The notes beneath the pieces were generated by a model. The model was given only the letters and a program-made list of their open reading frames with translations, was not told where the DNA came from and searched no databases. Position numbers and translations under genes: made by a program. This document shows, piece by piece, positions 1 to 64,000 of a stretch of DNA of 64,000 bases (positions within the stretch are counted from its first letter, which is position 1; every line of letters starts with the position of its first letter). Source of the stretch: an uncultured bacterium (GTDB taxonomy: Bacteria > Omnitrophota > Omnitrophia > Omnitrophales > Aquincolibacteriaceae). The DNA is taken from assembly GCA_964581425.1 (NCBI GenBank), contig CAZOOM010000001.1:5183-69182 (forward strand), written 5' to 3'.

Positions 1-663
1 AAAGCGTTCGATCAGGAAGGGGGATTTCCATGCCAGTAGCATGGAGAAAGAGGCGCCTGAGTCCAATCTCACGCCGGAGCTTTTTATTCAGAGGAAAATT
101 GCCATAAATTTCGTCCCCACATATGGGATAACCTCGATAGGCAGCTTGCACTCGGATCTGATGGGACTTTCCGGTAATTAAACGGATGCGTAAAAGACTT
201 AAGCGGTAAAATGGGAAGTAACGCTCCACCTCATAATCTAAAGTAGCATTGATAGGGCGGTGTGGAATGACCCGAGAACGGACCCGCGATTGATTGCGAT
301 CTACCATAAGATGATCTCTCCAAGTGGCTGACTTAGGACGGACTTGAGATATGGCCAGTGCTGAATAAATCTTTGTAATTTTACCTTCCTCAAAGAGCGT
401 GAGCAGTGTTTGAGTCATTTTTTGATCTCTACAGGCAACAAGAATTCCTGAGGTGTCCTGATCCAATCGGTGAATGAGCCAAATAGGTCCTTCTGGGGAT
501 GCAAAGCAGCGTTTTTCGAAGTCGTATTTTCCTTCAAAGGCACAGCGTGTATTCGTTTGCGTTTGATGGCGATGAATGTTAGGGTGAGAGAGAACGCCTT
601 CGGGCTTGGAAACAATCAGAAAGGGGCCGGAATCCAAAAGGATAGGGCAACGCGTGAGCGTCA
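1..663 (-). CDS. RluA-family pseudouridine synthase. The N-terminal part lies in the window and the C-terminus runs past position 1. It is not listed in the ORF track because it is cut by the edge.
   Basis: Minus-strand frame translates MTLTRCPILLDSGPFLIVSKPEGVLSHPN...PIWLIHRLDQDTSGILVACRDQKMTQTLLTLFEEGKITKIYSALA...GKSHQIRVQAAYRGYPICGDEIYG...LHATGMEIPLPDRT. It carries the HRLDxDTSG catalytic motif and the GxxHQIRVH motif of the RluA/RluD family. The track ORFs 415..615(-) and 470..706(+) are wrong-frame shadows. The first in-frame ATG is at about 661-663. The ORF stays open back to about 754, so the true start may be a non-ATG codon further upstream. Confidence 0.6.
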
Positions 664-702
664 TAGGAATTTCCAAAACAATGGGGGCATGAATTCCAAA
701 AT

Positions 703-1467
703 TTAGAGCGACAAAAAGAGTCGAGTCGTTACTACGAGTTCCAGGTATTTCATGTCAAAAGGTTTCATGACATAAGCGTAAGCGCCGAGATCAGCAGCTT
801 TTTTAGCAATGGCCTCGTCCTGGAGTCCTGTGGCCATCACAATACCAATCTGAGGATTGATCTCCTTCATTTTCTTGAGGGTCAAGAGACCGTCCATTCC
901 CGGCATGGTGACATCTAATAAAACCATAGAAGGGTTCTCTGACTTGAGTTTTTCAAGAGCCTCTTCTCCGCTTTGAGCCATAATGGTTTCAAAGCCCTTG
1001 CTTTCAAAATAAAATTTAAGAAGCTGACGGATTTGTGCATCATCGTCAACAATTAACAGGCGTGGGGTGCCGGTATCAGCGCCTTCTTCCTTAGCTTGAC
1101 GTGGATCCACAAACGTTGCAACTCTTGAAATTTTTTGAAAAAGTTCAGGCAGCGGTGTGGAATAAGGCAGGATTTCAAGCGCACCGCTTTCCATAATATC
1201 TTTTTCAATTTCAGGGGTAATTTTATGAGCTAAAACAACTACCGGTACTTTTTCTCCAGCTGCTCGTGGCAGCGATCGAAGAAGTTTTGTGGGTGCTTCA
1301 GGAAATTTCCCAAGACCAAGAAGGATCACATCAGGTTTTTCCGTTTTAAGTAAATTGAATATCTCGTCTGGCTTTGTAATCGTAGTGACTTTCCAGCCTT
1401 TGCTTTGAAAAAAATCATAACACTGCTGCCTTTTTTCCATTTCCGGATCTAAAACAAAAATTTTCAT
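703..1467 (-). CDS. Response regulator with two receiver (REC) domains. The N-terminal REC is degenerate and the C-terminal REC is canonical.
   Basis: Second half has LLIVDDDAQIRQLL, the phospho-acceptor context LLDVTMPGMDG and a conserved Lys in YVMKPF. The first half, MKIFVLDPEMEKRQ...VILLGLGKFPE, lacks the acidic pocket. There is no output domain. Confidence 0.8.
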   Translation of the reverse strand: MKIFVLDPEMEKRQQCYDFFQSKGWKVTTITKPDEIFNLLKTEKPDVILLGLGKFPEAPTKLLRSLPRAAGEKVPVVVLAHKITPEIEKDIMESGALEILPYSTPLPELFQKISRVATFVDPRQAKEEGADTGTPRLLIVDDDAQIRQLLKFYFESKGFETIMAQSGEEALEKLKSENPSMVLLDVTMPGMDGLLTLKKMKEINPQIGIVMATGLQDEAIAKKAADLGAYAYVMKPFDMKYLELVVTTRLFLSL

Positions 1468-1480
1468 AAAAAATCCGATG

Positions 1481-1882
1481 TTAATCAGCGGCCATGGCGC
1501 CTAGGGTTTTAAGGAGAATTTCAAAATCAACTGGCTTGGTAATGTAATCAAAGGCACCCAGTGAGACAAGCTTACGCGCTTTTTCTTCATCATGCAGTCC
1601 GGTCACCATAATGATGTTAATGGAAGGGTCAAAATTTTTGAGTTGTTTCAGAACGTCTTCGCCAGAAATATCTTGGAGTCCGATATCGAGTAGAATGGTC
1701 AGAATGCGTGTACGTTGGATAGAAGTAAGTCTCTCAACCGCCTGAATGCATTGTTTCCCAGAAGGGCAAGTGACAACTTGATAGCCATCCATCTCGAGGC
1801 GCATTTTCATCAGATTCAGAATGGGTACTTCATCATCTACCACTAAGATGATTTTTTTTTCCATCGAGGGACCAGAATTCAT
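1481..1882 (-). CDS. Single-domain CheY-like response regulator.
   Basis: KKIILVVDDEVPILNLMK, LLDIGLQDISG (phospho-Asp) and DYITKP. No effector domain. It is tandem with the two-REC regulator and divergent from the hybrid kinase operon. Confidence 0.8.
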   Translation of the reverse strand: MNSGPSMEKKIILVVDDEVPILNLMKMRLEMDGYQVVTCPSGKQCIQAVERLTSIQRTRILTILLDIGLQDISGEDVLKQLKNFDPSINIIMVTGLHDEEKARKLVSLGAFDYITKPVDFEILLKTLGAMAAD

Positions 1883-2061
1883 AGAAAAATTATAGCAGTC
1901 CTTAGCAGCTTAAGCATCAAAATTTTTAATTTATGATATTACTGAGGTTTGGATGGGATAGGATGGGGCATCATTGATAAAAAAGTTGAGGTTATGGCCT
2001 GTTTAAGTCGATATTAAAACTAGTCTATAGGATTAATTTTAACAGGAATCAGGGGACTCTT

Positions 2062-5000
2062 TTGCACTACAAGCTCAGTAGCATCAAACTTCTTTGCTGG
2101 TTTCGATCTCTCCTTTTTTTCTTAATGTTGATGAATTCTTTTGCGTGGGGACAGGTATTTGCTGCCCAAAGTTCAGAAGTTAAATATTATAAAATAGGTA
2201 TCCTTGCTAACAGAGGCAAAGAAGAGTGTTTAAGCCGATGGAAAAGCACGGTAGACGTCCTGAATCAAAAAATCCCCGGAATGCACTTTGCCATCGTTCC
2301 GTTAGGTTTTGATGAAGTGGATAATGCGGTAGAAGGGAAGCAAGTCGATTTTGCTCTTACCAATGCTTTTTATCTTCCCAAATTTGAAAAATTTCACAAG
2401 GTTCAATCTTTAGTAACCCTTTCTACAACAGGCCCTGGCCCATTCGAGGGTATGTTAGGCGGTGTCATCTTCACTCGTGCCAACCGCCAGGACATTAACG
2501 AAATTCACGATTTGAAGGGGAAAAGTTTTGCAGCAACAGATTTTCAATCTGTGGGATGGATCGCTTCTTTAAGAGAACTTAGGCTTGCTGGGCTTCACGA
2601 GGGCCATGATTTGAAGGCCCTCGTTAAACTTGGAGAAAATAACCGTGTGGTTGAAGCCGTTCAAAAAGGTGAGGTGGATGCGGCCACGATTCGGACAGGA
2701 ATATTTGAACAGCTTGTCCAAGAAGGCAAGATTCGTATTGAGGATTTCAAGATTTTGCATCCACGAGAAAACCTTCCGTTTATTTGTTCCACACGCCTTT
2801 ATCCTGAATGGGTATGGATGCGTCTTGAACATGTTCCCATGTCAGAAGGAAATGAGCTGGCGAGAGTTTTGCTTTCTATTCCCAAAGAAAGCGAGGCAGC
2901 TCGCACTGGAAAATATCAGAGTTGGATGTTACCTCTTAATTCTGAATCCATTCACGATTGTTTAAAAGAGCTGCGTATTTCTCCATACGAAAGTTTTGGG
3001 ATCATCCAATTTCAAGAAGTTTTTCAAGCTTACTGGCCTTGGATGCTTGTCTTTGTCCTTGTGGTAACGGTTCTTATTATTATTTTATTTATTCTTTCCT
3101 TTGCCGGACGGGATGTTGAAGCGGCCCTGCAGCGTGAACGATCACCCTTTGCAATTTGGATCATTTTCTTTGTAATTGCAGGAGGTATTATTGCAAGCGT
3201 CAGATGGTACTATGTCGATCAGAAAAATTCAATTCGTGAAAATCACTTTGCGCTTCTTAATGCTTTATCTAATAACAGTCAACAACAGATTACGGAATGG
3301 TTTCACGAAATGAATACTCATTTAACTTCGATTACCCAAGATCCCATGGTTCGGAAGGCAACGCGTGATCTTGTGACGAGCTCATCGAAACTTGCAATGG
3401 ATCAAAATTTACCAGACTATTTTAAGGAATTTAACCGTCGTGAAAATTTTGATAATGCATCAGTGTTGGATATCCACGGTAAACTTCTTTGGACACTTGA
3501 TTTGAAGAAGTTTAATTTCATTCAATTGGCAGATTCCACCTCCGTACAAAGCCTGTTACAAAAGCAAAGCATAACGATTGTAGGCCCCGATGTATCGAAG
3601 CTGGCTCAAGGCGCTTTTATTGATGTTGCCATGCCTCTTTTAGATTCAGCTCTCCCGAATGTTCCGTATGGAATTTTAGTTTTGACAAATAATCTTGAAA
3701 AAAAGATTTATCCGCTACTTCGTGAGTGGCCTATGCCCACACATTCCGGCGAAATGATGCTAGCGAGGAGAGAGGGGGACAAAGTTGTTTTTATAAGTCC
3801 TTTAAGGTTTTCTAAAAGAGGAGAGGCTGTGAGGACTCTTTCAATGAATGAAACCAATCATCCTGCGGTGATGGCGGCTCGTGGCATGGAAGGAAACGTT
3901 GAAGGGGTTGACTATCGCAATGTGAAAGTACTTGCAGTGATCAAAAAAATATCAGAAACACCATGGTATTTAATCGCAAAAATGGATGAGAACGAAGTGT
4001 ATGAAGGATTGCAGGGTCGGCACGGTCTCATGATTGGCATGACCACAGGTTCGATTTTGCTTGTAGCTGCATTTCTCGCGCTTTTTATGAATCTGCGTGA
4101 TAAGCGTTTTTACAAAAAACTTTATCAGATGGAAAAAGACCTGAGCCGGAGAGATATTCAATTTTATTCTTTTGCGGAATCAAGTTTAGATCTTATTTAC
4201 CGGTTAAATCGTCAGAGGGTTGTGATCTATATTTCTCCGGCAATTCGAAAGATGCTGGGTTATAACGAAAGCCAAATCTTAAATAGGCGATTTTCAGATC
4301 TTGTTCATAGGGATTATGTTCTTACTATTGAGCGTGCTTATGAGGAGATTCTTAAAGGCAAACCAATCCGCAATTTAGAGATTAAAATCCTTAAAAAGAA
4401 CGGGGAATTCATTGAGGGGGAAGTCAATGCCAGCCCTATTTTTGAAGAAGATCAGGTGGTCCAAATTCAAGGTGTGATCCGAGATATTTCTGAGCGAAAA
4501 CATAGGGAAGAGGAGCTGAGGCAAAGCGAAGAAAAGTTCAAACTGCTAGCGGAGGGTCTTCAGGATGTTGTCATGCGTATTTCCGTGGGAGGGAAAATCG
4601 AATATTGCAGCCCTGCGGTCAAGGAATTTGGAGGGTATGATTCCCAAGAAGAAAAGGGAGAGTTTATTGGGAAATATTTTGCAAATCCTTTAGAGCTCGT
4701 TAAAACACTCAATTTAATGAAAGAGCTGACTATCAGCCGAAAACCTTCTACTATTTCGTTTTTTTATCGTTCTAAAAACACGCCTCCCTTTATGGTTGAA
4801 GTGTCTGGAAGACCCCTCATTAAAAACAATCAAGTGGTTTCATTTATGTGTGTGATGCGGGACATCAGTCAAAGGGTAAAAGCTGAAATGGAAATGAGAA
4901 AACGAGAAGCTACACTGAACACCATTACATCTGCTGCACAAGATGCGATTGTCATGATGGATGATCAGGGCTTGATCACTTTTTGGAATCCGGCGGCTGA

Positions 5001-6792
5001 AAAAATATTTGAGTGGACTCGTAGCGAGGCCCTTGGAAAAAATCTGCACCGCCTAATAGTGCCTGAACGTTATTGGAAGGACCATGAAAAGGCATTCCCG
5101 CAATTTCAGAATTCAGGAGAAGGAGCTGCTGTTGGAAAAAGACTAGAGTTATTCGGGAAGCGCAAGAGTGGGAATGAAATTACAGTGGAGCTATCGCTAT
5201 CTGCAATTCAAATTGAGGGGCATTGGAATGCGGTTGGCATTATGAGAGACATTACCGAACGTAAAATAGTTGAAGAAAAAATGCGATGGCAGCACACGGC
5301 TCTCGAATCCGCCGCCAATGGGATTGTGATTCTAAACGTTCATGGGCAAATCTTGTGGGTCAATCCGGCATTTCAAGCTTTGACAGGATATTCTTCCGAA
5401 GAAGCGATTGGGAAAAATCCTAGAATATTAAAATCCGGGAAACATGACGCCTCATTTTACAAGGATTTGTGGGACACCATTTTAGCTGGAAAAGTTTGGT
5501 GTGGAGAAATCATCAACAAACGAAAAGACGGCAGCTTTTATACGGAAGAAATGACGATCACGCCGGTTAAAACTGACACCGGGATCAGTCACTTTATTGC
5601 AATTAAGCAGGACATTACTTCTCGAAAACAATACGAAGAAAAAGTCCGCCGCTCGCAGCGAATGGAAAGCGTTGGCATGATGGCCGGAGGCGTGGCTCAT
5701 GATTTCAATAATATTTTGACTGTCATTGGCGGTTATCTCGATCTTGTCATGATGAACGAAGCTACGGTCAAAAAACACACACTAGAGCTTACAGAGATTA
5801 AAGAGGCTGTTCAACGTGCCAGTCAGCTTGTAAAACGATTATTAGTATTTAGTCGAAAAGAAGTGTCGGCGCCTAAGGTTTTTGAAATAAATGTTTTGAT
5901 TCAAGATCTTGAAAAAATGCTAACGCGGTTGATGGGAGAGCATATTGAACTTTCATTAAAGCTGAAACCAGGAATAGGCAATATCAAAGCCGATCCAAGT
6001 CAGGTTGAGCAAGTGATAGTCAATCTGGTAGTCAATGCCAGGGATGCCATGCCTAATGGAGGTAAAATTCTCATTGAAGCGAGTGACGTCATTTTAGATG
6101 AGGATTATTCTGAACATTATGTCAATATTCCGGCAGGCCATTATGTCTTGATCGCAATTCAAGATAATGGAACAGGAATGAGCGACGAGGTTAAGGAGCA
6201 CCTCTTTGAGCCGTTTTTTACAACAAAACCCAAGGGAAAAGGTACGGGGCTCGGATTAAGCATGTGTTTTGGAATTATGAGACAGAGCCATGGGCATATC
6301 AGTGTATACAGTGAGGTTGGGCATGGTACAGTCATCAAACTGTATTTCCCCAAAGTCCTTGAAACAGGCGAAGCTTTAATTTGTCAAAAAACAGATGATG
6401 TTTTTCCGTGTGGAAATGAAACTATTCTTGTTGTGGAGGACGAAGGTTCTTTGAGGAAATTAGCTGTGACCATTTTGTCTCAGCAAGGTTATGTTCTTCA
6501 TGAAGCCGAGAATGGGCTTAAAGCCTTGAGCTATATCGAGAGTCATCCAGAAATTAAGTGGGATCTGATTGTGACGGATGTGATCATGCCTCAAATGAAT
6601 GGAAGAGATTTAGCCGCAGAGCTTTGGAAGCGATATCCTAAACTTAAAATACTATTTATGTCAGGATATACTGATGACGCCATGGTTCGTGGCGGGATTC
6701 GTTCAGGAGCTATTCATTTTCTCCAGAAGCCTTTCACCCGCAGAAGTTTTTCTTTTAAGATCCGCGAGGTTCTTGATTCCAATAAATCATAA
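2062..6792 (+). CDS. Hybrid sensor histidine kinase. It has a signal peptide, a periplasmic PhnD/ABC-type phosphonate-binding-like domain, a TM segment, multiple PAS domains, HisKA, HATPase_c and a C-terminal REC.
   Basis: TTG start at 2062 (an alternative ATG is at about 2125). The N-terminus is hydrophobic. The periplasmic domain (IGILANRGKEE...TNAFYLPKFE...) resembles COG3221 solute-binding proteins. A TM helix (WMLVFVLVVTVLIIILFIL) follows, then about four PAS repeats. H-box AHDFNNILTVIGGY has its His near 5698. The G-boxes are DNGTGM and GTGLGL. REC is ILVVEDEGSLR...LIVTDVIMPQMNG with its Asp near 6576. Confidence 0.85.
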   Translation: MHYKLSSIKLLCWFRSLLFFLMLMNSFAWGQVFAAQSSEVKYYKIGILANRGKEECLSRWKSTVDVLNQKIPGMHFAIVPLGFDEVDNAVEGKQVDFALTNAFYLPKFEKFHKVQSLVTLSTTGPGPFEGMLGGVIFTRANRQDINEIHDLKGKSFAATDFQSVGWIASLRELRLAGLHEGHDLKALVKLGENNRVVEAVQKGEVDAATIRTGIFEQLVQEGKIRIEDFKILHPRENLPFICSTRLYPEWVWMRLEHVPMSEGNELARVLLSIPKESEAARTGKYQSWMLPLNSESIHDCLKELRISPYESFGIIQFQEVFQAYWPWMLVFVLVVTVLIIILFILSFAGRDVEAALQRERSPFAIWIIFFVIAGGIIASVRWYYVDQKNSIRENHFALLNALSNNSQQQITEWFHEMNTHLTSITQDPMVRKATRDLVTSSSKLAMDQNLPDYFKEFNRRENFDNASVLDIHGKLLWTLDLKKFNFIQLADSTSVQSLLQKQSITIVGPDVSKLAQGAFIDVAMPLLDSALPNVPYGILVLTNNLEKKIYPLLREWPMPTHSGEMMLARREGDKVVFISPLRFSKRGEAVRTLSMNETNHPAVMAARGMEGNVEGVDYRNVKVLAVIKKISETPWYLIAKMDENEVYEGLQGRHGLMIGMTTGSILLVAAFLALFMNLRDKRFYKKLYQMEKDLSRRDIQFYSFAESSLDLIYRLNRQRVVIYISPAIRKMLGYNESQILNRRFSDLVHRDYVLTIERAYEEILKGKPIRNLEIKILKKNGEFIEGEVNASPIFEEDQVVQIQGVIRDISERKHREEELRQSEEKFKLLAEGLQDVVMRISVGGKIEYCSPAVKEFGGYDSQEEKGEFIGKYFANPLELVKTLNLMKELTISRKPSTISFFYRSKNTPPFMVEVSGRPLIKNNQVVSFMCVMRDISQRVKAEMEMRKREATLNTITSAAQDAIVMMDDQGLITFWNPAAEKIFEWTRSEALGKNLHRLIVPERYWKDHEKAFPQFQNSGEGAAVGKRLELFGKRKSGNEITVELSLSAIQIEGHWNAVGIMRDITERKIVEEKMRWQHTALESAANGIVILNVHGQILWVNPAFQALTGYSSEEAIGKNPRILKSGKHDASFYKDLWDTILAGKVWCGEIINKRKDGSFYTEEMTITPVKTDTGISHFIAIKQDITSRKQYEEKVRRSQRMESVGMMAGGVAHDFNNILTVIGGYLDLVMMNEATVKKHTLELTEIKEAVQRASQLVKRLLVFSRKEVSAPKVFEINVLIQDLEKMLTRLMGEHIELSLKLKPGIGNIKADPSQVEQVIVNLVVNARDAMPNGGKILIEASDVILDEDYSEHYVNIPAGHYVLIAIQDNGTGMSDEVKEHLFEPFFTTKPKGKGTGLGLSMCFGIMRQSHGHISVYSEVGHGTVIKLYFPKVLETGEALICQKTDDVFPCGNETILVVEDEGSLRKLAVTILSQQGYVLHEAENGLKALSYIESHPEIKWDLIVTDVIMPQMNGRDLAAELWKRYPKLKILFMSGYTDDAMVRGGIRSGAIHFLQKPFTRRSFSFKIREVLDSNKS

Positions 6793-6820
6793 TCATTTTT
6801 GATGAAAGAGAATTGCCGCT

Positions 6821-8434
6821 ATGACTAGCCATTCAACTGATGTTCGAAGAGTATGGATGGTTTTTTGTTTTTTAATGATCTCTCCCACGGTTTATTCTGA
6901 AGTTGAATTGCTGGGAAGCAAAGGTAAAGTCATTAAAACCCAAGAAGACACTATTTCAATCACCCACAGCGGATATATGCGTCAAGATGTGATTATGATG
7001 AATAATCTCATCGATTTGGATTCTCAGCAAAAAAAAGATTCTATGGCCTATTGGGGAGGAGAATATTATTTTGACTTTGATGCCAAGTACAAAGAGTGGG
7101 TGGAGATTTACTCTAAATTTCAGCGCACAGGTCCTGCTTATGAAGATATGCTTTTGCTCGGGAGAAGGGATGTCAGTACGATTTATGGCCAAACCGATCG
7201 TTATCATGGAAAGCAATTTCTTCCTGAAGTCACGGAACTTTATCTGGATGCGAAAATTCCTTTGCGCGAGTATGCACTACGGTCAAAGACAGGGCTTTTT
7301 ACGCACTCTCTCGGACATGGGTTTGCAGGCGCTGGATATTTTCAGAATTATGGGCTTTCTTTGTATCATCCTGGAGAAATGGCGTCCTGGACTTTTTACT
7401 ATAACCGTCCTGATTGGAATAATCGAAAAATTTTAGGGCCTGTGATCGAGCAGGAAAAGCGCTTAGGACGCGGTTATCAAAAAACGGTAGCTGATTATTT
7501 TTCTTTAGATGCGATTTATTCTTGGGGGAACTTATCCTCAAGTGAGTCTGAAGCTGAATTTTCAGGGTCGTTTCAGCCTTATGTCACTTTGCTTTCTGAT
7601 CGAACGGGTATCGGGAATCGCAGTAGCCTTTTTGCTGTCCAGACGGAACAAGATCTATTAGGCACCTTAGGGGTAGATCTTAGAACAAAATGGAAACGTC
7701 TTTCATTGGATTTTGAAATGGCAAGAAATTTTGGGCAGGCCAAAACCAAAGGTTTTGCCGCGGATGGGGATGGGCTATTAGGAAGCCAGAATATTTCTCA
7801 TAAGGGATACATGATGTATTCTGAAATGAAGCTGGATCTTCATGAGTGGTGGATCACGCCTCGAACAAGTCTGATGCTTGCATCAGGAAATAAATTAGGT
7901 GGATCTGAAAATGGTTTGATTCAAGGGTCCGCGAATCGTGCTTTCAGTAATTACTCTCCGTTAAATACAAATCTATGGGATTCGATTTACCAGCCTAGGG
8001 AAAATGGCCCTTTAGCTGCTATGGGAACTGGATGGGGAGCAAATAGTGGTATTTTACGGCCAGGAACTTTTGGGGATCCCTATATTCTTGAAAATCTGAT
8101 TGTCCCGAATTGGGGGATTGATATCACGCCCTTTAAAAAATGGACATTTTCTTTGGATTGGTGGTATTTGGCTGCTATGCAGCATGGTGTTGGCACATGG
8201 GAGGGCGAGTCGGTTAAGCTTTCAAAAGATCTTGGAAATGAGTGGGATTTGAATGTGACCTACAAGATGACAGATTATATTGAGTGCAGCGTCAGTGCGG
8301 GATATTTTATGCCAGGGAAATATTATCGTGCTTATCGTGATGATGCGGGTTCGTCTTTCAGTCCATTTGTGACGGGATTAGGAGATACCAATAGTGCATT
8401 TTATGGAGAGATGACGTTTACGATTAAATACTGA
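6821..8434 (+). CDS. Secreted protein, probably an outer-membrane beta-barrel (porin-like).
   Basis: Signal peptide MTSHSTDVRRVWMVFCFLMISPTVYSEVE. Strands of alternating hydrophobic and aromatic residues run throughout, and there are many Gly and Tyr. The C-terminus ends in an aromatic residue (FTIKY), typical of BAM-targeted barrels. It lies between two kinase genes, 27 nt and 13 nt away. The functional family is not resolved. OprO/P-like or alginate-export-like are both possible. Confidence 0.5.
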   Translation: MTSHSTDVRRVWMVFCFLMISPTVYSEVELLGSKGKVIKTQEDTISITHSGYMRQDVIMMNNLIDLDSQQKKDSMAYWGGEYYFDFDAKYKEWVEIYSKFQRTGPAYEDMLLLGRRDVSTIYGQTDRYHGKQFLPEVTELYLDAKIPLREYALRSKTGLFTHSLGHGFAGAGYFQNYGLSLYHPGEMASWTFYYNRPDWNNRKILGPVIEQEKRLGRGYQKTVADYFSLDAIYSWGNLSSSESEAEFSGSFQPYVTLLSDRTGIGNRSSLFAVQTEQDLLGTLGVDLRTKWKRLSLDFEMARNFGQAKTKGFAADGDGLLGSQNISHKGYMMYSEMKLDLHEWWITPRTSLMLASGNKLGGSENGLIQGSANRAFSNYSPLNTNLWDSIYQPRENGPLAAMGTGWGANSGILRPGTFGDPYILENLIVPNWGIDITPFKKWTFSLDWWYLAAMQHGVGTWEGESVKLSKDLGNEWDLNVTYKMTDYIECSVSAGYFMPGKYYRAYRDDAGSSFSPFVTGLGDTNSAFYGEMTFTIKY

Positions 8435-8449
8435 TTTGAGAGGGAAGCT

Positions 8450-10600
8450 ATGAAGGTCTATAAAAAAGTAGGGCTTGTTTTTTTTGCTATCGCAGTTATT
8501 TTGATGATTTCTGTGTCTTGGATGGGGTATATGGTTCAGAAACAGGCGAAAAGAGTTTTTTGTGAACGCAGTACAGAAATCGAAAAGTTATTTAAAAATA
8601 TTGTCAAGATGGAGGGTGAAAAACACCGGATATTTGTTTATGACTACACCTATTGGGATGAGATGATTGCATTTGTCAAAACACCAGATCCTGTTTGGGG
8701 TATTCAAAACATTGATGAAGGCATAAAAACTTACGAAGTTGACATCGCATGGGTGTGTCGGACAGACGGATCTATAGTCTATTCAAAATCAAAATCCAAT
8801 TTTAAATCTCTGCCTCTAAAAGCAGCTGAGAACGTAGCTGCGTTCGACAAGAGCCGCTTAACACATTTTTTTGTGGTAGATACCAGAGGCGTGATTGAAA
8901 TACAAGGGGCGACTATTCATCCCACCAATGACCCGGAAAGAAAAACTCCGCCTCAAGGTCTTTTTTTTGCGGGTAGGCTATGGGATCAAGCTCTGCTTCA
9001 GAACTTATCGGAGTTAACGGCGTCGGATGTTCGACTAGTTGTTGGAGAAGAAATCTTTGAGCGCGCGAAGAAGCCTGTTTCTTTGCCATCAACTATTAAT
9101 TTTTCTATGCCCCTTTCAGACATCAACGGAGCGCCTGTGGCGAGGCTCGATTTCATACGAAAATCCCCAATTTTGGAGCAAATTCATCAAGAATCAAAAA
9201 ATCAATTTTATATGTTGATTCTTGTTTTAACTCTTCTCTGGGTTCTAGTACTTTATTTACTTTATTGTTGGATTAATCGGCCGTTGCTTGCGATTTCCAA
9301 CGCTCTTCGTGATGAAAATCCATCGCGGCTATCTGAGTATCAAAAGAAAACGAACGAATTTGGTGAGATCAGTAGATTAATTCAGAAGTTCTTTCTGCAG
9401 AAGGAAGAATTGGTTCGTGAAATCTCTGAAAGAAAAAGATTTCAAGCTTCGATGGTGGAGTCTCAAAAACTTGAGGCTCTTGGAAAAATGGCTGGGGCCA
9501 TTGCTCATGACTTCAATAATCAGTTGACCACGATTCGTGGGTTTTGTGAGCTTTTGATGACGGAGATAGATCCTAAGACTTCAATGGGTGGATACGTGAA
9601 AGAAATTCAGGCAGCATCGGAACGTTCTACTGCTTTTACTAGCCAACTTTTGAGTTTTAGCAGTAAACATATTGTCATCAAGCAAGTGATGAATCTTAAT
9701 CAATTAATATCGGGGCTTATCACTATGCTTAATGTGACCATTGGAGAGAAATATCATCTTGAAGTGCAGTTGTCTCCGGATTTATATGAATGTGAAGTTG
9801 CTCAAGCACAAATTGAACAAGCGATTATTAATATTACTATGAACGCAAAAGACGCCATGCCAAATGGTGGAGAAATCAACATCACTACCAAGAATGTAAG
9901 CGTGAGTCAGGAGATGTCCGAATGTTCACAATTCCATGAAATTCATCCTGGCGATTACGCGGTGATTGAAATTTCAGATAACGGAATCGGACTGAGCGAA
10001 GAAGTTAAAAAACATCTTTTCGAGCCTTTTTTTACTACGAAAGAAATTGGAAAAGGAGCAGGTTTGGGTTTGGCGTCGGCTTTTACCAACGTTCGGCAGC
10101 ATGATGGGTTAATACAGGTTGAAAGCCAGCTTGGACAGGGAGCTACTTTTAGGATTTATTTACCCAAAAAGAATATGAGTGTAGCTATAGAAGTACCCAC
10201 GAAGCCTTTGGTTGAAACACTCGGAGGAAAGGAAACAATTTTATTGGCAGAAGATGAAGAGTCAGTTCGTAAAGTGATTGAAACTATGTTGGCATCAAAA
10301 GGTTACCGAGTATTTTCAGCTCACTGTGGCAAGCAAGCTCTTGATATTGCACAGAGTTCAACGGAAACGATTCACATTCTTTTGACGGATATGGTTATGA
10401 GTGATATGAAGGGCGTTGAACTAGGACAGAAAATTAAATCCATTCAGCCTCAAATCAAAGTACTTTATATGTCAGGATACGCTAGTTTAGATGAAGAGGA
10501 TCAAGCGAGGCGGGAGATGCCCAATTTTCTACAAAAGCCATTTAGTCAGCAGGTGCTCATGGCGAAAATTCGTGAAACTTTAAAACTTCATTCTTCGTAG
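8450..10600 (+). CDS. Hybrid sensor histidine kinase with an N-terminal TM, a periplasmic sensor domain, a second TM, HisKA, HATPase_c and REC.
   Basis: TM1 is VGLVFFAIAVILMISVSWMGYMV and TM2 is MLILVLTLLWVLVLYLLYCWI. The periplasmic domain between them is about 250 aa. H-box AHDFNNQLTTIRGF has its His near 9505. The ATP lid is DNGIGLSEEV...GKGAGLGL. REC is ILLAEDEESVR...LLTDMVMSDMKG. Confidence 0.85.
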   Translation: MKVYKKVGLVFFAIAVILMISVSWMGYMVQKQAKRVFCERSTEIEKLFKNIVKMEGEKHRIFVYDYTYWDEMIAFVKTPDPVWGIQNIDEGIKTYEVDIAWVCRTDGSIVYSKSKSNFKSLPLKAAENVAAFDKSRLTHFFVVDTRGVIEIQGATIHPTNDPERKTPPQGLFFAGRLWDQALLQNLSELTASDVRLVVGEEIFERAKKPVSLPSTINFSMPLSDINGAPVARLDFIRKSPILEQIHQESKNQFYMLILVLTLLWVLVLYLLYCWINRPLLAISNALRDENPSRLSEYQKKTNEFGEISRLIQKFFLQKEELVREISERKRFQASMVESQKLEALGKMAGAIAHDFNNQLTTIRGFCELLMTEIDPKTSMGGYVKEIQAASERSTAFTSQLLSFSSKHIVIKQVMNLNQLISGLITMLNVTIGEKYHLEVQLSPDLYECEVAQAQIEQAIINITMNAKDAMPNGGEINITTKNVSVSQEMSECSQFHEIHPGDYAVIEISDNGIGLSEEVKKHLFEPFFTTKEIGKGAGLGLASAFTNVRQHDGLIQVESQLGQGATFRIYLPKKNMSVAIEVPTKPLVETLGGKETILLAEDEESVRKVIETMLASKGYRVFSAHCGKQALDIAQSSTETIHILLTDMVMSDMKGVELGQKIKSIQPQIKVLYMSGYASLDEEDQARREMPNFLQKPFSQQVLMAKIRETLKLHSS

Positions 10601-10632
10601 TAAGCCAGGATTTTAAAGTAGAGAAGCGTTGA

Positions 10633-11718
10633 TTACTTTAGGATAATCTTAGCTGGAGGAAATCCGTTAAAGTTGGGGACAGCGCTTGCGCAGGAATAAG
10701 CCCCGATATTTTTCACGTAGACCACATCATTCATATAAAGTTCAGGAATTTCAGCGTCTGTAGCCAGAGTATCAAAAGAATCACACGTGGGTCCTGCCAG
10801 ACAACTTAAAAATTTCTGCCCTCGTCTTAGGGTTTTAAATTCGTATTTGCAGTGATCGAAAACCAGCCCTGAAAAATCCTGATAAACTCCGTCATTGATG
10901 TAGTAATAGTTTTTGTTATTACGGAAGGTACGGCCGACGACCTGAGTGACTAAGAGTCCTGCTGGTCCGGAGAAAAAACGTCCGGGTTCTGCAATAAAAT
11001 GGACTTTTTTGTCAAATTTGAGATGGCGGATATGTTTGCGAATCTCTGCAGCCATACGCTCAAAATTGATTCCGATTTCTCCGTCAAAATGGGGGATAGG
11101 GAATCCTCCGCCGATATCTACAATGCGTAGCAAAATCCCATTTTCCTTTGCCTCTTTAAAAATTCCAGATGTGATTTCAAGGGCCTGAAGATAAATCTCA
11201 ACATTTTTAGATTGAGAACCCACATGAAAACTAACGCCCACAGGGTGCAGACCAAGTTGCTTGGCTTTCTTCAGCATCAGAAAGGCGACTTCAGGGTCGG
11301 CACCAAATTTAAGGGAAAGATTGACCTGGCTTTTATCATTTTCAACTTTAAGACGGACAATGACATGAGCCCCGGGATAATGTTCCGCGATTTTATAAAG
11401 CTCGGGCTCGTTATCAAAAGTCATGAGTTTCACGCGCATGCGCTTTGCGGCCACAATGTCATCCACAGATTTGATGGTATTGGCAAAAATGATTTGATTC
11501 GGCTTGGCGCCGAGACGAAGCACTTGCCGCATTTCCCCAGCGCTTGCCACATCAAAACATGAGCCTAGTTTTAAAAAGGTCTGGATAATTTTAGGGTGAG
11601 GGTTTGATTTGATGGCGTAATAAGGAGTAACGTTTGGAAGCGCTTTTTGAAAGCGGCGAAACTGTTTTTCTAAAATCCCTTTACGAATGACCATAAAAGG
11701 GGTCTTGTGTTTTTTCAT
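10633..11718 (-). CDS. PLP-dependent group IV decarboxylase of the ornithine/arginine/lysine decarboxylase family. It is most likely an ornithine decarboxylase supplying putrescine.
   Basis: PLP-Lys motif YYAIKSNPHPKI. Gly-rich motif RIVDIGGGFP. Also FHVGSQ. The track ORF extends to 11862 and would overlap the hss stop at 11762 by 100 nt. Starts at 11718 (MKKHKTPFMV) or 11808 are more plausible. Confidence 0.8.
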   Translation of the reverse strand: MKKHKTPFMVIRKGILEKQFRRFQKALPNVTPYYAIKSNPHPKIIQTFLKLGSCFDVASAGEMRQVLRLGAKPNQIIFANTIKSVDDIVAAKRMRVKLMTFDNEPELYKIAEHYPGAHVIVRLKVENDKSQVNLSLKFGADPEVAFLMLKKAKQLGLHPVGVSFHVGSQSKNVEIYLQALEITSGIFKEAKENGILLRIVDIGGGFPIPHFDGEIGINFERMAAEIRKHIRHLKFDKKVHFIAEPGRFFSGPAGLLVTQVVGRTFRNNKNYYYINDGVYQDFSGLVFDHCKYEFKTLRRGQKFLSCLAGPTCDSFDTLATDAEIPELYMNDVVYVKNIGAYSCASAVPNFNGFPPAKIILK

Positions 11719-11761
11719 TAAAGTCCGGATGAGATTCTCTATTCCGGAGGGGTCAGCAGAC

Positions 11762-13273
11762 TTAGACTTTAACAGTTTCGGGGTGCTGAGAAGGCCGTTT
11801 GAGGGCATGGGCTCGCATTCTTTCCCGGTGATCGACGAGGAAAGTCGTAAACTGCCAGACATCTTCGTCTACAGGCCGGGGAATGTCGTACTTGGTGAAT
11901 TTAGTGTTAAGACTTTTTAGAGGAGTCCAATCAACGGCTTCGGAAATAAAGGGCTTGATGTAAGGCATAGCTGCCTTGATCACAAAATCATGATCCAAAT
12001 CATCTGGAACACAAACACCACTGCGAGGATTTTGGAGCATCCAAAGTGTGGCACCCAAAACACCTGCAGCCACCTGCATGGTCGTTGCTTGTTGATGAGG
12101 GATCAATTTGCGAGCCGAATGAATATCAAGAGTGCTGCCACACCACCAAGAATTGAAATCATGACCCATTAAGAGGACGCCAAGTTCATCGCGTCCATCG
12201 ATAATTTCATCAGACATGATACGCTGTCTGTCTTGCATGACAAACTGCCGCATTTCAAGTTCGTGCAAAGAGTTAATAGCTGAATCCGAAGGGCAGTAAG
12301 CGTAATGGACAGTAGGGCGGTAAATGGCTTTGTCATTTTCCCAAACTGTTAATTTATCGGAAATGCTGAAGGCTTCTCCGTGGCGGATGACCATACCCGT
12401 GATTTCTCCGCAAGGCACCCAGGACCTTACCCAGGTTTTCATTCCAATGGAGCTTAAGCAGATTTGATTCTTAGGCCCTTCTTTGTGAAAAACAGCGCTT
12501 TCAGGAATATATTTTTCGTGCGTTCCCCACCCAAGTTCTGCCGGAGCCACTCCTTCTTCATAAAAACCTTCAATGCTCCAGGTGTTTACAAACTCATTTA
12601 ACTCTTTGGGCTGTTTAGTGATTTGTGTATCGCGTTCGCTGATGTGAATAACTTTGACTCCGCTGATCATGGCTAAATGAGCAAAATCCAGATCTTTGAG
12701 AGCTCGCTCTAGATCTTTGCGCCTTGGATCACGTGTTTTTTCTTTGAGGATCTTTTCCGCGATTTGGATCAGTGCATATTTGGTAAAGTGAGACACTAAA
12801 CCAGGATTGGCCCCGTGATCCACGACCGCAGTAGTGCCTTCATTATCGCCCCATTTCTCAATCATGCGGCGAAGCTCCATCTGACGAGTATAAAGCGTAT
12901 ATTTTGTAGGATCATTCCTCTGGCTATCCTTATAAGGATCCCATTCCTCAACCGAGGTATTCATGTAGAGGACTTTGTTTTTGCGACACCAGTCAAGGAT
13001 AGCCCGGCATTCAATATTCCAGGCTAAATCAATGATCATGTCACCCGGTCCGGCATATTTACTCAGCAGCTGCTTGTAATTCTCTGGGGTGATGCGGTCT
13101 CGGACATAGTGGACGCCTTTTCTGATGGCATCTTGAACTCGCTTACGATTATCAACAAAATCCAGAATGGTGATTTTACTGGCAGGCATCTCGAGGTGTT
13201 TGAGAAGCATTGGGATGGCGCACTGGGCAACAGATCCGCAGCCGATCACTAACAGTCTTCCATTAAATTTCAT
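11762..13273 (-). CDS. hss: Homospermidine synthase (NAD-dependent).
   Basis: The N-terminal Rossmann segment LLVIGCGSVAQC is present. Strong matches to bacterial HSS blocks NTWSIEGF, PAELGWGTHE, HYAYCP, DGRDELGVLL and TDWTPL. The gene is about 500 aa. Confidence 0.85.
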   Translation of the reverse strand: MKFNGRLLVIGCGSVAQCAIPMLLKHLEMPASKITILDFVDNRKRVQDAIRKGVHYVRDRITPENYKQLLSKYAGPGDMIIDLAWNIECRAILDWCRKNKVLYMNTSVEEWDPYKDSQRNDPTKYTLYTRQMELRRMIEKWGDNEGTTAVVDHGANPGLVSHFTKYALIQIAEKILKEKTRDPRRKDLERALKDLDFAHLAMISGVKVIHISERDTQITKQPKELNEFVNTWSIEGFYEEGVAPAELGWGTHEKYIPESAVFHKEGPKNQICLSSIGMKTWVRSWVPCGEITGMVIRHGEAFSISDKLTVWENDKAIYRPTVHYAYCPSDSAINSLHELEMRQFVMQDRQRIMSDEIIDGRDELGVLLMGHDFNSWWCGSTLDIHSARKLIPHQQATTMQVAAGVLGATLWMLQNPRSGVCVPDDLDHDFVIKAAMPYIKPFISEAVDWTPLKSLNTKFTKYDIPRPVDEDVWQFTTFLVDHRERMRAHALKRPSQHPETVKV

Positions 13274-13591
13274 GATCGCTAAAGGGCCTTTCGATAAAAA
13301 AAATTAAAATGATTTTTTTGCAAACAGGAAAATTCTATCACAATTCTTTACAAGGTCAACGAAGAAGCGCGATTTTTAGCCATATTTTTGCATTTGATAA
13401 ATCATCAAACCGAAAAAAATCAAAAAATGTGACCAATGTTAGTTTTTCTTTCGATTTTATGCCGCGAATTCAAAAAATCGATTTTTGAAACAACGAAATT
13501 TTTTTTAAAACTAAATTTCGAATGAGATGATGAAAAAATACAAAAGATGAAACGAGCTCATTTGGAAATGAAGAACAAACGAAAAGGCCAG

Positions 13592-14338
13592 TTAGCTTTT
13601 TGGGAGATTGACGCCGATAAAATTGCGAGCTTTTTTGATTTGCTCAGAAGTCAGCGTGTGTTGGAGGCCGGGAACAAGATCTAATTCTACAGGGATGCCA
13701 ATTTTTTTGCAGGTTTCTACAAATTCATTCGCTTTTTCTGAGCGCCCAGTATCATCTGTTCCAATCGAGATAAAAAAGGAAATCGGCATATAGATTTGTG
13801 GCTCATCGTAGTATTCAGCCCCGATGGCTGCTACTGAGCGCACCAGGCCGGGACGCCATAAAGCAAAACGAATGGCAAATTGTGCACCGGAGGAATAACC
13901 AACCAGGGAAAGTCTGTCAGTTTTAATGGCATGTTTTTTTGATATTTGATTCAGAATTTCAAGCAAAGCAGTTCCTGACCAGCTGGAAGGAAATTGGTAG
14001 CTTGTTTGATTGTCCCAATCCTTTTCATTATGCTCAAAACGTAGACTTAATACTGTTACATTATTTTTCGCAGCAAAAAGTAGCCAGTCTGGAGACACGC
14101 GGTCTTGTCCTGATGAAGTCAGTGCATTAACGACAATGACTACGGATTGCGGGGACGCTGAAAAAGAAGGAAGTCTGAAGTACTGGTATTTAACCGTCTC
14201 ACTTTTACCGTCATGCTCAACTTGAATTTTACCCTTGCTAACACCTAAAAATTGAATTGCGGTAATAAGGGCAAAAATAATAATGAGAAAAAGTAAAAAA
14301 AATTCTAAGGAGAGATTTTTATAAGCTCGAGTATTCAT
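13592..14338 (-). CDS. Membrane-anchored or secreted alpha/beta-hydrolase (esterase/lipase-like).
   Basis: N-terminal hydrophobic anchor FFLLFLIIIFALITAIQFL. Nucleophile elbow GYSSG (GxSxG). A His and Asp are positioned downstream. Confidence 0.6.
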   Translation of the reverse strand: MNTRAYKNLSLEFFLLFLIIIFALITAIQFLGVSKGKIQVEHDGKSETVKYQYFRLPSFSASPQSVVIVVNALTSSGQDRVSPDWLLFAAKNNVTVLSLRFEHNEKDWDNQTSYQFPSSWSGTALLEILNQISKKHAIKTDRLSLVGYSSGAQFAIRFALWRPGLVRSVAAIGAEYYDEPQIYMPISFFISIGTDDTGRSEKANEFVETCKKIGIPVELDLVPGLQHTLTSEQIKKARNFIGVNLPKS

Positions 14339-14373
14339 AGGAAAGTGTCTAGCATTCTAAGGGAGTTTAAACA

Positions 14374-14432
14374 AAAAGGCGAGGTCCGTTTGCATCCCGA
14401 TATTGGTTTGCTAGGGTTTCCTCGCCTTTTGG
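14374..14432 (-). terminator. Candidate intrinsic terminator downstream of gpmA.
   Basis: On the minus strand, AAAAGGCGAGG...CCTCGCC is followed by TTTTTGTTT. The loop is long, so the structure is uncertain. There is also a separate 8-bp palindrome GAGCTCGA/TCGAGCTC at about 14442-14463. Confidence 0.35.
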
Positions 14433-14547
14433 GTATGAGCTCGAATTGTCTCGAGCTCTAACTTTTTCAAGAGAAAGAACATAACTTCGTCTAATAAAAA
14501 AATAACCCAAGATCGAAAAGTTGTCAAGATGCATTCTGGAGATAATC

Positions 14548-15297
14548 TCAACCCTTTGATTTACCTTGGCTTGCAACTGCATTCATAGCGGCTTCAACTT
14601 TGCTTTGATCTCCCAAATAATAGTGACGAATGGGTTTAAGGCGCTCATCGAGTTCGTAAACTAAGGGAATTCCCGTGGGAATATTGAGATTGACGATATC
14701 GATTTCAGAAATATTGTCTAAATATTTGACGAGTGCTCTTAAGCTGTTGCCATGAGCGGCAATCACGACGCGTTTGCCCGAACGAATCGCTGGAACTATA
14801 GCTTGATTCCAACAAGACATGACGCGCGCGACAGTATCTTTCAAACATTCGGTTAATGGAATTTCTGTTTTTGATAAGGTCTGGTATCGTGGATCTTTAG
14901 CCGGATTTCTGGGATCGGAAATCTCGAGAGCAGGAGGCGGGATATCGTAGCTTCTCCGCCAGATTTTTACTTGGCCTTCCCCAAATTTGGTAGCCATTTC
15001 CGATTTATTAAGTCCTTGGAGAGATCCGTAGTGCCTTTCATTGAGGCGCCAGTCTTTGATCACCGGAATCCACAAAAGATCCATGGGATCTAGAGCAAGC
15101 CAAAGCGTGCGAATGGCGCGCTTCAAAAGCGATGTAAAGGCAATATCAAAAACATAACCATCTTTTTTTAGAAGTTGTCCAGCTTCTGTGGCTTCAGCAA
15201 TGCCTTTTTCAGAAAGATCCACATCGGTCCATCCCGTGAATCGATTTTCTTTGTTCCATTGACTTTCACCGTGACGCAGCAAAACAAGCTTGAACAT
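14548..15297 (-). CDS. gpmA: 2,3-bisphosphoglycerate-dependent phosphoglycerate mutase.
   Basis: [32 protein letters not shown] gives the catalytic His in RHGxxxWN. The gene is 249 aa. Confidence 0.9.
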
Positions 15298-15394
15298 AAA
15301 TCCTCCAACTCATGATGGTATAAAAACAATTACGAGTGCGATAGTTTACACGTGAAGCTGCAAGACGAAAATAGAAAAATGATGGGATGCTGTT

Positions 15395-16675
15395 TTAGGT
15401 CCGATGTAGCTCAGCTAGCAAATCATCTTCGGTTGGTAGTGACTTGGCAGCATCTGGAGCTTCCATTTTGGAAGTGGAAACTGGCTCAGGGGAAGGCGGC
15501 GGATCTTTAGGAAGGAGGGTGAAGTTTTTGGCTTCAAGAAAGCCTTTGGAATAGCCTCCGATTCTTTCTTGTAAAAAGACAAAATTAATTTCCCGGATAT
15601 CTGCCTTTTTTGAAAAATTCAAAGGAAAATCAAAAACTGCCCAATCTTTTTCAATGCGCTTTACTGAAAAGGCTCTCAAAACACCACTGGCTGATTTTAG
15701 CTCAATTCTGAAATTTTCAGGAAAACCGCGTTCATGTGGATTGCGTCTGGCCATGAATCGCAGAGTCTTAAATTGCGACATATCCAGGTCACGCGTTTTC
15801 ATATAAAGGCCTGAGAAGGAACCTACAGGGAATACGTCGTACTCCATTTCCAAATAAACTTCACCGCTTAAGGGGTCTAACTTGAATTCTCGATTGGCAT
15901 AGCCGATTTTGGGAGTGTAAAAAGTCCCGTGATCAAAAACATAATCAAACAGATTTCCAGCTTTTTTTGATAAATCCAGCTGAGCTGCTTCCGAAGCTGC
16001 AGATTTAGGAATCAGTTCGTAGGCTTCACTAATTTGACGCCAGTCGCTCTGGGAAATTTTTTCAGCAAAGGGTTTTGATGGAGACGACTGAATGACCACC
16101 TTTTCCATGGATCGGATAGTGCCGTAAAATTTGCCGCGAAGATCCGTTAAGCTGGCAGTTCCTTTTAACATCCCCAGAAAGCCTTCATTCATCCCTGTTT
16201 GAGTGGCTGCAAGCGTCATATTGTTTCGACTCACGGTTTTAACAGAGCCCACAATAATCTCCAGGGGATGAGGGGAAATAGAGTCTTCGGAGGCTGCAAA
16301 GAGCGTACCCTTGCGCAGTTCTGTGCGAAAAGCAGGTTCTGCATTTTTTGCTTTTTGAGCTTTTGGGAAATAAAGCTCAGATTCAGGTTTTAAACGCATA
16401 CGGCTGACATCAGGAATTTGGAAATCAACCTCGCCGTCTTTCCCTGTTTTTAAGATATCGCCTGGGTTAAAAGCATAACCTCGTGTGCCTTTGATCCAAA
16501 TGTTTTGCGAAGCAGAAAAAATTTGGGCGTCTCCAAAAACATTTTCAAGCAAATAACCCGGAAGAGATTCTGACGAGGTGTTCGAGTTTTGATTCAGATA
16601 AAAGACAGCGGCTAAAATTCCGAAAGAAATGATAAGCGCTGGAATGGAAATCGGAGATTTTGACTTGAGTTTCAT
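15395..16675 (-). CDS. Secreted or membrane-anchored protein with an N-terminal FecR-like domain and a C-terminal domain I do not recognise.
   Basis: Signal anchor MKLKSKSPISIPALIISFGILAAVFYL. The stretch IWIKGTRGYAFNPGDILKTGKDGEVDFQIPDVSRMRLKPESELYF fits the FecR/PF04773 pattern. The C-terminal tail is proline-rich. Confidence 0.5.
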   Translation of the reverse strand: MKLKSKSPISIPALIISFGILAAVFYLNQNSNTSSESLPGYLLENVFGDAQIFSASQNIWIKGTRGYAFNPGDILKTGKDGEVDFQIPDVSRMRLKPESELYFPKAQKAKNAEPAFRTELRKGTLFAASEDSISPHPLEIIVGSVKTVSRNNMTLAATQTGMNEGFLGMLKGTASLTDLRGKFYGTIRSMEKVVIQSSPSKPFAEKISQSDWRQISEAYELIPKSAASEAAQLDLSKKAGNLFDYVFDHGTFYTPKIGYANREFKLDPLSGEVYLEMEYDVFPVGSFSGLYMKTRDLDMSQFKTLRFMARRNPHERGFPENFRIELKSASGVLRAFSVKRIEKDWAVFDFPLNFSKKADIREINFVFLQERIGGYSKGFLEAKNFTLLPKDPPPSPEPVSTSKMEAPDAAKSLPTEDDLLAELHRT

Positions 16676-16842
16676 GCGCAGATTTTATCACAGCTTGAAA
16701 ATCATGCCCAATAGAAACCTGCTGGACATAAGGGTGATGGATTTTGACAACTTTTGATAAGATTTGCTCAATATTCGAGCGTTTTAATCGATAATCATAA
16801 CCAGCGGCTGGGTTTCCAGTAGTACAGCATAGGAGTCGTTTT

Positions 16843-17463
16843 ATGGATTTTGTGATTTTGTCGTTTGCTTCGATTTTGGTGATTGTTGATCCTGTGAGTT
16901 TGATACCGACCTTTCTTGCGATGACTCCCCGAAACACCGTTCCTGAGAGAATCCGGCTCGCTGGTTTGGCTTCGCTATTTACATTCATGATCTTGCTCAT
17001 AACAGCGATTGCTGGAGAAAGAATTTTCAAGATTTTCGGAATTACGCTTTCCGCTTTTGAAATTGCCGGAGGAGTTATTCTTTTGTTGATTGCACTCGAT
17101 ATGCTTCGAGGACATCAAACAGAGGTGCGGGCGAGTCAGGAGGAACAAGAGGAGGGAACGGAAAAAGATAATATCGCAGTCACCCCGCTTGCTATGCCGA
17201 TGCTGGCGGGCCCTGGAGCTATGACCACCGTCATTCTTCTTGCAAGCCGTGCCGAAACGTGGACGAATAAGGCTATTTTAGTAGGAAATATATTTATAAT
17301 TTCGATGCTGACTTTCGGGATTCTTTACTTTGCTGCGATTCGCTCATCACATATCAGTGTCATCGCACTTAAAATCACAAGCCGATTCATGGGGCTTATT
17401 TTATCTTCGATCGCAATTCAATTTATTTTAAATGGGATTCGAACAGCACGCCTCTTCGCTTGA
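16843..17463 (+). CDS. MarC-family (UPF0056) integral membrane protein.
   Basis: MDFVILSFASILVIVDPVSLIPTFLAMT and the six-TM layout are typical of MarC/SnatA. Confidence 0.8.
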   Translation: MDFVILSFASILVIVDPVSLIPTFLAMTPRNTVPERIRLAGLASLFTFMILLITAIAGERIFKIFGITLSAFEIAGGVILLLIALDMLRGHQTEVRASQEEQEEGTEKDNIAVTPLAMPMLAGPGAMTTVILLASRAETWTNKAILVGNIFIISMLTFGILYFAAIRSSHISVIALKITSRFMGLILSSIAIQFILNGIRTARLFA

Positions 17464-17482
17464 TTCTGCTAAGATGCTTAGT

Positions 17483-17932
17483 TCAAATGTAGTACATCGA
17501 GGAATGATTTTTGCTGGATTTTTCCAAAAGATCAGCAAGGCTCGTTAGATTAAGAATTTTGGTCACAGAATCTCCAATTTCCTTCATGATCATGCGCACC
17601 GCGCAGCTTTGAAGATCTCGGCAGTCATCGCATCGCACTTGCTTCTTGGGATGCAAACAGGGAAGTGTATCCACCATGGATTCCTGAAACGGAATGATTT
17701 CGCCAAGGAGGATGTCTTGAGGCCTTCTGGCGAGAAGATAGCCTCCTCCTTTACCTTTTTTACTGGCAAGAAGGCCCTTGTTCTTGAGCTCAAGCAAAAT
17801 CAATTCCAGGAATTTTTTTGGAATCTGATTATTCTTGGCCAGATCAGAAATCAAGATAGGCTGTGAAGAACGAGATTTTTCAGCCAAATACAGCATGGCC
17901 TCAAGAGCGTACTTTACTTTTTTAGACAGCAT
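17483..17932 (-). CDS. Rrf2-family transcriptional regulator (IscR/NsrR-like) with a putative Fe-S-ligating Cys cluster.
   Basis: wHTH core MLSKKVKYALEAMLYLAEKS...ISDLAKNNQIPKKFLELILLELKNKGLL...GGGYLLARRP. Cys residues at CLHPKKQVRCDDCRDLQSC. The start is re-chosen at the internal Met to avoid overlap with Dps. Confidence 0.8.
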   Translation of the reverse strand: MLSKKVKYALEAMLYLAEKSRSSQPILISDLAKNNQIPKKFLELILLELKNKGLLASKKGKGGGYLLARRPQDILLGEIIPFQESMVDTLPCLHPKKQVRCDDCRDLQSCAVRMIMKEIGDSVTKILNLTSLADLLEKSSKNHSSMYYI

Positions 17933-17946
17933 TGCCGGCCTTTGAT

Positions 17947-18423
17947 TTAGACTTCGAGATGGGCGCGAAGCATCCACGCCATTTTTTCATGCTGTTCCAT
18001 GAGTCCGGTTAAGAAATCACTCGTGCCCATGTCATGGTGTTTTTCTCCGGTCACGGCAAGGTCTTGACGCAGTTGACGCACAAGAGTTTCATGATCTTCA
18101 AGGAGGTCATCAATCATCGCAGTTGCTTTTGGAGAGCTTCCCACTGACTCACTCAAACGTGTGGCTTTCAAATATTCCGAAAGTGATCCAGCAGCTTTGC
18201 CTCCTAAAGCAACGACTCGCTCGGCCACTTCATCAATGATTTTCTCAAGCTCGTCATATTGAGCTTCGAAAAATTTATGAAGCTCGCTAAAGTTCGGACC
18301 TTTCACGTTCCAATGATAGTTGCGGGTTTTTACATAAAGCAGGGTTTCATCTGCAAGGAGCGCATTTAATAGGACGGTGATGGTTTTGAGATCTTTTTCA
18401 TTAATTCCTAGATTGTGTTTCAT
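17947..18423 (-). CDS. dps: Dps-family DNA-binding ferritin-like protein.
   Basis: NALLADETLLYVKTRNYHWNVKGPNFSELHKFFEAQYDELEKIIDEVAERVVALGG shows the Dps ferroxidase-site His and Asp/Glu pattern. It is about 159 aa from the Met at 18423. There is a good RBS, GAAAGGAA, upstream. The track ORF extends further, to 18618. Confidence 0.85.
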   Translation of the reverse strand: MKHNLGINEKDLKTITVLLNALLADETLLYVKTRNYHWNVKGPNFSELHKFFEAQYDELEKIIDEVAERVVALGGKAAGSLSEYLKATRLSESVGSSPKATAMIDDLLEDHETLVRQLRQDLAVTGEKHHDMGTSDFLTGLMEQHEKMAWMLRAHLEV

Positions 18424-18633
18424 AAGATTCCTTTCTTCAATGTGGAGTAAGGTTAGTATTGTATGTCTTTTTTTAAGAATGCCAAGTCCTGAGAATTCTG
18501 CGAAAAGGGGGTGTGACAGGATCTGATATTTTCGATTATAATGATTCAAAGACGAAAAAAACAGCTTCAAGTTTTGTGGCTCTAAAGTGTAATTCATTTT
18601 ATCCCCATAAGATAGCATGATTGAGGTGAAAGC

Positions 18634-19812
18634 TTGACCGAACTATTAAAAAATACGGATGCGCCATCTTCTTCTAAACCCCAGATGATTTGGGTCAATA
18701 TCATCTTTTTTCTAACGATCACCCTAGTGGCGCTGATTGGGACACCAATTTATTTATGGAAATACTCTTGGCCGCCTGCGATGACTGTATGGCTAACTTT
18801 GTTTTATTTGGTAGCCACGGGCATGAGTATTACGGCTGGGTATCACCGGTTATTTGCTCACGTGACTTACAAGGCGCATCCAATTCTTGAGTTTTTCTAT
18901 TTATTTTTCGGAGCTGCTGCTTTTGAGCAATCGGTTCTCGAGTGGTCAGCCCAGCACCGGGATCATCATCTTTATGTGGATACGGACCAGGATCCTTACA
19001 GCATCAAAAAAGGTTTTTTTTATGCTCACATGGGCTGGATCCTTTTTTGGAAGCATGAAGTTCCGTTTGGCCATGCCAAAGATCTTCAGAAAAATCCCAT
19101 GGTCATGCATCAGTACAAGCATTATCACTTTTGGTGTATTGGAAGCGGAATCATTCTTCCAACCTTGCTCGGTGCTCTTTATGGAGATGCGTTAGGCGCT
19201 TTTATTTTTGTGGTTTGTCTTCGCCTTGTGATTGTTCATCACGCAACTTTTTGCATCAATTCAGTCTGTCACATGTTTGGCCGCGCAACTTATGATCCCG
19301 AAGCTACGGCAAGAGATCATTGGCTGGTGGCGTTAATTACCAACGGGGAAGGGTACCATAATTTTCATCATCGTTTTGCTGCCGATTATCGCAACGGCGT
19401 TCGTTGGTATCACTGGGATCCTTCCAAATGGCTGATTTTATTTTTGAGTTTTTTGGGCCTCACAAAGGACTTAAAAACAACCTCGCAATTTCGAATTATA
19501 GAAGCCAAGCTCAAAGCGGATGCATGGCGTGTTCGCAATTGGTTAGACAAACAGCCGGAACCCTTGCGTTTTAAAAAATTGGCTGCGGAGCTGGAAACGC
19601 ATTTTACGATGCTATGCCAGCATCTTTCGGATTGGGAAGCCAGTGCGCGTACTCATCGAAGAATTGTTGCGGATGAAGCCCAGAAAAAATCAGCTGAAAT
19701 TTGCGTGCAAGCGAAAGCTCAGTTGAAAGAGGCGAGTGATCGGTTTTACAGCACCTTAAATCAATGGAAATCGATGATGGGTTCGCAGCCTGGTCTTGCC
19801 TCAGTGATCTAG
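18634..19812 (+). CDS. Membrane fatty-acid desaturase of the acyl-CoA/acyl-lipid delta-9 (DesC/SCD) family.
   Basis: Three His boxes: HRLFAH, HRDHHLY and HNFHHRF. It is N-terminally hydrophobic. TTG start with GAGGTGA RBS. Confidence 0.85.
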   Translation: MTELLKNTDAPSSSKPQMIWVNIIFFLTITLVALIGTPIYLWKYSWPPAMTVWLTLFYLVATGMSITAGYHRLFAHVTYKAHPILEFFYLFFGAAAFEQSVLEWSAQHRDHHLYVDTDQDPYSIKKGFFYAHMGWILFWKHEVPFGHAKDLQKNPMVMHQYKHYHFWCIGSGIILPTLLGALYGDALGAFIFVVCLRLVIVHHATFCINSVCHMFGRATYDPEATARDHWLVALITNGEGYHNFHHRFAADYRNGVRWYHWDPSKWLILFLSFLGLTKDLKTTSQFRIIEAKLKADAWRVRNWLDKQPEPLRFKKLAAELETHFTMLCQHLSDWEASARTHRRIVADEAQKKSAEICVQAKAQLKEASDRFYSTLNQWKSMMGSQPGLASVI

Positions 19813-19844
19813 CGTTCCACGGATGATCAAATCTTAGGATGTCA

Positions 19845-19877
19845 TAAAAAAGGCCCCTTATCTAGGGGCCTTTTTTT
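19845..19877. terminator. Bidirectional rho-independent terminator between convergent genes.
   Basis: AAAAAA then AGGCCCCT, a TATCT loop, AGGGGCCT, then TTTTTTT. The stem is 8 bp with an A-tract on one side and a T-tract on the other. It serves the desaturase (+) and the giant ORF (-). Confidence 0.65.
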
Positions 19878-19899
19878 GTCACAAGAGTTTCAGAATTAA

Positions 19900-22800
19900 T
19901 TACTCATGTGCTCCAACCAGCTTTCTGGAAGGGGTTGATGGCTTCTCTGTTTTGACAGATGCAGCTTCAGGAACTTTCTTAAGCGGACTTTTTGAAATAT
20001 CACGTTTCACTTTTGTGATCTTTAAATTTCCGCGAGGTTTATCCAAGTCACTCGGAAGGACGAGCTGATTTCGGATTAACGTTGCGCCTGCAACCCCTTC
20101 AAAAGCCTGTCGCAGCATCCAGCCAGCGGCGCCGGTGTAACCATTCCAAATCATGCGGCCAAGTTCAAATGTAGTAAGAAAGTCAGCCGGCTGTTTGTTC
20201 GGTTGTCCGCCGTAAATTTCAATTTCCTGAGGTGTGACGTGAGCAATCGGAGAAACTTTTTGCCAGAGCCGATAAGCGGTTGCTCGGTACTCTTCAGCTT
20301 TTGCGTGATCCTTGCGCGCTTCAAATTCTTCAGCGAGTAATCTTGCGGCACGCACGAGCCACTGAACACCGTGACAGTACATTCCATTTTCACGGACACC
20401 TTCAGGATATTTGCTGCTCCGTCCGAGATAGGGTTTGCTGTCTTCGCGAAGCGCGGGCCATCCGAGAAGGATACAACTGCCGCGTTCGAGAACTTGAAGT
20501 GCGGTATTGAACACCGTAACCGCGCGTTCGAAATTCATGCCGGCCATGACAGCCCATGCCGCGGTCAAGGCATCGATTTCCCAAATGCCGCTGTCTTTGA
20601 CACCGATTTCCGTACCATCATCATGAAAGGCACGAAGATAGCGGTCGCCACGCCAAGTGGTTTCCAGACACTCTTTAAGTGCTTCCAGTTTTTGAACATA
20701 AAATGCTTTTTTCTGTGCGCCTTCTTTACGTTCAATAATAGGAACCATTTCTTTTAGGATGTAATAGAGGAAAAATCCGAGCCACACACTTTCACCGTGA
20801 CCTTCGCCTCCGATTTCATCGAGTCCGTCATTCCAGTCTCCGGTCCCCATTAACGGAAGACCGTGTTTGCCGGTGCGTTTTTTGATCACAAGATCAATCG
20901 AACGCATGCAATGTTTGTAAAGCGTATCACCGCGCGTGGTCCGATGATAAAGATGCCCCCAGCCGCCTTTATTTTTCGGAAGCTGAGCAAACGGAAACTC
21001 CGACATGACGTAAGATGCCATCTCATCCAGAATCGTGTCATCACCCGTCATGCGAATATATTCCACAGCAGCCCAAGCGAGCCAGAGCGGATTATCCGAA
21101 GCGTGTGAGCGGCAAGAAAATGCCGTGCGTCCGTCCACGAGCGTGAAGAACCAGTGAAACACATCGCCTTCTAAGAACTGCTGAGAGGCATGCAGAAGGA
21201 TTTGCTTCCGTGCCAATGCTGGATCCATCCAAATCAGATTGATCGTGTCCTGCAACTGATCGCGGAAACCGTAAGCGCCGCTGGTTTGATAAAAACCTTT
21301 GCGTGCCCAGATGCGTTCGGCGAGTGCCTGATATTTGAGCCAGTTTTGATAGCGGTCAAACTCAGGTTGATTGGTTTCCACTTTGGCGGATTCCATAAGC
21401 GCGAGCCACCACTGGCGCGTGCTCTCAAGACTCTTTTTCGCATTTTCCAGATTTTTATATTTTTGAACAATGCGGGCAGCATCTTTTTCAGAATCCGTTT
21501 GACCAAGTACCACAGCCAATGTGAATTCCTGATGCGACGGAATTTCAACCGAACCAAGGAAAGCAGCAATTTGTCCGGGATCCTTCGATTCTTTTTCATC
21601 CGGATGTCCCATTTCAACTAAGTAAGGGTGCGAGGGTCCGCGTCCGTCTCCAAAAAATCGTCCGCGTTTAGTTTCGACGAGTTCCGGATTCACAGACATT
21701 GAGGCAAAGGCCCAGCCATTTCTAAAAATATTTCTCGGGTTTGAGAAATAAAGTGCGTTCAAAGCCTTGTCATGTTTCGTGACAAGCGGGCCTGAACGTT
21801 CCGGCTGAAAGGAAAGAACCATCTGAAAATAAGGAGCCACACGAAGCCTGCGTGTTTGGTTTCCTGTATTTTTGATGCGCAAAAGGTAAATGCCAGTAGG
21901 TTCATCAGTAGGAACAAAAACCGTAAGCTCTGTGGACAAGGTTCCTTTAGACATGCGGAACACTGCTGTCCCGTCCACGCTGAAATCACAATCATGTTTG
22001 GCACTCACATCATTAATGGGGTGATACGTGGGAGAAAACCATTCCTTCTGATCTTGGTCATAAAGATAAATGGCCTCAGTAGGAATTTCTTTCGTGACCG
22101 TATCCGGCCAATCTGGCGTGAGACGATTTTGCTGTGAGTTTCCGTTACACGAAGTGTGAAGTCCGCGATTCGTGACCATGACTGAATGCGTGGGGTTTGA
22201 CATCCCGTGGTCAAAAGGCCGAGGAGTAAACGGAGTCAGCACGCGCATGGTATTGCCTTTATCCAGAAACTCAAAATAAGGTTGCGGAGTTTTGGGATAA
22301 ACTTCTCCGTGTCCGATTAAGAGGCTGCGTTTTTTGCCAGCCGCTGGCACGGATTTAGGAGCCAGAGGTTTTAAGAATTTTTGGATCAAATCAAGGGCAA
22401 TGCCTTTGTTTTTGGAGTAACCTATGACGAGTTTCATGCTCACAGATGCTTGAGCGCCTACCGGGGCATTGACCATCAAGCTTCCAATAGGGTCAAAGGT
22501 TGGGCAAGCGGGCGTGTCCTTTGCAGGCAGAAAATCCAAAGTCTCAAGCGCTCGAGGAGTCCAGACACTTTTCCCACGTCCGATGAAATCAACTCGGCCT
22601 GTGAGGAATCCTTCCGGAGCGAGATCCGAGGCCATGAATCCCATGGACTTCGTGCTCTTTTGCCAAGAAATAATGGCATTCGCTCCGCTCACATATTCCA
22701 TTTCAGGATAAAGACGAGCGTACTGAGTATGGAATCGGTCGTGCATCCAACCGTTTAAAACCCACTCAAGATACGAAACGACTTTGAGCTGCCGCGGTTT

Positions 22801-25800
22801 TTCTGTCAAATTCTCTACCGTGATATTCCAAAGCTCAACAGGGCTGTCCTGATCAGGCAGTCGGATTTCGATCGTGGATTTGACACCGTTGTGAGTTTGG
22901 GTGAGCTTTAAACTGTCTTCAACTTTTTCAACGCTCGCATTAGGAAAATATTCACGAGGACAGTTTCCCATTATAGGCCAGGATACAATTTTCCCTTTGG
23001 CCGCATCAGTCGTGTCGACGATGAAGAGAATGCGTCCCGTGGGATCCATAAAATCGTAGGATCGGCGGCTGATGTCGCACTCTTTTCCTGTGAGTTCACT
23101 GTAAACTTCTGCATTGGCTTTTGCGGTCACTTTATACTCCCGATTTGAGAGTTCGAAGGACGCAAGGGCCTTTTTGGCTGCGCGCTCGCGTGAAGCACGA
23201 ATCAAAAATGCGAAAAAGGAGCAAACCAAAATCGCTCCTGCCATTAGGAAAAACATTTGTCCTGCAGAGAGCGATTGAAGAAAAGCGAGCAGCCCTTTTC
23301 CTCGGTTTGCATTTTGCATGGCTTCCGAAGCACTCCAAACATATTCCCATTCAGCGCCGCGCGGGATGTAAAAAGGAATCAGAAGAGGCGCCCAAGTGGT
23401 AAAGCGTTTGACCCCTTCAGGGATGTAGCGCTGAGCCGCGGCAGGTCCAATAAATCGTGACAGTTTTTCGTCCAATCGATCCATGCCGATGAAGCTCAAA
23501 TTCACAAGCGTGGCCACGCGAAGTCCCATGTGGTCCATCCAAATCAGGATGCGGAGAAAATCAAAAGCCATCATCCAAAGGAAAACCTGAAGACTCCAGT
23601 TGTGGAAATCTGTCGGAGAAGAGGTTGTGTTATGCCAGATGGCAAACAGGGTGCGGATGGCTCCGTCCTGGTTGTACCAAGTCGGCTCGGGCATGACGCG
23701 TAAAAAGGTGGCAATAATCGGTGACATCCAAAGTCCCCAACGAAGGACGTAAATCAAGTTTTCGATTAACGAAGCAAATCCCGCTTTGGAAAAGAAAAAT
23801 TTGATTGGAGTCGTATCTTTTTCAAAAATGGATTGAAGAAAAACTTTGTTGATGGCAAAGAGCCAGGCTGCGATCGACCAGTTGATGACTCCGGCAAGAG
23901 ATTCGAGGAAAATCAATTTGACTCCGCCTGAGTAATGACCCAGATCAATGCGTCCCCATTTGTTTAAGAGGGGAATGGTGTTGTAGGCGATCGGATCAAA
24001 TCCTGAGCTTGTGTAGAGCTTGAATTTTTCTACAATCACAGGCACTTGAGCGGCATCAAGGTAAAACGCGACTGCACTTCCTACGAAAATCCCAAAAATG
24101 GAATCAGTGAAATAAAGTTTCCAAGTTTGAATTTTCCCTTGATGGCGAAGGCCGTAAAAAATATCCCGAAGAAGACTGACGCCTCCGGAGGCCAGAAGTC
24201 CCATCATCAAACCGAAAACAATTCGGTCCGGCATGGCTTTGGTGAACATTCCTTGAGAAAACATCACGGCAAATCCGTAGCCTGCGATCGCTCCGCGCAA
24301 ATACAACCAGCCATTTTGATAGCTGTAAGCTGTGCGTTCAAAAAAAGGAAGGCTGCCGTCAAAGGTTTCGATAATGGTTTTCAGGAATGGGAAAATCAAA
24401 GCACCGGCCAAAATCCCAATAAAGATGGGCGAGCTTGTCATGGCGCTGTGGACAAACGATAATTTGAGTGTGATTTGAAGCGCGTAAAGAATGGCCATCA
24501 AAATCGAGCTATAGGCAAATCCTTTGCGGGCACCGGTATCGATATTTTTGAAAATATTTTCTGGAGTTGGGGCCGCATTTTTTCCAGCGTCCAAGAAAAT
24601 ACCAGTTAAAAGATAAACTTCCCCCCAAAGACCTGCGAAAGAAAGACCGGTCGCGATGACTGCGATCACAGCTTGCAACAGAATCGGCAGGGAAGCCACG
24701 CCAGCTGATGATGCGAGTCCAGCAATCATCGGAGCTGCGGTGGCACCCAGAGAAACCCCAAGCAAAATCCAGTGGGCTTTTGCGGTTTTGAGGATTCTTC
24801 CTTTGGTCAGCATTCCAAAACTGTTCGTAACGATCTCATTAAAAAGAAAAAGTACAAGAGCGCGGCCCAGAAACTCCGCCATGGCAGGCCATGCCTTGGT
24901 AAGAGTCAGAGTAAGGCCCAATCCGAGTTTTTGAAGCAGGATGGGGTTTTCGAGCAAGAGCAGCCATCCAAAAAGGAATGGGGTCAGGACAATCATAAAA
25001 GCAGGTGTCTTTTTGAGATGTTTTCCGGAAGAGCACATGCTATTAGCATTAAAAATTTGATAAATCAAAAAGGCGATGCACGCGGTCAGCTTGTTGATTT
25101 GGAAAAGCTCGCTCCATCCTGCAGGCGCTTGTAAAAGATCAAGCCGGCTTGAAGCTACTGCCAGCATTCCGGTGAGAAAAATATTTTGGAACACTTCACC
25201 GCGACTGAGATGTTTTCCCGTCAAACGGATTTTTAGAAGTTCAGCAATTAATCCTCCTGCTAAAGCGACCGCAAGAAAGGTCCAACTGAAACCAACATCT
25301 AAAATACCAGAAGTGCCGAGTGAGTAAATCCGAATCGCAAGTGCGAGAATAAAAATCGTCATGGTTCCGGTAAAAAAATCTCTGCCCGAAAAGCCTTTGG
25401 GAGATTCTTTGGGCTTTTCCGGGGTCGCGGATTTGCTGGATTTAAGAACTAAGCCAGCGAACCACGAGAAAATAAGAGCGGTCAGGAGCACAAGTCCTAA
25501 TTTAAGAAATGTGGCATGACGCTCCACAAAAGTAGTTTGATTAAAATCAAAATCAAAGAAAAAAGAACCCATTACAGGCTTGATCTCTTCGGGCTTAGCA
25601 TTCATGGGCGGAACAATCATGGGGCTTACAACAAAAACAAATTCACGAAGTTCGCCAATCTTATTCCATCGGATAAATTCGCGCAGAGAATTCCACCCTG
25701 TTTTGAGCTGCAAAATGGGAATGATTTGGGTATCCAGGCTTCCCTTGACTTCAATTTTAACGGCTGCTTGGCGGGCATTTTGGTTTTCAGGAATTTTGAC

Positions 25801-27219
25801 ACCGACTCTGACAGCATCTGCGTTTGCTGGCTTGAGTCCTTCCGGAAATGTTTTGGACCACACACCTACCACGGTTCCCTGAGGAAGATTGTAGTCAAAT
25901 TTCCAAACATCTTTTTCGAGCGTTTCATCGTAAGCCACGGCAACATTGCCTGAAGAATTACCGATATTAAAAACGCCTTTTTCTCCAGCATCAAAAAGGG
26001 TATAGGCCGGAAGCGGTCCAGAGTTTTTCACTTCAGTGGATTTGCGTTTTACAAATTCGAGTGAAAAATCAAGAGTTCCTTTGGCTTCACTACCGGTGGT
26101 TTCAGGATTTAAAATTAAACTCACTTCTTTCAAGGCTGCAATCGAAGACCAATCAATGGATTGCTGAATCGAGTTCCATCCGGATTTAAGCTGGAGGGGG
26201 ATGGTTTGAGTTCCCTGGCTGCCTTTGATTTCAAGCTGAGTGGAAATGGATTTTGCCTGAGCGTCGTCCAAAAGACGAATTCCAAGCTTCACCGTATTGA
26301 TGACTTCACCGGTTAATGTTTCAGGATAGTCTTTGGTCCAAAGTTTGACAGATCCCTTTTGAGGAAGGACATAATCAAGTTCAATGACGTCTTTTCCCAT
26401 GGCTTCATCAAAAGTAGAAGTCACAGTGCCCTTGGAAGCTTCTCCAGCATCAGCGCCATTTTCTTTGGCATCAAGATGCGAGTAGGAAGTTTTCACTTGA
26501 GCAGGTTGCGCGGCAGGCATTTCAATGTTCGGAGTTTCAATCTTGGGGGCAATTTTTTCTACAACTTCGGTTGCCTCTTTGGTAGCCGCAGGAATGACAT
26601 CGGCAACTTTGGCTTTTACGGTTTTGACGATTGGTGCGCGAAAAGAAAGATCCGAGGTGAAATCTAAAGTCCCTTTGACAGTTTCTGTGGCGCTTTTCGG
26701 ACTGATGATAAAAACAATTTGATCCAAATTTCCAATCGTTGACCAATCAATCGAAGCCTGGGCATTGGACCATCCTGATCTCACAGAAACCGGTACCGAC
26801 TGTGTATTGACAGTACCTCGGATTTCCATAGCAATCGAGATTTGAGCCGCTTGGCTTGCTTCAAGGGTTTTGATTCCAGCTTTGAGAAGGTTTACACTTT
26901 CAGGTGTGACTGCAGCGGGAAAGTTTTTTGTCCAAACGACCAAAGATGAGTTCGGGGCCAATGTGTAATCCAGTTCGAGCACATCTTTGCGCGCAGACTC
27001 ATCATAAGTTGAAGTTAGAGTCCCCTTGGCCTCTCCCTTGATCACAACGCCATTTTCTTTGGCATCGAGAAGGGAATAGGTGGCGGTTTCAGCTGCTTGC
27101 AACATTCCAAGATGTGGAATGGCAAAGAGTCCGGCAGTCAAGATAACGGCTGCCAGCATGAGCGCGGAAAAGCGCTGATGAGATGCGATCGCTTGTTTAA
27201 GACGGGTCCATGACTTCAT
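19900..27219 (-). CDS. Giant multidomain membrane protein of about 2440 aa. It has a signal/TM, three tandem ~150-aa extracytoplasmic repeats, a polytopic membrane domain of about 850 aa, and a GH94 glycoside phosphorylase module made of two N-terminal beta-sandwich-like regions plus an (alpha/alpha)6 catalytic domain. It resembles a cyclic-beta-1,2-glucan-synthase C-terminal region.
   Basis: GH94 hallmarks are present: GAYGFRDQLQD and the catalytic GDWND (about 20826-20840 on the minus strand), plus YCHGVQWL. The three repeats each carry ...LDAKENG...KGT.TST.DE...KDV.ELDY.L......WTK..P........K.GI.......A.......EI.G...TQ..P...KSGWN.....IDWS.I. The membrane region (about 22950-25500) has at least 16 predicted helices. 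The likely start is ATG 27219 with an AAGGAA RBS. The track ORF begins at 27270. The C-terminus is a Lys/Pro-rich tail. Confidence 0.85.
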   Translation of the reverse strand: MKSWTRLKQAIASHQRFSALMLAAVILTAGLFAIPHLGMLQAAETATYSLLDAKENGVVIKGEAKGTLTSTYDESARKDVLELDYTLAPNSSLVVWTKNFPAAVTPESVNLLKAGIKTLEASQAAQISIAMEIRGTVNTQSVPVSVRSGWSNAQASIDWSTIGNLDQIVFIISPKSATETVKGTLDFTSDLSFRAPIVKTVKAKVADVIPAATKEATEVVEKIAPKIETPNIEMPAAQPAQVKTSYSHLDAKENGADAGEASKGTVTSTFDEAMGKDVIELDYVLPQKGSVKLWTKDYPETLTGEVINTVKLGIRLLDDAQAKSISTQLEIKGSQGTQTIPLQLKSGWNSIQQSIDWSSIAALKEVSLILNPETTGSEAKGTLDFSLEFVKRKSTEVKNSGPLPAYTLFDAGEKGVFNIGNSSGNVAVAYDETLEKDVWKFDYNLPQGTVVGVWSKTFPEGLKPANADAVRVGVKIPENQNARQAAVKIEVKGSLDTQIIPILQLKTGWNSLREFIRWNKIGELREFVFVVSPMIVPPMNAKPEEIKPVMGSFFFDFDFNQTTFVERHATFLKLGLVLLTALIFSWFAGLVLKSSKSATPEKPKESPKGFSGRDFFTGTMTIFILALAIRIYSLGTSGILDVGFSWTFLAVALAGGLIAELLKIRLTGKHLSRGEVFQNIFLTGMLAVASSRLDLLQAPAGWSELFQINKLTACIAFLIYQIFNANSMCSSGKHLKKTPAFMIVLTPFLFGWLLLLENPILLQKLGLGLTLTLTKAWPAMAEFLGRALVLFLFNEIVTNSFGMLTKGRILKTAKAHWILLGVSLGATAAPMIAGLASSAGVASLPILLQAVIAVIATGLSFAGLWGEVYLLTGIFLDAGKNAAPTPENIFKNIDTGARKGFAYSSILMAILYALQITLKLSFVHSAMTSSPIFIGILAGALIFPFLKTIIETFDGSLPFFERTAYSYQNGWLYLRGAIAGYGFAVMFSQGMFTKAMPDRIVFGLMMGLLASGGVSLLRDIFYGLRHQGKIQTWKLYFTDSIFGIFVGSAVAFYLDAAQVPVIVEKFKLYTSSGFDPIAYNTIPLLNKWGRIDLGHYSGGVKLIFLESLAGVINWSIAAWLFAINKVFLQSIFEKDTTPIKFFFSKAGFASLIENLIYVLRWGLWMSPIIATFLRVMPEPTWYNQDGAIRTLFAIWHNTTSSPTDFHNWSLQVFLWMMAFDFLRILIWMDHMGLRVATLVNLSFIGMDRLDEKLSRFIGPAAAQRYIPEGVKRFTTWAPLLIPFYIPRGAEWEYVWSASEAMQNANRGKGLLAFLQSLSAGQMFFLMAGAILVCSFFAFLIRASRERAAKKALASFELSNREYKVTAKANAEVYSELTGKECDISRRSYDFMDPTGRILFIVDTTDAAKGKIVSWPIMGNCPREYFPNASVEKVEDSLKLTQTHNGVKSTIEIRLPDQDSPVELWNITVENLTEKPRQLKVVSYLEWVLNGWMHDRFHTQYARLYPEMEYVSGANAIISWQKSTKSMGFMASDLAPEGFLTGRVDFIGRGKSVWTPRALETLDFLPAKDTPACPTFDPIGSLMVNAPVGAQASVSMKLVIGYSKNKGIALDLIQKFLKPLAPKSVPAAGKKRSLLIGHGEVYPKTPQPYFEFLDKGNTMRVLTPFTPRPFDHGMSNPTHSVMVTNRGLHTSCNGNSQQNRLTPDWPDTVTKEIPTEAIYLYDQDQKEWFSPTYHPINDVSAKHDCDFSVDGTAVFRMSKGTLSTELTVFVPTDEPTGIYLLRIKNTGNQTRRLRVAPYFQMVLSFQPERSGPLVTKHDKALNALYFSNPRNIFRNGWAFASMSVNPELVETKRGRFFGDGRGPSHPYLVEMGHPDEKESKDPGQIAAFLGSVEIPSHQEFTLAVVLGQTDSEKDAARIVQKYKNLENAKKSLESTRQWWLALMESAKVETNQPEFDRYQNWLKYQALAERIWARKGFYQTSGAYGFRDQLQDTINLIWMDPALARKQILLHASQQFLEGDVFHWFFTLVDGRTAFSCRSHASDNPLWLAWAAVEYIRMTGDDTILDEMASYVMSEFPFAQLPKNKGGWGHLYHRTTRGDTLYKHCMRSIDLVIKKRTGKHGLPLMGTGDWNDGLDEIGGEGHGESVWLGFFLYYILKEMVPIIERKEGAQKKAFYVQKLEALKECLETTWRGDRYLRAFHDDGTEIGVKDSGIWEIDALTAAWAVMAGMNFERAVTVFNTALQVLERGSCILLGWPALREDSKPYLGRSSKYPEGVRENGMYCHGVQWLVRAARLLAEEFEARKDHAKAEEYRATAYRLWQKVSPIAHVTPQEIEIYGGQPNKQPADFLTTFELGRMIWNGYTGAAGWMLRQAFEGVAGATLIRNQLVLPSDLDKPRGNLKITKVKRDISKSPLKKVPEAASVKTEKPSTPSRKLVGAHE
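25545..27087 (-). repeat. Three tandem ~150-aa protein-domain repeats inside the giant ORF. This is the extracytoplasmic N-terminal region. A carbohydrate-binding-module role is possible.
   Basis: Protein residues about 62-215, 262-410 and 425-575 align with each other at roughly 30-40% identity. DNA identity is low, so this is an old duplication. Confidence 0.6.
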
Positions 27220-27957
27220 AGGATGGTTCCTTTTCTTCAGTGGTTTTTTAAAACTTAGCAAACAAATCAAAAAAATGATTTCAAGTCATCATGATTTTAG
27301 GAAGGTCGCAATTTGTTTTTGAAATACGCATTCGATTGCTCAAAACTTTTTGCGAGACTATTTTATTTCTTTATTAAGAGCCCGAGTTAACCAAGAACAC
27401 GAATCCCTTAATTATTTTTTTTCGATTGAACACTCGCAGATTGCCTTGGAAATTTCAGGAAGTGGATCGCTTGGGAGAGCGTTCTAACCTGATGCTTGCC
27501 AAAGGCCTAAGCAGAGTTCCCATCCTAAAAGGCCAGATGAACTTTCCTATTATATCCATGACAGGCGGATAGGTAAAAATTTTTCTTGATCTTTTTCAAC
27601 CTAATAAAAGGTCGCTCCCCATTGGGGTCTCATTCCTTATGAAAGAAGATAAAGACTTCATGAAATTGATCAAGAATGCAAACAAATGGGCTTGGATGGT
27701 CACAATCAGAATACAACTGACTAGCGGGTACCCCTTAGGTCCCTTATGGATTAGGAGCCTGATCGGTGAAGAATCTCCTTTTGGTAATCATCCCTCTCTT
27801 TTGAGGTCAGCTGATCCGGGAAAAGCCCAATTTCGATATCGTAAGAATCTCCTTTGAGGCCTGTACTCATGGGTACGGAGCCTTGTCTGAGCAAACGGTC
27901 TGCGTAGAGTTCCTTTTTAAAGAATCCCGAGTGAGTAATAAAAGGATGAGGCGAGTA

Positions 27958-28389
27958 TCATGAAAAATGCTCAACTTGAATCATGTAAGCACCATTTTCA
28001 AGTTGAGGAAGTTTTGCAGAAAAATAGCCCTCAAAATCTACCGGAGCTTCCACTTGCTGCAGATGACCTGAAAAAACAACTTTACCTGAGGGTAGTCCTT
28101 TTAAGTGAAGAAGATCTATGACTTGTCCCGAGACATGCCACTCAGCAACCTTACCTTGAGGAGAGGGAGGTTTTTTCCATTGATATCCAGGCTCACCTGT
28201 AATCGGCTCTGGAGGTTTAATTTTTTCAAGACGCTGGGGCTTTGTATTTTCAATGACTTGTATTTGATCATTTCCATCTTTATCTTCCCAGCGACCGACT
28301 TCTGTACCATTTTCTTTGACAATATAAGTGGTTGCCAAAAAAAGGGGAGAAAAAAGCAAAAGGAGCAACAAAAAACGAATGTGATCCAT
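27958..28389 (-). CDS. Small secreted hypothetical protein.
   Basis: Signal peptide MDHIRFLLLLLLFSPLFLATT. It is 143 aa and has no domain I recognise. It lies upstream of the giant GH94 gene on the same strand. Confidence 0.5.
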   Translation of the reverse strand: MDHIRFLLLLLLFSPLFLATTYIVKENGTEVGRWEDKDGNDQIQVIENTKPQRLEKIKPPEPITGEPGYQWKKPPSPQGKVAEWHVSGQVIDLLHLKGLPSGKVVFSGHLQQVEAPVDFEGYFSAKLPQLENGAYMIQVEHFS

Positions 28390-28531
28390 GGATCGTTTTT
28401 TTTCTAATCAAGCGTGTGTCAATTTAGTTGTAGATATTACGACAAACAGGAAGCACTGACTAAGAGAAAATACCGAATGGTTTTTTGAAAAAAGGGGACT
28501 CTGAACAAGCCGTCCCCTTAAACGACAAGGT

Positions 28532-28906
28532 CTAGTCGCGATCGCGTCCGCGGCTAGAAAAGGATTTCTTGCGGTGTCCGCCGCCAAATCCGCCTCGGTG
28601 TTCGCGTCCAGGACGATCAAAGTGTCGTCCGCCGCCTCCACCACCATGACCAAATCCCCGATCACGCGGCCCTGAATCACGTCGGCCTTCATCAGGACGG
28701 CGATTGGGATCAAAGGGGCGAAAAGGCTTGGGAAAACGTCTTTCACCGCCGCGATGATCACGGTTATAAGAAGGGCGATCGCCTGATTGATGCATCAAGT
28801 TATCAAGCTTCTTTTCAATAAAAACCAACTGCTGCTGCATTTTCTTGAGAAGAGAGAGGACATCCGTTTCTTCTGCAGGTGCATTTTGTTCAAAATCATC
28901 GTTCAT
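28532..28906 (-). CDS. Arg/Gly-rich (RGG-like) disordered protein with an N-terminal coiled-coil segment. It may bind nucleic acid.
   Basis: N-terminus MNDDFEQNAPAEETDVLSLLKKMQQQLVFIEKKLDNL. Tail RGGERRFPKPFRPFDPNRRP...RGFGHGGGGGGRHFDRPGREHRGGFGGGHRKK. The overlapping ORF 28408..28761 in another frame is a GC-repeat shadow. Confidence 0.55.
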   Translation of the reverse strand: MNDDFEQNAPAEETDVLSLLKKMQQQLVFIEKKLDNLMHQSGDRPSYNRDHRGGERRFPKPFRPFDPNRRPDEGRRDSGPRDRGFGHGGGGGGRHFDRPGREHRGGFGGGHRKKSFSSRGRDRD

Positions 28907-29256
28907 AGTGAAACTCCTTATTTTGTTAAGATCCGTGCATCAAATGTGAAACACAAGAATGAAAACGGATGAAGAGCGATTTCAAATTTAAGCTAGTAGA
29001 TTAAGGGACAGCGCGCACCAACCAACCATCTTTTTTGGGGCGTGAAGAAATCTTCTTGAGGGAAGATTTAATATTGAGTTAGGAAATCAACTCAGAAATT
29101 ATCCTATTACTCGCGCTTTAAACAAGCGTCCCTAATTCGTCGCGAGCCTGTAGTATAAGGACTTTCTTCAAAAAGGAAAGGAATTCTTTGAGTTGGGGTT
29201 TTCGGGTTCATGAGGATCGTTCATTGATTAAAATTGGAAATAAATAGATTGTTTGC

Positions 29257-31356
29257 TTGATTGCCTTTACATACCTCTTTAAAATAGAGTGTCTTATGCA
29301 ACAAATGCTGACATTTGCGCGAAGACGCTCCCTTTTACTCCTTCTGTGTGTTTTTTTCGTTTGGCGGATGTGTTTTTTGCTGACTTCTCAACCCTTTCAT
29401 CTCTTTATTTTCCCTCATGAAGAGCTCTATCGCGGTGCCATTGCCAGAGACCTTGTAGAAGGGCTTCGCATGCCCTTTTTTCAATATCGTGCAGACGATT
29501 ATTCAGGGGGGTCGTTGGCAATCGGATTTCTCGTCTCTTTGTTTTTTCGAGGTTTAGGCTCAAGTCTATTAATCCTTAAACTGGTTCCTTTGTTTTTCTC
29601 CATGGGTGGGCTCGTTTTTTGGTATCTCCTGCTTAGCCGTTATCAGAGCGCTAAAACAGCCGTCTATTTTTCTTTGATCTATATTTTTGCTCCACTTGCC
29701 TTTGTACGCTATAGCGTCCTTCCCTTAGGAGATCACACAGAAACCATTTTTTTTACAGGATGCAGTCTTTTTTTGTTTCTTGAAATTGTGACAGAAAGAA
29801 ATAAATCCTGGGTTTATCCTGTTCTTTTGGGATTGGTTTCAGGACTAGCTTTATGGATTGCCTACATTTATTTCCTAACCATTCTGACTTTAGTTTTATT
29901 TGGTTGGGTTTATTATCGAAGAGCGCTTTTGTCACGTAAATTTCTTCTGGTTTGGGGTTCATTTTTTATCGGATTTTCTCCTTGGCTGATGGTGAATTTC
30001 TCAAACCACTTTTCGGGCTTTCGTATCCAAGAAGAGGATATTTGGAACTGTTTTCAGTGGTCTCATTTTGTCAGCCGTATATTTGACTTTAAAACCTTTG
30101 CTGTGACGCGATTCCTGACTTCTTTCGAGATTTATCATGTAATGGAAAAAATCCCTCAGTATAAAGTGATCCTATTTTACATCATCCTCTTTCTGGCGCC
30201 GGTTACAATGGGAAGCTTTTATTTTTTAAGAAAGAATCAGAAGGTGAGCCTGTTTCGCAAATGGCGTAAGCCGAATTTGGTTGTTTTGTCTTCAATTTAT
30301 TTTTTTATTTTTTGCTTTATCACTCAATGGACAAGTTTTATCAATCTCAGATATTACATTCCCACTCATCCGTTTATTTATTTTGTCGTGGCATATTTCG
30401 TGCGTTGGATTCAAAAAGAGCATCCGCGTGTACCCCTTCTTTTTTTTAGTGTCTTGATAAGCTCCGCTCTGTATTTTCAAGGCGCTCTTTTTTCTTGGAA
30501 AGATTTCGGATACGCGCTTCGAACGCCGGGTTATTCCTACCTGAATCTTGTGGACGTTCCAGTTTGCAGTGACGCATTGAAATGTTTGGAGGTTTACCAG
30601 AATTTTCAGAATCAACTTTCGATAGAAGAAAAAGGGGAGTTCCTCCGTATTGTTTCTGACAGAATGGCGCATCAGATCTCAGAGATGGAATGGAAACAAG
30701 AACTTATTTCTGTGGAAAATAAAATCCCTAAGTTTGCGGTTCCCTCTTTGTATCTGCGTTTAGGACATCGGTTTGGAACTGCGGAGAGTTGGAATTTAGA
30801 TAAAGGGCTTGCTGAATTTGATGATTTGAAAATTCTCAATCCTCAAAAATATGAGATCCTGTTTCGAGGATTTTTAGATGGATATTCTCAGCAAGAAATG
30901 AATGAGAAGGACTTGGCCTTCTTGGAGCTTGTTCCTTCGGGGTTGCCACCTGCTTTGATCCCTGATTATTTTCGAATGCGCGGCATTCAATGGGCTCGAC
31001 TCATCGAAAAACAATCCGGTCATTTCCGGGATTTTAGAAAACAGCTTCGAATTACTTCGCAGAATATGAATCAGAAAACGCAGCCTTTTTTTCTTCAGGG
31101 GGTTGGAGTGACCTTGTATGAGAAGTGGCTCTGGAAGCATTTGAGTCTTCGAAAGATAAAAAAACTTCCCTTAAATTTAGAGTATCCTGTGCTCCAAGGA
31201 ATGGGGATGGGAGCTGTCTTGCGTCCGACACCGCTTGGCTGGGCGCTTGCCGATGCTGTTGCAGAAGAGGTAAGAGGAGAGCGTAAAAGATTTGTCTATG
31301 AAGGAAAAAGTTTGGCCGAAAAATCTGTGGCTTTAATGCTGCAACCTATTTCATAA
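29257..31356 (+). CDS. GT-C fold membrane glycosyltransferase (ArnT/PMT, GT83/GT39-like) with a C-terminal soluble domain of about 270 aa.
   Basis: First extracytoplasmic loop carries HEELYRGAIARDLV. This matches the (D/E)E..Y..I.R..L motif of ArnT/PMT (DETRYAEISREML in ArnT). About 11 TM helices follow. The C-terminal 270 aa are hydrophilic. Confidence 0.6.
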   Translation: MIAFTYLFKIECLMQQMLTFARRRSLLLLLCVFFVWRMCFLLTSQPFHLFIFPHEELYRGAIARDLVEGLRMPFFQYRADDYSGGSLAIGFLVSLFFRGLGSSLLILKLVPLFFSMGGLVFWYLLLSRYQSAKTAVYFSLIYIFAPLAFVRYSVLPLGDHTETIFFTGCSLFLFLEIVTERNKSWVYPVLLGLVSGLALWIAYIYFLTILTLVLFGWVYYRRALLSRKFLLVWGSFFIGFSPWLMVNFSNHFSGFRIQEEDIWNCFQWSHFVSRIFDFKTFAVTRFLTSFEIYHVMEKIPQYKVILFYIILFLAPVTMGSFYFLRKNQKVSLFRKWRKPNLVVLSSIYFFIFCFITQWTSFINLRYYIPTHPFIYFVVAYFVRWIQKEHPRVPLLFFSVLISSALYFQGALFSWKDFGYALRTPGYSYLNLVDVPVCSDALKCLEVYQNFQNQLSIEEKGEFLRIVSDRMAHQISEMEWKQELISVENKIPKFAVPSLYLRLGHRFGTAESWNLDKGLAEFDDLKILNPQKYEILFRGFLDGYSQQEMNEKDLAFLELVPSGLPPALIPDYFRMRGIQWARLIEKQSGHFRDFRKQLRITSQNMNQKTQPFFLQGVGVTLYEKWLWKHLSLRKIKKLPLNLEYPVLQGMGMGAVLRPTPLGWALADAVAEEVRGERKRFVYEGKSLAEKSVALMLQPIS

Positions 31357-31386
31357 GCCAGACAAGACACATCATGATCGGGGGGT

Positions 31387-32220
31387 GTGATGAGATTGAT
31401 TAAAAAATGCTTTGTTTATTTTCTTTATAATCCAGTGTTGCTTTTCCAAAAACTGATTGCCCGCATCTGCGTGCTTCTTCCCTGGATTCCTTCTAAGATT
31501 TCCATCCCGGGCATCTATTTTCAGCCTACCATAACCACCTTGCCCCGAAGTATGGAATGGGGCATGTACGAACCCACCACCAAGAGTGTTTTTAAACGGA
31601 TATTGAAATCTGGAGATAGCGTGATCGATGTGGGTGCAAATGTCGGATATTTTTCTGCCGTGGCGCTTAGCATCGTGGGCCATCAAGGGCAAGTGCATAG
31701 CTTTGAACCCGTTCCTGAGTATTTTTCTGAGCTTAAACTTTTACAGTCAAGAAATCCCAAGTCACCTTTGTTCATTCATCAAGTTGCTTTAGGGGATGAA
31801 GAGTGCAAGAAAAACATGGCAGTAGGATCTGCTGAGAATATTGGTTGGAACACTTTGGTGACGGAGCTCATGCAAAAAGATCATCTTCGAAGTTTGATCG
31901 AGGTTCCTGTCATACGATTGGACCGCTATTTACTGGAAAATAAACTTCAGCCTAAGCTGATCAAAATTGATGCTGAAGGATATGAGTTTCCGATTTTGCG
32001 GGGGCTTGGCCATTTTTTTGAAAAGACGGATTGCCGTCCTGCTATTTATTGTGAGGCTTCTGATGTTGTGGCGCAAACGCTTCATTATTCTTTACATGAC
32101 TTGGTTGATTTTATGAAGTTGTTTGGGTATCAGGCCTGCTGTCCGGTAAGTTTCAAAAAGCTTGAAAATTTAAAGAATCTGATACAAGACGAACACGTTC
32201 TTTTCTTGCCGCATAGATAA
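31387..32220 (+). CDS. FkbM-family SAM-dependent methyltransferase.
   Basis: VIDVGANVGYFS is the FkbM signature DVGANxG. Also FEPVP and a Rossmann-like fold pattern. Confidence 0.75.
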   Translation: MMRLIKKCFVYFLYNPVLLFQKLIARICVLLPWIPSKISIPGIYFQPTITTLPRSMEWGMYEPTTKSVFKRILKSGDSVIDVGANVGYFSAVALSIVGHQGQVHSFEPVPEYFSELKLLQSRNPKSPLFIHQVALGDEECKKNMAVGSAENIGWNTLVTELMQKDHLRSLIEVPVIRLDRYLLENKLQPKLIKIDAEGYEFPILRGLGHFFEKTDCRPAIYCEASDVVAQTLHYSLHDLVDFMKLFGYQACCPVSFKKLENLKNLIQDEHVLFLPHR

Positions 32221-32273
32221 GTTCATTTCATCATTTTTGACCAATCAAAACATCATGCGCTTTGAGCCTGATT

Positions 32274-33350
32274 TTAAGTGATCTGTCTTAGATACGGAAT
32301 CTTTTGGATCAAATAAATCAGAGCAAAGGAGCATAGATAAATCGAAGATGCCGTGAGAGGAATCATCCATAGAGGATGATCCAGATTCGCTTTGAGCACA
32401 ACTCCCCACCTTCCTTTTGCAAAGGCCTCCAGAATCATGGGATGGATCAAATAAATGCCAAGGCTGGCTTTTGAGAAAATGAGCACAAGATTTCGTAGAA
32501 ACGAAGGGAGCGTTTTTTCGAGCCTCGAGCCGAATCGCTTTACCAGAATAAAAAAAGAAGCGGAATAAAAAACAACATTTGGCGCCAAGTTATCGTAAAA
32601 AAGATCCTTAAAAGACCCAACTCGGAGAAAGGTAAAATAAAGCCCCCAAAAACAAACCAGCCAACTTAGGATCATCAGGAAAAAAGCATGGCGCGCCTTT
32701 GGATCTGTATTTTCATGGCGGAGAAGATGCCCGAGTACAAAATATCCAATAAGTCCTTGAATGCCGGCAACTGGGAGATTGAGGTGCAGCGGGAAATGGA
32801 AGAAGAGAAGGCTGTACTTTTCTAAAAATGGAACCAGAGAAGTAAAACAAAACCAGAGCATGAGAAAATAAATTAAGTAGGAACGAGGGGCATGGGCCAC
32901 TAAGATTCTAAAAATGGGAGTCATGAGATAAAGACCTGTCAAACTGTAAATAAACCACAGATGGTAGTGGATCTTTCCCTCAAAAATTCTTTGGAGGATT
33001 TCCTTTCCTCCAAGGTTGGGTTCCAAAAGCAGTTTCTTCCAAACCACATAAAGGATGGTCCAGGCAAGGAATGGAATAAATACGCGATCGAAACGTTTTT
33101 GAAAAAAAACACGGATCCCTTCTTTACGGCCAAGAAGGAGTGATCCGCTGACCATGATAAATGTTGCTACGCAACCTCGCGTGAAAGCATCATAAAAATT
33201 GGCAATCCACCACCAACTGTCAGGCACAGCGCCTTTTTCAGTAATGACGTCTGCGGTTACGTGCACCATGATCACACCCAGAGCGGCAGTGATGCGAAGC
33301 AAGTGAATCCAGAAAATGTTATCGTGCTTGGCTGGTTGAGTTTGATCCAT
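32274..33350 (-). CDS. Acyltransferase family 3 (OafA/NolL-like) integral membrane O-acyltransferase.
   Basis: N-terminus IFWIHLLRITAALGVIMVHV fits the R-x10-H motif region. It has about 10 TM helices and is 358 aa. Confidence 0.75.
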   Translation of the reverse strand: MDQTQPAKHDNIFWIHLLRITAALGVIMVHVTADVITEKGAVPDSWWWIANFYDAFTRGCVATFIMVSGSLLLGRKEGIRVFFQKRFDRVFIPFLAWTILYVVWKKLLLEPNLGGKEILQRIFEGKIHYHLWFIYSLTGLYLMTPIFRILVAHAPRSYLIYFLMLWFCFTSLVPFLEKYSLLFFHFPLHLNLPVAGIQGLIGYFVLGHLLRHENTDPKARHAFFLMILSWLVCFWGLYFTFLRVGSFKDLFYDNLAPNVVFYSASFFILVKRFGSRLEKTLPSFLRNLVLIFSKASLGIYLIHPMILEAFAKGRWGVVLKANLDHPLWMIPLTASSIYLCSFALIYLIQKIPYLRQIT

Positions 33351-33355
33351 GAAAA

Positions 33356-34198
33356 TTAAGAAGCCTCAATATTATTTAAAAAAACATCGACTGCTTTTGA
33401 AGCGTTAGACGGGTTGAGATGAAATCCGCCATGATTGCCTGATGCGTCTTCAATGAAAAGAGATTCTTTGCCTCCAAGTTCCTGGATTCTTTGTGAGGTT
33501 CGACGCATTCCAGGACATCCATCCCGGTCTGGGTTTGGATCATTACCTCCGCAATAATAAATCCAACGAGTTCCAGCTAAAGGCTGCTTCGAATTTTGCA
33601 CTAGCTCGCGATTAGGAGGGTAGTTTTCATTAAATCCTCCGGAATTGGCGATGATGGTTCCAAAATAGTTATTCCCGGACTGGCGATCCACACCGGCCAG
33701 GGCATAAACATTGGCTGATCCACGACTGAAACCATGAAGGAGAACTTTTCCGGGTTGAGCTCCGATTTTTCTTAAAATGGATTCAATGACCGGGTACATT
33801 TGAAGCGGGGTGTAGTAGTCTTCGATTCTTTCACCGCCGCCGAACCACCATTGAATGGCTAAAATTCCAAATCCTCGCTTCTGCGCCTCCGGATACCAGA
33901 CCGAGAATCCATCGAAAGCCCATCCGGCATGACCGTGAAGCGTGACAATGATGGGAGGTAATTTTTTTGGATCTTCGGAAGGTGGAATCCAAAGCACAGA
34001 AAAGCTTTTGCCATCTTGCGAGGGGATAATTTCGGCGCCTTTGGCTAAGGCTGAATCATAACGTTCGCGCTTTTGGGATTGAGCCATAGCCAAAAGTTCT
34101 TCAGTATTGGCTGAGACCGAATTTGGCCAACTGATCACGATAAAAAAAAGAACGCCTAATCCTTGAAGCATGTTCAGAGAGGAAGAGCGTGGTTTCAT
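33356..34198 (-). CDS. Secreted alpha/beta-hydrolase of the esterase / PHB-depolymerase-like family.
   Basis: Signal peptide MKPRSSSLNMLQGLGVLFFIVISWPNSVSA. GFSRGS gives the nucleophile elbow. It lies 5 nt downstream of the acyltransferase on the same strand. Confidence 0.65.
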   Translation of the reverse strand: MKPRSSSLNMLQGLGVLFFIVISWPNSVSANTEELLAMAQSQKRERYDSALAKGAEIIPSQDGKSFSVLWIPPSEDPKKLPPIIVTLHGHAGWAFDGFSVWYPEAQKRGFGILAIQWWFGGGERIEDYYTPLQMYPVIESILRKIGAQPGKVLLHGFSRGSANVYALAGVDRQSGNNYFGTIIANSGGFNENYPPNRELVQNSKQPLAGTRWIYYCGGNDPNPDRDGCPGMRRTSQRIQELGGKESLFIEDASGNHGGFHLNPSNASKAVDVFLNNIEAS

Positions 34199-34369
34199 AG
34201 TGCCTTTTTAGATTCAGGTTTGGAAGACCCATGGTCAAATACGTGAGACATGCTATCGGATCCTGGGTTCGCGATCAAATAAAAAAGGGAGGATTTTAGA
34301 TCCCTAAAGAGTTACAATTTTCAGCCCGAGCAGTTTGATTTCATTAACCTCATTTTTTAGGGAGCGGTC

Positions 34370-36493
34370 ATGAGTCAATGTCCATCATCCAATCAAAAGA
34401 TAACAATTGAAGTGGAAAAAGAATTAGAAGAATATTCAGGTTGGATTCGCAAATTTCGAGCCGGAGAGATCGGGGATATTAAAATGCAGAAGATCCGTCT
34501 TCAGCTTGGGACCTATGCCCAGCGCCAGGACGGAGTTCAGATGCAACGCATCAAAATTCCAGGCGGCGTTCTTTCATCGGCTCAACTTTTGCAGCTTGCG
34601 CGTGCTGCAGAAAAGTACGGAAGCGGATTTATCCATTTCACAACACGTCAGGATGCTCAAATCTACTACATCAAGCTTGAAGATTGCCCCGCGCTTCTTC
34701 GGGATTTGATGTCGGTTGGCATCACGACACGCGAAGCTTGCGGAAATACGGTAAGAAATATTACTGCGTGCTACCGTTCCGGCATTGCTGCGGATGAAGT
34801 TTTTGACGTGACGCCTTATAACGAAGCGCTCTTTCGTTTTCTTCTCAGAAATAAATACAATCAAGTCATGGGACGCAAATTCAAAATTGCTTTTGAGGGA
34901 TGCGTTCAAGATCACTCAGGCATGCGCTTTCATGATATTGGCTGGAAAGCGGTGATTCAAAATGGAAAGCGCGGATTCCGGGTTTATCTTGGAGGCGGAC
35001 TTGGAGCCGTTCCGATTTTAGGAGAACTGTACACGGAATTTTTGCCTGAGGAAAAAATGCTGGAATTAGCAGCAGCGCTGGTACGGCTCTTTGATCGTTA
35101 CGGAGAACGTAAAAACCGGATGCAGGCGCGCATGAAATTTTTGATCAAGAAACTCGGATGGGAGGATTTTAAATCCAAACTGGATCAAGAACGTAAAGCA
35201 ATCAAGCTTCCTGCTTCAGCTAATGATTTTCTAGGGACGGTTCTCCAACAGAGAACCGTCGCTGACAGACCATTTCAAGCGGTTTCATCATCGATTGAAA
35301 AAAATATGGATTTTGTGCGTTGGACAGAAAGTCATTTGGTTGCTCATCGAGTTTCTGGTTTTCATGGCGTGATTGTCCGGCTCAAATTGGGAGATCTGAC
35401 CACGCCGCAAGCTGAAGCGCTAGCGAAGGTTGCAGATGATTTTTCGCAGGGAGAACTGCGCGTGACCATGGACCAAAATTTATTTCTTCCCTGGGTGCCT
35501 CAGAAGGCACTATTTGCGCTTTATCAAGCCCTTTCCAAAATCAATCTTGCGGATTCTGGAGGAGAAACTTTGGAAGATACAACGACTTGTCCTGGTGCAG
35601 ACACCTGCCGTCTTGGGATTACTTCTGCAAAAGGTCTTGGATCAAGCATCAGCGCTTCCTTTCGAGCGCAATTAGAAAGTCATCGCGCATTGACTAAAGA
35701 TCTGCGCGTTAAAATATCAGGATGTCCCAATGGCTGTGCGCAGCATGCGGTCGCTAGTATTGGATTTCAAGGAGCGGCGCTGAGTCAGGAAGGGAAAACC
35801 GTTCCTGCTCACGAAGTTTATGTCGGCGGTGACATTTGCTTGGATCAGACGCGTGTAGGTGAACGCGTGGGAAAATTTCCGGCACGAAACGGCCCTCAAA
35901 TCGTGGAAACATTAGTGGCGCTTTTTGCTAAGGAGAAAAATAAAGACGAATCTTTTGCCGCTTGTATGGTTCGTCTTGGAAAAGATCGAATCAAAAATGT
36001 GCTAGAACCACTTGCGAAAGTCCCTTCTTTTCAGGACGATCCAAGTTTTTATCAGGATTGGGGACACGACAACGAGAAATTTGCCATCCGTGCCGGCATC
36101 AAAGGAGAGTGCGCAGGTTCTCCGATTCAAGAAAAGGTTCCCACCTTTCACGAGGCTCGCGAGAAGTTTTCGCAAGCTGCTGCTTTGTTGGCACACGAAG
36201 AATGGGAGAATGCTCATATTCAAATTTATGAAGCCATAGCTGCAAGCGCACGCGTTCCTCTCTATGCTTTGATGGTAGATCCGTTTACGTCTGAACAAGT
36301 GATATGGGAATTTGAAAATATTTTTGTCCGAAGCGGAAAGACCTCTGCTGAGTGGGATCAATTTTCTGAAAAAGTAGAAGCCGAAAAAATCAAACCTGCG
36401 TCTGAAAAATCCGCACAAGTATTTTTAGAGTGGGCTAAAAAATTTCATTCTGTTTGCGAGCAGCTTGCAGAAAAACCTGCGCCAGCAGCGTAG
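34370..36493 (+). CDS. Ferredoxin-type sulfite/nitrite reductase hemoprotein (siroheme-[4Fe-4S], NirA/Sir family) with a C-terminal extension of about 150 aa.
   Basis: Siroheme/FeS Cys clusters TTCPGADTCRLG (C-x5-C) and SGCPNGCAQH (C-x3-C). The N-terminal half is duplicated with a degenerate site, ACGNTVRNITAC. Confidence 0.8.
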   Translation: MSQCPSSNQKITIEVEKELEEYSGWIRKFRAGEIGDIKMQKIRLQLGTYAQRQDGVQMQRIKIPGGVLSSAQLLQLARAAEKYGSGFIHFTTRQDAQIYYIKLEDCPALLRDLMSVGITTREACGNTVRNITACYRSGIAADEVFDVTPYNEALFRFLLRNKYNQVMGRKFKIAFEGCVQDHSGMRFHDIGWKAVIQNGKRGFRVYLGGGLGAVPILGELYTEFLPEEKMLELAAALVRLFDRYGERKNRMQARMKFLIKKLGWEDFKSKLDQERKAIKLPASANDFLGTVLQQRTVADRPFQAVSSSIEKNMDFVRWTESHLVAHRVSGFHGVIVRLKLGDLTTPQAEALAKVADDFSQGELRVTMDQNLFLPWVPQKALFALYQALSKINLADSGGETLEDTTTCPGADTCRLGITSAKGLGSSISASFRAQLESHRALTKDLRVKISGCPNGCAQHAVASIGFQGAALSQEGKTVPAHEVYVGGDICLDQTRVGERVGKFPARNGPQIVETLVALFAKEKNKDESFAACMVRLGKDRIKNVLEPLAKVPSFQDDPSFYQDWGHDNEKFAIRAGIKGECAGSPIQEKVPTFHEAREKFSQAAALLAHEEWENAHIQIYEAIAASARVPLYALMVDPFTSEQVIWEFENIFVRSGKTSAEWDQFSEKVEAEKIKPASEKSAQVFLEWAKKFHSVCEQLAEKPAPAA

Positions 36494-36497
36494 TTGA

Positions 36498-37712
36498 TTA
36501 TCGGCGGGGACGGTGACGGCGCTGGAAGCGGCGTCCGCCAAAAGAAGCAACCACAAAGGGTTTGGAATCAATAAAGCTTTCGATTGGCATTTCAGGGTGC
36601 TCAGAGATGGGTAACGCCGTTCGCATCAAACGCTCAATGGCTTTGACTTCGCGGCCTTGTTCCGGAGTTGCAAAAGAAATTGCGTGACCGGTGTCTCCGA
36701 TACGTCCGGTTCTTCCGATTCGGTGAATGTAGTTTTCTGAGTCGTCCGGTAGATCAAAATTTAAAACGAGTTCGATTCCCTTCACATCAATTCCGCGTGC
36801 CGCAATGTCTGTGGCCACAAGAATTCGGTATTTCCCAGATTTGAAACCTTCAAGGGCCTCACGGCGCTGGGCCAGGGAACGATCGGCATGAATTTCTGCC
36901 GCACTGTGATTCATTTCCCGGATGGAACGGGCAATTTTTCGGGCGCCGATTTTGGTACGGGTAAAAACGAGAATGGTGCCGTGATAGTGTTTCAGCATTT
37001 TTTCAAGAAGCTGGCGTTTGGCTTCCTTTTTCACGATAAAAACTTCCTGCGTGATTTTTTCAGCAACCGTACCTGACTTTGCAATTTCAACATGAACAGG
37101 AAGCTTCATTTCATGAGAGGCAATTCTCATGATTTGCTCCGGCATCGTAGCTGAGAAAAGAAGCGTCTGACGTTCGCGGGGAAGTTCTCGAAGAATGTGC
37201 TGAATTTCGCGGGCAAATCCAAGATCCAGCATTCGGTCCGCTTCGTCCATGACAAGAATTTGAATATCTCGAAGTGAAATGGTTCGCTGTTCCATGTGAT
37301 CGATCAAGCGGCCCGGTGTTGCAATAATAATGCGTGGGTGACGGCGAAGTTCCTGGATCTGGTTGTGCATGGAGGCGCCGCCAATCAATACTGCAAATTT
37401 AGTCCAGGGGTCAATTTTATAAAGACTTTGATGCACTTGAAGTGCGAGTTCACGGGTTGGTACCAAGATCAGACCTAGGCCCTTGAGTTGTGTCAGGCGC
37501 TGGATCATCGGGATCCCAAAAGCCATGGTCTTTCCGGTCCCGGTTTGAGCAATGCCGATGACATCCTGACCCTCCACAGCAATAGGAATGGCTTTTTGTT
37601 GGATCGGAGTCGGAGAGGTAAACTTCAACTTTTGAAGGGTTTCAAGAATATTGGGAGCAATGCCAAGCCCATAAAAAGTAGGATTTGACGGCTGCACTAA
37701 AGGTACATTCAT
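36498..37712 (-). CDS. DEAD-box ATP-dependent RNA helicase with an Arg-rich C-terminal tail.
   Basis: Q-motif region, AQTGTGKT (Walker A), PTRELA, DEAD, SAT, ILVATDIAARGID and HRIGRTGR. The tail ends GGRRFQRRHRPRR. Confidence 0.9.
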   Translation of the reverse strand: MNVPLVQPSNPTFYGLGIAPNILETLQKLKFTSPTPIQQKAIPIAVEGQDVIGIAQTGTGKTMAFGIPMIQRLTQLKGLGLILVPTRELALQVHQSLYKIDPWTKFAVLIGGASMHNQIQELRRHPRIIIATPGRLIDHMEQRTISLRDIQILVMDEADRMLDLGFAREIQHILRELPRERQTLLFSATMPEQIMRIASHEMKLPVHVEIAKSGTVAEKITQEVFIVKKEAKRQLLEKMLKHYHGTILVFTRTKIGARKIARSIREMNHSAAEIHADRSLAQRREALEGFKSGKYRILVATDIAARGIDVKGIELVLNFDLPDDSENYIHRIGRTGRIGDTGHAISFATPEQGREVKAIERLMRTALPISEHPEMPIESFIDSKPFVVASFGGRRFQRRHRPRR

Positions 37713-37788
37713 GGCCGGAGTATAGGGCCAATCTCAGTAAATAGGAAGATAAAAAAAGAAAGGACCTTAGGCTTGCAGTTCAAAAATA

Positions 37789-38163
37789 TTATTTTTTTGG
37801 ATCATGTGGATGAGTGAGGTGAGTGATTTCTTCTTCAAATTTAACCACGCCAACCTTCCACAATTTGCCTAAAAACGGCCCAAAAAGAAAACCCAGCGCG
37901 GCCAGCATCGCACCTGCAGAAATAAAAGCAAGCAAGGATGTGAAAAGTTTCCCTAAAGGAGTAGCAGGAGAAACTGAAGGCGCAGGACCCTGACCCGTGG
38001 CAATCATGCTGGTAAAATAAAAAGAATCAATGAAACTGAAACCTTCAATCACGTGTATGCCAATGGTTCCAAGGAGAAGAACAGAACAAACGAGCAAAAA
38101 ACAGTACAGCCCTCGATGAGCTGCTGAATGATAGTTATGTTTTTTGACAGGTTGATTTTCCAT
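37789..38163 (-). CDS. Small 2-TM pore-loop cation-channel-like protein (KcsA-like fold) with a non-canonical selectivity filter.
   Basis: TM1 is LYCFLLVCSVLLLGTIGIHV. The pore helix and filter read SFIDSFYFTSMIATGQGPAPSVSPATPLGKLF. This aligns to the KcsA LWWSVETATTVGYGDLYPVTLWGR region, but TGQG replaces TVGYG. TM2 is LLAFISAGAMLAALGFLF. It is 124 aa. Confidence 0.5.
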   Translation of the reverse strand: MENQPVKKHNYHSAAHRGLYCFLLVCSVLLLGTIGIHVIEGFSFIDSFYFTSMIATGQGPAPSVSPATPLGKLFTSLLAFISAGAMLAALGFLFGPFLGKLWKVGVVKFEEEITHLTHPHDPKK

Positions 38164-38280
38164 GCGGCCTCCCTTAAAGATTGGATCGAATAAGCTATCA
38201 CTATGCGTGCTTCAGCTGAGGCTGTCAAGGTCCGAGGGAGTGATGTGGCAGGTATTCTGAATTTTAGATATACTCAAATC

Positions 38281-38871
38281 ATGAATGCCATGCCTAAAAG
38301 TCGCCTTGAAGCCTTTAGTGACGGAGTCCTTGCCATCATTATCACCATCATGGTGCTTGAACTTAAAGTGCCTCATGGAAACTCTCTGATGGACCTCAAG
38401 CCTCTTTTCCCGATTTTTCTGAGTTATGCATTGAGTTTTGTTTACGTTGGAATTTACTGGAACAATCACCACCATCTTTTTCATGCCGCCAAGCAGATCA
38501 ATGCAAAAATCATGTGGGCCAATCTGCATCTTTTATTTTGGCTTTCTCTGATCCCTTTTGTAACAGGATGGTTTGGAGCAAATCATGGTGGTGTTTGGCC
38601 CACAGCATTTTACGGGCTGGTGTTACTCATGGCAGGATTTGCCTATCTTTTGCTCCAACAACTGATCGTGGCAACTCAGGGAGAAAATTCTGCTTTAGCC
38701 TCAGCCATTGGGAAGGATTGGAAGGGAAAAATTTCTTTAATGAGTTATGTGATAGCGATCGGAGTTGCTTTTTATCAACCCCGGATTTCTGCGGCACTTT
38801 TTGTTGCTGTGGCCCTGATGTGGCTCATTCCTGATGAGCGCCTTGAACGTTCTCTTGCTTCTGAAAAATAA
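38281..38871 (+). CDS. DUF1211 / TMEM175-family potassium channel homolog.
   Basis: Signature RLEAFSDGVLAIIITIMVLEL is the RxxxFSD motif of TMEM175 TM1. Six predicted TM helices. Start taken at ATG 38281. The track ORF begins at 38203. Confidence 0.7.
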   Translation: MNAMPKSRLEAFSDGVLAIIITIMVLELKVPHGNSLMDLKPLFPIFLSYALSFVYVGIYWNNHHHLFHAAKQINAKIMWANLHLLFWLSLIPFVTGWFGANHGGVWPTAFYGLVLLMAGFAYLLLQQLIVATQGENSALASAIGKDWKGKISLMSYVIAIGVAFYQPRISAALFVAVALMWLIPDERLERSLASEK

Positions 38872-39869
38872 TGACAAACCCAATCTTTCATGTTTTGAAT
38901 CGAATCGTTTTTAGTGTGCTTGTATGTCTTAGCGTTTATTTTTGTGTGGTATTAGTTCGCGATCCTGAAGCGAATTTGTTCCCGGGTTTTCATCTTGATG
39001 TGTTGATGCAGCGTTCTTACCTTTTAGGCAGCCGTGAAATCAAAATGATTTTTCAGGGAAAACAGCGTTCTTTTTTGATCCATCATGTTCACGCGGAAAG
39101 AAATAAAAAACCGCATCCATTGGTTTTAGTGCTGCACGCTTCGGATTCGAATGCGTATGAAATCGAAGAATTTTTAGGCATGAATCACGAAATTTCACGC
39201 AGAAAATGGATGGTGGCTTATCCTAACGGCACAGGAGATGAGAAAAGAAAAATATTTAATTGGAATGCGGGGAATTGTTGCGGGGCTGCGTTTCAAAATC
39301 AAATAGATGATGTGGGTTTTCTTCATGCTGTGATTGCAAAAATAAAGACCAAGTATCCGGTCGATCCTGCACGCATTTATGTTACGGGTTTTTCCAATGG
39401 CGGGATGATGGCTTATCGAGCGGCGTGTGGATTATCAGATGAAATTGCAGCGGTAGCACCCGTTGCTGGAGCATTGGATGATCCTGATTGTCGTCCCGCG
39501 CGTCCTATTTCGGTGATCGCTTTTCACGGAGAATGGGACCGGACGATTCTTTATCATGGAGGCGTGAGTCCGATTGATCTTGAAAAAAGTTATGATCAGT
39601 CCGTGGATTTTGCCATGAAATTTTGGTCCAAACAAAACGGATGCTTAACAACTCCTCAAGAGATTCATCGCGGCTCGCTCACGCGCGTTCTTTATTCCGG
39701 ATGCCGTGAAGGCACCGAGGTTATGTTGTGGAGTTTTGCGCGAGGGGGACATGATTGGCCGGGTTTAAAATCAGGACTTACGTTTGATCGACTTCCGTCT
39801 GACTCGGAAAATTTATCAGCCACCAAAGAAATTCTAAATTTCTTCGAAAAACATCCGCGCCAATCTTGA
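38871..39869 (+). CDS. Membrane-anchored alpha/beta-hydrolase of the PHB-depolymerase / LpqC-like esterase family.
   Basis: N-terminal anchor IVFSVLVCLSVYFCVVLV. GFSNGG gives the nucleophile elbow. A His lies near the C-terminus in GGHDWPG. Confidence 0.65.
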   Translation: MTNPIFHVLNRIVFSVLVCLSVYFCVVLVRDPEANLFPGFHLDVLMQRSYLLGSREIKMIFQGKQRSFLIHHVHAERNKKPHPLVLVLHASDSNAYEIEEFLGMNHEISRRKWMVAYPNGTGDEKRKIFNWNAGNCCGAAFQNQIDDVGFLHAVIAKIKTKYPVDPARIYVTGFSNGGMMAYRAACGLSDEIAAVAPVAGALDDPDCRPARPISVIAFHGEWDRTILYHGGVSPIDLEKSYDQSVDFAMKFWSKQNGCLTTPQEIHRGSLTRVLYSGCREGTEVMLWSFARGGHDWPGLKSGLTFDRLPSDSENLSATKEILNFFEKHPRQS

Positions 39870-39874
39870 TTTTT

Positions 39875-41239
39875 TTATTTCTTTGCTTCGAACTTGGCAG
39901 GCAAGCGATCTAAAATTTCCTGAATAAGCACTTCACCTTGGCGGGCATAATCAATAGCTTCTCCAAGGATGCGTGCGGCTTCCTGCGGAGCATGAAAACC
40001 CATGGAATTTTCAGCATTAACAAAGTCAGCCCGCCACTGGGCTTTGCGTTGGAGTTCATAAATAGCAGTTAAATCCTCTTCTTTAACTCCCTGCTTTTTA
40101 GCTTCTGCAATTTTAGAGATGAGGGATACGAGTGCGTCTTCGGCCCTGTTTAAGAGTTTCTCATTGCGGTCCTGGATTATGTCCACACGTTCCTGCATCT
40201 CTTTTTCTGTGAAGTGATGACACTGCAAGCAGGCGCGCGAAATATTTAGAAGAGGGCTTCGGATGTAGTGGTCTGTTACTTTGGTGGCGCCTTCACGAAC
40301 ATAGGGCATGTGACAATCAGCACAGGCCACCCCACTTTTAGCGTGAACCCCCTGGCTCCACATTTCAAATTCGGGATGCTGAGCTTTCAAAACTTCAGCG
40401 CCTGTGATTTCGTGTTTCCAATCGTAAAAACGATGGCCGTCCTTAAATTTGTATTGATTATAAAAAGCCTCGATCTCTTCGACCTTCAGGCCATTGTTCC
40501 AGGGATAGAACAAAGTGGTTTTCGAACCACAGTAATACTCCACATGACACTGGGCGCAGACAAACGTGCGCATTTCTTGACGTGTTGCGGAAAGATTGGG
40601 GTCATAATTCTTAATGCCTTCAAGCTCTTTGAGGACTTTGATTCCGCGGAGGAATGCCGGACGAGTGACGCGCAGTTCCATGGTTTTCGGATCATGACAA
40701 TCAATACAAGCCACCGGATGCTTCGCAAGCTGCCAGGCCTCTTGGATCGGCATGTTGGAAACTTTCTCAAAGCCGGCTTGAATATCTCCATCGCCTGCTT
40801 TTTCATAAATATTTTTGAGACCTCCTGCGTGACACTGAATGCAGGAACCAATTTGCTTAAATTTTTTCGTGCGTTGGGTTTCTTGTTGATCGAGTAAGGA
40901 ATAATAGTGGCCGCGGCGGGGATTGTAATCAACGCTAAAAGCATATCCTGCAAAAATGGTTTTCAGCCGCGGATCTTTTTCTAGCTTGGAAATCCCTTCG
41001 CTTCCACCGTAACGCGTATGAGTTTTGAGCGACGTTTTTTTGTATCCATCTAGCTCACGGGGATAATTTCTTCCCCAAATCTCAGGATCAATGGTTTCCT
41101 CCGTGAGTTCTGTCACTTCAACGTTCCGAACCTTGGCTTCTTCTTTGCGTTCACGGATATTTAAAAGAAGGGCCACAAGTGAAGCGGTAGCGATTGCGGT
41201 CAGGCTAATGATGAGCAAGTAGGGAAGTAATTTTTTCAT
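39875..41239 (-). CDS. nrfA: Pentaheme cytochrome c nitrite reductase (ammonia-forming) catalytic subunit.
   Basis: Five CxxCH motifs: CIQCH, CIDCH, CAQCH, CADCH and CLQCH. Also an N-terminal signal anchor, FYPWNNG, and VACADCHMPY. All hemes are CxxCH, with no CxxCK. This is the Campylobacter/delta-type NrfA pattern. Confidence 0.85.
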   Translation of the reverse strand: MKKLLPYLLIISLTAIATASLVALLLNIRERKEEAKVRNVEVTELTEETIDPEIWGRNYPRELDGYKKTSLKTHTRYGGSEGISKLEKDPRLKTIFAGYAFSVDYNPRRGHYYSLLDQQETQRTKKFKQIGSCIQCHAGGLKNIYEKAGDGDIQAGFEKVSNMPIQEAWQLAKHPVACIDCHDPKTMELRVTRPAFLRGIKVLKELEGIKNYDPNLSATRQEMRTFVCAQCHVEYYCGSKTTLFYPWNNGLKVEEIEAFYNQYKFKDGHRFYDWKHEITGAEVLKAQHPEFEMWSQGVHAKSGVACADCHMPYVREGATKVTDHYIRSPLLNISRACLQCHHFTEKEMQERVDIIQDRNEKLLNRAEDALVSLISKIAEAKKQGVKEEDLTAIYELQRKAQWRADFVNAENSMGFHAPQEAARILGEAIDYARQGEVLIQEILDRLPAKFEAKK

Positions 41240-41279
41240 GATGAAAATCCTTTTTTAACGTTAGGGGAAAGAGTCATCG

Positions 41280-41750
41280 TTAATCCAAGTTCATGTGGCC
41301 CGCTGAACGGTGGCACTGCGTACACCGGGCCGTATGCTGCTCGACATCGTGATGCGCTGCAATGTCACTGACCAAAGTCGAGTGACAATCAATGCAGTTG
41401 TGTTGCAATGCTTCCAAATTATGTTTCGTGATTCGAATGGGTTCCGGAAAGTTTTGAAGTGTAAAAGCTTTTGAGTGATTAAAACCATTTCGTCCTTTTG
41501 CGAAATATTTTTCAAGAAACGGATGCGGAACGTGGCAGTCGTTGCAGGTGGCGGCATGATGATGGCTTGAACGAACCCAGGAATCATAATACTCCGTCAT
41601 AACGTGACAGTTCATGCAAGATTTTGGGTCATTGCCTAAATAAGAATAGCCTTTAGCATAAATAAAAAGAAAACCTCCGAGGCCAAACAAGATCCCGGAA
41701 CAAATTGCTACCAGTAGGAAAAGCCATTGCCGCGGAGAAAGTTTTATCAT
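41280..41750 (-). CDS. nrfH: Tetraheme cytochrome c quinol dehydrogenase, NapC/NirT family.
   Basis: N-terminal TM and four CxxCH motifs: CMNCH, CNDCH, CIDCH and CTQCH. It is immediately upstream of nrfA on the same strand. Confidence 0.85.
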   Translation of the reverse strand: MIKLSPRQWLFLLVAICSGILFGLGGFLFIYAKGYSYLGNDPKSCMNCHVMTEYYDSWVRSSHHHAATCNDCHVPHPFLEKYFAKGRNGFNHSKAFTLQNFPEPIRITKHNLEALQHNCIDCHSTLVSDIAAHHDVEQHTARCTQCHRSAGHMNLD

Positions 41751-41927
41751 CGCTAATTTTCAAAACCAGAGAACCTTAATGAGGTTGAGCTTTAGTAAAG
41801 CATGGGAAGAAAATGAAAAACACAAATGATTTTAACATGGTGTTTTGAACCCGACAATTAAAAGCATTCCAGGGATGAAAAAAGATGGTTCACTATGACG
41901 GACATTATGAGCTAGAATTCTGGACTT

Positions 41928-43184
41928 ATGGAACACCAGGAAAACAAACCTCATTTCACGGATGCGCTTAAGATTGCCAATGTTCGATATTTTATCGGTG
42001 CTGTCGCATTTTTTACTTTGGCGAGCCGGGCCCTTCTCGTTATTATTGGTTTTCAAGTTTATCACATCACCAAAAGTGCGCTTGCCCTTGGCTGGTTGGG
42101 TTTAGTCGAGGCCATTCCTGCCCTTTCGCTCGTTCTTTTTGGCGGTTATGCAGCGGATCATTTCAATCGCCACAAAATTCTTTTGATCACCCGAGCGGTT
42201 TCGTTTTTTTGTGCTCTCATGCTCGCGTTTCTTTCGTGGCAAAGCCATCACACATCGGTGATCGGACTTTATCTTGTGATTTTTTTGGCTGGAATTGCGC
42301 GGGGATTTGCGGATCCGGCCAGTACGGCTTTTGAATCTCAAATTATTCCTAAGCACTTGAGTGTCAGCGGCGCATCCTGGATCAGCAGCACATGGATCAG
42401 CTGTTCCGTCATGGGTCCTGCCATTATCGGATTTGTTTTTGCAAGCTGGGGAGCGGCAGGTTCCTATTTGCTGATTGCGGGAGGATTTATTTTGTCATGG
42501 ATTTGTACGGCTGCGCTGCGCCCTGCTACACAGATCAAACAAGCATCCCCAGAGCCCATGTTAAAGAGCATTGGTATGGGTTGGAATTATGTTTTTTCGC
42601 ATCAACCTTTTTGGGCTGCTCTGACTCTTGATTTATTTGCCGTGCTTTTTGGAGGCGCCATGATTCTTCTTCCGATTTTCGCGAACGATATTTTGCACGT
42701 GGGTGCACAGGGGCTCGGACTTTTATACGCGGCGCCGTATGTCGGCGCTTTGATGATGACGTTGATTGCGACGCGTCACCCTCCCATGGAACGTGCTGGA
42801 CGCAATCTGCTTTGGGCAGTTATGGGTTTTGGAGTCAGTATGATTTTGTTCGCTTTTTCAAAAAACTTTTTCTTTTCTTTGTTTCTTTTATTCATGAGCG
42901 GAGTTTTTGATGGGGTCAGCGTGGTTATCCGCAGATCCATGATTCGTTTACTTTCTCCCGAACCTCTTCGAGGAAGAATAGCTGCTGCCAGCTGGATTTT
43001 TATTTGCAGTTCCAACGAACTTGGGGCTTTTGAGAGCGGATTAGTTGCGGCCTGGATTGGGACTATTCCTTGCGTGGCATTCGGCGGATTCGTGACTTTG
43101 CTGGTCGTTGCCTGGATCGCTAAATTTGCTCCGGAGCTTCGCAATCTTCGTTTTGATCCCCGTACTTTAGATCAAAAATTGTAG
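41928..43184 (+). CDS. MFS transporter.
   Basis: Twelve predicted TM helices. MFS motif A-like GGYAADHFNRHKILLI. It is 418 aa. Confidence 0.75.
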   Translation: MEHQENKPHFTDALKIANVRYFIGAVAFFTLASRALLVIIGFQVYHITKSALALGWLGLVEAIPALSLVLFGGYAADHFNRHKILLITRAVSFFCALMLAFLSWQSHHTSVIGLYLVIFLAGIARGFADPASTAFESQIIPKHLSVSGASWISSTWISCSVMGPAIIGFVFASWGAAGSYLLIAGGFILSWICTAALRPATQIKQASPEPMLKSIGMGWNYVFSHQPFWAALTLDLFAVLFGGAMILLPIFANDILHVGAQGLGLLYAAPYVGALMMTLIATRHPPMERAGRNLLWAVMGFGVSMILFAFSKNFFFSLFLLFMSGVFDGVSVVIRRSMIRLLSPEPLRGRIAAASWIFICSSNELGAFESGLVAAWIGTIPCVAFGGFVTLLVVAWIAKFAPELRNLRFDPRTLDQKL

Positions 43185-43193
43185 AAATTAATT

Positions 43194-43625
43194 CTATTTC
43201 CAGCTTAAAAGAAGCATTCCTCCCGTAATCAAAAAAACACCGCTCCACTGATGCCATCCTAGGTTTTCTTTTAAAAGGAAAATCGAGAGCAAGGCAGTGA
43301 ATACCAAGCTGAGCTTATCCAAAGAGATCACGCCAGTGGCGGGACCTAGCTGAAGGGCGCGAAAATAAAAAACCCATGAAAGGCCTGTCGCGATCCCCGA
43401 AAGAAATAAACACAAGAAATCTTTTTTGTGGAGTAAAAAGGGAGACGTCCATTCGTTGCGAACCGAAATGAGTGCGATCAAAAAAAAGCTAATAACGATA
43501 GTCCTGATGAGTGTTGCCATGTTGGAAGGAATGTGAGCGACGCCAAACTTTGAGAAGATGACGACCCAAGCTGCAAAAAATGCAGAGGTGATAGCGCAGG
43601 TTTGCCAGGAATTCATGAGTCTCAT
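43194..43625 (-). CDS. Small EamA/DMT-superfamily membrane protein (4-5 TM).
   Basis: Hydrophobic helices and an EamA-like GGMLLLSW C-terminal motif. It is 143 aa. Confidence 0.5.
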   Translation of the reverse strand: MRLMNSWQTCAITSAFFAAWVVIFSKFGVAHIPSNMATLIRTIVISFFLIALISVRNEWTSPFLLHKKDFLCLFLSGIATGLSWVFYFRALQLGPATGVISLDKLSLVFTALLSIFLLKENLGWHQWSGVFLITGGMLLLSWK

Positions 43626-43641
43626 TTATTTTTAATAAGGA

Positions 43642-44415
43642 TTAAGATTTTCCAAAAAGAAAAAAGACGATCGCAGCTAAAATCCGGTAGATGCCGAATG
43701 CGATAAAGTTGTGTTTTTGGATAAAGTTCAGGAAAAATTTGATGGCGAGAAGCGCCACAACCAATGAGGCGATAAATCCCACAAGCAGTAGGAGGAACTG
43801 ATCCTGTGTAAAAGAATGGCCGCTTTTTGCGAGATCCAAAACTGTTGCGGCCAGCATGGTGGGAACGGCCAGTAAAAAAGAAAACTCCACAATGGTTTTT
43901 CTCTTGAGTCCAAGAGAGAGGCCTCCCAAAATTGTGGCTGCTGAGCGCGAGACTCCAGGGATAATGGCGATGGATTGAAAAACTCCAATCAGAGCGGCCT
44001 GCTTAAAAGATATCGCCTGAACTTCATTGACAGCTGATTCTTTTTCTTTGAACAAGACTTCAAATACGATTAAAAAAATTCCGCCAAGAAAAAGAGAGGC
44101 GATCACAACATTGGGATTTCCGAGCAGGTAATGCTTTGCGATTTTATGAAAAACCGCACCGATCACCGCAGTGGGGATGAATGCTACGATGAGTCGAGCC
44201 AGGGTCTTTCGATCAATTAAAAGCGATTTGAAATACAAAATCACAACCGAAAGAATTGCACCTAATTGAATAGCGATTTCGAAACTTTTCACAAACTCAG
44301 TTTGAGGGATTTTTAGGAGCTGTGCGGTTAAAATCAAATGACCTGTAGAAGAAATAGGAAGAAATTCTGAGATGCCTTCAACGATTCCAAAAATGAGCGC
44401 ATGAAAAATATTCAT
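43642..44415 (-). CDS. uppP: Undecaprenyl-diphosphate phosphatase.
   Basis: MNIFHALIFGIVEGISEFLPISSTGHLIL is the BacA/UppP signature. It is 257 aa with 8 TM helices. Confidence 0.9.
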   Translation of the reverse strand: MNIFHALIFGIVEGISEFLPISSTGHLILTAQLLKIPQTEFVKSFEIAIQLGAILSVVILYFKSLLIDRKTLARLIVAFIPTAVIGAVFHKIAKHYLLGNPNVVIASLFLGGIFLIVFEVLFKEKESAVNEVQAISFKQAALIGVFQSIAIIPGVSRSAATILGGLSLGLKRKTIVEFSFLLAVPTMLAATVLDLAKSGHSFTQDQFLLLLVGFIASLVVALLAIKFFLNFIQKHNFIAFGIYRILAAIVFFLFGKS

Positions 44416-44592
44416 AAACAGTCCTTTTAAGGTAGTGATTGGATCAGATTCTAGAGAAAGGATCGTTACTACGCAAGCGTCTGTCCTAAAAGGGTCATTT
44501 AAGGCTGTGCTTCTGATGTTAGCGGAATGACACCAAAATAAAACGCCTTTTCATTTTGAGATCTTTTGAGATAAGAATGCCGTTGGTCGAGC

Positions 44593-45108
44593 TTATTTGC
44601 TTTTCTGAAATCTCAGCTCAGCATCGCGGATACTTTTCAGTGCAAAGTCCAAGTTGTACCAGCCGTCCACCCCTGTCTTTTTTTCTTCTAAATCTTTATA
44701 AACTTTAAAGAAGTGCTCAATTTCCTTGAGCAGGTGAGGAGGCACATCTGAGAGTTTGTAAATGTGATTCCACATCGGATCCGTCACAGGGACACAAAGA
44801 ATTTTTTCATCTGGGCCCTTTTCATCCCACATTTTGAAAAGTCCGACTGGACGCGATTCAATCACGCAGCCTGGGAAAGTAGCTTCCCAAACCAGCACGA
44901 GTGCATCCAGAGGGTCTCCATCTTGAGCGAGTGTGTTTGGAACATAACCGTAATCACTTGGATAATGGACTGCAGAAAAAAGCATGCGGTCAAAAATGAT
45001 GGCTTTTTTTCGCGGATCATATTCGTATTTGTTGCGGCTTCCTTTAGGGATTTCAACCACCACAGAAATCGACTCATACATTTTTTTCTTTGTAGTTTTT
45101 TTTGCCAT
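44593..45108 (-). CDS. ppa: Inorganic pyrophosphatase (family I).
   Basis: EIPKGSRNKYEYD, DYGYVP and DGDPLDALVLV are the PPase active-site motifs. It is 171 aa. Confidence 0.9.
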   Translation of the reverse strand: MAKKTTKKKMYESISVVVEIPKGSRNKYEYDPRKKAIIFDRMLFSAVHYPSDYGYVPNTLAQDGDPLDALVLVWEATFPGCVIESRPVGLFKMWDEKGPDEKILCVPVTDPMWNHIYKLSDVPPHLLKEIEHFFKVYKDLEEKKTGVDGWYNLDFALKSIRDAELRFQKSK

Positions 45109-45221
45109 GATCAGGACTCCTCGTCAATTTATGAATGCGTTAGGAACTTCGGGGCCACAGATTACTGATCTCATTTCATTTCGTCAATTGAAAAGATCAA
45201 ATCTTGAAAATAGAACAAGCC

Positions 45222-46433
45222 TTAGAATGCGAGGTCGGGCCGGATGGCTAAAGGTTGATGCATCACGAGAAGGTCTTGTTGCATTTTTCTAAATAGGCGG
45301 GTTTTCCCAAGAAGGGGAACGAGGTAGGGCATCAGGATTGCGGCCCATCGGGAGTCATTGATTAAAAGATGGGAAAAATCTTTTTGCCGATGCTGAATGT
45401 GTCTGACCTCTTCTCCGCGTATGGCCTGCAATCGGTCTAAGGATTTTTTTGAAAAATCATTCCTTTCGAGGCACTTGAGCAAAAGATCCGCGGCTTGAAT
45501 CGCGCTGCCTACGGCTACAGAAACGCCAATAGCTCCGGCCGGTGAACAAGTGTGTGCGCTGTCACCCACCAGCAAGAGGCCGTCTTGAGCCCACTCTTTG
45601 ATGAGTTCAATTTTAGCTTGAAGGACATTAAAGGGAGAAAAATCTTTAAGTGTGTTTGCAAACTCATGAAAGAGGGGATGAGATTTTAAAAGAATTTGCT
45701 TTAAAGAATCAACGCCTTGATGCATGAATATTTTCATTTCATCTTTATGAACCACCAGTCCGCATTGAAGCGAGTTTGGGTACTTGGGAAGAATAAGGCA
45801 GTTACGGTGTAAGGAGAAATAAAAACGAACGCGGTCATCGTAGTTGGCGGGTTTCGGAATCGTAAACCAGACAAGATCAAACTGGTGATCTTCATCTTCA
45901 ATTTCAAAACGGGCCTTTTTTCGGATCATGGAAAATCTTCCGTCAGTTCCAACCGTCACTTTTGAAAAGATCTCAATCTTCTCTCCGTGTTTGACTGCGG
46001 TGATTCCCACGACACGATTCCCATCATGAATCAGATTTTCAGCGCGTGTTTCAAAAAGAATTTGAAAGGTTGGAAAGGTCTTGGCTTTATCGTGAAGTGC
46101 TCCAAGTAAGATGGGTTGCGGCATCCAAATCGCAAAAGGGGCCTCAGGGCAGATTTCCTTGAAATTGATGGCGAGAATGCGTTTCTCTTGATAAAAGCCT
46201 TCGAGTTCCGTGAGTTTCAAATGAGGATAGGTGGAGATGAAATCAAATAGATTGATTTGGCGGAACATCTGTGTGAATCTAGGCATGAGAACTTCGCCGC
46301 GATATTCGCGGTGAAAATCCTGATGATGCTCGAGCACGAGAACTCGAACGCCCATTTTAGCTAGCAGCAGCGCAAGGGTCATTCCCGCGGGACCAGCACC
46401 GGCAATGCAAACATCGGTTTCGATTTTTATCAT
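45222..46433 (-). CDS. FAD-dependent monooxygenase/oxidoreductase (UbiH/PHBH-like fold).
   Basis: The dinucleotide-binding motif DVCIAGAGPAGMTLALLL is present. GDSAHTCSPAGAIGVSVAVGSA matches the GD..H-type FAD motif. Confidence 0.7.
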   Translation of the reverse strand: MIKIETDVCIAGAGPAGMTLALLLAKMGVRVLVLEHHQDFHREYRGEVLMPRFTQMFRQINLFDFISTYPHLKLTELEGFYQEKRILAINFKEICPEAPFAIWMPQPILLGALHDKAKTFPTFQILFETRAENLIHDGNRVVGITAVKHGEKIEIFSKVTVGTDGRFSMIRKKARFEIEDEDHQFDLVWFTIPKPANYDDRVRFYFSLHRNCLILPKYPNSLQCGLVVHKDEMKIFMHQGVDSLKQILLKSHPLFHEFANTLKDFSPFNVLQAKIELIKEWAQDGLLLVGDSAHTCSPAGAIGVSVAVGSAIQAADLLLKCLERNDFSKKSLDRLQAIRGEEVRHIQHRQKDFSHLLINDSRWAAILMPYLVPLLGKTRLFRKMQQDLLVMHQPLAIRPDLAF

Positions 46434-46466
46434 ATTTTAAATCTCGACAGAGACATTGTATCTTAC

Positions 46467-46715
46467 CTAGTGTCCGGCATAGTTAAAAAGTTCACTCAAT
46501 AAATAAATCTTTTTTGATTGGCTGGCATTTATTGCTCGCAGGATTTTGTTTTGAGCATTCAAAGTGAGCTTTCGTCCTTTGCGTCCCTTGGCCACCATCT
46601 TGTGTGTGAGTTGATCTGTGGAATGTTTTACAAGATCAGAATTTTGCAGGCCTAGGTCCAGCAGAATGTTATCTAAAGGCTGAATGCCTTTTTCCATCGC
46701 ATCTGAATCCAGCAT
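46467..46715 (-). CDS. Small hypothetical protein (82 aa).
   Basis: Complete ORF with a basic patch, KGRKGRK. I do not recognise a domain. The coding status is uncertain. Confidence 0.35.
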   Translation of the reverse strand: MLDSDAMEKGIQPLDNILLDLGLQNSDLVKHSTDQLTHKMVAKGRKGRKLTLNAQNKILRAINASQSKKIYLLSELFNYAGH

Positions 46716-46913
46716 CTTTATACCTCAGAGTTATTTTTGAAAAAATCAGGATGGAGTCATGATAATAGATTTGGTTGGTAAAAGGAATGTTGAAAATGGA
46801 TCTTCGCTATGAAGAGGAAAGATTGCCCTTATTCAGGGCAATCCATGAAAGATTTCAAACTTAACAACTTTGAGGAGAGAAGAGTGAGCAGAGAAGCGCG
46901 ATCAAAAACAGAT

Positions 46914-47082
46914 TCTAACGGCCGCCGTCTTTGCGCTTCGAAAAACATTCTTTGCAATACACCGGACGATCGCCGCGCGGTTTAAAAGGAACTTCGCATT
47001 CTTTTTTACAATCAGAACAATTGGCTTTGTGCATTTCTCTTGGACCGCCAAAACTACTTCCACCACCTCGATCAAAACTCAT
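46914..47082 (-). CDS. Unannotated 55-aa Gly/Arg-rich zinc-ribbon protein. It is below the ORF-track size cutoff.
   Basis: Translation MSFDRGGGSSFGGPREMHKANCSDCKKECEVPFKPRGDRPVYCKECFSKRKDGGR. It has a CxxC-x17-CxxC zinc ribbon and a strong RBS, AAGGAGAGAGT, immediately upstream of the ATG. The ends are good to about 1 nt. Confidence 0.5.
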
Positions 47083-47115
47083 ACTCTCTCCTTGTTGTTA
47101 GATGCAATCTGGCCT

Positions 47116-47643
47116 TCAATTTTCGCCGACGTTTTCAAGTGCGGTCAAAACCAAAGGGTTAATCTTAGATACGCGACCCAAACTTTTTTGGATCAGCTGG
47201 GCTGTTTCCTTTAAAGTAATTTTGAGTGCTACTGCAAGTTCTCCAACCAGGCCGTTCACCAGTCGCGACATCCGCTGGCGGCTTCGCTGATCTTTGACTT
47301 CTTTTTGATCGTGGGAAAAGGAAAGAATTTCTTTAGCTACGCTGGCTGCCTCGTGATCCGTACCCTTAACAGGGTCGGTCGGGCTTCCCTCTTTGAGATA
47401 TTTTAAAATCTGATTGGCTTCTGCCATGGAAACTAGAGAGTGAAAGCCTGAAATTTCCATGCCCTCAGCAGGAATGACAAATCGCATTTTCATGTGATTA
47501 GCGGTGCTGGGTTCAAGGGCGTAGAAAAGAGTATCTTTGCCTGCTTCTTTTTGTTTGACCAGTTTCTTAACGCTGCAAAGGCCATGAGTGGCATGATAAA
47601 GTAAACTTCCTGGACCAATTTTAGCTTGAATCATTTTACTCAT
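47116..47643 (-). CDS. CarD/CdnL-family RNA-polymerase-binding transcription factor.
   Basis: N-terminal Tudor-like RNAP-interacting domain IQAKIGPGSLLYHATHGLCSVKKLVKQKEAGKDTLFYAL. It is 175 aa. Confidence 0.7.
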   Translation of the reverse strand: MSKMIQAKIGPGSLLYHATHGLCSVKKLVKQKEAGKDTLFYALEPSTANHMKMRFVIPAEGMEISGFHSLVSMAEANQILKYLKEGSPTDPVKGTDHEAASVAKEILSFSHDQKEVKDQRSRQRMSRLVNGLVGELAVALKITLKETAQLIQKSLGRVSKINPLVLTALENVGEN

Positions 47644-47696
47644 TTCTGCACCGTTAGATGTTTCCGGAACTTTGATATATCAGTGGTTGAAAACGT

Positions 47697-47866
47697 CAAT
47701 TTAACTGCGTTTCGGCTGGCGCATCGATTGACGGAGTTTCAGGACTTGTTTGATCAGGTGAGGAGGCTTGTTCTTTTCGAAGTAAGCGCCGATTCCTCTT
47801 ATCTTCCTGCTTTTTCTTTCGCATTTCTTCTTTTTTTCGTTTATCGCTTTTAAATCGGGGCTTCAT
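47697..47866 (-). CDS. Possible small basic protein (about 56 aa), unannotated.
   Basis: MKPRFKSDKRKKEEMRKKKQEDKRNRRLLRKEQASSPDQTSPETPSIDAPAETQLN. An AAAGGATGATT RBS-like sequence lies just upstream of the ATG. It is low-complexity, so it could be chance. Confidence 0.25.
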
Positions 47867-48027
47867 AATCATCCTTTGTTATGAACCTATCTTTGCGGTG
47901 AGCCGGAGAGAAAGGGTCAGGCGTGACAGAGTTAGCTTAACACGTTATCACTCAGGCCCCTACACATTAATTCCGGATTTATAATGAATTGAGGGAGAAG
48001 AGCCTCATTAAGGTTGATTGTGGAGTG

Positions 48028-48888
48028 CTAAGGTGTGCGCCTATGGCTATCCATTTCTAAATTTAACAAGCGCTTTTTGCGATCAGGATTCCACCTGTAA
48101 CCGCCAACACCGCCTGACTTTGGAACAATTCGGTGACAGGGGATGACGATCGCAATAGGATTGGTTGCGCAAGCACGTGCCACAGCCCTTGCAGCCGAAG
48201 GATTACCCAGGGCCTTTGCAGCTTCTGAGTAATGATAGGTTTTGCCAGACGGGATGGTGCGAAGCCAATCCCAAACTTTTTTTTGAAATGCAGTGGCTTG
48301 TATGTCATAAGGCAGAAGAGGCCATGGCCGATGACCTTTAAGGTAATCGACCAGCGCTTGGACCCAGCGCTGTAACGACACGCTCTTTGGTAAAAACTTC
48401 GCTCCTTGAAATTCTTTCTTAAGTTCACGCTCTAATTTTTTTTTCTTTTCACCCAGCCTAACACAACAAATTCCTTGATCCGTAGCCGCTACCAGTAAAT
48501 AGCCCAGCGGGGATTGCGTGATGACATAAAGAATGGTCGCGCCTTGGCCCTTATTTTGATAATGCTTGGGAGACATTCCCAAATAGCGGTGTGCGAATTC
48601 ATACAAGCGGCTGCTGGATCCAAAACCGGCGTCGTAAAGTGCTCGGCTTACGGAAGCACCTTTTTTTAGAAGAAGGCGCAGACGTTTAAAACGCACCGCA
48701 TCTGCGTAATTCTTAGGAGAGATTCCGAGAAATTTGGAAAATATTTTTTGGAAATAAGCAGCACTGAACTTGCAATGAGCAGCTACCTCTGAGAGACTGG
48801 GTATTTGGTCAGAGGTTTCAATGAATTCACAAGCAGAAACGAGTTTGTTTTGAAGAATATCCTTGGAGTTAAGAACCATGGCTTGCAT
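48028..48888 (-). CDS. Ada-like fusion of an AraC-type HTH domain and methylated-DNA-protein-cysteine S-methyltransferase (Ogt/MGMT).
   Basis: HTH_AraC segment AAYFQKIFSKFLGISPKNYADAVRFKRL. C-terminal MGMT active site IPCHRIV (PCHR) and the wing GGYRWN. Confidence 0.8.
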   Translation of the reverse strand: MQAMVLNSKDILQNKLVSACEFIETSDQIPSLSEVAAHCKFSAAYFQKIFSKFLGISPKNYADAVRFKRLRLLLKKGASVSRALYDAGFGSSSRLYEFAHRYLGMSPKHYQNKGQGATILYVITQSPLGYLLVAATDQGICCVRLGEKKKKLERELKKEFQGAKFLPKSVSLQRWVQALVDYLKGHRPWPLLPYDIQATAFQKKVWDWLRTIPSGKTYHYSEAAKALGNPSAARAVARACATNPIAIVIPCHRIVPKSGGVGGYRWNPDRKKRLLNLEMDSHRRTP

Positions 48889-48948
48889 TTTATCCCATTA
48901 GAAAACAAGATCTATCCGAATCTTGTCATGGATCAGAAAAAAGAAATC

Positions 48949-49851
48949 TTAGGCTTTGTTTTTTAAATTCGAAGGGAGTTTGATCGATTTGGCAAGTCCG
49001 AACCAAGACAGGAATTTAATCACTCCGTAAGTGATATCAATTTCCCACCATTTCAGCCCGTGCCTGGCGGAGTATTGAAACGCGTGGTGATTATTGTGCC
49101 ATCCTTCTCCGTAAGTCATGGCAGCAACCCACCATAAATTTCTGGAATTATCTTTGGTTGGATGACTCCGGTAGCCCCAGACATGAGCCGCTGAATTGAC
49201 AAACCACGTTGCGTGATAGGCCAGCACGGTGCGGACAAAAACACCCCAAACCACAAAAGGCCACCCGCCCCACAAATAAAGAGCAATGCTGAGAAAAAGG
49301 GTCCACCAAATATGAGTTTTTTCTAGAAACACGTGGCCTTTGTCTGCCGCCAAGTCGGGAGCGAATCGAGCTAATCCTTCCGGAGTGTTAATCCTCTCAT
49401 TGTGAAAAAAAATCCAGCCCATGTGTCCCCAGAAAAAACTTTTGAGAGGGGAATGAGGGTCACCTTCCTGGTCTGATTTTAAATGATGAAGACGATGGCC
49501 TGCGACCCAAGTGAGGGGGCCTGATTGGCATGCCAAGCAGGCCATCAAGGTAAAAAAATACTCAAGGGGTTTTGGAGTTTTAAAACTGCGGTGAGTCAGC
49601 AGCCGGTGATAACCAAGCGTGATTCCAAGACAGGCTGTTGCAAAATAGAGGACGACTCCAACCAGTAAAGCACTCCAGCTGAAACAAAAAAATCCAGCCA
49701 CAGCTGCCAAATGAATGGCCACGATAAAAGAAGCAACAGGCCAATCAACTTTTCGAGGTTTTGAGGAGGCGGGTTCTAAGGAGAGTTGGTCAACTTCTCC
49801 AGGGCCCATTGGGGCGGCGGTTTCCTCATTCATATCTGTCAGTGAATCCAA
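48949..49851 (-). CDS. Acyl-CoA delta-9-type membrane fatty-acid desaturase. This is the second copy in the window.
   Basis: His boxes HRLLTH, HRLHHLKSD and HNNHHAF. It has four TM helices and is 300 aa. Confidence 0.85.
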   Translation of the reverse strand: MDSLTDMNEETAAPMGPGEVDQLSLEPASSKPRKVDWPVASFIVAIHLAAVAGFFCFSWSALLVGVVLYFATACLGITLGYHRLLTHRSFKTPKPLEYFFTLMACLACQSGPLTWVAGHRLHHLKSDQEGDPHSPLKSFFWGHMGWIFFHNERINTPEGLARFAPDLAADKGHVFLEKTHIWWTLFLSIALYLWGGWPFVVWGVFVRTVLAYHATWFVNSAAHVWGYRSHPTKDNSRNLWWVAAMTYGEGWHNNHHAFQYSARHGLKWWEIDITYGVIKFLSWFGLAKSIKLPSNLKNKA

Positions 49852-50126
49852 GATGAAATGACCTTTAGTAATGCACTTAAGTGATTGAAATGACGTGTCA
49901 CATCATCCCATGAGAATTTGGAGGGGATAGGCTAACTTTAAACTGCCGGATTGGCAACCAAAAAAAGAAGAACTGCCAGATACTTTAAATTTTCTAATCG
50001 AGAGCATCCTCGTAAATTGACACTTTTCTAGAATGGCTGGCGTCTAAAGAGCAGAAGCTGCTCAGTGTCTATCTTCTTAAGAATACTCGCGCGGCTAGCA
50101 GTGACAGATCAGAAAAGGAGATTGTT

Positions 50127-50630
50127 ATGACAAAGAAAACCACAATGACAGGATTCGCAGCTCTTATTTTTACTTTAACCGTTGCTCTTGGGAGTGCTTA
50201 TGCCCAGGAATGTATGAAAGGATATGGACACGGCGGAGGACGCGGAATGTCCGGGCAATTTTTTAAGAAGGCTCATTGGATTATGAAAAACCAAAATACC
50301 TTGGGGCTTTCCGAGGAAAAAATAGCGGCAATCAAAAGTTTGATGCTGGATACAAAAAAAGAAGCTGTGAAACAAGAATCAGATATCAAGGTTCTGTCTT
50401 TGGATCTCAAAAACCAGCTTTCAAAAAATGTGATTGATGTTGCAGTAACGAATAACTTAATCGACCAAAAATACGAACTTGAAAAAGCCAAAGCAAAGAA
50501 TTCAATTAAGGCCTTGGCTAAACTAAAAACTCTGATGACTCAGGATGAGTGGAATAAATTGAGTTCTCTTAAAAAAGAATCGCACCAGCATCGTCAGCAC
50601 GGAGAGTTTCAGGATAAAGATCAGGATTAA
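50127..50630 (+). CDS. Periplasmic LTXXQ-motif protein (Spy/CpxP/ZraP-like chaperone family).
   Basis: Signal peptide MTKKTTMTGFAALIFTLTVALGSAYA. LTQDEWNKL is the LTXXQ motif. The protein is helical and Lys/Glu-rich, and 167 aa long. Confidence 0.6.
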   Translation: MTKKTTMTGFAALIFTLTVALGSAYAQECMKGYGHGGGRGMSGQFFKKAHWIMKNQNTLGLSEEKIAAIKSLMLDTKKEAVKQESDIKVLSLDLKNQLSKNVIDVAVTNNLIDQKYELEKAKAKNSIKALAKLKTLMTQDEWNKLSSLKKESHQHRQHGEFQDKDQD

Positions 50631-50672
50631 ATGCCAGATTTGAAAAACGACTCTAAACAACAGGAGAATTTT

Positions 50673-51266
50673 ATGTCAAAGAAATATCCAGCCCTACTTT
50701 TAGCGATCTTGATGATCTTTACTTTAGTTCAACCGCCTGCGGCGTTAGCCGATCGAGGTCATGGCCATGGTTATGGACATGGTTACGGTTATGGAGGAGG
50801 AAGAGGTCTCGCCATTGCCTCGCTTGCCGTTGGAAGTGCGGCGCTACTTTATAGTGCAGGACTTTTTTATCGATCAACACCCGCCGGTTATGTGGTGGTC
50901 CAGCCGGCGATGGCTCCTGCTGGCTACAGTGTTACGTATGTGAACGGGATGCCGTATTATTATCCTTATCCCGTAGTGGCGCCTACAACTTATGTGGCAG
51001 CAGCTCCTGTGGTACAAACGGTTCAGCCTGTGCAATATCAATATGCTCAGCCAGCACAGGTCCAAGCACCTGCCCCTGCGCCTGCTCAGGTGGCGGCACC
51101 AGCACCATCTTCAGAACCTTTTGAGATTCGTTTGCCTAATGGGAACGGAAGTTACACTTCGGTCACTTTAAGAAAAACCGCCAATGGATTTTTGGGTCCG
51201 CAAGGTGAGTTTTATGCGGATCATCCAAGTGAAGATGAACTTCGAAAACGCTACCTGAACGCCTAA
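50673..51266 (+). CDS. Secreted protein with a GHGYGHGYGYGGGRG repeat, a Pro/Ala/Val/Gln-rich linker and a conserved ~48-aa C-terminal domain I do not recognise.
   Basis: Signal peptide MSKKYPALLLAILMIFTLVQPPAALA. The C-terminal block is FEIRLPNGNGSYTSVTLRKTANGFLGPQGEFYADHPSEDELRKRYLNA. Start chosen at the Met at 50673. The track ORF begins at 50631. Confidence 0.6.
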   Translation: MSKKYPALLLAILMIFTLVQPPAALADRGHGHGYGHGYGYGGGRGLAIASLAVGSAALLYSAGLFYRSTPAGYVVVQPAMAPAGYSVTYVNGMPYYYPYPVVAPTTYVAAAPVVQTVQPVQYQYAQPAQVQAPAPAPAQVAAPAPSSEPFEIRLPNGNGSYTSVTLRKTANGFLGPQGEFYADHPSEDELRKRYLNA

Positions 51267-51296
51267 AACTAATTTCTAAGAGATGAGGAAAATTAA

Positions 51297-51716
51297 ATGA
51301 AAACAAAAATCATGGCCTTGATGATGATTCTCGTTCTAGGTTGGGTAGGGCAGGCATCTGCAGAATCTGCGATTGATATTCCTTACTTCACCAAAGAAAC
51401 CGTGAAGATTACAGAAAATATCATTCTGATGCCTTTTCGGTTGCTCCGGGATATTTTTGATCCGGAGCCGGTCAAACCTCTGGTTTTGGTTCCGCCTCCC
51501 GTGATGCAGGCAGCGCCTGTGGTCCAAGCAGCTGCACCTGCACCCGTGCCTCAGGCTGATCCGGATGTGGTTGAAGTTCAAATTGCAAAAGGCAACGGAA
51601 GTATGATCGTGGTTCCTCTTCGTAAAACAGAAAAGGGCTACATGGGTCCTCAAGGAGAATTTTACGCTCACTATCCATCCCAGGATGTTTTGAAGGAAAA
51701 GTATCTGAAGGATTAA
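51297..51716 (+). CDS. Secreted paralog of the preceding gene. It shares the same C-terminal domain.
   Basis: Signal peptide MKTKIMALMMILVLGWVGQASA. A Pro/Ala/Val-rich linker follows. The C-terminal block VEVQIAKGNGSMIVVPLRKTEKGYMGPQGEFYAHYPSQDVLKEKYLKD aligns to the upstream gene. Confidence 0.6.
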   Translation: MKTKIMALMMILVLGWVGQASAESAIDIPYFTKETVKITENIILMPFRLLRDIFDPEPVKPLVLVPPPVMQAAPVVQAAAPAPVPQADPDVVEVQIAKGNGSMIVVPLRKTEKGYMGPQGEFYAHYPSQDVLKEKYLKD

Positions 51717-51784
51717 TCAAGAAATAAAAAATGCCGGATGCTTTTAAAGCACCCGGCATTTTTGTTTTTAAGAAAAGATGTTTC

Positions 51785-52012
51785 TTAGAAACCTAATTTC
51801 TTTTTCATGGCCTCGCCTGTTTTGGCAGCGCAAGCAGCCGCGCGATCCGCGGTTCTGGCAGCAAGGACTTTGTCTTTCTCAACACCTTGTTTGCCGATGG
51901 TTGCAATCGAATCACCCAGCTTGGTGAGAGCATTTTCCTTGCAAGGATCTCCGCAGCCAGCGAGTGTCATAGAAAGTAATCCGAAAACTAAAAGCCATTG
52001 TAATTTCTTCAT
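51785..52012 (-). CDS. Small lipoprotein (75 aa).
   Basis: Signal peptide with the lipobox LLSMTLAGC. It is Cys-rich: CGDPC...CAAK. Confidence 0.45.
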   Translation of the reverse strand: MKKLQWLLVFGLLSMTLAGCGDPCKENALTKLGDSIATIGKQGVEKDKVLAARTADRAAACAAKTGEAMKKKLGF

Positions 52013-52103
52013 TTTAACCTCCGGGGGATCAACTTAGCTTATTCATGAAACGTTATGCGATAATTCTAAAGTCCCTTGAATGAGAAAACAATCATAAAAA
52101 ATC

Positions 52104-52484
52104 TTATTTTTGAACGCCCCACTTAACGGTTCCTCGGCACGCGATCAGGAGAAACACAAAACAATAAAGAACCGCAAGTTCACCTTTGTTGATGGCCGGG
52201 AAGAAATTGGATCCCAATTGGAACTTCCAGTGAAACTGGAAATAAGCAACGGCCATTTGCCCGCTTGAAAGAAAAGCGGCAAGCCGTGTTTGAAAGCCAA
52301 ACATCACTGCAAGTCCGCAAATAAGCTCGATAAGTCCTCCGATCCAAATTTGAGAGCCGACGGCTGGCGTATGATCGGTCAGCAGACCAAAGATTTTCTG
52401 AAATCCGTGGAATGAAAACATAAATCCCGTCATGATTCGCATCAGTGCATACGCATGATTTGAAAACTTGTCCAAAAATTTCAT
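52104..52484 (-). CDS. DoxX-family membrane protein.
   Basis: YALMRIMTGFMFSFHGFQKIFG fits the DoxX N-terminal pattern. It has four TM helices. Confidence 0.75.
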   Translation of the reverse strand: MKFLDKFSNHAYALMRIMTGFMFSFHGFQKIFGLLTDHTPAVGSQIWIGGLIELICGLAVMFGFQTRLAAFLSSGQMAVAYFQFHWKFQLGSNFFPAINKGELAVLYCFVFLLIACRGTVKWGVQK

Positions 52485-52623
52485 ACAACCTCCTCAAAGA
52501 TGACCCAGATAACAATGTTTAACCAAATGAAGTTTAAAAGAACTTGCAGATGAAGAAAAGAGAAATTCTGAGTGCTGGGTTTTCATCTTTCGAGACGGGC
52601 TTCTTTTCTGCTATATTGATTCA

Positions 52624-53376
52624 ATGAACCCATTACTGCGAACTCTTCCGCCGCTTTCTCTGCCTTCGGACTTTTCTGGTTTTAAGACCTTACTTCATTA
52701 CGATGCGATTGAATTTCATGGAGTCGTGTCTGACCATCTTTATCAGTATCAAGTGCGACAAGCTGAAAATGTACGCTCAATTTTTTTAGCCTCCATGGTT
52801 TTAAAAGAAGATGTGCTCGCCTGGCAGTCTTTTCGGGAAATGTTTGAAGGCATTCTCAAAATGGCGGCTTCTCAGATGCGTGGTTTTTATGGACTAGAAC
52901 TCATTTTTTTTGATTTAAACGAGGGGTTTTCCAGTTTTCATCTTGGAAATTTGACTCAGCTGCTTGTGAATCATTCCAAGAAACTCGAATCTGGAAATCA
53001 AATGCTTGTTCGTTACGCCTCTCTTTGGATGATTCTTTCCAAGAGGACTCACGGAGATTGGGGTAAGATTGATTTCAAGTCCCGCGTCGAAATCATCTCA
53101 AAGCCTGATCAGTTGCATTTATTTTTGAAAAAGTGTTTGAAGGATTCAGAGACTCAGCTTAAATCCTCAAGTCAGCCGCTTTTCGTGATTTCAGATTTGG
53201 GACAAATTCCTGTGTTTAAATTTGGCTCCGAAGATCAGACTGCGAAAATGGCACGATGGCTGGAGAGTTTTACGAAATCAAATACGCCTATTCCTGAGAT
53301 GATCATTGATCATCAAAAAAATTGGATTGAAATCGGTGCGCAATTTGGTTTTCGTAAGGAAGAAGATAAGTCTTAA
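52624..53376 (+). CDS. Hypothetical cytoplasmic protein (250 aa).
   Basis: Complete ORF with ordinary composition. I do not recognise a motif. Confidence 0.5.
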   Translation: MNPLLRTLPPLSLPSDFSGFKTLLHYDAIEFHGVVSDHLYQYQVRQAENVRSIFLASMVLKEDVLAWQSFREMFEGILKMAASQMRGFYGLELIFFDLNEGFSSFHLGNLTQLLVNHSKKLESGNQMLVRYASLWMILSKRTHGDWGKIDFKSRVEIISKPDQLHLFLKKCLKDSETQLKSSSQPLFVISDLGQIPVFKFGSEDQTAKMARWLESFTKSNTPIPEMIIDHQKNWIEIGAQFGFRKEEDKS

Positions 53377-53978
53377 GATTGTTTTTTCTTGAGAAAGTGG
53401 TCGCGCAGATAATAAAAAAGAAGAGCAACGGCGCCTCCTGACATATCGAGAGCCATATCCTCTTGAGCATCCCAGATGTCGCCCTGAGAGCCTAGAAAAG
53501 CTGATCCTGATGCGGAGTTACTGTTGACGGCATAAATCCATTCAATAATCTCATAACTTGCCGCGATGGCTGCAATGAAGCAAAACGCAGAAAAATAGGC
53601 ATAGGCCTTGGAACGCACCCATCCTTGCCGCAGGGAAAGTTCCACCCAGGCAAAGGCATAAAAGCCTACCGTGAAATGAGCCACTCGATCGTACATATTG
53701 CGCTCAAATCCGAACAGCTTACTGAACCATTCAAAGGGCACACGCTCAAAAGTGTAATGACCTCCTACGGTGTGGAGAAAAATCAAAACACTCATGAGCA
53801 AATACGCTGCGTTCGAAAAGCGAATATTTTTCACATAGAGAACGAAGAGTAAAAGTACAATCGCCACGATGGGAGTGTTTTCAGCAATCCAGACATCGCG
53901 CGAATAAGGGTGAATACCTAAGAAGGCAAAAAAAATCAGGTAGCTCAAAAATAAAATTTTAGGAATCGGATTTGCCAT
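53373..53978 (-). CDS. DUF2238/YjdF-like inner membrane protein.
   Basis: Multi-TM protein. LHTVGGHYTFERVPF fits the YjdF-family HYTY-like motif region. This call is tentative. Confidence 0.55.
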   Translation of the reverse strand: MANPIPKILFLSYLIFFAFLGIHPYSRDVWIAENTPIVAIVLLLFVLYVKNIRFSNAAYLLMSVLIFLHTVGGHYTFERVPFEWFSKLFGFERNMYDRVAHFTVGFYAFAWVELSLRQGWVRSKAYAYFSAFCFIAAIAASYEIIEWIYAVNSNSASGSAFLGSQGDIWDAQEDMALDMSGGAVALLFYYLRDHFLKKKQS

Positions 53979-54070
53979 GACGTTTGAATTTACGTCCTTT
54001 ATCTCTCGAATCCTTAGCCCACATTTCTCGGGCAGGCCCGCAAAATTTGAAACAATAGGACCTCTCTGTC

Positions 54071-54100
54071 AGGGACGGTTCTTTGCAAAGAACCGTCCCT
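54071..54100. promoter_or_regulatory. Perfect 30-bp palindrome. It is a candidate operator or hairpin.
   Basis: AGGGACGGTTCTTTGCAAAGAACCGTCCCT is its own reverse complement. It lies in the intergenic space between two minus-strand genes. It is not followed by a U-tract on either strand. Confidence 0.35.
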
Positions 54101-54175
54101 TAAGGAACTTAAATTTTACGCGCATCTTTTCTCGGAAGTAAAAATATTTTTTAAAAAATCGGGGATCGAAAAGAA

Positions 54176-54211
54176 TAAGGCGAAACCGTGTTCCCCCCGG
54201 TTCCGCCTTAT
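54176..54211 (-). terminator. Candidate intrinsic terminator for the small secreted-protein gene.
   Basis: On the minus strand, AAGGCGGAACCG, GGGGAACA, CGGTTTCGCCTT, then ATTCTTTTCGATCCCCGATTTTTT. The stem is 12 bp with one mismatch and a T-rich tail. Confidence 0.4.
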
Positions 54212-54253
54212 CCATGCATCCTTTGTCTCAACTCAAATTCCTTTCGCGGACTT

Positions 54254-54571
54254 CTATTTCCGATATTTTTTGAAGGTCAGAAAATCCCAAGAGCTGTTGA
54301 TGACTAGTTTCCCAGCTTTGATCGTTTCTGACAGGGCCTTATCCATCGGATCGAATAAAATCGGCCGAAGTTTTACGGCCGGTACTTTATCGAGCGATTT
54401 GTCGAGCCCCTTGTTCATCTCCCCATAAACTTTTCCCACATCGGCAACAGGCCGATAACTGCTGTCTTTTGTATGATCCATCACCGCATTATCCACAGTG
54501 GCCAGCAAGCACCATCCTGGAACAGCCCCCACAACCATAAGCACCACAAGCAGCGTCGCTATTTTTTTCAT
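54254..54571 (-). CDS. Small secreted hypothetical protein.
   Basis: Signal peptide MKKIATLLVVLMVVGAVPGWC. It is about 105 aa. The start was re-chosen at the internal Met. Confidence 0.4.
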   Translation of the reverse strand: MKKIATLLVVLMVVGAVPGWCLLATVDNAVMDHTKDSSYRPVADVGKVYGEMNKGLDKSLDKVPAVKLRPILFDPMDKALSETIKAGKLVINSSWDFLTFKKYRK

Positions 54572-54723
54572 CTGTTTTTTTCCTCCTTTCAAAGGAAATA
54601 TCACCTAATCAAAGTGTGCTCGATTTCCAGATTTTTACAATAGTACACAGTCTTGAAATAGATCATAACTTGTTAATAAACAACAAGTTATATAAAATTA
54701 AATAAACAGATAAGGGTGGATCT

Positions 54724-56184
54724 TTAAAGGAAAGAGTCTTGAGCTTGAGGATCTTTTGTAAGGCCTTCAAGTAAAGATCGGCCCTGGATTAAATTATAAC
54801 CAAGTTTGTAGCAATATAGACTTGCAGGTGTAAAAACGAGGGTTACATTCTTATAATGGAGTTCATTTTGAATTGTTTTGGAAGTTACCATCGCTCGAGA
54901 TAAGTTTTGTTCATGACAGAATTGGATCAGACTTTTTAATTCCTCGACATTGCTGAAATAACGGTCAGACCACTTGACTTCAATGGCCCAAGCGGCTTTC
55001 TGCTTAGGGCCTAACAAAACAATATCAACTTCTCCTTTCGCCCACCTAGCATAGTGCAAGAGTGAATCAGTATGGAACCAATGAGAAAAAACAGCTGTTT
55101 CAACGAGATGTCCCATGGCTTCGTCATTTTCGTTTGCAAGATTAAACAGCGCGGTTCTCATGGATGGGTTCGTTAAGTACACTTTGAAAAAATTTGCTCT
55201 TTTGAATCTTTTCGCGGTTCTGTCAATGCGATGAATTGTTTTGATCAAGAACGCTGCTTCAAGGTATTCAACATATCTTTTGATCGTATTTTTAGCGACA
55301 CCTGAGCCTTTGGATAACTCCTCAAGTGAAACTTCCTTGGCTGTATTATAGGCAAGGGTTGTGAATAAATAATTCAATTCTTGTATATCATGTACTCCAT
55401 ATAAACTAGGCAGATCCCTTAGCAATACTTTATCAATGATGTCACTTTTTACGAATTGTCCCGGATTTTTTTGAATCTCTAAAGATAGAGCTACTTCAGG
55501 ATATCCGCCAAAGTTTAAGTAATTAATGAAATCTTGGTTAAGCGTTTGAATATCATTCGTGGAGATTTTATCTACAAATCCGTTTTGCAATTGTTGGCTT
55601 TTAACAAGAGCCGTTTTTTTGAGTAAAACCATGTATTCATAAAAAGCTAAAGGGGGAAGCAAGAAATTTGAAAAGCGACCAGCCCCAGACTCAATACTTT
55701 TTAACCTTAAAGCTGCGGCAGCAGAGCCGGAAGCGATACAGCGAATATTTTTGTGTTGATCTACGAGTCGCTTAAGGTAAATTTCCCAATCTTTGAGATA
55801 TTGAATTTCATCAAAAAAGATGAAGCATTCTTCCTTTGCGTAATCAATGTTGGCAGCTTCTTGATAAGCTTGCAAAAAAGATTCTAAATCCATGCCGTTA
55901 TAAAGAGGATGGTCCACTGAGATATAGCAAATTTTCTTTGGCGGAACTCCACTGTCGATTAGTTTTTGTATCGCGTGGTGAACGAGGACTGTTTTCCCAA
56001 TACGGCGAGGACCCATGAGGACAATGGCTCGTTGAATATTTTTCTTAATGATACATGGATAGAAAATTTGCAGATAGGGTCTAGGAAGATATTTATGGTA
56101 AGTTTGAGAAATTTTCGACTCATTCCACCAAATATTCTCAGACTTAAGTCGTTCTGCTACTTGAGTTTTTGGAATTTTATCCAT
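54724..56184 (-). CDS. AAA+ ATPase with a C-terminal DUF4143 domain (COG1373 family).
   Basis: Walker A is LMGPRRIGKTVL. Walker B is CFIFFDEIQYL. The C-terminal region resembles a DUF4143 / restriction-endonuclease-like fold. The gene and its flanks are clearly more AT-rich than the neighbours. Confidence 0.8.
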   Translation of the reverse strand: MDKIPKTQVAERLKSENIWWNESKISQTYHKYLPRPYLQIFYPCIIKKNIQRAIVLMGPRRIGKTVLVHHAIQKLIDSGVPPKKICYISVDHPLYNGMDLESFLQAYQEAANIDYAKEECFIFFDEIQYLKDWEIYLKRLVDQHKNIRCIASGSAAAALRLKSIESGAGRFSNFLLPPLAFYEYMVLLKKTALVKSQQLQNGFVDKISTNDIQTLNQDFINYLNFGGYPEVALSLEIQKNPGQFVKSDIIDKVLLRDLPSLYGVHDIQELNYLFTTLAYNTAKEVSLEELSKGSGVAKNTIKRYVEYLEAAFLIKTIHRIDRTAKRFKRANFFKVYLTNPSMRTALFNLANENDEAMGHLVETAVFSHWFHTDSLLHYARWAKGEVDIVLLGPKQKAAWAIEVKWSDRYFSNVEELKSLIQFCHEQNLSRAMVTSKTIQNELHYKNVTLVFTPASLYCYKLGYNLIQGRSLLEGLTKDPQAQDSFL

Positions 56185-56326
56185 TTAAGATCACTTAAAT
56201 AATCTTATTTTATAGTTATTAATTTAAAGTCATTTTACTGATACTAGTATACATACAGTTATTCGCCTCGTCAATAGCCAAAAAACTAGGTTTAGGTTAG
56301 GATGCACCTTCACCCAAGGAATTTTT

Positions 56327-57217
56327 GTGGCTCAGACTTTAAAAGTGGATCGAAAAACAGCGCTTCTTGTTTTCTTATTTGAAAAGCTTGCTGATATGAA
56401 AAAGACGCGCGTGCGTCAGCTTCTCAAATTCGGATGCGTGGTGGTGAACCAGCAAGTGGTCACTCAATTTGATCATCCGCTGGAGCCTGGTGATGAAGTC
56501 CGGATAGAAGGTTCCAAAGCACGAGCAGCCACGCCTTCGTTACTTTTTCAGATCCAAATCCTTTTTGAAGATGGACAGCTGATTGCCATCAATAAACCCG
56601 CAGGACTTTTAAGCATTGCGACCGAGAAAGTTTAGCGCGAGACTGCTATTTTTGCAGTAAACGATTATTTAAATAAAAAAGCTGAAGCAGTGAAATACTC
56701 TTCAGGTCGTTATCAAAAGCGCGTTTTTATTGTGCATCGATTGGACCGCGATGTTTCCGGTGTCATGATTTTTGCAAAAAATGAAGAGGTTAAATTTAGA
56801 CTGCAGGAAAACTGGGATCAGTTTACTAAAGAATATTGCGCGGTGGTTGAAGGTGCTCCTCCTGAGTCCTCGGGAACTTGCGTGAGTTATCTTGCAGAAA
56901 ACTCCATCCTGCGTGTGGTGAGCGGACCTAGGCGTCCTGGAGCTAAAGAAGCCGTTACGCATTATGAAGTGATGAAAAAGGGAAGAGATTATTCACTGCT
57001 TGCCATTCGCTTAGGCACCGGAAGAAAACATCAAATCCGCGTTCAACTTGCGGATCTCGGTTGTCCGATTGCTGGGGACAAAGATTATGGAGCTCAGACC
57101 AATCCCATCAAACGTATTGCGCTTCACGCGCGCGAACTTCATTTGATTCATCCCATGACGGGTGAACCGCTTGATTTGATCTGCCCGATTCCCGAACCCT
57201 TCAAACGTCTTGTCTGA
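56327..57217 (+). pseudogene. RluA-family pseudouridine synthase with an S4-like N-terminal domain. It is interrupted by a single in-frame TAG at 56633-56635.
   Basis: Track ORFs 56327..56635 and 56690..57217 are in the same frame. The 54 nt between them contain no further stop. The merged translation ...INKPAGLLSIATEKV*RETAIFAVNDYLNKK...VHRLDRDVSGVMIFAKNEE...GRKHQIRVQLADLGCPIAGDKDYG is a complete RluA/RluD-type enzyme. TAG is used as a normal stop elsewhere in the window. Confidence 0.6.
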
Positions 57218-57235
57218 TTTTTATTTCATGCGGGA

Positions 57236-57595
57236 TTAGGCATCTCGGTGAACGGTATTTGGAGAAAAGGCGGGGAGACAAACCGCAATATATTCGCAGT
57301 CACTTGAAGGGGTACTGTACTGCACCCATTCGCCTTTAGGAATGATTACAGCCTGATTTTCTTTGACATCAAACTCTGCAGAGTTTGTTTTTACGTGAAG
57401 CGTTCCTTTTGAAACCAGTGTGTATTCATCAAATTCCGGAGTTTGTCCAGGCTCCACCCAGCCTTTGGGACTTTTCATGCGTGCCATGCTGAGATCGGAA
57501 GTCTTTGAATTGACTCGGCCAATGAACTCTTCAATCTGTTTGGGTTTGTTTCCTGCTGCTTGGATGATAGAAGCCTTTGCAATCAGTGTCGCCAT
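57236..57595 (-). CDS. Cupin-domain protein.
   Basis: It is 119 aa and its beta-strand pattern fits cupin_2, with GTLHVKTNSAEFDVKENQAVIIPKGEWVQY. Confidence 0.55.
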   Translation of the reverse strand: MATLIAKASIIQAAGNKPKQIEEFIGRVNSKTSDLSMARMKSPKGWVEPGQTPEFDEYTLVSKGTLHVKTNSAEFDVKENQAVIIPKGEWVQYSTPSSDCEYIAVCLPAFSPNTVHRDA

Positions 57596-57600
57596 TTTGA

Positions 57601-58005
57601 TTATTTCCCTCCCATTATTTTTTTGAGATTTTCTAGATCTTGTTTCACTAATTTTAAATCTTGGAAAAACTGGGCTTCAGTCATAGCTCTTCTTTGGAAG
57701 AGAGTGAATGTGATTTCACTCCCAGAAGCATTGGAGATAACGCGCATGGGGACATAGATTTTTTCTCCTGAGGCAGAGGTAATGAAGTGATCTAAAACTC
57801 CAAATTTATTTTTCTCACTCATTTTGATTTTGACTGGGCCTTGATCTGTTTGAAGAATCCACTTCCCATTTGCTTTGTGAATAGATTTCGCAAACGTTGT
57901 TGCCCATTTGGGAAGATTGAGAGGATTGGAAACAAACTTGTAAATCTCGCTGGCGCTGCAATTGATCCCAAGTGCCAGGGTGCTTGTTTTGAGTGGAGCG
58001 TTCAT
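57601..58005 (-). CDS. SRPBCC (START/Bet v1-like, polyketide-cyclase-2 type) small protein.
   Basis: It is 134 aa with the pattern EIYKFVSNPLNLPKWATTF. It lies 5 nt from the cupin gene on the same strand. Confidence 0.5.
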   Translation of the reverse strand: MNAPLKTSTLALGINCSASEIYKFVSNPLNLPKWATTFAKSIHKANGKWILQTDQGPVKIKMSEKNKFGVLDHFITSASGEKIYVPMRVISNASGSEITFTLFQRRAMTEAQFFQDLKLVKQDLENLKKIMGGK

Positions 58006-58259
58006 GGAGCTGAATTATACGACAGTTATGCTTAGGGTGATAAGATGCCTCTCTTCTTGCGTCTCCTGAGTGGGCGTCAAAGCGGATTTCCATTTTGAGC
58101 AAACATGATGTATTGTTTACATATCTCGTTAAAGCATTATGTTGTATGGATTTAAGTCATTGATAAAAAATGATTTTGAGAGCCTTTTAAAGCTGCTAGA
58201 TGTTAAGTGGCTTTTGGGGCCCGACGGCAGTTGAATGAATTCGAACAAAGGATTGCTTT

Positions 58260-59570
58260 GTGAAAATATTATTTTTTACCCGGGAATTTTTGGGGGCCAG
58301 CCTTTGCCTCCGATTAGTGGCTGAAGGCCATCAGGTGAAAGCTCATGTCACCGACCCGGAGTCATTTCATACGCTTGACGGATGGATCGAAAAATTTCCA
58401 AGTTTACCGGCGGGGCTTGATTGGGTAGGCCGCGATGGGTTGATTATTTTTGATGATATCGGGTTTGGAGTTTTACAGGATCAGCTGCGGCGCGAAGGAT
58501 TCTTTGTGGTGGGTGCCAGCGAGCAGAGCGAAAAGCTGGAAGAAAATCGAAGTTATGGGCAGCGGATTTTTTTAGAAAACGGTCTCAAAACCATCCCTAG
58601 TCATCTTTTTTCTTCGGCAGGAGAGGCCGCTCAATTTGTGGAAAAAAACGGCGGAGAGTGGGTTGTCAAGCGCAACGGACGAGATGAAAAAATGTCCGTT
58701 TACGTGGGAAAGCTTCCGGACGGTCGTGATGTTGCCAATCTTTTGAGGCATGATGTCCAAAACGGGAATGAGAGTGCATCTGGTTACATCTTACAAAAAA
58801 GAATTCGAGGGATTGAAATGGCCACCGGGCGATTTTTTAATGGCACGGATTGGGTCGGACCGGTTCAGCTGAATGTGGAACACAAAAAACTTTTTCCCGG
58901 TGACTTGGGTCCCATGACTGGCGAGATGGGCACGCTGGTTTGGCACACCGGCGAACAAAACCGGCTTTTCCAGGAAATTCTGGCGCCGCTTCAATCTTAT
59001 TTGAGAAAGAGCGGTTTCCGGGGTTATGCGGATATCAATTGCATGGTCAATGAAGAAGGGGCGTGGCCGCTCGAAGCTACGATCCGTTTCGGGTATCCTA
59101 CGGTTCAAGCGCAGATGGCTTTGCATGAATCCCCCTGGGGAGAGTTACTCAGTGCACTGGCTCGCGGGCAAAGTTATCCGTTGCATTTGAAATCCGGTTA
59201 CTCTGTGGTGGTCCTGGTGGCCTGTCCGCCGTTTCCATTCAGTGTGGTGAGCCGCGACAGTTTCACCACGCCGCGAGGATTGCACGTTCATTTTAAAACG
59301 CTACCGAGTGAGGAAGATTTCCGGCACATTCATTTTGAGGATGTGGACCGGCATCCAAACCAGATTGGCGGTGTGGATTACATTGTGGCCTACAACACCG
59401 GATTTGTTCTTCACGTAACGGGGCATGGCGATACGGTGGAAAAGGCGCGTCAGGCTGCTTATCAACGGATTTCAAACATTGTCATCCCCCGTATGTACTA
59501 CCGCACTGACATCGGAGAAAAATTTCTTCACGAAGATGAGGAAAAGCTCCGCTCCTGGGGATATTTATGA
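58260..59570 (+). CDS. PurD-like (phosphoribosylamine-glycine ligase fold) ATP-grasp ligase paralog.
   Basis: GTG start. Colinear similarity to PurD across the ATP-grasp region (VVKRNGRDEKMSVYVGKLPDG, MTGEMGTLVWHTG, YADINCMVNEEGAWPLEATIRFGYP) and across the C-terminal domain (VLHVTGHGDTVEKARQAAYQRI). It lacks the PurD N-terminal GGREHA motif. Confidence 0.7.
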   Translation: MKILFFTREFLGASLCLRLVAEGHQVKAHVTDPESFHTLDGWIEKFPSLPAGLDWVGRDGLIIFDDIGFGVLQDQLRREGFFVVGASEQSEKLEENRSYGQRIFLENGLKTIPSHLFSSAGEAAQFVEKNGGEWVVKRNGRDEKMSVYVGKLPDGRDVANLLRHDVQNGNESASGYILQKRIRGIEMATGRFFNGTDWVGPVQLNVEHKKLFPGDLGPMTGEMGTLVWHTGEQNRLFQEILAPLQSYLRKSGFRGYADINCMVNEEGAWPLEATIRFGYPTVQAQMALHESPWGELLSALARGQSYPLHLKSGYSVVVLVACPPFPFSVVSRDSFTTPRGLHVHFKTLPSEEDFRHIHFEDVDRHPNQIGGVDYIVAYNTGFVLHVTGHGDTVEKARQAAYQRISNIVIPRMYYRTDIGEKFLHEDEEKLRSWGYL

Positions 59571-60118
59571 AAGGGGCCATGCTTCGATTTGAGACAAATC
59601 CGCCGCTTACGGATTTTTTGGCGGTGGATTTGAAAAAACTGGAGGAAACGTGTTTTCCTGCTTCTTGGATCGAACCAGATGTTCACCATTTTTATGAGTC
59701 CGAGCTGAAAAAAAAGGGAACACTCAGCATTTTTGTTTTTGATTCAGATCGTGTTGTAGGGTTTGCGTTGGCATTGCCTCAGCCTGAGGCGATCCCTCAT
59801 CTTCTTGAGGCCGATTCTATTTTGCGTGAGGACCGCACCTTAATGTATTTGGAAACAATTCAGATCACTCCTTCACTGCGAGGAAAAGGGTACGGGAAAA
59901 AACTTCTGAGCATGATGACGGAGCTTTGTCGTGAGCGGGGATATTTAGGGCTGGCCATGCATGCCAGAGTCTCGAATGGTTTTAATGAAATTGCAAAACA
60001 GATTCCAGGAACGCGAGTTCAGTCGTCCCGTCTTGTGACCTCATGGCCTTTTGGCGGTCATGAGCCTTTCGAATATCTGGAGCTTTGGTTTGTAGATTCC
60101 AGGGGCGGTCTTGTATGA
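59567..60118 (+). CDS. GNAT-family N-acetyltransferase.
   Basis: MYLETIQITPSLRGKGYGKKLL matches the acetyl-CoA-binding motif Q/RxxGxG/A. Its start overlaps the ATP-grasp stop as ATGA. Confidence 0.75.
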   Translation: MKGAMLRFETNPPLTDFLAVDLKKLEETCFPASWIEPDVHHFYESELKKKGTLSIFVFDSDRVVGFALALPQPEAIPHLLEADSILREDRTLMYLETIQITPSLRGKGYGKKLLSMMTELCRERGYLGLAMHARVSNGFNEIAKQIPGTRVQSSRLVTSWPFGGHEPFEYLELWFVDSRGGLV

Positions 60119-60609
60119 TGCTCGTTCCTAAATTCCGCTACCTGATGATCGGGCATTTAGTGAATGCACTTCTCGATTATGGTGGTGATTATATTCTCTA
60201 TCCGGCTGTCATTTGGAAATTTGGACTTTGGAAGGGCGGGGCCATTATGTCCTGCATCTCCCTTACTCTTTGCTGGTGCATCTTAAAATTTTATGACTGG
60301 TCCAAAAAAGACTGGCTGGGAATCGAGGCTCTTAAGTCTCTGAAAACTTATGATGGGGACAGTCGAGCTGGGCGCATCCTGAGTTGGACTATGCGTCAAA
60401 GTGATCCGGTTGCCTGCATCCTTCTCTCAATTTCTCACGATCCGTTCATAACAACCGCCTACCTTCGCCGCGGCCATTTTGGGGGCATGGACAAACGGGA
60501 TTGGAAAATTTTTCTGCTCAGTTGGTTAATTTGCAATGTTTGGTGGTCGCTTTTATGCTTCGCCGGCGTGGAAACCCTTTCTGAACTCTGGCATTGGCTA
60601 TTTTCCTGA
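60115..60609 (+). CDS. Small integral membrane protein of unknown function.
   Basis: Four predicted helices, Trp/Cys-rich. Its start ATG overlaps the GNAT stop as ATGA. The track ORF begins at 60085. Confidence 0.5.
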   Translation: MMLVPKFRYLMIGHLVNALLDYGGDYILYPAVIWKFGLWKGGAIMSCISLTLCWCILKFYDWSKKDWLGIEALKSLKTYDGDSRAGRILSWTMRQSDPVACILLSISHDPFITTAYLRRGHFGGMDKRDWKIFLLSWLICNVWWSLLCFAGVETLSELWHWLFS

Positions 60610-60658
60610 CCGCCATAAATCGGATGGACGTTCCTCCTTCAGGAAATATAATGAACTC

Positions 60659-61588
60659 ATGACCGAAACTGATTTTTTTCCCCCCAACTGGTATGCGATT
60701 GCGGAATCGAGAGAAGTTGCTTCCCGTAAGCCTTTGTCGATGAAGCGCTTTGGTGTGGAGTTGGTGCTTTGGAGAGATCATTCAGGAAATCTTTCCATTA
60801 TGCGTGACTTGTGCCCTCATCGTTCTGTTAAATTAAGTCAGGGGACGATTCGCGGGGACGTATTGCAGTGCTGTTTTCACGGTTTTCAATTCTCTTCTCA
60901 AGGACGGTGTCGTTATGTTCCTGAAATCAAGCGTGATGCTCCAGGCCTTCAGGTTCAAACATTCCGAAACTGTGAAAAGTATGGATTCATCTGGATTTGG
61001 TGGCCGGAGAGCGAACCTGAAAAAAATCATGAGCCCGCTTGGTTTGATGAAATTAAGCCCGACATGGTTTGGACGTCTCTCCATCAAACTTGGAACAGTC
61101 ACGTGACACGTTGTATTGAAAACCAGTTGGATTACGCACATCTGCCTTTTTTACACCGAAAATCTATCGGGCGCCACTTTGATCCCTCGCGGGAAGTATT
61201 TTTTGAACTTACGAAAGACGGTATTCGATTTTTTTTCGAATCAGATCCAAACAAAGATAAGACCCTGCTGGCTTTCCGGATGCCGAATCTCTGGATCAAT
61301 AAAATCACGTCGAGGTATGTTTTGCTTGTGGCATTTGCACCGATCGATGAGACTCAGACCAAATTTTACGTGCGCACCTATCAGAATTTTTTGAAAGTGC
61401 CCGTGCTTGGGCCGCTTGTTACGGGATTCATGAATCAAGTGAACAAATTGATTTTGCGCGAAGATCGAAGTGCTGTGGAAACGCATCCTCGCGGCCTTTC
61501 AAGTTTGCAAGCTTCTTTTGAAAGACTCTTTCCAAGCGACAAAGGCATTCGGCATTTTCGGTCGCTTTGGTCAGGATCTGTTTCCTGA
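60659..61588 (+). CDS. Rieske [2Fe-2S] non-heme-iron oxygenase (PaO/Tic55/CMO-like).
   Basis: Rieske motif CPHR-x16-CCFHG at about 60812-60880. The mononuclear-iron motif is ENQLDYAHLPFLH (E-x3-D-x2-H-x4-H). Start ATG 60659 with an AGGAAA RBS. The track ORF begins at 60536. Confidence 0.8.
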   Translation: MTETDFFPPNWYAIAESREVASRKPLSMKRFGVELVLWRDHSGNLSIMRDLCPHRSVKLSQGTIRGDVLQCCFHGFQFSSQGRCRYVPEIKRDAPGLQVQTFRNCEKYGFIWIWWPESEPEKNHEPAWFDEIKPDMVWTSLHQTWNSHVTRCIENQLDYAHLPFLHRKSIGRHFDPSREVFFELTKDGIRFFFESDPNKDKTLLAFRMPNLWINKITSRYVLLVAFAPIDETQTKFYVRTYQNFLKVPVLGPLVTGFMNQVNKLILREDRSAVETHPRGLSSLQASFERLFPSDKGIRHFRSLWSGSVS

Positions 61589-61596
61589 ATGGGAAC

Positions 61597-62076
61597 TTAA
61601 GATCGCTCGCGCTTGATGCTTTGAATGACCTGGTCTAGGCTGTGAAGAAAGTTAGAGCGGTCTTCTTTTTGAAACGGACGAGGTCCGCCGCCGGAAACTT
61701 CTCCGGTATTTCGAAGTTCAGTCATGAGGTCCCGCATCGCAAGAAGGTGTCCGATATTTTCTTCGGTGAATACTTCACCGTTTGAGCTAATTCCTCGAGC
61801 GCCATTTTTCACAATTCGATAGGCGAGAGGAATATCCGCCGTGATGACGATATCATTTTTCGCCGCATGTTCTGCGATCCAGTCATCCACCGCATCCAGC
61901 TGTCGGCTTTCGACCACGATTTGCTTTGCACTTTCCGCGCCGCAGATGCGCATCGATGAATTGGATACGAAGGTCACGCTGAGTGCGTGCCGCTTTGCAA
62001 CTTTCAACACTTCTTGTTTGACTGGGCACGCATCCGCATCGACAAATATTTCCAACATCCTATTCTCCGAATCCAT
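61597..62076 (-). CDS. UPF0178/YaiI-family (DUF188) protein.
   Basis: MLEIFVDADACPVKQEVLKVAKRH matches the YaiI N-terminal signature. It is 159 aa. Confidence 0.75.
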   Translation of the reverse strand: MDSENRMLEIFVDADACPVKQEVLKVAKRHALSVTFVSNSSMRICGAESAKQIVVESRQLDAVDDWIAEHAAKNDIVITADIPLAYRIVKNGARGISSNGEVFTEENIGHLLAMRDLMTELRNTGEVSGGGPRPFQKEDRSNFLHSLDQVIQSIKRERS

Positions 62077-62244
62077 GGATTACCATGAATGGTTTCCTAA
62101 GCTCACTTGGGACTGTGACACGCGTCACGCGTAATTTCCCAAACTCCTGATACACTTTAACACAGTCTAGTCCCGCCACCCAACCGTGATGGACGCGGCA
62201 CTCGTCCATTTCCCTTTTTAATAACCGAATAACGCTAAGGATTT

Positions 62245-63984
62245 ATGACACCAACAATCTATGCTTCATGCGAGCGCGGTACTAAACCCCGCATTCTTTT
62301 TTCAAGCGTATTTGGTCCCTATGCCCAGGACGACGAGTTTGGCAGCCGGAAAATCAATCCCATGGAGCTTTACCATAATCAGGTGACGCGCACTCAAGGA
62401 GCTTTTTCGCTTCGGATGTTTCACCGCTCCTGGGGACTGATGATGATCCAGGCAAATATTCAGGCTCCATGTGCCATGCTGGATTTCCCGACACTTGAGC
62501 GATTTATCGAAGAAATTACTCAGAATCAATATGACATCATTGGTATCAGCGCCATCATGCCGAACATTGGTAAGGTCAAAGAGATGTGCCGTTTGATTCG
62601 TCTGCATCAACCCAAGGCGATCATCGTGGTGGGTGGGCACATTTCCAACATGACAGACATTCGTAACCGGGTGGATGCAGATCACATTGCGACGGGCGAT
62701 GGAGTTCACTGGTTCCGGCATTTTCTCGGCGAAGACGTGTCTCAGAAAGTGAATCATCCGCTCATCCTTTCGGGGATCAACACGCGCTCGATGGGGCTTG
62801 ATGTGCGGCGCAAAAAAGGGGAAGTGGCGGCGACGCTCATTCCTTCTGTGGGATGTCCAATGGGATGCAATTTCTGCGCGACGACCGCGATGTTCGGCGG
62901 CAAAGGAAAGTTCGTCAATTACTATGAAACGGGCGACGAGCTTTTTCACGTGATGTGCGAAATCGAACGCGATCTCGAGATCCGATCATTTTTTGTGATG
63001 GACGAAAATTTCTTGCTGCATCGCAAGCGTGCGCTTCGAGTTTTAGAACTCATGGAGCAGCATCAAAAATCGTGGTCGCTTTATGTCTTTAGTTCCGCGC
63101 GTGTGCTTCTTTCCTACACCATCGATCAACTGGTAGGCCTCGGAATTTCCTGGGTGTGGATGGGACTCGAAGGAAAACAAAGTCAGTACGCCAAACTTTC
63201 AGGAGTTGATACGTTTGATTTAGTGAAACAGTTTCATTCTCACGGCATTCGCATTTTGGGTTCCAGCATCATCGGTCTCGAAGAACACAAGCCAGAAATC
63301 ATGGATGAAGTGATTGATTACGCCGTCGCACACGATACTGATTTTCACCAATTCATGCTTTACACTCCGATTCCCGGAACTCCGCTTCATGCCGAGCACG
63401 CAGCGGGCGGAACGCTTCTTGCTCAGGAAGAATTTGATGAGGCGGACATTCACGGGCAGCTCAAATTTAATTACAAACATCCTCACATCCAAAATGGAGA
63501 AGAAGGCGAATATTTAATTCGGGCCTTTGACCGGGATTATGAAAAAAATGGGCCGAGCGTTCTAAGAATTGCACGCACCACTTTGGAAGGCTGGAAGCGT
63601 TACAAAAATCATCCAAACAAACGCATCCAGGCGCGCTTTGCTTACGAAGCGAAAGAATTATGGGTGAAGTACGCGGGCTCACTTTGGGCGGCTCAGAAGT
63701 GGTTTCAGGATAATCCCCAGCTGCTCCAAAAAATCCAGGGCGTTTTAAAAGATATTCAAAATGAATTTGGGCTTAAATCCAAACTGGCTGCACCCATTGC
63801 CGGACGCATTGTTCTTTCAAAGATTAGAAAAGAAGCAAAATTTCTTGAGGATGGAAATACCTACGAACCGCCCACCTTCTATGAACTCAATCCTGCGATG
63901 ATGGCGCTTCGAAAAGACAAGCGTGTTGACTTCAAACCGGCCCGCTGGGCCATTCCCTTAGAAAAAGGGGCTGTCTGCAAATAG
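62245..63984 (+). CDS. B12-binding domain radical SAM protein (class B-like).
   Basis: N-terminal cobalamin-binding Rossmann segment DIIGISAIMPN...AIIVVGGH. Radical SAM cluster motif GCPMGCNFC (C-x3-C-x2-C) at about 62854-62877. It is 579 aa with a C-terminal helical domain. Confidence 0.85.
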   Translation: MTPTIYASCERGTKPRILFSSVFGPYAQDDEFGSRKINPMELYHNQVTRTQGAFSLRMFHRSWGLMMIQANIQAPCAMLDFPTLERFIEEITQNQYDIIGISAIMPNIGKVKEMCRLIRLHQPKAIIVVGGHISNMTDIRNRVDADHIATGDGVHWFRHFLGEDVSQKVNHPLILSGINTRSMGLDVRRKKGEVAATLIPSVGCPMGCNFCATTAMFGGKGKFVNYYETGDELFHVMCEIERDLEIRSFFVMDENFLLHRKRALRVLELMEQHQKSWSLYVFSSARVLLSYTIDQLVGLGISWVWMGLEGKQSQYAKLSGVDTFDLVKQFHSHGIRILGSSIIGLEEHKPEIMDEVIDYAVAHDTDFHQFMLYTPIPGTPLHAEHAAGGTLLAQEEFDEADIHGQLKFNYKHPHIQNGEEGEYLIRAFDRDYEKNGPSVLRIARTTLEGWKRYKNHPNKRIQARFAYEAKELWVKYAGSLWAAQKWFQDNPQLLQKIQGVLKDIQNEFGLKSKLAAPIAGRIVLSKIRKEAKFLEDGNTYEPPTFYELNPAMMALRKDKRVDFKPARWAIPLEKGAVCK

Positions 63985-64000
63985 GCAGACAGCTGAAGAA

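Follow-up and report, generated by a model that had tools for sequence, protein, structure and literature searches.

Two cation-channel genes of the window, by which we mean the whole 64,000-nucleotide stretch of DNA analysed here, are probably independent genes that are neighbours by chance. The small one would encode a P-loop pore that is not K+-selective, and the other encodes a standard TMEM175. The novelty lies in the filter family to which the small protein belongs; neither TMEM175 nor the pairing of the two genes adds anything new.

The small gene, a 124-aa open reading frame present where the preliminary description of this DNA had placed it (Table 1), begins at an ATG with a GGGAGG Shine-Dalgarno sequence 6 nt upstream, as read from the sequence, and its product contains FYFTSMIATGQGPAPSVSPATPLGK. 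The similarity to two-transmembrane channel pores that had been proposed for this protein is borne out by sequence searches, far above chance level. It scores 27 bits against Pfam Ion_trans_2 (PF07885; gathering cutoff 22.5, E 4.2e-6), above the cutoff by a thin margin, as only one of ten more distant relatives exceeds it; that most relatives fall below the cutoff places the family at the fringe of the P-loop superfamily. In phmmer searches of the PDB the best match is the pore of MthK (E 5e-8), followed by NaK (about 1e-6), and a profile built from the family also retrieves MthK best (E 2.8e-8), with NaK again among the best matches, while hhalign aligns the protein to NaK with a probability of 96.5%. 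The AF2 monomer (pLDDT 86.5) models as a pore domain with the layout of outer helix M1, pore helix, filter loop and inner helix M2, in which DSSP assigns the three helices listed in Table 1 and a loop at residues 56-68. Foldseek searches of the PDB with this model return the NaK, NaK2CNG and MthK pores first, with a TM-score to the target of 0.65-0.79 and a probability of 1.0, and the charge distribution agrees with an N-in/C-in topology. By homology, fold and motif conservation, the small protein is a homologue of the P-loop channels.

Table 1. Features of the two channel genes and of the spacer between them, in window coordinates.
Feature	Position	Strand	Basis
Small-channel gene, 124 aa, pore-only two-transmembrane P-loop channel homologue	37789..38163	minus	ORF, Pfam and PDB matches
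Inner helix M2 and cytoplasmic helical extension, residues 69-117	37813..37959	minus	DSSP; hydrophobic segment 70-101
Filter motif I54-A55-T56-G57-Q58-G59-P60 (IATGQGP)	37984..38004	minus	Invariant or nearly so in family alignments
Pore helix FIDSFYFTSMIA, residues 44-55	37999..38034	minus	DSSP; aligns with MthK and NaK pore helices
Outer helix M1, residues 14-40	38044..38124	minus	DSSP on AF2 model; hydrophobic segment 14-45
N-terminal basic/His-rich stretch HNYHSAAHR, residues 9-17, predicted cytoplasmic	38113..38139	minus	Family alignments
Sigma-70-like promoter match upstream of small channel: TTGACA, 17 nt, CATAGT, 10/12	38200..38228	minus	Consensus scan, pattern match only
Sigma-70-like promoter match: GTGGCA, 18 nt, TATACT, 9/12	38245..38274	plus	Consensus scan
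Single-repeat prokaryotic TMEM175 (DUF1211) gene	38281..38871	plus	PF06736 match; 196 aa (ATG 38281) or 193 aa (ATG 38290)
RLEAFSD (RxxxFSD signature, TM1 of TMEM175), residues 8-14	38302..38322	plus	Alignment to 5vre

Among channels of known structure, NaK of Bacillus cereus (PDB 2AHY/2AHZ, 3E83, and the NaK2CNG derivatives) is the best Foldseek match and has the same small, pore-only, two-helix P-loop subunit, sharing with the small channel the pore-helix IDxxYF and the SPxTxxGK at the start of M2. Both proteins depart from TVGYG, NaK being a non-selective cation channel, but NaK retains T-V-G (TVGDG) where the small channel has G-Q-G-P and a loop one residue longer. Unlike NaK, the small channel has a long conserved cytoplasmic extension of M2 and no predicted M0 interfacial helix. 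The MthK pore (PDB 3LDC, 4HYO), the best PDB sequence match, has the same M1-P-M2 layout and a glycine at the M2 hinge, but also a canonical TVGYG and a C-terminal RCK gating ring, neither of which is found in the small channel. With KcsA the protein has in common a two-helix, pore-only bacterial architecture with a cytoplasmic C-terminal helix, and His/Arg clusters at the base of M1 with Glu after M2. In KcsA, these two clusters make up the pH sensor. The filter of KcsA is the canonical TVGYG, unlike that of the small channel, and KcsA is not among the PDB matches listed for E up to 10, either with the single sequence or with the family profile, which suggests that it is more distant from the small channel than MthK and NaK. 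The earlier label of "KcsA-like" is thus imprecise, MthK and NaK being the nearest solved relatives. A further resemblance concerns the pore loop of AMPA-type glutamate receptors (MQQGC...SP....GR), with Q-G at the loop tip and equal spacing to SP and G-K/R; these receptors have the opposite membrane topology and carry ligand-binding domains that the small channel lacks. Membership of the small channel in this group was rejected, the hhalign probability being 0.14%, and we regard the likeness as a resemblance only.

The departure of the small channel from K+ channels is concentrated in the filter. Profile alignments by three methods (phmmer, hhalign, and an alignment of the family HMM with canonical xTTVGYG channels) put G57-Q58-G59-P60 opposite T-V-G-Y/D of K+ and NaK channels, with T56 paired to the threonine that precedes the TVGYG filter and the invariant G59 opposite the first Gly of GYG/GDG, the equivalent of KcsA G77. 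The intermediate sequences ATTQGP and ATTEGL are consistent with this register, which puts G57-Q58-G59 at T-V-G and P60 at Tyr/Asp and appears the best supported. The three alignments contradict the reading of TGQG as standing in place of TVGYG given in the preliminary description. The filter had also been described there as one residue shorter, on an alignment that itself sets 25 residues against 23; the stretch from the pore-helix YF to the SPxT with which M2 opens is in fact one residue longer than in NaK and MthK, and a stretch one residue shorter than theirs occurs only in the short-loop relatives of the family. In every register the K+ signature T-[V/I]-G-[Y/F]-G is absent from the small channel, whose sequence there is A-T-G-Q-G-P-A-P. 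Despite the high fold similarity, the protein also differs from NaK in lacking a TVGDG filter with sites S3/S4 kept beneath an open vestibule, as G-Q-G-P lies opposite T-V-G-D.

This filter is that of a whole family. It comprises at least 280 sequences, at 57-77% identity, has the motif A-T-[G/A/S]-[Q/E]-G-P and occurs in Omnitrophota, Planctomycetia, Nitrososphaerota and Micrarchaeota. Both FYFTSMIATGQGP and GFLFGPF show no or almost no variation in 86 family sequences, and both are retained in different phyla of bacteria and archaea (45-77% identity), in a genome scan that used motif-based patterns and is therefore biased toward conserved members. In family alignments, conserved positions of M2 and its extension comprise G84, G91-F-L-F-G95-P96-F97 and K108-x-E110-E-E112. 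H12 and R17 are invariant among close relatives, and the archaeal relatives have Arg-rich stretches in place of the HNYHSAAHR region. Judging from these alignments, purifying selection on the family is strong, most of all in the pore helix and filter and at the end of M2. A literature search for the filter motifs of the family in a channel context retrieved nothing relevant, and one on non-canonical prokaryotic filters retrieved known systems only, e.g. NirBac, NaK and TMEM175. The family is conserved and uncharacterised.

By homology with MthK, NaK and KcsA, the subunits would assemble into a homotetramer whose N and C termini are cytoplasmic. In the register given above, the filter would be missing the S4 Thr hydroxyl, the Val and the Tyr-Gly of S1/S2, and would be left with no more than one or two sites of backbone carbonyls, together with four Gln in a ring (in relatives, Glu). 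The likeliest function is then that of a tetrameric cation pore without K+ selectivity, comparable to the pores of NaK, CNG channels and glutamate receptors. The earlier prediction of altered or absent K+ selectivity remains a reasonable expectation given that the K+ signature is missing. Gating may take place at the inner-helix bundle, by way of the conserved G84 hinge and of G95-P96, and the cytoplasmic His/Arg and EEE clusters could possibly take part as well.

Another possibility, which we entertain only tentatively, is that selectivity comes from the side chains of the four Gln/Glu at position 58, as with the ring of Glu in bacterial sodium channels (T-L-E-S-W) or with the glutamate-receptor Q/R site, and that such a ring could favour Na+, a divalent cation, NH4+ or H+. 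At position 58 the whole family has Q or E, and a sister group has M; in the family alignment the Q/E exchange has neither a co-varying charged partner nor a compensating basic residue in the P-loop, a weak hint that the side chain faces the solvent. The T-x-[Q/E] spacing is presumably that of T-L-E in bacterial sodium channels, and against the GluA2 pore loop hhalign chooses the register that pairs QG with QG. The GluA2 comparison is, however, statistically unsupported (E 0.41 at the probability given above), and in the profile register position 58 corresponds to KcsA Val76, whose side chain faces away from the pore.

It is unlikely that the protein is still K+-selective, through a shortened filter that starts at T56 (T-G-Q-G) and has fewer sites. 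T56 is invariant in family alignments and, with the pore helix ending at A55 by DSSP on the AF2 model, could be the first filter residue; moreover, one relative (locus L004) has kdpD/kdpE about 1.5 kb away, which ties it weakly to K+ physiology. This register, however, costs a deletion in the pore helix and a two-residue insertion past the filter, where the profile register takes a single insertion, and it does not restore T-[VI]-G-[YF]-G, which is found in none. In NaK (TVGDG) and CNG pores, K+ selectivity is lost with smaller departures from the signature than that of the small channel, a precedent that argues against its retention here. As for the kdp neighbour, the histidine kinases found by other relatives are of unrelated kinds. 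Recurring response-regulator and histidine-kinase neighbours were accordingly rejected as a functional link, these being generic domains (KdpD in L004, HAMP in L010, CHASE in L011).

We find it quite unlikely that the protein does not conduct on its own and is either the relic of a degenerate channel or a subunit with an accessory or regulatory role. The destroyed canonical filter, the missing ligand-binding domain and the marginal Pfam score would all fit such a state, but over two domains of life the best-conserved parts are precisely the pore helix, the filter and that end of M2 which lines the pore, a pattern unexpected for a relic, and no conserved partner gene adjoins the small channel. 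All-against-all clustering of the open reading frames at 36 loci revealed no conserved neighbour beyond close relatives. A DEAD-box helicase considered as a conserved neighbour was discarded, as it occurs only at L028 and L032, in differing arrangements.

The divergent plus-strand reading frame that ends at 38871 had been taken for a DUF1211 protein, and it is a true TMEM175: it matches PF06736 with 111.6 bits (cutoff 25, E 2.5e-32) over profile positions 1-88 of 88, carries RLEAFSD, and has PDB matches to 5vre (CmTMEM175) and to human TMEM175 (7.5e-12). Its homologues number at least 8000, many of the environmental ones being 64-71% identical. Their median length of 194 aa and the position of FSD, at index 8 in 97 of 119, make a start at 38281 or 38290 likely; the longest open reading frame, which begins at 38203 and has 222 aa, probably extends too far. 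When aligned with 5VRE, the protein has I19 opposite I23 of CmTMEM175, and I23 and L26 opposite L27 and L30; we take I23, L27 and L30 of CmTMEM175 to be the hydrophobic constriction residues of the published structure. With six hydrophobic segments in about 195 aa, the product corresponds to a single six-helix repeat. It resembles CmTMEM175 (5VRE) and MtTMEM175 (6HD8) in the full-length PF06736 match, RxxxFSD and the Ile constriction, with no notable difference. On these sequence features, the neighbour is an ordinary single-repeat bacterial TMEM175 with RxxxFSD and a hydrophobic TM1 constriction. It overlaps the downstream esterase gene by one base and is probably co-transcribed with it.

The spacer between the two genes had been given as 120 bp. 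This agrees with the TMEM175 starts at 38281 and 38290, which leave 117 and 126 bp, respectively, but not with the longest frame from 38203, which leaves 39 bp. The spacer holds two sigma-70-like matches (Table 1) that stand back to back yet are separate. The plus-strand -10 element ends 6 nt ahead of the ATG at 38281, so that the leader of the TMEM175 mRNA could be very short or absent altogether, and by reading the sequence no Shine-Dalgarno sequence was seen before the starts at 38281 and 38290. A check of the spacer for repeats and palindromes gave none of note, including no operator-like palindrome shared by the two genes, and an Rfam scan of the whole window gave no matches.

The earlier suggestion of coordinated ion homeostasis through a shared promoter region receives no comparative support. 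No TMEM175 gene was found near members of the small-channel family at any of 40 loci (tblastn and a TMEM175 profile HMM, on fetched flanks of up to 5 kb each side), nor a small channel, with the family HMM, at any of four loci of close TMEM175 relatives, and the neighbours listed in gene tables for close relatives are unrelated. It is very unlikely that the two genes are a divergent, co-regulated functional pair that ensures joint cation homeostasis from one control region: the head-to-head arrangement with back-to-back promoter-like sites in a short divergent spacer common to both genes, and two products that are both predicted cation channels, would fit such a pair, and co-regulation in this one organism is compatible with a lack of synteny, but the adjacency is missing from all of the loci just mentioned, the promoter-like sites are separate and accompanied by no notable shared palindrome, the overlapping esterase gene points to a different transcriptional partner for TMEM175, and for so common a gene it is nothing unusual to adjoin another membrane-protein gene by chance. 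That the two genes are neighbours is best taken as coincidence, and nothing indicates that the small channel and TMEM175 work together.

P-loop channels are the textbook case of a few backbone carbonyls setting ion selectivity, and the natural variants NaK, CNG channels and glutamate-receptor pores have each been informative on that rule. It is conceivable, although we hold it at clearly less than even chances, that the proteins with A-T-[G/A/S]-[Q/E]-G-P are an undescribed minimal class of P-loop channels, with a ring of four Gln/Glu and one or two carbonyl layers and a selectivity unlike that of K+ channels and NaK (e.g. for Na+, a divalent cation, NH4+ or H+), and that horizontal transfer has carried this class between lineages of very small cells or symbionts (Omnitrophota, Micrarchaeota) on the one side and Nitrososphaerota and Planctomycetia on the other. 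Many proteins of the family score below the Pfam cutoff and are thereby left unannotated. With about 120 residues, no added domains and an invariant T-x-Q/E-G-P in place of TVGYG, in bacteria and archaea alike, the family would offer an easily expressed minimal system in which to ask what a Gln/Glu-Gly-Pro loop selects.

The region 37789-38871 is made up, according to ORF calling, of two divergent ORFs (Table), described preliminarily as a KcsA-like pore with a TGQG filter and a TMEM175 homologue sharing a promoter region. That description was largely right: both gene identifications stand, the account of the filter calls for correction, and the functional pairing is unsupported. The 124-aa product of the minus-strand gene, whose ATG follows the ribosome-binding site GGGAGG read 6 nt ahead of it, is a genuine P-loop pore domain. 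Its residues 24-93 score 27 bits against Pfam Ion_trans_2, an ion-channel pore model with a cutoff of 22.5, so that the lack of a pore-HMM match, named at the outset as grounds for refutation, is not borne out. Searches of the PDB with phmmer retrieved the MthK pore (5e-8), then NaK and its mutants (near 1e-6), a ranking shared by the family profile, and hhalign aligned the family to NaK with a probability of 96.5%. The monomer predicted by AlphaFold2 from an alignment of 86 sequences (mean pLDDT 86.5; helices 14-40, 44-55 and 69-117) has NaK, NaK2CNG and MthK pore structures as top Foldseek matches in the PDB (TM-score to target 0.65-0.79). Hydropathy reveals two membrane segments, and the distribution of charges (+2 with three His at the N-terminus, -2 in the P-loop, +1 with three His at the C-terminus) fits the usual N-in/C-in topology.

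Features of the 64,000-nt window and their coordinates
Feature	Position	Strand	Size	Remark
Hybrid sensor kinase	2062-6792		1576 aa	
Large ORF	19900-27270	minus	2456 aa	Pfam matches in C-terminal ~770 residues only
Nitrite/sulfite reductase-type protein	34370..36493		707 aa	close to nrfH/nrfA
Small channel gene	37789..38163	minus	124 aa	
Promoter-like site, small channel side	38228..38200	minus		10/12 consensus matches
TMEM175 gene, longest ORF	38203..38871	plus	222 aa	
Promoter-like site, TMEM175 side	38245..38274	plus		-10 element ends 6 nt before ATG 38281
RLEAFSD motif	38302..38322	plus		conserved in 5VRE alignment
PHB-depolymerase-family esterase	38869-39869		332 aa	N-terminal hydrophobic anchor
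nrfA, cytochrome c nitrite reductase pair	39875..41239	minus		
nrfH, cytochrome c nitrite reductase pair	41280..41750	minus		

The filter was initially read with T56 as the first Thr of TVGYG, and as one residue shorter than usual. Three independent profile alignments (phmmer against MthK, hhalign against NaK, and an alignment of dozens of canonical channels to the family HMM), all gap-free from the pore helix through G59, place T56 one residue earlier, opposite T62 of NaK (T74 of KcsA). G57 then corresponds to the first filter Thr, Q58 to Val, G59 to the universally conserved Gly and P60 to Tyr/Asp, with a single-residue insertion following P60. The T-T doublet retained by rare ATTQGP and ATTEGL relatives fits this register, and the end of the modelled pore helix at A55 is compatible with both. 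The alignment of G57-Q58-G59 with the first Thr-Val-Gly is thus favoured rather than proven. The stretch running from the conserved YF as far as the proline of SPxT has 15 residues in this protein, 14 in NaK and 13 in short-loop relatives, so the protein's loop is longer, not shorter.

Among 5.8 billion proteins, at least 280 relatives of the small channel were found, the best 120 having 57-77% identity and lengths of 114-145 aa. No member of these 120 is named for a function (“hypothetical protein” being the one source name displayed), and about half have no recorded Pfam hit. Across an alignment of 86 members, A55, T56, Q58, G59, P60, G71, K72, G95 and P96 are among the invariant columns, and F48-Y-F-T-S-M-I54, G57, G84, G91-F92 and F94 among the near-invariant ones. 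Scanning a single genome for each species yielded 36 loci (12 Omnitrophota, 5 Planctomycetia, 1 Eisenbacteria, 6 unclassified bacteria, 7 Nitrososphaerota/Thaumarchaeota and 5 Micrarchaeota), over which the motif generalises to A-T-[G/A/S]-[Q/E]-G-P, followed by a loop either window-like or two residues shorter. The family is common to bacteria (Omnitrophota, Planctomycetia, Eisenbacteria) and archaea (Nitrososphaerota, Micrarchaeota) at 45-68% identity, which implies transfer between domains. Several of the host lineages have very small cells or live as symbionts.

When the family profile was run exhaustively against 1.84 billion cluster representatives, there were 2340 matches with E no higher than 1e-3, 91 with E no higher than 1e-10 and 9 with E no higher than 1e-30. 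The best 150 comprise about 48 stretches with T-x-[Q/E]-G, a sister group with [L/M]-[T/S]-G-M-G-P, and canonical xTTVGYG channels. The sister group (P0316, P0321, P0323, P0337, P0346, P0355, P0382 and others) consists of two-helix proteins of ~115-165 aa, mostly under the Ion_trans_2 cutoff and apparently uncharacterised as well. The 289-aa protein P0278 is a natural tandem member with two pore domains per chain (loops ITTEGT and LSNEGP), useful as a modelling target for domain packing. Most distant family members fall short of the Ion_trans_2 cutoff, neither Pfam nor NCBIfam has a model dedicated to the family, and full-text literature searches returned nothing on the motif in a channel context: the family is conserved and unstudied.

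The K+ signature is missing from the small protein in either register. Smaller filter departures already abolish K+ selectivity in NaK (TVGDG), CNG pores and glutamate receptors, so the protein would most likely work as a cation pore, a homotetramer with little selectivity between K+ and Na+. Candidate gating hinges on M2 are the conserved G84 and G95-P96. The conserved cytoplasmic K-H-H-Y-H-S..R and K-x-E-E-E stretches recall the KcsA pH sensor; Arg-rich stretches replace the His cluster in archaeal members. The interchange of Q and E at position 58 without a compensating basic residue weakly favours a solvent-exposed side chain, keeping open a filter lined by a side-chain ring. The AMPA-receptor pore loop has a Q-G pair with a similar spacing, and hhalign chose this register at a probability of 0.14%, which amounts to no support.

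The plus-strand gene is an ordinary TMEM175 member, as first recognised. Its product covers the entire PF06736 model (111.6 bits), matches CmTMEM175 (5VRE) and human TMEM175 (7.5e-12 each), contains six hydrophobic segments and conserves the Ile constriction in the 5VRE alignment. At least 8000 homologues match with E of 1e-10 or lower, and identity is 64-71% for many of them (e.g. P0154, 66%, Candidatus Omnitrophota), and some, one from Omnitrophota included, are already named TMEM175 family proteins. Given that the median length is 194 aa among the closest 119 homologues listed, that FSD lies at 0-based position 8 (eight residues before it) in 97 of them, and that homologue starts fall 8-11 residues ahead of FSD, translation likely begins at ATG 38290 (same FSD offset) or ATG 38281. 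The longest ORF is then probably over-extended by 26-29 codons (38203-38290); this 222-aa form is the one in the public protein collection, and its extra part and the small channel's promoter-like site overlap. The resulting spacer of 126 or 117 bp agrees with the ~120 bp originally reported. It holds two back-to-back promoter-like sites, found by consensus scan as pattern matches only, and no notable palindromes or repeats. No Shine-Dalgarno sequence was seen ahead of either ATG, so the TMEM175 mRNA is possibly leaderless or near-leaderless. The TMEM175 stop codon shares one base with the ATG of an esterase gene (147.8 bits against NCBIfam NF050058, just under the cutoff of 150), which suggests co-transcription; this pairing is absent beside four TMEM175 relatives.

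Coordinated ion homeostasis by the divergent pair, as initially proposed, is unsupported by the 44 loci examined (40 small-channel loci and four fetched through TMEM175 itself). The small-channel HMM matched all of the former and none of the latter; conversely, the TMEM175 HMM matched only the four TMEM175-fetched loci in six-frame translations, and tblastn with the window's TMEM175 protein had no match in the 36 species loci. The closest small-protein relatives (70% identity) lie amid unrelated genes on two contigs (LPG synthase and a zinc-ribbon gene; AAA ATPase and lipid A acyltransferase), the neighbours of the closest TMEM175 relatives vary too, and clustering of all neighbouring ORFs gave no small-channel partner conserved beyond close relatives. 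Seven of the 36 loci have two-component genes close to the small channel, for example L004 (162-5363; kdpD-kdpE ~1.5 kb upstream), L010 (4998-7522; an OmpR-type regulator beginning 7 nt after the channel gene, then a HAMP kinase) and L011 (1460-5348); the kinases differ in kind, with no shared link evident. With the pairing absent from the related loci examined, coincidence is the best reading of the head-to-head arrangement; co-regulation confined to this organism is conceivable.

Elsewhere in the window, a DEAD-box helicase encoded downstream of the small gene shares 71.5% identity with its counterpart in Candidatus Taenariivivens baikalensis (Omnitrophota); together with the Omnitrophota-named TMEM175 relative P0154, this makes an Omnitrophota source likely. 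The genes nrfH and nrfA near a nitrite/sulfite reductase-type gene point to a capacity for nitrite ammonification. The large ORF carries C-terminal GH94 supersandwich and catalytic domains, as in cellobiose/cyclic glucan phosphorylases, with no Pfam match at E up to 1e-5 in its N-terminal ~1680 residues. In the hybrid kinase, the N-terminal periplasmic domain is of the phosphonate-binding type; the protein also has a Cache-like region, several PAS domains, HisKA/HATPase and a receiver domain.

The small channel is the sole part of real interest. Among P-loop pores it is a new and conserved variant whose filter motif is undescribed, and it leaves the current understanding of these channels unchanged.

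Follow-up and report, generated by a model that had tools for sequence, protein, structure and literature searches.

What do three small, apparently exported proteins encoded side by side in a bacterium of the Omnitrophota do for the cell envelope, and what switches their genes on? In Proteobacteria, much is understood of ECF sigma regulons and of the Spy/CpxP/ZraP chaperones; for Omnitrophota and the other uncultivated PVC or FCB lineages, envelope stress is, to our knowledge, almost unexplored. The window analysed here, a stretch of 64,000 nucleotides of an Omnitrophota contig, contains the genes, which we call A, B and C, in the following arrangement.

50127-50630, + strand: open reading frame of gene A, 167 aa
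50673-51266, + strand: gene B, 197 aa (the longest open reading frame, 50631-51266, has 211 aa)
51297-51716, + strand: gene C, 139 aa
51727-51763, no strand assigned: bidirectional intrinsic terminator, a 17-bp GC-containing hairpin with A and T runs on either side, found by a terminator scan

The three genes are co-oriented with intergenic gaps of 0 and 30 nt between the open reading frames, a ribosome-binding site precedes each of them, and one terminator follows gene C. Gene B probably starts with the ATG at 50673, which is preceded by GGAG and is also the start in the public gene call (protein P0003). The terminator closes both the A-B-C genes and the convergent lipoprotein/DoxX genes, and its hairpin accounts for all of the matches, each sub-threshold, that were returned by an Rfam scan. 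Bounded by the promoter at 50019-50047 (described below) and by this terminator, A-B-C is a three-gene operon. The products are secreted, as the first-pass annotation had stated of B and C, in that A, B and C each begin with a signal peptide, read by eye from the sequence, consisting of a basic n-region, a hydrophobic core and an AxA site. Putative cleavage sites, read in the same way, lie between AYA and QE, ALA and DR, and ASA and ES in the three proteins, and a periplasmic location would be expected for all of them.

The link between B and C lies in their C-termini. BLASTP of B against C gives one significant segment, gapless, in which 25 of 46 residues are identical (54%) and 35 of 46 positive (E 4e-17; B aa 165-210, C aa 93-138). 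Outside this segment, no part of B aligns with C. The C-terminal similarity noticed in the first-pass annotation is thus reproduced. Because it does not extend to the remainder, B and C have one domain in common, and the term "paralogs" used there does not hold for the whole proteins. The window's two copies of this block were located by HMM.

51117-51260, + strand: block copy in B (match to B aa 163-210, 211-aa numbering)
51564-51710, + strand: block copy in C (match to C aa 90-138)

The block is a unit of about 48 residues with the consensus IPNGNGSYTxVxLxKTxKGFLGPQGEFYxDHPTxxQLKxRY, an invariant core G..G..GPQGE.Y...P and a conserved aromatic-x-basic tail. Nine columns are invariant across 37 diverse block sequences and all nine are present in both window copies, while the same alignment contains no conserved Cys or His. 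A block profile, searched against 1.84 billion proteins, retrieves 1068 cluster representatives with E <= 1e-3, of which 692 have E <= 1e-10. One to six copies occur in tandem per protein, the block stands at the very C-terminus of 96% of the 251 proteins considered, and it is fused to DUF6515, Gly-zipper_Omp/Rick_17kDa_Anti or WXXGXW modules. Several block genes are present per genome; the family is often found in Omnitrophota that are uncultivated and in bacteria related to them, and its carriers are known only from metagenome-assembled or single-cell genomes. The block is modelled as a beta-beta-beta-alpha unit, that is, a three-stranded sheet and one helix, with pLDDT values of 87-94 (about 90). 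No model in Pfam-A or NCBIfam spans it in scans of A, B, C, multi-repeat relatives and neighbours, which gave only faint sub-threshold matches to DUF1687, PEGA and DUF6888. The only match of the block profile in the PDB, to nitrile hydratase alpha, was dismissed as an 11-residue chance match (E 0.16), and a Foldseek search of the full B model against the PDB (best E 2.1) yielded no fold relative pointing to a function. Hence the block, initially reported as unrecognised, corresponds to no known domain found in Pfam-A, NCBIfam or PDB sequence searches and, judged by its conservation, is a real, undescribed and portable module of envelope proteins. The label "effector" that these proteins had been given was a guess, to which neither a conserved Cys or His nor a functional fold relative lends substance; most likely, the block binds or anchors to an envelope component.

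Upstream of the block, gene B encodes, in this order, a signal peptide, a Gly/His/Tyr segment, a degenerate DUF6515-like beta region and a Pro/Ala/Val/Gln linker.

50757-50801, + strand: low-complexity GHGHGYGHGYGYGGG segment at the mature N-terminus of B, read from the translation

The repeat GHGHGYGHGYGYGGG is present where it had been described, and a DNA tandem repeat of 12 nt underlies part of it. Among 192 members of the block family, the first 30 mature residues, defined by a crude signal-peptide call, contain on average 5.8 Gly, 2.9 His and 2.8 Trp+Tyr. The termini of ZraP bind divalent metal ions, and by analogy the Gly/His/aromatic segments, which are also present on LTXXQ partners, probably do the same; for the GHGYG segment of B, the suggestion comes from its composition. 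One correction to the first-pass annotation concerns the middle part of B. Most of the 108 homologs of B have a precomputed match to PF20125 (DUF6515); scanned homologs, including P0004, P0006, P0038, P0067 and P0074, match DUF6515 at 1e-9 to 3e-18 (HMM about 36-142), and in six of seven scanned homologs of the DUF6515+block type the match runs from about aa 44 to 144 and stops short of the block. Since these homologs match Pfam DUF6515, the middle of B appears to belong to an annotated though uncharacterised family, with the block outside the match. The window's B itself (P0003) gives no match to the DUF6515 model even at E <= 10, and its membership would follow from 45-60% identity to proteins that do match; in its homologs the match covers the Tyr-rich beta region, and the window's B is too degenerate to be matched. 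In the AlphaFold2 model of B, strands occupy residues 49-98 (pLDDT 75-84), residues 106-141 are disordered and the block spans residues 150-197 (pLDDT 92-94); six strands are modelled in the DUF6515-like region. The hydrophobic stretch LAIASLAVGSAALLYSAGLFY of B was considered as a transmembrane helix. This reading was rejected, since the stretch lines up with the first beta repeat in DUF6515 homologs and the model builds strands there. We know of no function for DUF6515, and in the literature searched the name occurs only in two papers that seem unrelated from their titles and abstracts.

Gene C encodes a signal peptide, a conserved N-terminal segment (IDIPYFxKETxxIxENIxLxPFRLxRDIFDP), a Pro/Ala linker and the C-terminal block. 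The homolog P0002 is 51% identical to C over the full length, and searches with the block also brought up sixteen relatives of the C type, about 142-153 aa in length. The order B then C recurs in the related loci L002-L007, L012, L008 and L009. Tandems of the window's B+C type are confined to a small subclade, and a few other loci contain two block genes of other architectures.

The gene A product is a secreted, predicted helical protein of about 140 mature residues with the mature N-terminus GYGHGGGRG and a His-rich C-terminus, HQHRQH; these ends resemble what we take to be the Gly/His termini of ZraP. It had been named an LTXXQ protein, a label that scans of gene A alone do not return: there is no Pfam match at E <= 1, so that LTXXQ (PF07813) and Metal_resist (PF13801) go unmatched, and no relevant NCBIfam match. 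A word-indexed search with the single sequence found no homologs among 5.8 billion proteins, nor any in the PDB. The assignment was recovered through relatives. Gene A is 34% identical (E 1e-21) to a neighbour protein in L005, and hhalign of the four-sequence sub-profile of the gene A type (A3) against the canonical LTXXQ neighbours (A4) gives a probability of 98.5% and E 2.4e-15 over 106 columns. The family profile (A2) reaches Spy (3o39, E 3.4e-11), ZraP (3lay, E 2.1e-5) and CpxP (3itf, E 2e-3) in the PDB, whereas sub-profile A3 by itself does not reach PDB Spy. Of the 27 homologous neighbour proteins scanned, 22 have an LTXXQ match and 21 a Metal_resist match at E <= 0.01, the best Metal_resist match having E 3.9e-18. 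By this profile homology, gene A is a remote and divergent member of the Spy/CpxP/ZraP (LTXXQ) superfamily with a putative chaperone role. It shares with Spy, CpxP and ZraP secretion, a helical make-up and, as proposed here, membership of an envelope-stress regulon. It differs in its missing Pfam match and in that both LTXXQ motifs look degenerate, reading LSEEK and MTQDE where the consensus of its relatives is LNLTxEQ and ILTPEQ. A further difference is that gene A is apparently driven by an ECF sigma factor, whereas Spy, CpxP and ZraP are under the control of the two-component systems CpxAR, BaeSR or ZraSR.

The evidence for such control comes from upstream of gene A. A sigma-70 promoter scan of the region gave nothing above chance.

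50019-50047, + strand: predicted ECF sigma-type promoter, GACACTTTT-N13-CGTCTAA (-35 and -10 elements); gene A has its start codon 80 nt downstream

The conserved motif in related loci is GGAACTTTT-N13-TGTCTAA, and the clade of the window uses GACACTTTT-N13-CGTCTAA. The clade motif has one exact match in the 64 kb window and none in 100 shuffles. From 58 distinct sites in other loci, the consensus GnAACTTTT-N13-TGTCTAA was obtained, and a PWM built from these sites scores the window site at 26.0 bits, compared with 7.2 for the next site in the window and 18.1 for the best of 50 shuffles. The regular expression [AC]AC-N17/18-GTCTAA has 74 matches when both strands of 1.8 Mb of related loci are counted, and 70 of these fall on the gene strand. 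In 42 of 79 GTDB loci, the motif precedes the called start of a block gene by at most 300 nt or lies just within it, and additional loci have a motif with one mismatch or a motif before an LTXXQ gene that itself precedes the block gene. It is found before block genes in L008, L010, L013, L014, L015 and L016. Across related loci, it precedes block, LTXXQ and ECF sigma genes, and its position before the sigma gene looks autoregulatory. The promoter is therefore conserved and linked to clusters of ECF sigma, anti-sigma and LTXXQ genes; its use by a sigma factor is predicted.

In at least 13 loci, the gene order is block gene, ECF sigma factor, zf-HC2 anti-sigma factor and LTXXQ protein, and the Pfam domains of the sigma/anti-sigma pairs were confirmed where scanned (L013, L015, L028 and L066). 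The nearest relatives, L013 and L015, carry B, an A-like gene, sigma, anti-sigma and a membrane-anchored LTXXQ protein. The first-pass annotation had asked whether block genes are always paired with an LTXXQ gene; the pairing is frequent and not universal, an LTXXQ gene being present on the same strand within 2 kb in 26 of 80 loci. His/Gly-rich tails are also seen on the LTXXQ neighbours in L089 and L090. ECF281-type clusters are relatives of CnrYXH. The context described for ECF281 consists of an ECF sigma factor, a zf-HC2 anti-sigma factor at +1 and a heavy-metal-resistance protein at +2, and the authors of the ECF classification tie it to heavy-metal stress (Casas-Pastor et al. 2021, PMC7826278). 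The same gene order and domain content are found in, for example, L015, L013, L028, L032 and L066, a likeness to ECF281 that rests on gene context. Unlike the related loci, the main text of that classification, as far as consulted, describes neither a block gene at -1 nor scattered block genes with the same promoter (PMC7826278). The window differs further in containing target genes and no regulator: there is no ECF sigma or anti-sigma gene within its 64 kb, which is why the regulator is assumed to be encoded elsewhere in the genome.

We consider it rather probable that the A-B-C operon belongs to the regulon of an RpoE/CnrH-like ECF sigma factor encoded elsewhere in this genome and serves to export stress proteins. 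Envelope or metal stress, the presumed inducing signal, would make a membrane-spanning zinc-finger anti-sigma factor let go of the sigma factor; the freed sigma factor would transcribe the operon, and the three proteins would be exported to the periplasm. There, A would act as a Spy/ZraP-like helical chaperone. B would combine its Gly/His/Tyr segment, DUF6515-like beta domain and proline-rich spacer with the beta-beta-beta-alpha domain of about 48 residues, and C would present its conserved N-terminal segment on a similar spacer and the same C-terminal domain. An envelope- or metal-stress module, as first suspected, is thus strengthened at the regulatory level, by the conserved ECF-type promoter and by the ECF sigma, zf-HC2 and LTXXQ/Metal_resist neighbours in relatives. 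GAACTT-N17-TCTAA is what we take to be the RpoE/AlgU-type consensus, and the operon resembles the RpoE/AlgU regulon in its promoter (presumed consensus GAACTT-N16/17-TCTxA) and in its outputs, which in that regulon are periplasmic folding and protection factors. It differs from RpoE/AlgU of Proteobacteria in occurring in other phyla, in a ZAS-type anti-sigma factor in place of RseA and in outputs dominated by an uncharacterised domain family. Several observations count against this reading: the window has no sigma or anti-sigma gene, about a third to a half of the block genes in other genomes have no recognisable motif, the clade's -35 element GACAC differs from GGAAC, loci of the L002 type have a histidine kinase and a response regulator immediately upstream, and the window's B does not reach the DUF6515 model.

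Other explanations have to be weighed against this regulon. Composition or chance might have produced the block similarity, or the open reading frames might not be real genes; the low complexity of the Pro/Ala/Val/Gln linkers and the lack of close homologs of gene A among 5.8 billion proteins could raise this suspicion. The block itself is not of low complexity, and the alignment of B with C, the nine invariant columns in 37 diverse sequences and the 692 representatives at E <= 1e-10 refute this reading, which retains a negligible probability; the confident structure model and the presence of ribosome-binding sites, signal peptides, a conserved promoter and a terminator likewise speak against it. 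A more serious alternative, though on balance unlikely, is that B and C are mainly periplasmic metal buffers in a Ni/Co/Zn/Cu resistance regulon with a ZraP/CnrX-like partner, the block merely oligomerising or tethering them. Mature N-termini rich in His, Gly, Tyr and Trp are indeed common, with >=3 His in the first 30 residues in 58% of the family, the LTXXQ partners match Metal_resist and PDB ZraP, ArsR and rhodanese genes adjoin the L008 cluster, and the heavy-metal link of the ECF281 context made by the classification authors points the same way. Yet gene C and many other family members have no His-rich segment, the block lacks conserved metal ligands, no efflux pump or metal transporter adjoins the operon in the window, and the "heavy-metal" label of PF13801 is largely annotation by association.

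Block proteins could also be parts of the signalling pathway and not its outputs, either as periplasmic, RseB- or CnrX-like anti-sigma partners or by offering a degron-like C-terminal signal to a site-1 protease; DegS reads the C-termini of outer-membrane proteins. In at least 13 loci the block gene immediately precedes the sigma gene, which would fit such a role, as would the almost invariably terminal position of the block with its conserved aromatic-x-basic end. We nevertheless regard it as improbable, since block genes carry their own copy of the promoter and occur several to a genome, a sigma gene is missing within 6 kb in roughly three of every four loci, and the two to six internal tandem copies in some proteins would be needless for a terminal signal.

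Returning to the sigma-controlled export of stress proteins, we tentatively raise the possibility, itself open to considerable doubt, that the GPQGEFY domain is a new kind of output module for envelope stress. An ECF regulon shared by Omnitrophota, Planctomycetota, Lentisphaerota/Verrucomicrobiota, Fibrobacterota and Elusimicrobiota would then have this domain, in multiple copies, as its main output, and the domain would bind a specific envelope component such as peptidoglycan, a lipid or an outer-membrane protein. No new principle of regulation is involved. The block family, with about a thousand clusters, merits a database entry, and the promoter motif can be used to map the regulon across hundreds of metagenome-assembled genomes. 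The operon also provides a concrete hypothesis for what these organisms export under stress, and if the GPQGEFY domain is such an output module, it would represent a protective function without counterpart in the stress regulons of model organisms.

Genes A, B and C, on the same strand, form an operon with a promoter motif common to ECF/anti-sigma/LTXXQ clusters, and encode a Spy-like protein and two secreted proteins with an undescribed C-terminal domain of ~48 aa (the block, with a GPQGEFY core).

Features of the operon (window coordinates)
50019-50047: predicted ECF-type promoter, exact nearest-clade motif, 80 nt upstream of A
50127-50630 (+): gene A, ORF, 167 aa
50631-51266 (+): gene B, longest ORF; probable start ATG at 50673, preceded by GGAG (197 aa)
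51297-51716 (+): gene C, ORF, 139 aa
51727-51763: 17-bp hairpin with A and T runs on both sides, downstream of C

The probable B start is also that of the public gene call. Gaps of 0 and 30 nt separate the genes, and a Shine-Dalgarno sequence precedes every one of them. Read by eye, all three proteins have a predicted signal peptide, made up of a basic n-region, hydrophobic core and AxA site. The hairpin, a predicted terminator, is common to the operon end and two convergent genes, encoding a 75-aa lipoprotein-like protein (51785-52012, −) and a DoxX membrane protein (52104-52484, −); in the related locus L008, a DoxX gene also lies near block genes, adjoining genes for an LTXXQ and a zf-HC2 protein. 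Upstream of gene A, a membrane fatty-acid desaturase gene (48949-49851, −) points away from it, with 275 nt of intergenic DNA between the two, and an Ada-like fusion of an AraC HTH and an O6-methylguanine methyltransferase is encoded at 48028-48888 (−). At 46915-47082 (−), a 55-aa ORF contains two CxxC pairs (CSDCKKEC ... YCKEC) and resembles a small zinc-ribbon protein, and the GC content of 20001-24000 is 0.48-0.49, higher than in the flanks (~0.42-0.43).

B and C had been described in the first-pass annotation as tandem paralogs with a shared C-terminal domain. BLASTP aligned B and C significantly over a single stretch, residues 165-210 of B and 93-138 of C (54% identity, 76% positives, gap-free, E 4e-17), which bears out the domain; the rest of the two proteins does not align, and hence they have a domain in common but are not paralogs throughout. 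The domain had also been called unrecognised, in agreement with the lack of Pfam-A and NCBIfam matches in B and C; Pfam models likewise left the block uncovered in multi-copy proteins, and its profile gave only an 11-residue chance match among PDB sequences. The reported His/Tyr/Gly repeat is present in B as the run GHGHGYGHGYGYGGG at 50757-50801, which a 12-nt repeat in the DNA accounts for in part.

When 37 diverse blocks are aligned, nine columns are invariant (G, G, G-P-Q-G-E, Y and P), with neither Cys nor His among the conserved residues. The resulting profile was searched against 15 billion proteins clustered at 50% identity, each cluster by one representative, and matched 1068 representatives at E ≤ 1e-3, of which 692 reach E ≤ 1e-10. 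Some proteins contain as many as five or six tandem copies (e.g. P0111 and P0112), and the last copy ends ≤5 residues from the C-terminus in 96% of proteins (n=251 retrieved). The block is also fused to DUF6515, to glycine-zipper outer-membrane-lipoprotein domains and to WXXGXW repeats. Fusions to Gly-zipper_Omp or Rick_17kDa_Anti are found in L034 (5677-6138), L069 (5563-6150), L070 (5269-6150) and L040 (1484-2392), and in protein P0129 the block is fused to WXXGXW repeats; modules of both kinds are characteristic of lipoproteins of the outer membrane or periplasm. AlphaFold2 gives a confident model of the block, three strands and one helix, with a pLDDT of 92-94 within full-length B and a mean of 86.9 for the block on its own. 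The block is thus a real, modular and undescribed domain.

A word-indexed protein search returned one relative for C and 108 for B, all of them from metagenomes or genomes assembled from these; a few are named, and these are Omnitrophota and Lentisphaerae. The majority of B-type relatives carry DUF6515, a named but uncharacterised family, which in those scanned covers the Tyr-rich region of the first half (about aa 30-140) and stops before the block. Scanning one genome per GTDB species gave 192 block occurrences, the best 80 of which were retrieved. Among these 80, Omnitrophota are the majority, the others being Planctomycetales, Lentisphaerae/Victivallales, Verrucomicrobia, Fibrobacterota/Chitinispirillaceae and Elusimicrobia, and several genomes contain multiple copies.

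Gene A by itself matched no entry of Pfam, NCBIfam or the PDB, and the word-indexed protein search returned no relative. A shares 34% identity (E 1e-21) with the protein adjoining the B-C pair in L002-L007, and an iterative search over the ORFs of all retrieved loci linked it to 37 neighbour proteins, in most of which LNLTxEQ and ILTPEQ motifs are clear. Within this set, Pfam LTXXQ matches 22/27 and Metal_resist 21/27, and the joint profile matches Spy (E 3.4e-11), ZraP (2e-5) and CpxP (2e-3) in the PDB. To guard against circularity, a profile of the four closest sequences was compared with one of 16 canonical LTXXQ proteins (hhalign 98.5%, E 2.4e-15, 106 columns). Based on the matches of its relatives and this comparison, A belongs, as judged from sequence, to the Spy/CpxP/ZraP superfamily, within which it is divergent and its motifs are degenerate (LSEEK and MTQDE). 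Its earlier description as an LTXXQ protein therefore stands by profile, but not by a Pfam or NCBIfam match of A alone.

Constant pairing of block genes with LTXXQ genes, which had been proposed as a check, does not hold, although pairing is frequent: in 26/80 GTDB loci an LTXXQ-like gene lies ≤2 kb from the block gene and on its strand. In 11 of these it directly adjoins the block gene, and in 13 more it lies 1.0-1.3 kb downstream, with genes for an ECF sigma factor and for an anti-sigma factor that spans the membrane and has a zf-HC2 domain in between (Pfam-confirmed in the pairs scanned). In L013 and L015, the nearest relatives of the window operon, the gene order is B, A-like, sigma, anti-sigma and membrane-anchored LTXXQ. 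The order of sigma, anti-sigma (+1) and LTXXQ protein (+2) matches that published for the CnrH-related group ECF281, in which a zinc-finger anti-sigma factor is found at +1 and a heavy-metal-resistance protein at +2 (PMC7826278). In L002-L007, from an Omnitrophota lineage, a PAS histidine kinase and a response regulator (3056-4972) lie directly 5' of the B-C-A genes, the promoter has one mismatch (GGAACTTT...TGTCGAA), and the two-component system may be a second control layer. The LTXXQ proteins adjoining block genes in L089 (1449-2060) and L090 (4945-5622) have long His/Gly/Tyr-rich N- and C-terminal tails (e.g. GGHCRHHHDYRGYQYGGGYGNYHKHGG) of the same composition as the B N-terminus.

Reading the upstream regions of related loci revealed a conserved motif, GGAACTTTT-N13-TGTCTAA. 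A simple regular expression for it matches 74 times in 1.8 Mb across the two strands; the gene strand has 70 of these matches, and nearly all lie directly upstream of block, sigma or LTXXQ genes. In 42/79 loci the motif lies up to 300 nt ahead of the called block-gene start or slightly within it, a count that depends on crude ORF starts; further loci have a one-mismatch motif, or the motif ahead of an LTXXQ gene upstream of the block gene. The clade nearest the window (L008, L010, L013, L014, L015 and L016) has the form GACACTTTT-N13/14-CGTCTAA, whose single match in the 64 kb is at 50019-50047, with 0/100 shuffles matching. With a PWM trained on foreign sites only, this site scores 26.0 bits (runner-up, 7.2; shuffle maximum, 18.1). 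The GAACTT-N17-TCTAA element corresponds to the RpoE/AlgU-type consensus. No sigma gene was found in the window, and hence the regulator is assumed to be encoded elsewhere in the genome. The predicted A 5' leader (50055-50126) starts with a perfect 6-bp hairpin, GAGCAG-AAG-CTGCTC, which matched no Rfam family. In L028 (5558-5586, 6214-6242 and 7267-7295) and L032 (5457-5485, 6255-6283 and 7343-7371), one ECF-type promoter copy precedes each of the block, sigma and LTXXQ genes, and these clusters therefore look like three units, each under its own promoter, instead of a single operon.

That B and C are themselves signalling components is argued against by block genes with promoter copies of their own, by the several block genes per genome, by the absence of an adjoining sigma gene for most of them and by the internal repetition of the block in some proteins. 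Rather than signalling, we propose a role as exported products: an ECF281-like sigma factor would transcribe A-B-C under envelope or metal stress, and the proteins would be located in the periplasm. The Gly/His/Tyr segment of B is a putative metal-binding site; A and the L089/L090 LTXXQ proteins have similar segments at their ends, and such segments are known from ZraP. The block, at the tip of a proline-rich spacer, may have a binding or tethering role.

The regulatory logic of an ECF sigma factor, a ZAS anti-sigma factor and a CnrX/Spy-like protein is already known. Searches of Pfam, NCBIfam, the PDB and the literature found neither the C-terminal domain, nor its standing as the gene most often behind this promoter, nor a C-type protein. 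The finding is of value for a domain family that can be defined and for a regulon motif in phyla about which little is known, rather than for a new mechanism.

What the first reader, a model, noticed from the sequence alone, without database searches (positions are those of the whole stretch)
58260..63984. Tightly coupled operon of PurD-like ATP-grasp ligase, GNAT, membrane protein and Rieske oxygenase, next to a B12-radical-SAM gene. It may be a small-molecule tailoring pathway.
The ATP-grasp and GNAT genes overlap as ATGA. The GNAT and the membrane protein overlap as ATGA. The Rieske oxygenase starts within or just after the membrane gene. This is a pattern of translational coupling.

The ATP-grasp protein is colinear with PurD but has lost the GGREHA N-terminal motif. 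That fits a paralog recruited to ligate a carboxylate to an amine other than phosphoribosylamine.

With an N-acetyltransferase, a Rieske/mononuclear-iron oxygenase (CPHR...CCFHG; E-x3-D-x2-H-x4-H) and a nearby cobalamin-dependent radical SAM enzyme, the set resembles biosynthesis or tailoring of a modified amino acid or peptide-like metabolite, or a lipid head group. Amide ligation, N-acetylation, hydroxylation and C-methylation or rearrangement would all be available. The divergent rSAM gene is preceded by a YaiI/DUF188 gene.
Basis: partly seen in the sequence, partly recalled or inferred. Interest (0 to 1): 0.6.

Follow-up and report, generated by a model that had tools for sequence, protein, structure and literature searches.

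The report
PurD-derived ligase, acetyltransferase, membrane-protein cassette
Three tightly coupled genes (an ATP-dependent amide ligase that evolved from the purine enzyme PurD, an acetyltransferase and a small membrane protein) belong to a widespread, uncharacterised gene cassette often found next to polyamine genes, whereas the neighbouring Rieske oxygenase and radical-SAM genes are unrelated bystanders.

Summary
All six genes, both ATGA overlaps and the quoted motifs are present.

The ATP-grasp protein is not PurD. It scores 121 bits against a purD cut-off of 288. It lacks the GARS_N domain with its GGREHA motif, the GLAAGK loop, the Asp and Glu of RFGDPE, and the C-domain Arg.

It belongs to a large uncharacterised family of about 780 clusters at 50% identity. 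Members occur mainly in Patescibacteria, also in Verrucomicrobiota, Kiritimatiellales, Nitrospirota and Desulfuromonadales, and on 219 viral contigs.

In 80 genomes the ligase is accompanied by:
- one of three unrelated membrane proteins in 69 genomes, almost never two together;
- one amine-modifying transferase (GNAT, SET, GAMT-like, PRMT-like or formyltransferase) in 34 genomes;
- polyamine genes in about 25 genomes.

The closest relatives have a SET methyltransferase exactly where this window has the GNAT.

The Rieske, YaiI and B12-radical-SAM genes never accompany the ligase (0 of 83 loci), and their own relatives sit in other contexts.

Most likely the cassette ligates a carboxylate to a polyamine-type amine, caps a free amine, and hands the product to a membrane partner. 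The substrates are unknown.

The parts
58116..58143 (+). Promoter-like site (TTTACA-16-TATGTT) about 117 nt upstream of the ligase start. Weak and inferential.
   Evidence: The number of such sites in the region is not above the shuffled expectation.
58260..59570 (+). PurD-derived ATP-grasp amide ligase, 436 aa, GTG start. First gene of the cassette.
   Evidence: Pfam GARS_A 44.7 bits and GARS_C 39.1 bits, no GARS_N. TIGR00877 purD 121.1 bits against a cut-off of 288. Family alignment and PDB PurD alignments. About 780 family clusters.
59567..60118 (+). GNAT N-acetyltransferase, 183 aa. Its start overlaps the ligase stop as ATGA.
   Evidence: Acetyltransf_1 48.5 bits against a cut-off of 20.7. 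Overlap seen. Orthologous GNATs lie near the ligase in 9 of 83 loci. A SET methyltransferase replaces it at the same position in the closest relatives.
60115..60609 (+). Small, mostly helical membrane protein, 164 aa, of an uncharacterised family. Its start overlaps the GNAT stop as ATGA.
60625..60652 (+). Promoter-like site (TGGACG-16-TATAAT, 10 of 12 matches) in the 49-nt gap just before the Rieske start codon.
   Evidence: A consensus match only.
60659..61588 (+). Rieske non-haem-iron oxygenase, 309 aa. Co-directional neighbour, not part of the conserved cassette.
   Evidence: Rieske 78.2 bits, VanA_C and Ring_hydroxyl_A. Closest solved relatives are SxtDIOX, SxtT, KshA and NdmA. Absent from all 83 ligase loci. 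Orthologues lie in unrelated contexts.
61597..62076 (-). YaiI/YqxD (DUF188) gene, convergent with the Rieske gene. Unrelated neighbour.
   Evidence: DUF188 149 bits and NF001095 172.8 bits against a cut-off of 139. Absent from all ligase loci and all radical-SAM loci.
62245..63984 (+). B12-binding radical SAM enzyme, 579 aa, of a highly conserved orphan family. Separate transcription unit, not linked to the cassette.
   Evidence: B12-binding 40.7 bits and Radical_SAM 28.2 bits. Best NCBIfam hit is HpnJ, 54 bits against a cut-off of 577.6. No PDB sequence relative. The 80 kept are 59-76% identical, and none lies next to cassette genes.

Best explanation
Genes 58260-60609 form a three-gene, translationally coupled cassette. 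The first protein is an ATP-grasp ligase descended from PurD. It keeps the ATP-grasp chemistry, in which a carboxylate is activated as an acyl phosphate and then attacked by an amine. It has lost the residues that bind phosphoribosylamine and glycine, so it joins a different acid to a different amine.

The second protein, a GNAT, acetylates a free amino group of the substrate or product. In other lineages a methyl- or formyl-transferase does the equivalent capping.

The third protein, a small membrane protein, exports the product, receives it, or anchors the process at the membrane. In other lineages an EamA-type permease or another membrane protein takes this role.

The amine is most likely a diamine or polyamine, or another decarboxylated basic amino acid. 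The product would then be an N-capped acyl- or aminoacyl-polyamine.

Shown here: gene structure, loss of PurD-specific residues, and the conserved but interchangeable partner set. Inferred: the amide-ligase activity, the amine-capping role, the polyamine-type acceptor and the membrane hand-off.

The Rieske oxygenase, YaiI and B12-radical-SAM genes are adjacent but functionally independent.
For: 1. Not PurD, but still an ATP-grasp enzyme.
- TIGR00877 scores 121 bits against a cut-off of 288.
- Profile alignment to solved PurDs begins only at residue 73.
- Alignment with E. coli PurD shows GGREHA replaced, GLAAGKG changed to NGRDEKM, IEFNCRFGDPE changed to LEATIRFGYPT, and GGRVL changed to TGFVL. 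The ATP-grasp Lys, EHK, GPxTxEMG and ExxxR are kept.
- The residues lost are those assigned to the phosphoribosylamine phosphate and to glycine in PMC2978367.
- PROSITE PS00184, as quoted in PMC3261824, fails.
- E. coli PurD finds nothing in the window by tblastn.

2. Conserved module in 80 species-level genomes.
- A membrane partner lies within 4 kb in 69 of 80: EamA-like 44, a 238-aa family 14, this family 10, two families together only once. The three families are not homologous by hhalign.
- One amine-modifying transferase is present in 34 of 80, almost never two together: SET 8, GNAT 8, formyltransferase 6, GAMT homologue 6 (PDB 1xcj, E 2.5e-44), PRMT/PrmA-like 4.
- The closest relatives (57-59% identity) have ligase-SET-membrane protein, with SET in the slot the GNAT occupies here.
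- One homologue appears to be a ligase-SET fusion, on weak evidence.
- Control: HMMs of these partner families hit 0-1 of 80 radical-SAM-centred loci.

3. Link to polyamines.
- 25 of 80 loci carry polyamine genes in the flanks.
- Examples are a SpeD-SpeE fusion plus a second SpeE directly upstream of the ligase (L015), SpeE upstream (L024), two AdoMetDC paralogues (L040) and an arginase-family agmatinase (L065).
- The pyruvoyl (18 loci) and PLP (4 loci) decarboxylases sum to the 22 loci that have either type, so they do not co-occur.
- The adjacent AdoMetDC subfamily differs from bona fide SpeD at HTFP and VYTC.
- Such homologues in candidate phyla radiation bacteria and Nitrospirota are often ornithine or arginine decarboxylases (PMC10407285).

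4. Precedent. The ATP-grasp enzyme HsvC condenses L-Val with amidinospermidine (PMC6187163).

5. This organism encodes a saccharopine-dehydrogenase-like protein and a PLP decarboxylase at 10633-13273. I read the pair as CASDH/CASDC, which would make spermidine.
Against: - No substrate is identified, and no biochemical or genetic datum exists for any family member.
- In this window and its closest relatives, no polyamine gene is adjacent to the cassette. The putative CASDH/CASDC pair is 45 kb away.
- 55 of 80 genome loci show no polyamine gene within the flanks.
- SET, PRMT/PrmA-like, RimI-like GNAT and Fmt-like enzymes are typically protein- or tRNA-modifying, which fits a macromolecular target as well.
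- Viral homologues (219 contigs) lack all the partner families. One is fused between a portal and a MuF domain, which a soluble-metabolite model does not explain.
- No riboswitch or other ligand clue was found in the window or in 22 loci.
- The membrane protein has no recognisable transporter fold.
- Neighbourhoods were built from crude ORF calls and BLAST clustering.
- The taxon labels of many metagenome-assembled genomes are those of the depositors.
Confidence: 0.45

Rival explanations
1. Same cassette, but the acceptor is an envelope component rather than a soluble amine: a lipid head group, a lipid-linked peptidoglycan precursor or a wall polymer. The ligase works at the membrane with its membrane partner to add an amino acid or an amine-bearing group. 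That group is then acetylated, methylated or formylated, changing the surface charge.
For: A membrane partner is present in 69 of 80 genomes, usually directly adjacent. A multi-span sensor histidine kinase lies beside the ligase in 45 of 80 loci, often with a response regulator, as is usual for envelope-modification systems. An EamA-type protein together with a formyltransferase recalls the Arn pathway (own knowledge). A Cys-rich membrane-anchored protein is present in 24 loci. Aminoacylation of lipid head groups is an established resistance strategy (PMC12419801).
Against: No glycosyltransferase, Mur ligase, lipid synthase or flippase signature is consistently linked. The polyamine genes and a close homologue of the small-molecule enzyme GAMT point to soluble substrates. 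The membrane protein matches no known fold.
Confidence: 0.2
2. The ligase modifies a protein or peptide by adding an amino acid to a side chain or terminus, as RimK, tubulin-tyrosine ligase or the graspetide ligases do. The GNAT, SET, PRMT-like or Fmt partner modifies the same polypeptide, and the membrane protein is the target or the exporter.
For: The partner enzymes belong to families best known for protein Lys, Arg or N-terminal modification. The GNAT's nearest solved relatives include the N-terminal acetyltransferase Naa80, though only weakly. ATP-grasp, GNAT and exporter together make up the microviridin cluster layout (own knowledge). Phage homologues sit at the end of the structural operon, and one is fused between portal and MuF domains. 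Inteins inserted in the ligase mark it as a highly conserved protein.
Against: No conserved precursor-peptide ORF lies upstream of the ligase in the window or across the loci. The ligase is PurD-type, not RimK/MdnC-type. The decarboxylase, SpeE and agmatinase neighbours are unexplained. The GAMT homologue is a small-molecule enzyme.
Confidence: 0.15
3. One reading: all of ligase, GNAT, membrane protein, Rieske oxygenase and B12-radical-SAM act in one pathway of ligation, acetylation, hydroxylation and C-methylation.
For: The genes are physically close. The Rieske gene is co-directional only 49 nt downstream, with no terminator-like site in the gap between the two genes. The same ligase-GNAT-membrane-Rieske order appears in an independent read set from the same organism.
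Against: Rieske, radical-SAM and YaiI are absent from all 83 ligase loci. Rieske orthologues lie in unrelated contexts. None of 80 radical-SAM relatives lies next to any cassette gene. An opposite-strand gene separates the radical-SAM gene from the cassette. A promoter-like site precedes the Rieske gene. No reductase or ferredoxin partner is nearby.
Confidence: 0.07
4. The ATP-grasp gene is simply a divergent purD working in purine biosynthesis.
For: It is colinear with PurD from residue 73 onward, PurD structures are the only solved relatives, and some sources annotate family members as phosphoribosylamine-glycine ligase. A PurH-N-like gene lies near the ligase in one locus, L055.
Against: It scores far below the equivalog cut-off. 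All residues that bind phosphoribosylamine or glycine are lost except one Arg. No pur genes are in the window. The family is centred on Patescibacteria, which generally lack de novo purine synthesis (own knowledge), and on phages. Haloarchaeal 'extra' PurD-like proteins with similar defects (missing GARS_N and Mg2+ sites, non-conserved Asp in the RFGDPE motif) were already judged non-functional as GARS (PMC3261824).
Confidence: 0.03

Closest known systems
PurD (phosphoribosylamine-glycine ligase, GARS; TIGR00877, PDB 1GSO, 2XCL, 2YS6)
   Same: The only solved relatives by sequence. ATP-grasp A domain and GARS_C domain are colinear from residue 73. The ATP-binding Lys, the (D/E)HK motif, GPxTGxMG-like loop, Mg-binding Glu and the Arg of RFG are kept. 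In some lineages a formyltransferase follows the ligase, echoing PurD then PurN.
   Different: No GARS_N domain with its GGREHA motif. The GLAAGK B-loop is lost. The Asp and Glu of RFGDPE and the C-domain Arg are lost. The Asn after the Mg-binding Glu is an invariant Thr. It scores 121 bits against a cut-off of 288. It has no pur-gene context, and its partners are a membrane protein and an amine-modifying transferase.
HsvB/HsvC of the phevamine (hsv) operon, and other small-molecule ATP-grasp amide ligases (dapdiamide DdaF, E-64 pathway)
   Same: An ATP-grasp enzyme condenses a carboxylate (an amino acid) with a polyamine-type amine in a short operon with an amine-modifying enzyme (PMC6187163; PMC12568646). 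This is a resemblance in how it would work.
   Different: Sequence relatedness beyond the ATP-grasp superfamily was not tested here. There is no amidinotransferase here. A membrane partner is conserved here. The product is unknown.
Microviridin/graspetide clusters (MdnB/C ATP-grasp, MdnD GNAT, MdnE transporter) and Ngg (GNAT plus ATP-grasp, N-acetylglutaminylglutamine amide)
   Same: The trio of ATP-grasp ligase, GNAT N-acetyltransferase and membrane export function (own knowledge).
   Different: Those ligases are RimK-like, not PurD-like. No precursor peptide was found here. The GNAT here is interchangeable with methyl- and formyl-transferases.
Haloarchaeal 'extra' PurD-like proteins (Hlac_1553, rrnAC0307)
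   Same: Described as lacking GARS_N and Mg2+-binding sites, with the Asp of RFGDPE not conserved, and judged not to be GAR synthetases (PMC3261824). These are similar defects.
   Different: Whether they belong to the same family was not tested. No function or gene context was reported for them.
Rieske monooxygenases SxtT/SxtDIOX (GxtA), KshA, NdmA, DdmC
   Same: The neighbouring gene at 60659-61588 shares the Rieske domain and the catalytic-domain start (E 4e-24 to 2e-16), with both metal motifs intact.
   Different: Below every NCBIfam equivalog cut-off (best is SdmA, 74 bits against 600). Substrate unknown. No reductase nearby. Not linked to the cassette.

Membership tests
PurD / GAR synthetase (TIGR00877, EC 6.3.4.13) | Score at or above the curated equivalog cut-off (288 bits) | tested here: not met
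   121.1 bits, matching only residues 72-422
PurD / GAR synthetase (TIGR00877, EC 6.3.4.13) | GARS_N domain with the GGREHA loop (Arg13 and Glu14 in human numbering, which bind the phosphoribosylamine phosphate and ribose) | tested here: not met
   No GARS_N Pfam hit. Profile alignment to PDB PurDs starts at residue 73. GGREHA is replaced by REFLGA or DFSGA, and a 14-residue N-domain segment is missing. Residue roles are from PMC2978367.
PurD / GAR synthetase (TIGR00877, EC 6.3.4.13) | B-loop GLAAGK, conserved in all GARS | tested here: not met
   KADGLAAGKG aligns with KRNGRDEKMS
PurD / GAR synthetase (TIGR00877, EC 6.3.4.13) | PROSITE PS00184 R-[LF]-G-D-P-E-x-[EQIM], whose Asp and Glu bind glycine | tested here: not met
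   The window has RFGYPTVQ and the family consensus is RFGxP[AT]. The signature is quoted in PMC3261824 and the residue roles.
PurD / GAR synthetase (TIGR00877, EC 6.3.4.13) | It is the genome's GAR synthetase: pur-gene context, or the only purD in the genome | not testable with these tools
   E. coli PurD and PurH give no tblastn hit in the 64-kb window. The rest of the source genome could not be retrieved.
ATP-grasp superfamily carboxylate-amine ligases | ATP-grasp domain with the conserved ATP-binding Lys and Mg-binding Glu | tested here: met
   GARS_A 44.7 bits against a cut-off of 27. K137, E186, E272 and R276 are invariant across the family and aligned with PurD.
ATP-grasp superfamily carboxylate-amine ligases | ATP-dependent amide-bond formation | not testable with these tools
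   Requires an enzyme assay
GNAT acetyltransferases (PF00583) | Pfam gathering score and the acetyl-CoA-binding motif R/Q-x-x-G-x-G/A | tested here: met
   48.5 bits against a cut-off of 20.7. LRGKGYG is present in the translation.
Rieske non-haem-iron oxygenase, catalytic (alpha) subunit | Rieske CxH...CxxH motif and the mononuclear-iron motif E-x3-D-x2-H-x4-H | tested here: met
   Rieske domain 78.2 bits. CPHR...CCFHG and ENQLDYAHLPFLH are in the translation.
SdmA 4-beta-methylsterol monooxygenase (NF052579) | Equivalog cut-off of 600 bits | tested here: not met
   74.1 bits, N-terminal half only
Class B (B12-binding) radical SAM enzymes | N-terminal B12-binding domain plus a radical SAM core with CxxxCxxC | tested here: met
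   B12-binding 40.7 bits against a cut-off of 32.1. Radical_SAM 28.2 bits, just under its 29.5 cut-off. CPMGCNFC is in the translation.
HpnJ hopanoid radical SAM (TIGR03471) | Equivalog cut-off of 577.6 bits | tested here: not met
   54.3 bits
Graspetide (microviridin-type) RiPP cluster | A precursor-peptide gene next to a RimK/MdnC-type ATP-grasp | tested here: not met
   No conserved small ORF lies upstream in the window or shared across loci. The ligase is PurD-type.
Known anti-phage defence systems (PADLOC) | Match to any PADLOC model | tested here: not met
   No hits for the five window proteins tested (ligase, GNAT, membrane protein, Rieske, radical SAM) or for the L084 GNAT fusion protein

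The most novel reading that the evidence does not exclude
The PurD-derived ligase would define a previously unrecognised and very widespread amine-conjugation system: hundreds of protein clusters, a near-core gene of many Patescibacteria, and also carried by their uncultured phages. It would make a new class of N-capped acyl- or aminoacyl-polyamines, or polyamine-decorated envelope components. The capping chemistry (acetyl, methyl, formyl) and the membrane partner would be swapped between lineages. Phage copies would be delivered with or act on the virion, as the portal-ligase-MuF fusion suggests.
Probability: 0.3. Interest if true: 0.75.

Novelty: new variant of a known kind. Interest (0 to 1): 0.55.

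Why it matters
ATP-grasp amide ligases are a known kind of enzyme. This PurD-derived branch has no curated family, no solved structure and no described function. Even so, it is among the more conserved genes of the small, metabolically poor genomes of the candidate phyla radiation, and it recurs in their phages.

The pattern of interchangeable partners points to a defined chemical logic: three unrelated membrane proteins, five kinds of amine-modifying transferase and two kinds of decarboxylase. That logic can be tested directly with three genes and a panel of amines.

If the product is a modified polyamine or a polyamine-decorated envelope component, it would add a new branch to polyamine metabolism and help explain how episymbiotic bacteria condition their surface or their host.

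For annotation, it shows that proteins labelled 'phosphoribosylamine-glycine ligase' or 'GARS C-domain protein' in these lineages are not purine enzymes.

Tried and rejected
- **Source contig.** Exact-protein look-up of the source contig failed for the ligase. Only a 1.9-kb duplicate contig was found, through the GNAT. The organism and the rest of its genome, including any true purD, stayed out of reach. The nearest ligase relatives suggest the Verrucomicrobiota/Kiritimatiellota neighbourhood.
- **Riboswitch clue.** Rfam found nothing in the window at gathering thresholds, nothing in 57500-62400 at E up to 1, and only RNase P, tRNA and rRNA in 22 related loci.
- **RiPP idea.** Small ORFs upstream of the ligase are not conserved beyond near-identical relatives. 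Rejected.
- **Defence-system idea.** No PADLOC hits. Rejected.
- **Homology among the three membrane partner families.** hhalign probabilities were below 1%. They are analogous, not homologous.
- **The 444- and 463-aa proteins next to membrane-protein homologues (L084, L087).** They are not ligase relatives. They are GNAT fusions to an unknown roughly 260-aa domain with no Pfam or PDB match.
- **PHROGs.** Nothing for the viral ligase or its neighbours.
- **Literature.** Searches for a described PurD paralogue, or an ATP-grasp enzyme linked to AdoMetDC, in candidate phyla radiation bacteria found nothing specific. One apparent 'PurD' hit was the author name Purdy. Iyer et al. 2009 on amidoligases is not held.
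- **SpeDC diagnostic residues.** They could not be applied rigorously because they are defined only in a figure.

Full report
**What is in the sequence**

| Gene | Coordinates | Strand |
|---|---|---|
| ATP-grasp ligase (GTG start) | 58260-59570 | + |
| GNAT | 59567-60118 | + |
| 164-aa membrane protein | 60115-60609 | + |
| Rieske oxygenase | 60659-61588 | + |
| YaiI/DUF188 | 61597-62076 | - |
| B12-binding radical SAM | 62245-63984 | + |

- These starts reproduce database proteins of an NCBI contig of 73,299 nt exactly.
- The two ATGA stop/start overlaps are real.
- The Rieske gene starts 49 nt after the membrane gene. That gap holds a TGGACG-16-TATAAT match ending 7 nt before the ATG. The number of promoter-like sites in the region is not above chance.
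- Pfam and NCBIfam confirm every domain call.
- A 1.9-kb contig from an independent read set, 100% identical over the GNAT, shows the same gene order.

**The ATP-grasp protein is a PurD derivative, not PurD**

- It scores 121 bits on TIGR00877 against a cut-off of 288.
- It has no GARS_N domain.
- A family profile aligns to solved PurDs only from residue 73.
- E. coli PurD does not hit the window by tblastn at E 0.01 or better.

Aligned with E. coli PurD, these features are changed:

| PurD feature | E. coli PurD | Window protein |
|---|---|---|
| N-terminal loop | GGREHA | gone, with a 14-residue N-domain segment |
| B-loop | GLAAGKG | NGRDEKM |
| Mg/glycine motif | IEFNCRFGDPE | LEATIRFGYPT |
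| C-domain | GGRVL | TGFVL |

According to the human GARS structure paper (PMC2978367):
- Arg13 and Glu14 of GGREHA hold the phosphoribosylamine phosphate and ribose.
- Asp217, Arg292, Asp295 and Glu297 hold glycine.
- Arg385 is the one substrate residue shared with PurT.
- GLAAGK is conserved in all GARS.

Of these, only the Arg292 equivalent and a conservative Asp217-to-Glu change survive. The ATP-grasp core survives: K137, E186, EHK, GPxTxEMG, E272 and R276 are invariant in the family. PROSITE PS00184 fails. Haloarchaeal 'extra' PurD-like proteins with similar defects were already judged not to be GAR synthetases (PMC3261824).

I could not test whether a canonical purD exists elsewhere in this genome.

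**The family is large and uncharacterised**

- A profile search of 1.84 billion representatives found 780 clusters at E 1e-30 or better. The 150 best listed are mostly full-length matches that include the N-domain.
- One genome per species gave 226 loci. The best 80 are mostly Patescibacteria, with Verrucomicrobiota, Victivallales, Kiritimatiellales, Nitrospirota and Desulfuromonadales-type genomes.
- The closest relative of the window protein is only 59% identical.
- No curated family, solved structure or paper describes the family.

**What travels with the ligase**

I called ORFs within 4 kb of the ligase in 83 loci and clustered them.

- The Rieske, YaiI and radical-SAM proteins have no relative in any locus.
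- The window's membrane protein has relatives in 15 loci and its GNAT in 9.
- In the 80 genome loci, 69 have one of three membrane-protein families: an EamA-like permease (44), a 238-aa family (14), or the window's family (10). Two occur together only once. hhalign finds no homology among the three.
- 34 loci have one amine-modifying transferase, with two together in only two loci: SET 8, GNAT 8, Fmt-like formyltransferase 6, a close homologue of guanidinoacetate N-methyltransferase 6 (E 2.5e-44 to PDB 1xcj), and PRMT/PrmA-like 4.
- 22 loci have a decarboxylase: AdoMetDC-family pyruvoyl type in 18 and PLP Orn/Arg/DAP type in 4. The counts sum exactly, so the two types do not share a locus.
- 45 loci have a multi-span histidine kinase.
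- In the closest relatives (L001-L004) the order is ligase-SET-membrane protein, with overlapping genes. A methyltransferase sits exactly where the window has an acetyltransferase.
- One homologue appears to carry a C-terminal SET domain, on weak evidence.
- As a control, HMMs of all these partner families hit 0-1 of the 80 equally sized radical-SAM-centred loci. The generic histidine kinase hit 25.

Non-homologous proteins replacing one another in the same slot is the classic signature of a conserved functional role. I take the ligase, an amine-modifying transferase and a membrane protein as the real unit.

**A link to polyamines**

- A broader search of the flanks found polyamine-type genes in 25 of 80 loci.
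- Pfam confirms a SpeD-SpeE fusion plus a second aminopropyltransferase immediately upstream of the ligase in L015, and SpeE upstream in L024.
- It also confirms two AdoMetDC paralogues with SET, ligase, GNAT and a membrane protein in L040, and an arginase-family agmatinase in L065.
- The predominant ligase-adjacent AdoMetDC subfamily has ESHISIHTFP...DVYTC. The bona fide-looking paralogues in the same loci have HTWP...D[VI]FTC.
- Li et al. showed that such 'anomalous' SpeD homologues, common in candidate phyla radiation bacteria and Nitrospirota, are ornithine or arginine decarboxylases (PMC10407285). I could not apply their diagnostic positions rigorously.
- The GAMT-like and PRMT-like partners act on guanidino groups. 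SET, GNAT and Fmt act on primary amines.
- An ATP-grasp enzyme that acylates a polyamine has precedent: HsvC joins L-Val to amidinospermidine (PMC6187163).
- The window organism itself encodes a saccharopine-dehydrogenase-like protein and a PLP-decarboxylase at 10633-13273, which I read as CASDH/CASDC, 45 kb away.

**Most likely mechanism**

The ligase activates a carboxylate as an acyl phosphate and couples it to a di- or polyamine-type amine. The GNAT caps a remaining free amine, either on the acyl moiety, by analogy with PurD then PurN, or on the distal end of the amine. The membrane protein exports or receives the product.

- Shown: gene structure, loss of PurD substrate residues, and the partner pattern.
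- Inferred: the activity, the amine class and the membrane step.
- Confidence is about 0.45.

Rivals:
- **Membrane-bound acceptor** (lipid or wall precursor). Supported by the ubiquitous membrane partner and the sensor kinase.
- **Protein or peptide target.** Supported by the usual substrates of SET, PRMT and RimI-like enzymes and by the phage data.
- A RiPP reading lacks a precursor peptide, and a defence reading lacks any PADLOC match.

**The other three genes**

- *Rieske oxygenase.* It has intact metal motifs. It is nearest to the SxtT/SxtDIOX, KshA and NdmA group of Rieske oxygenases. It is far below every equivalog cut-off. Orthologues at 68, 47 and 45% identity sit beside unrelated genes.
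- *B12-radical-SAM enzyme.* It belongs to a strikingly conserved orphan family. 552 metagenome relatives were confirmed, and the 80 kept are 59-76% identical. About half of these have a divergent, roughly 320-aa histidine kinase upstream. None lies next to the cassette, the Rieske gene or YaiI. It has no PDB sequence relative.
- *Transcription.* It is a separate transcription unit behind an opposite-strand gene.

These genes may be co-expressed here by accident of position, but nothing ties them to the cassette.

**Unexpected extras**

- 219 IMG/VR viral contigs encode full-length family members. Among the 80 kept, the best-segment identity is 28-43%.
- In these contigs the gene closes the rightward operon of large low-complexity proteins, just before the leftward replication genes. 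None of the cellular partner families is present.
- One GenBank phage genome (MW202796.1) carries the gene, unannotated, with a GNAT four genes upstream.
- One representative is a portal-ligase-MuF fusion.
- Several homologues are interrupted by inteins at about profile positions 221-225 and 264-278, close to the GPxTxEMG and ExTxR motifs.
- Membrane-protein homologues also occur next to a GNAT fused to an unknown roughly 260-aa domain, without the ligase.

**Verdict**

The finding is real and more interesting than a generic 'tailoring operon', but narrower than proposed. It is a three-gene member of an uncharacterised, widespread, PurD-derived ligase system, with two unrelated enzyme genes alongside. 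I rate it a new variant of a known kind (ATP-grasp amide-ligase cassettes), with interest 0.55.

Noticed in passing
window 10633-13273 (- strand): A saccharopine-dehydrogenase-like protein (503 aa) followed by a PLP Orn/DAP/Arg-type decarboxylase (409 aa, lysA-like but below cut-off). I read the pair as carboxyspermidine dehydrogenase and decarboxylase (CASDH/CASDC), so the organism probably makes spermidine or norspermidine by that route.
   Followed up: partly
window 56327-57217 (+ strand): An RluA-type pseudouridine synthase appears split into two ORFs (56327-56635 and 56690-57217) by an in-frame stop or frameshift. It may be a pseudogene or a sequencing error.
   Followed up: no
window 62245-63984; loci L096-L175: The B12-binding radical SAM protein belongs to a very conserved orphan family. 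552 metagenome relatives were confirmed, and the 80 kept are 59-76% identical. There is no PDB relative and no NCBIfam equivalog. A divergent, roughly 320-aa histidine kinase lies upstream in 40 of those 80 loci. Function unknown.
   Followed up: partly
IMG/VR loci L178-L257; GenBank phage MW202796.1 (L176 12001-13302): Full-length relatives of the ligase are common in uncultured phages (219 contigs). They usually form the last gene of the rightward operon after large low-complexity proteins, and lack the cellular partner genes. In the GenBank record the gene is unannotated.
   Followed up: partly
protein P0509 (1236 aa): The ligase domain (residues 598-1018) is fused between an N-terminal phage portal domain and a C-terminal Mu-F-like head-morphogenesis domain. 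This suggests a virion-associated form.
   Followed up: no
proteins P0376, P0383, P0499 and other 740-1120-aa homologues: Inteins (Hint and LAGLIDADG domains) interrupt the ligase at about profile positions 221-225 and 264-278, close to the conserved GPxTxEMG and ExTxR motifs.
   Followed up: no
L084 6623-8519; L087 6246-8570: Homologues of the small membrane protein also sit directly after a 444-463-aa fusion of the same kind of GNAT to an unknown roughly 260-aa domain, without any ligase. That domain has no Pfam or PDB match. In L087 an AdoMetDC-family gene is also present. The same domain occurs as a separate gene near the ligase in four genome loci.
   Followed up: partly
L055 4180-4710: A stand-alone homologue of the N-terminal (IMP cyclohydrolase) part of PurH, 42% identical to E. 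coli PurH residues 9-194, lies next to the ligase in a Paceibacterota genome. A member of the same BLAST-defined ORF cluster lies near the ligase in L070. This is a possible residual link to purine metabolism.
   Followed up: no
window 60625-60652: A near-consensus -35/-10 pair (TGGACG-16-TATAAT) ends 7 nt before the Rieske ATG. If it is functional, the transcript would be nearly leaderless.
   Followed up: no
window 34370-36493 and 39875-41239: A NirA/sulfite-reductase-type haemoprotein and an NrfA-type cytochrome c nitrite reductase lie within 5 kb of each other. This hints at nitrite-ammonifying metabolism.
   Followed up: no
window 2062-6792 and 19900-27270: Two giant ORFs (1576 aa and 2456 aa) were not examined.
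   Followed up: no
genome loci, e.g. L043 10680-11216: A membrane-anchored, acidic, Cys-rich protein of about 180 aa with repeated CDP motifs and no Pfam match accompanies the ligase in 24 of the 83 ligase loci examined.
   Followed up: no
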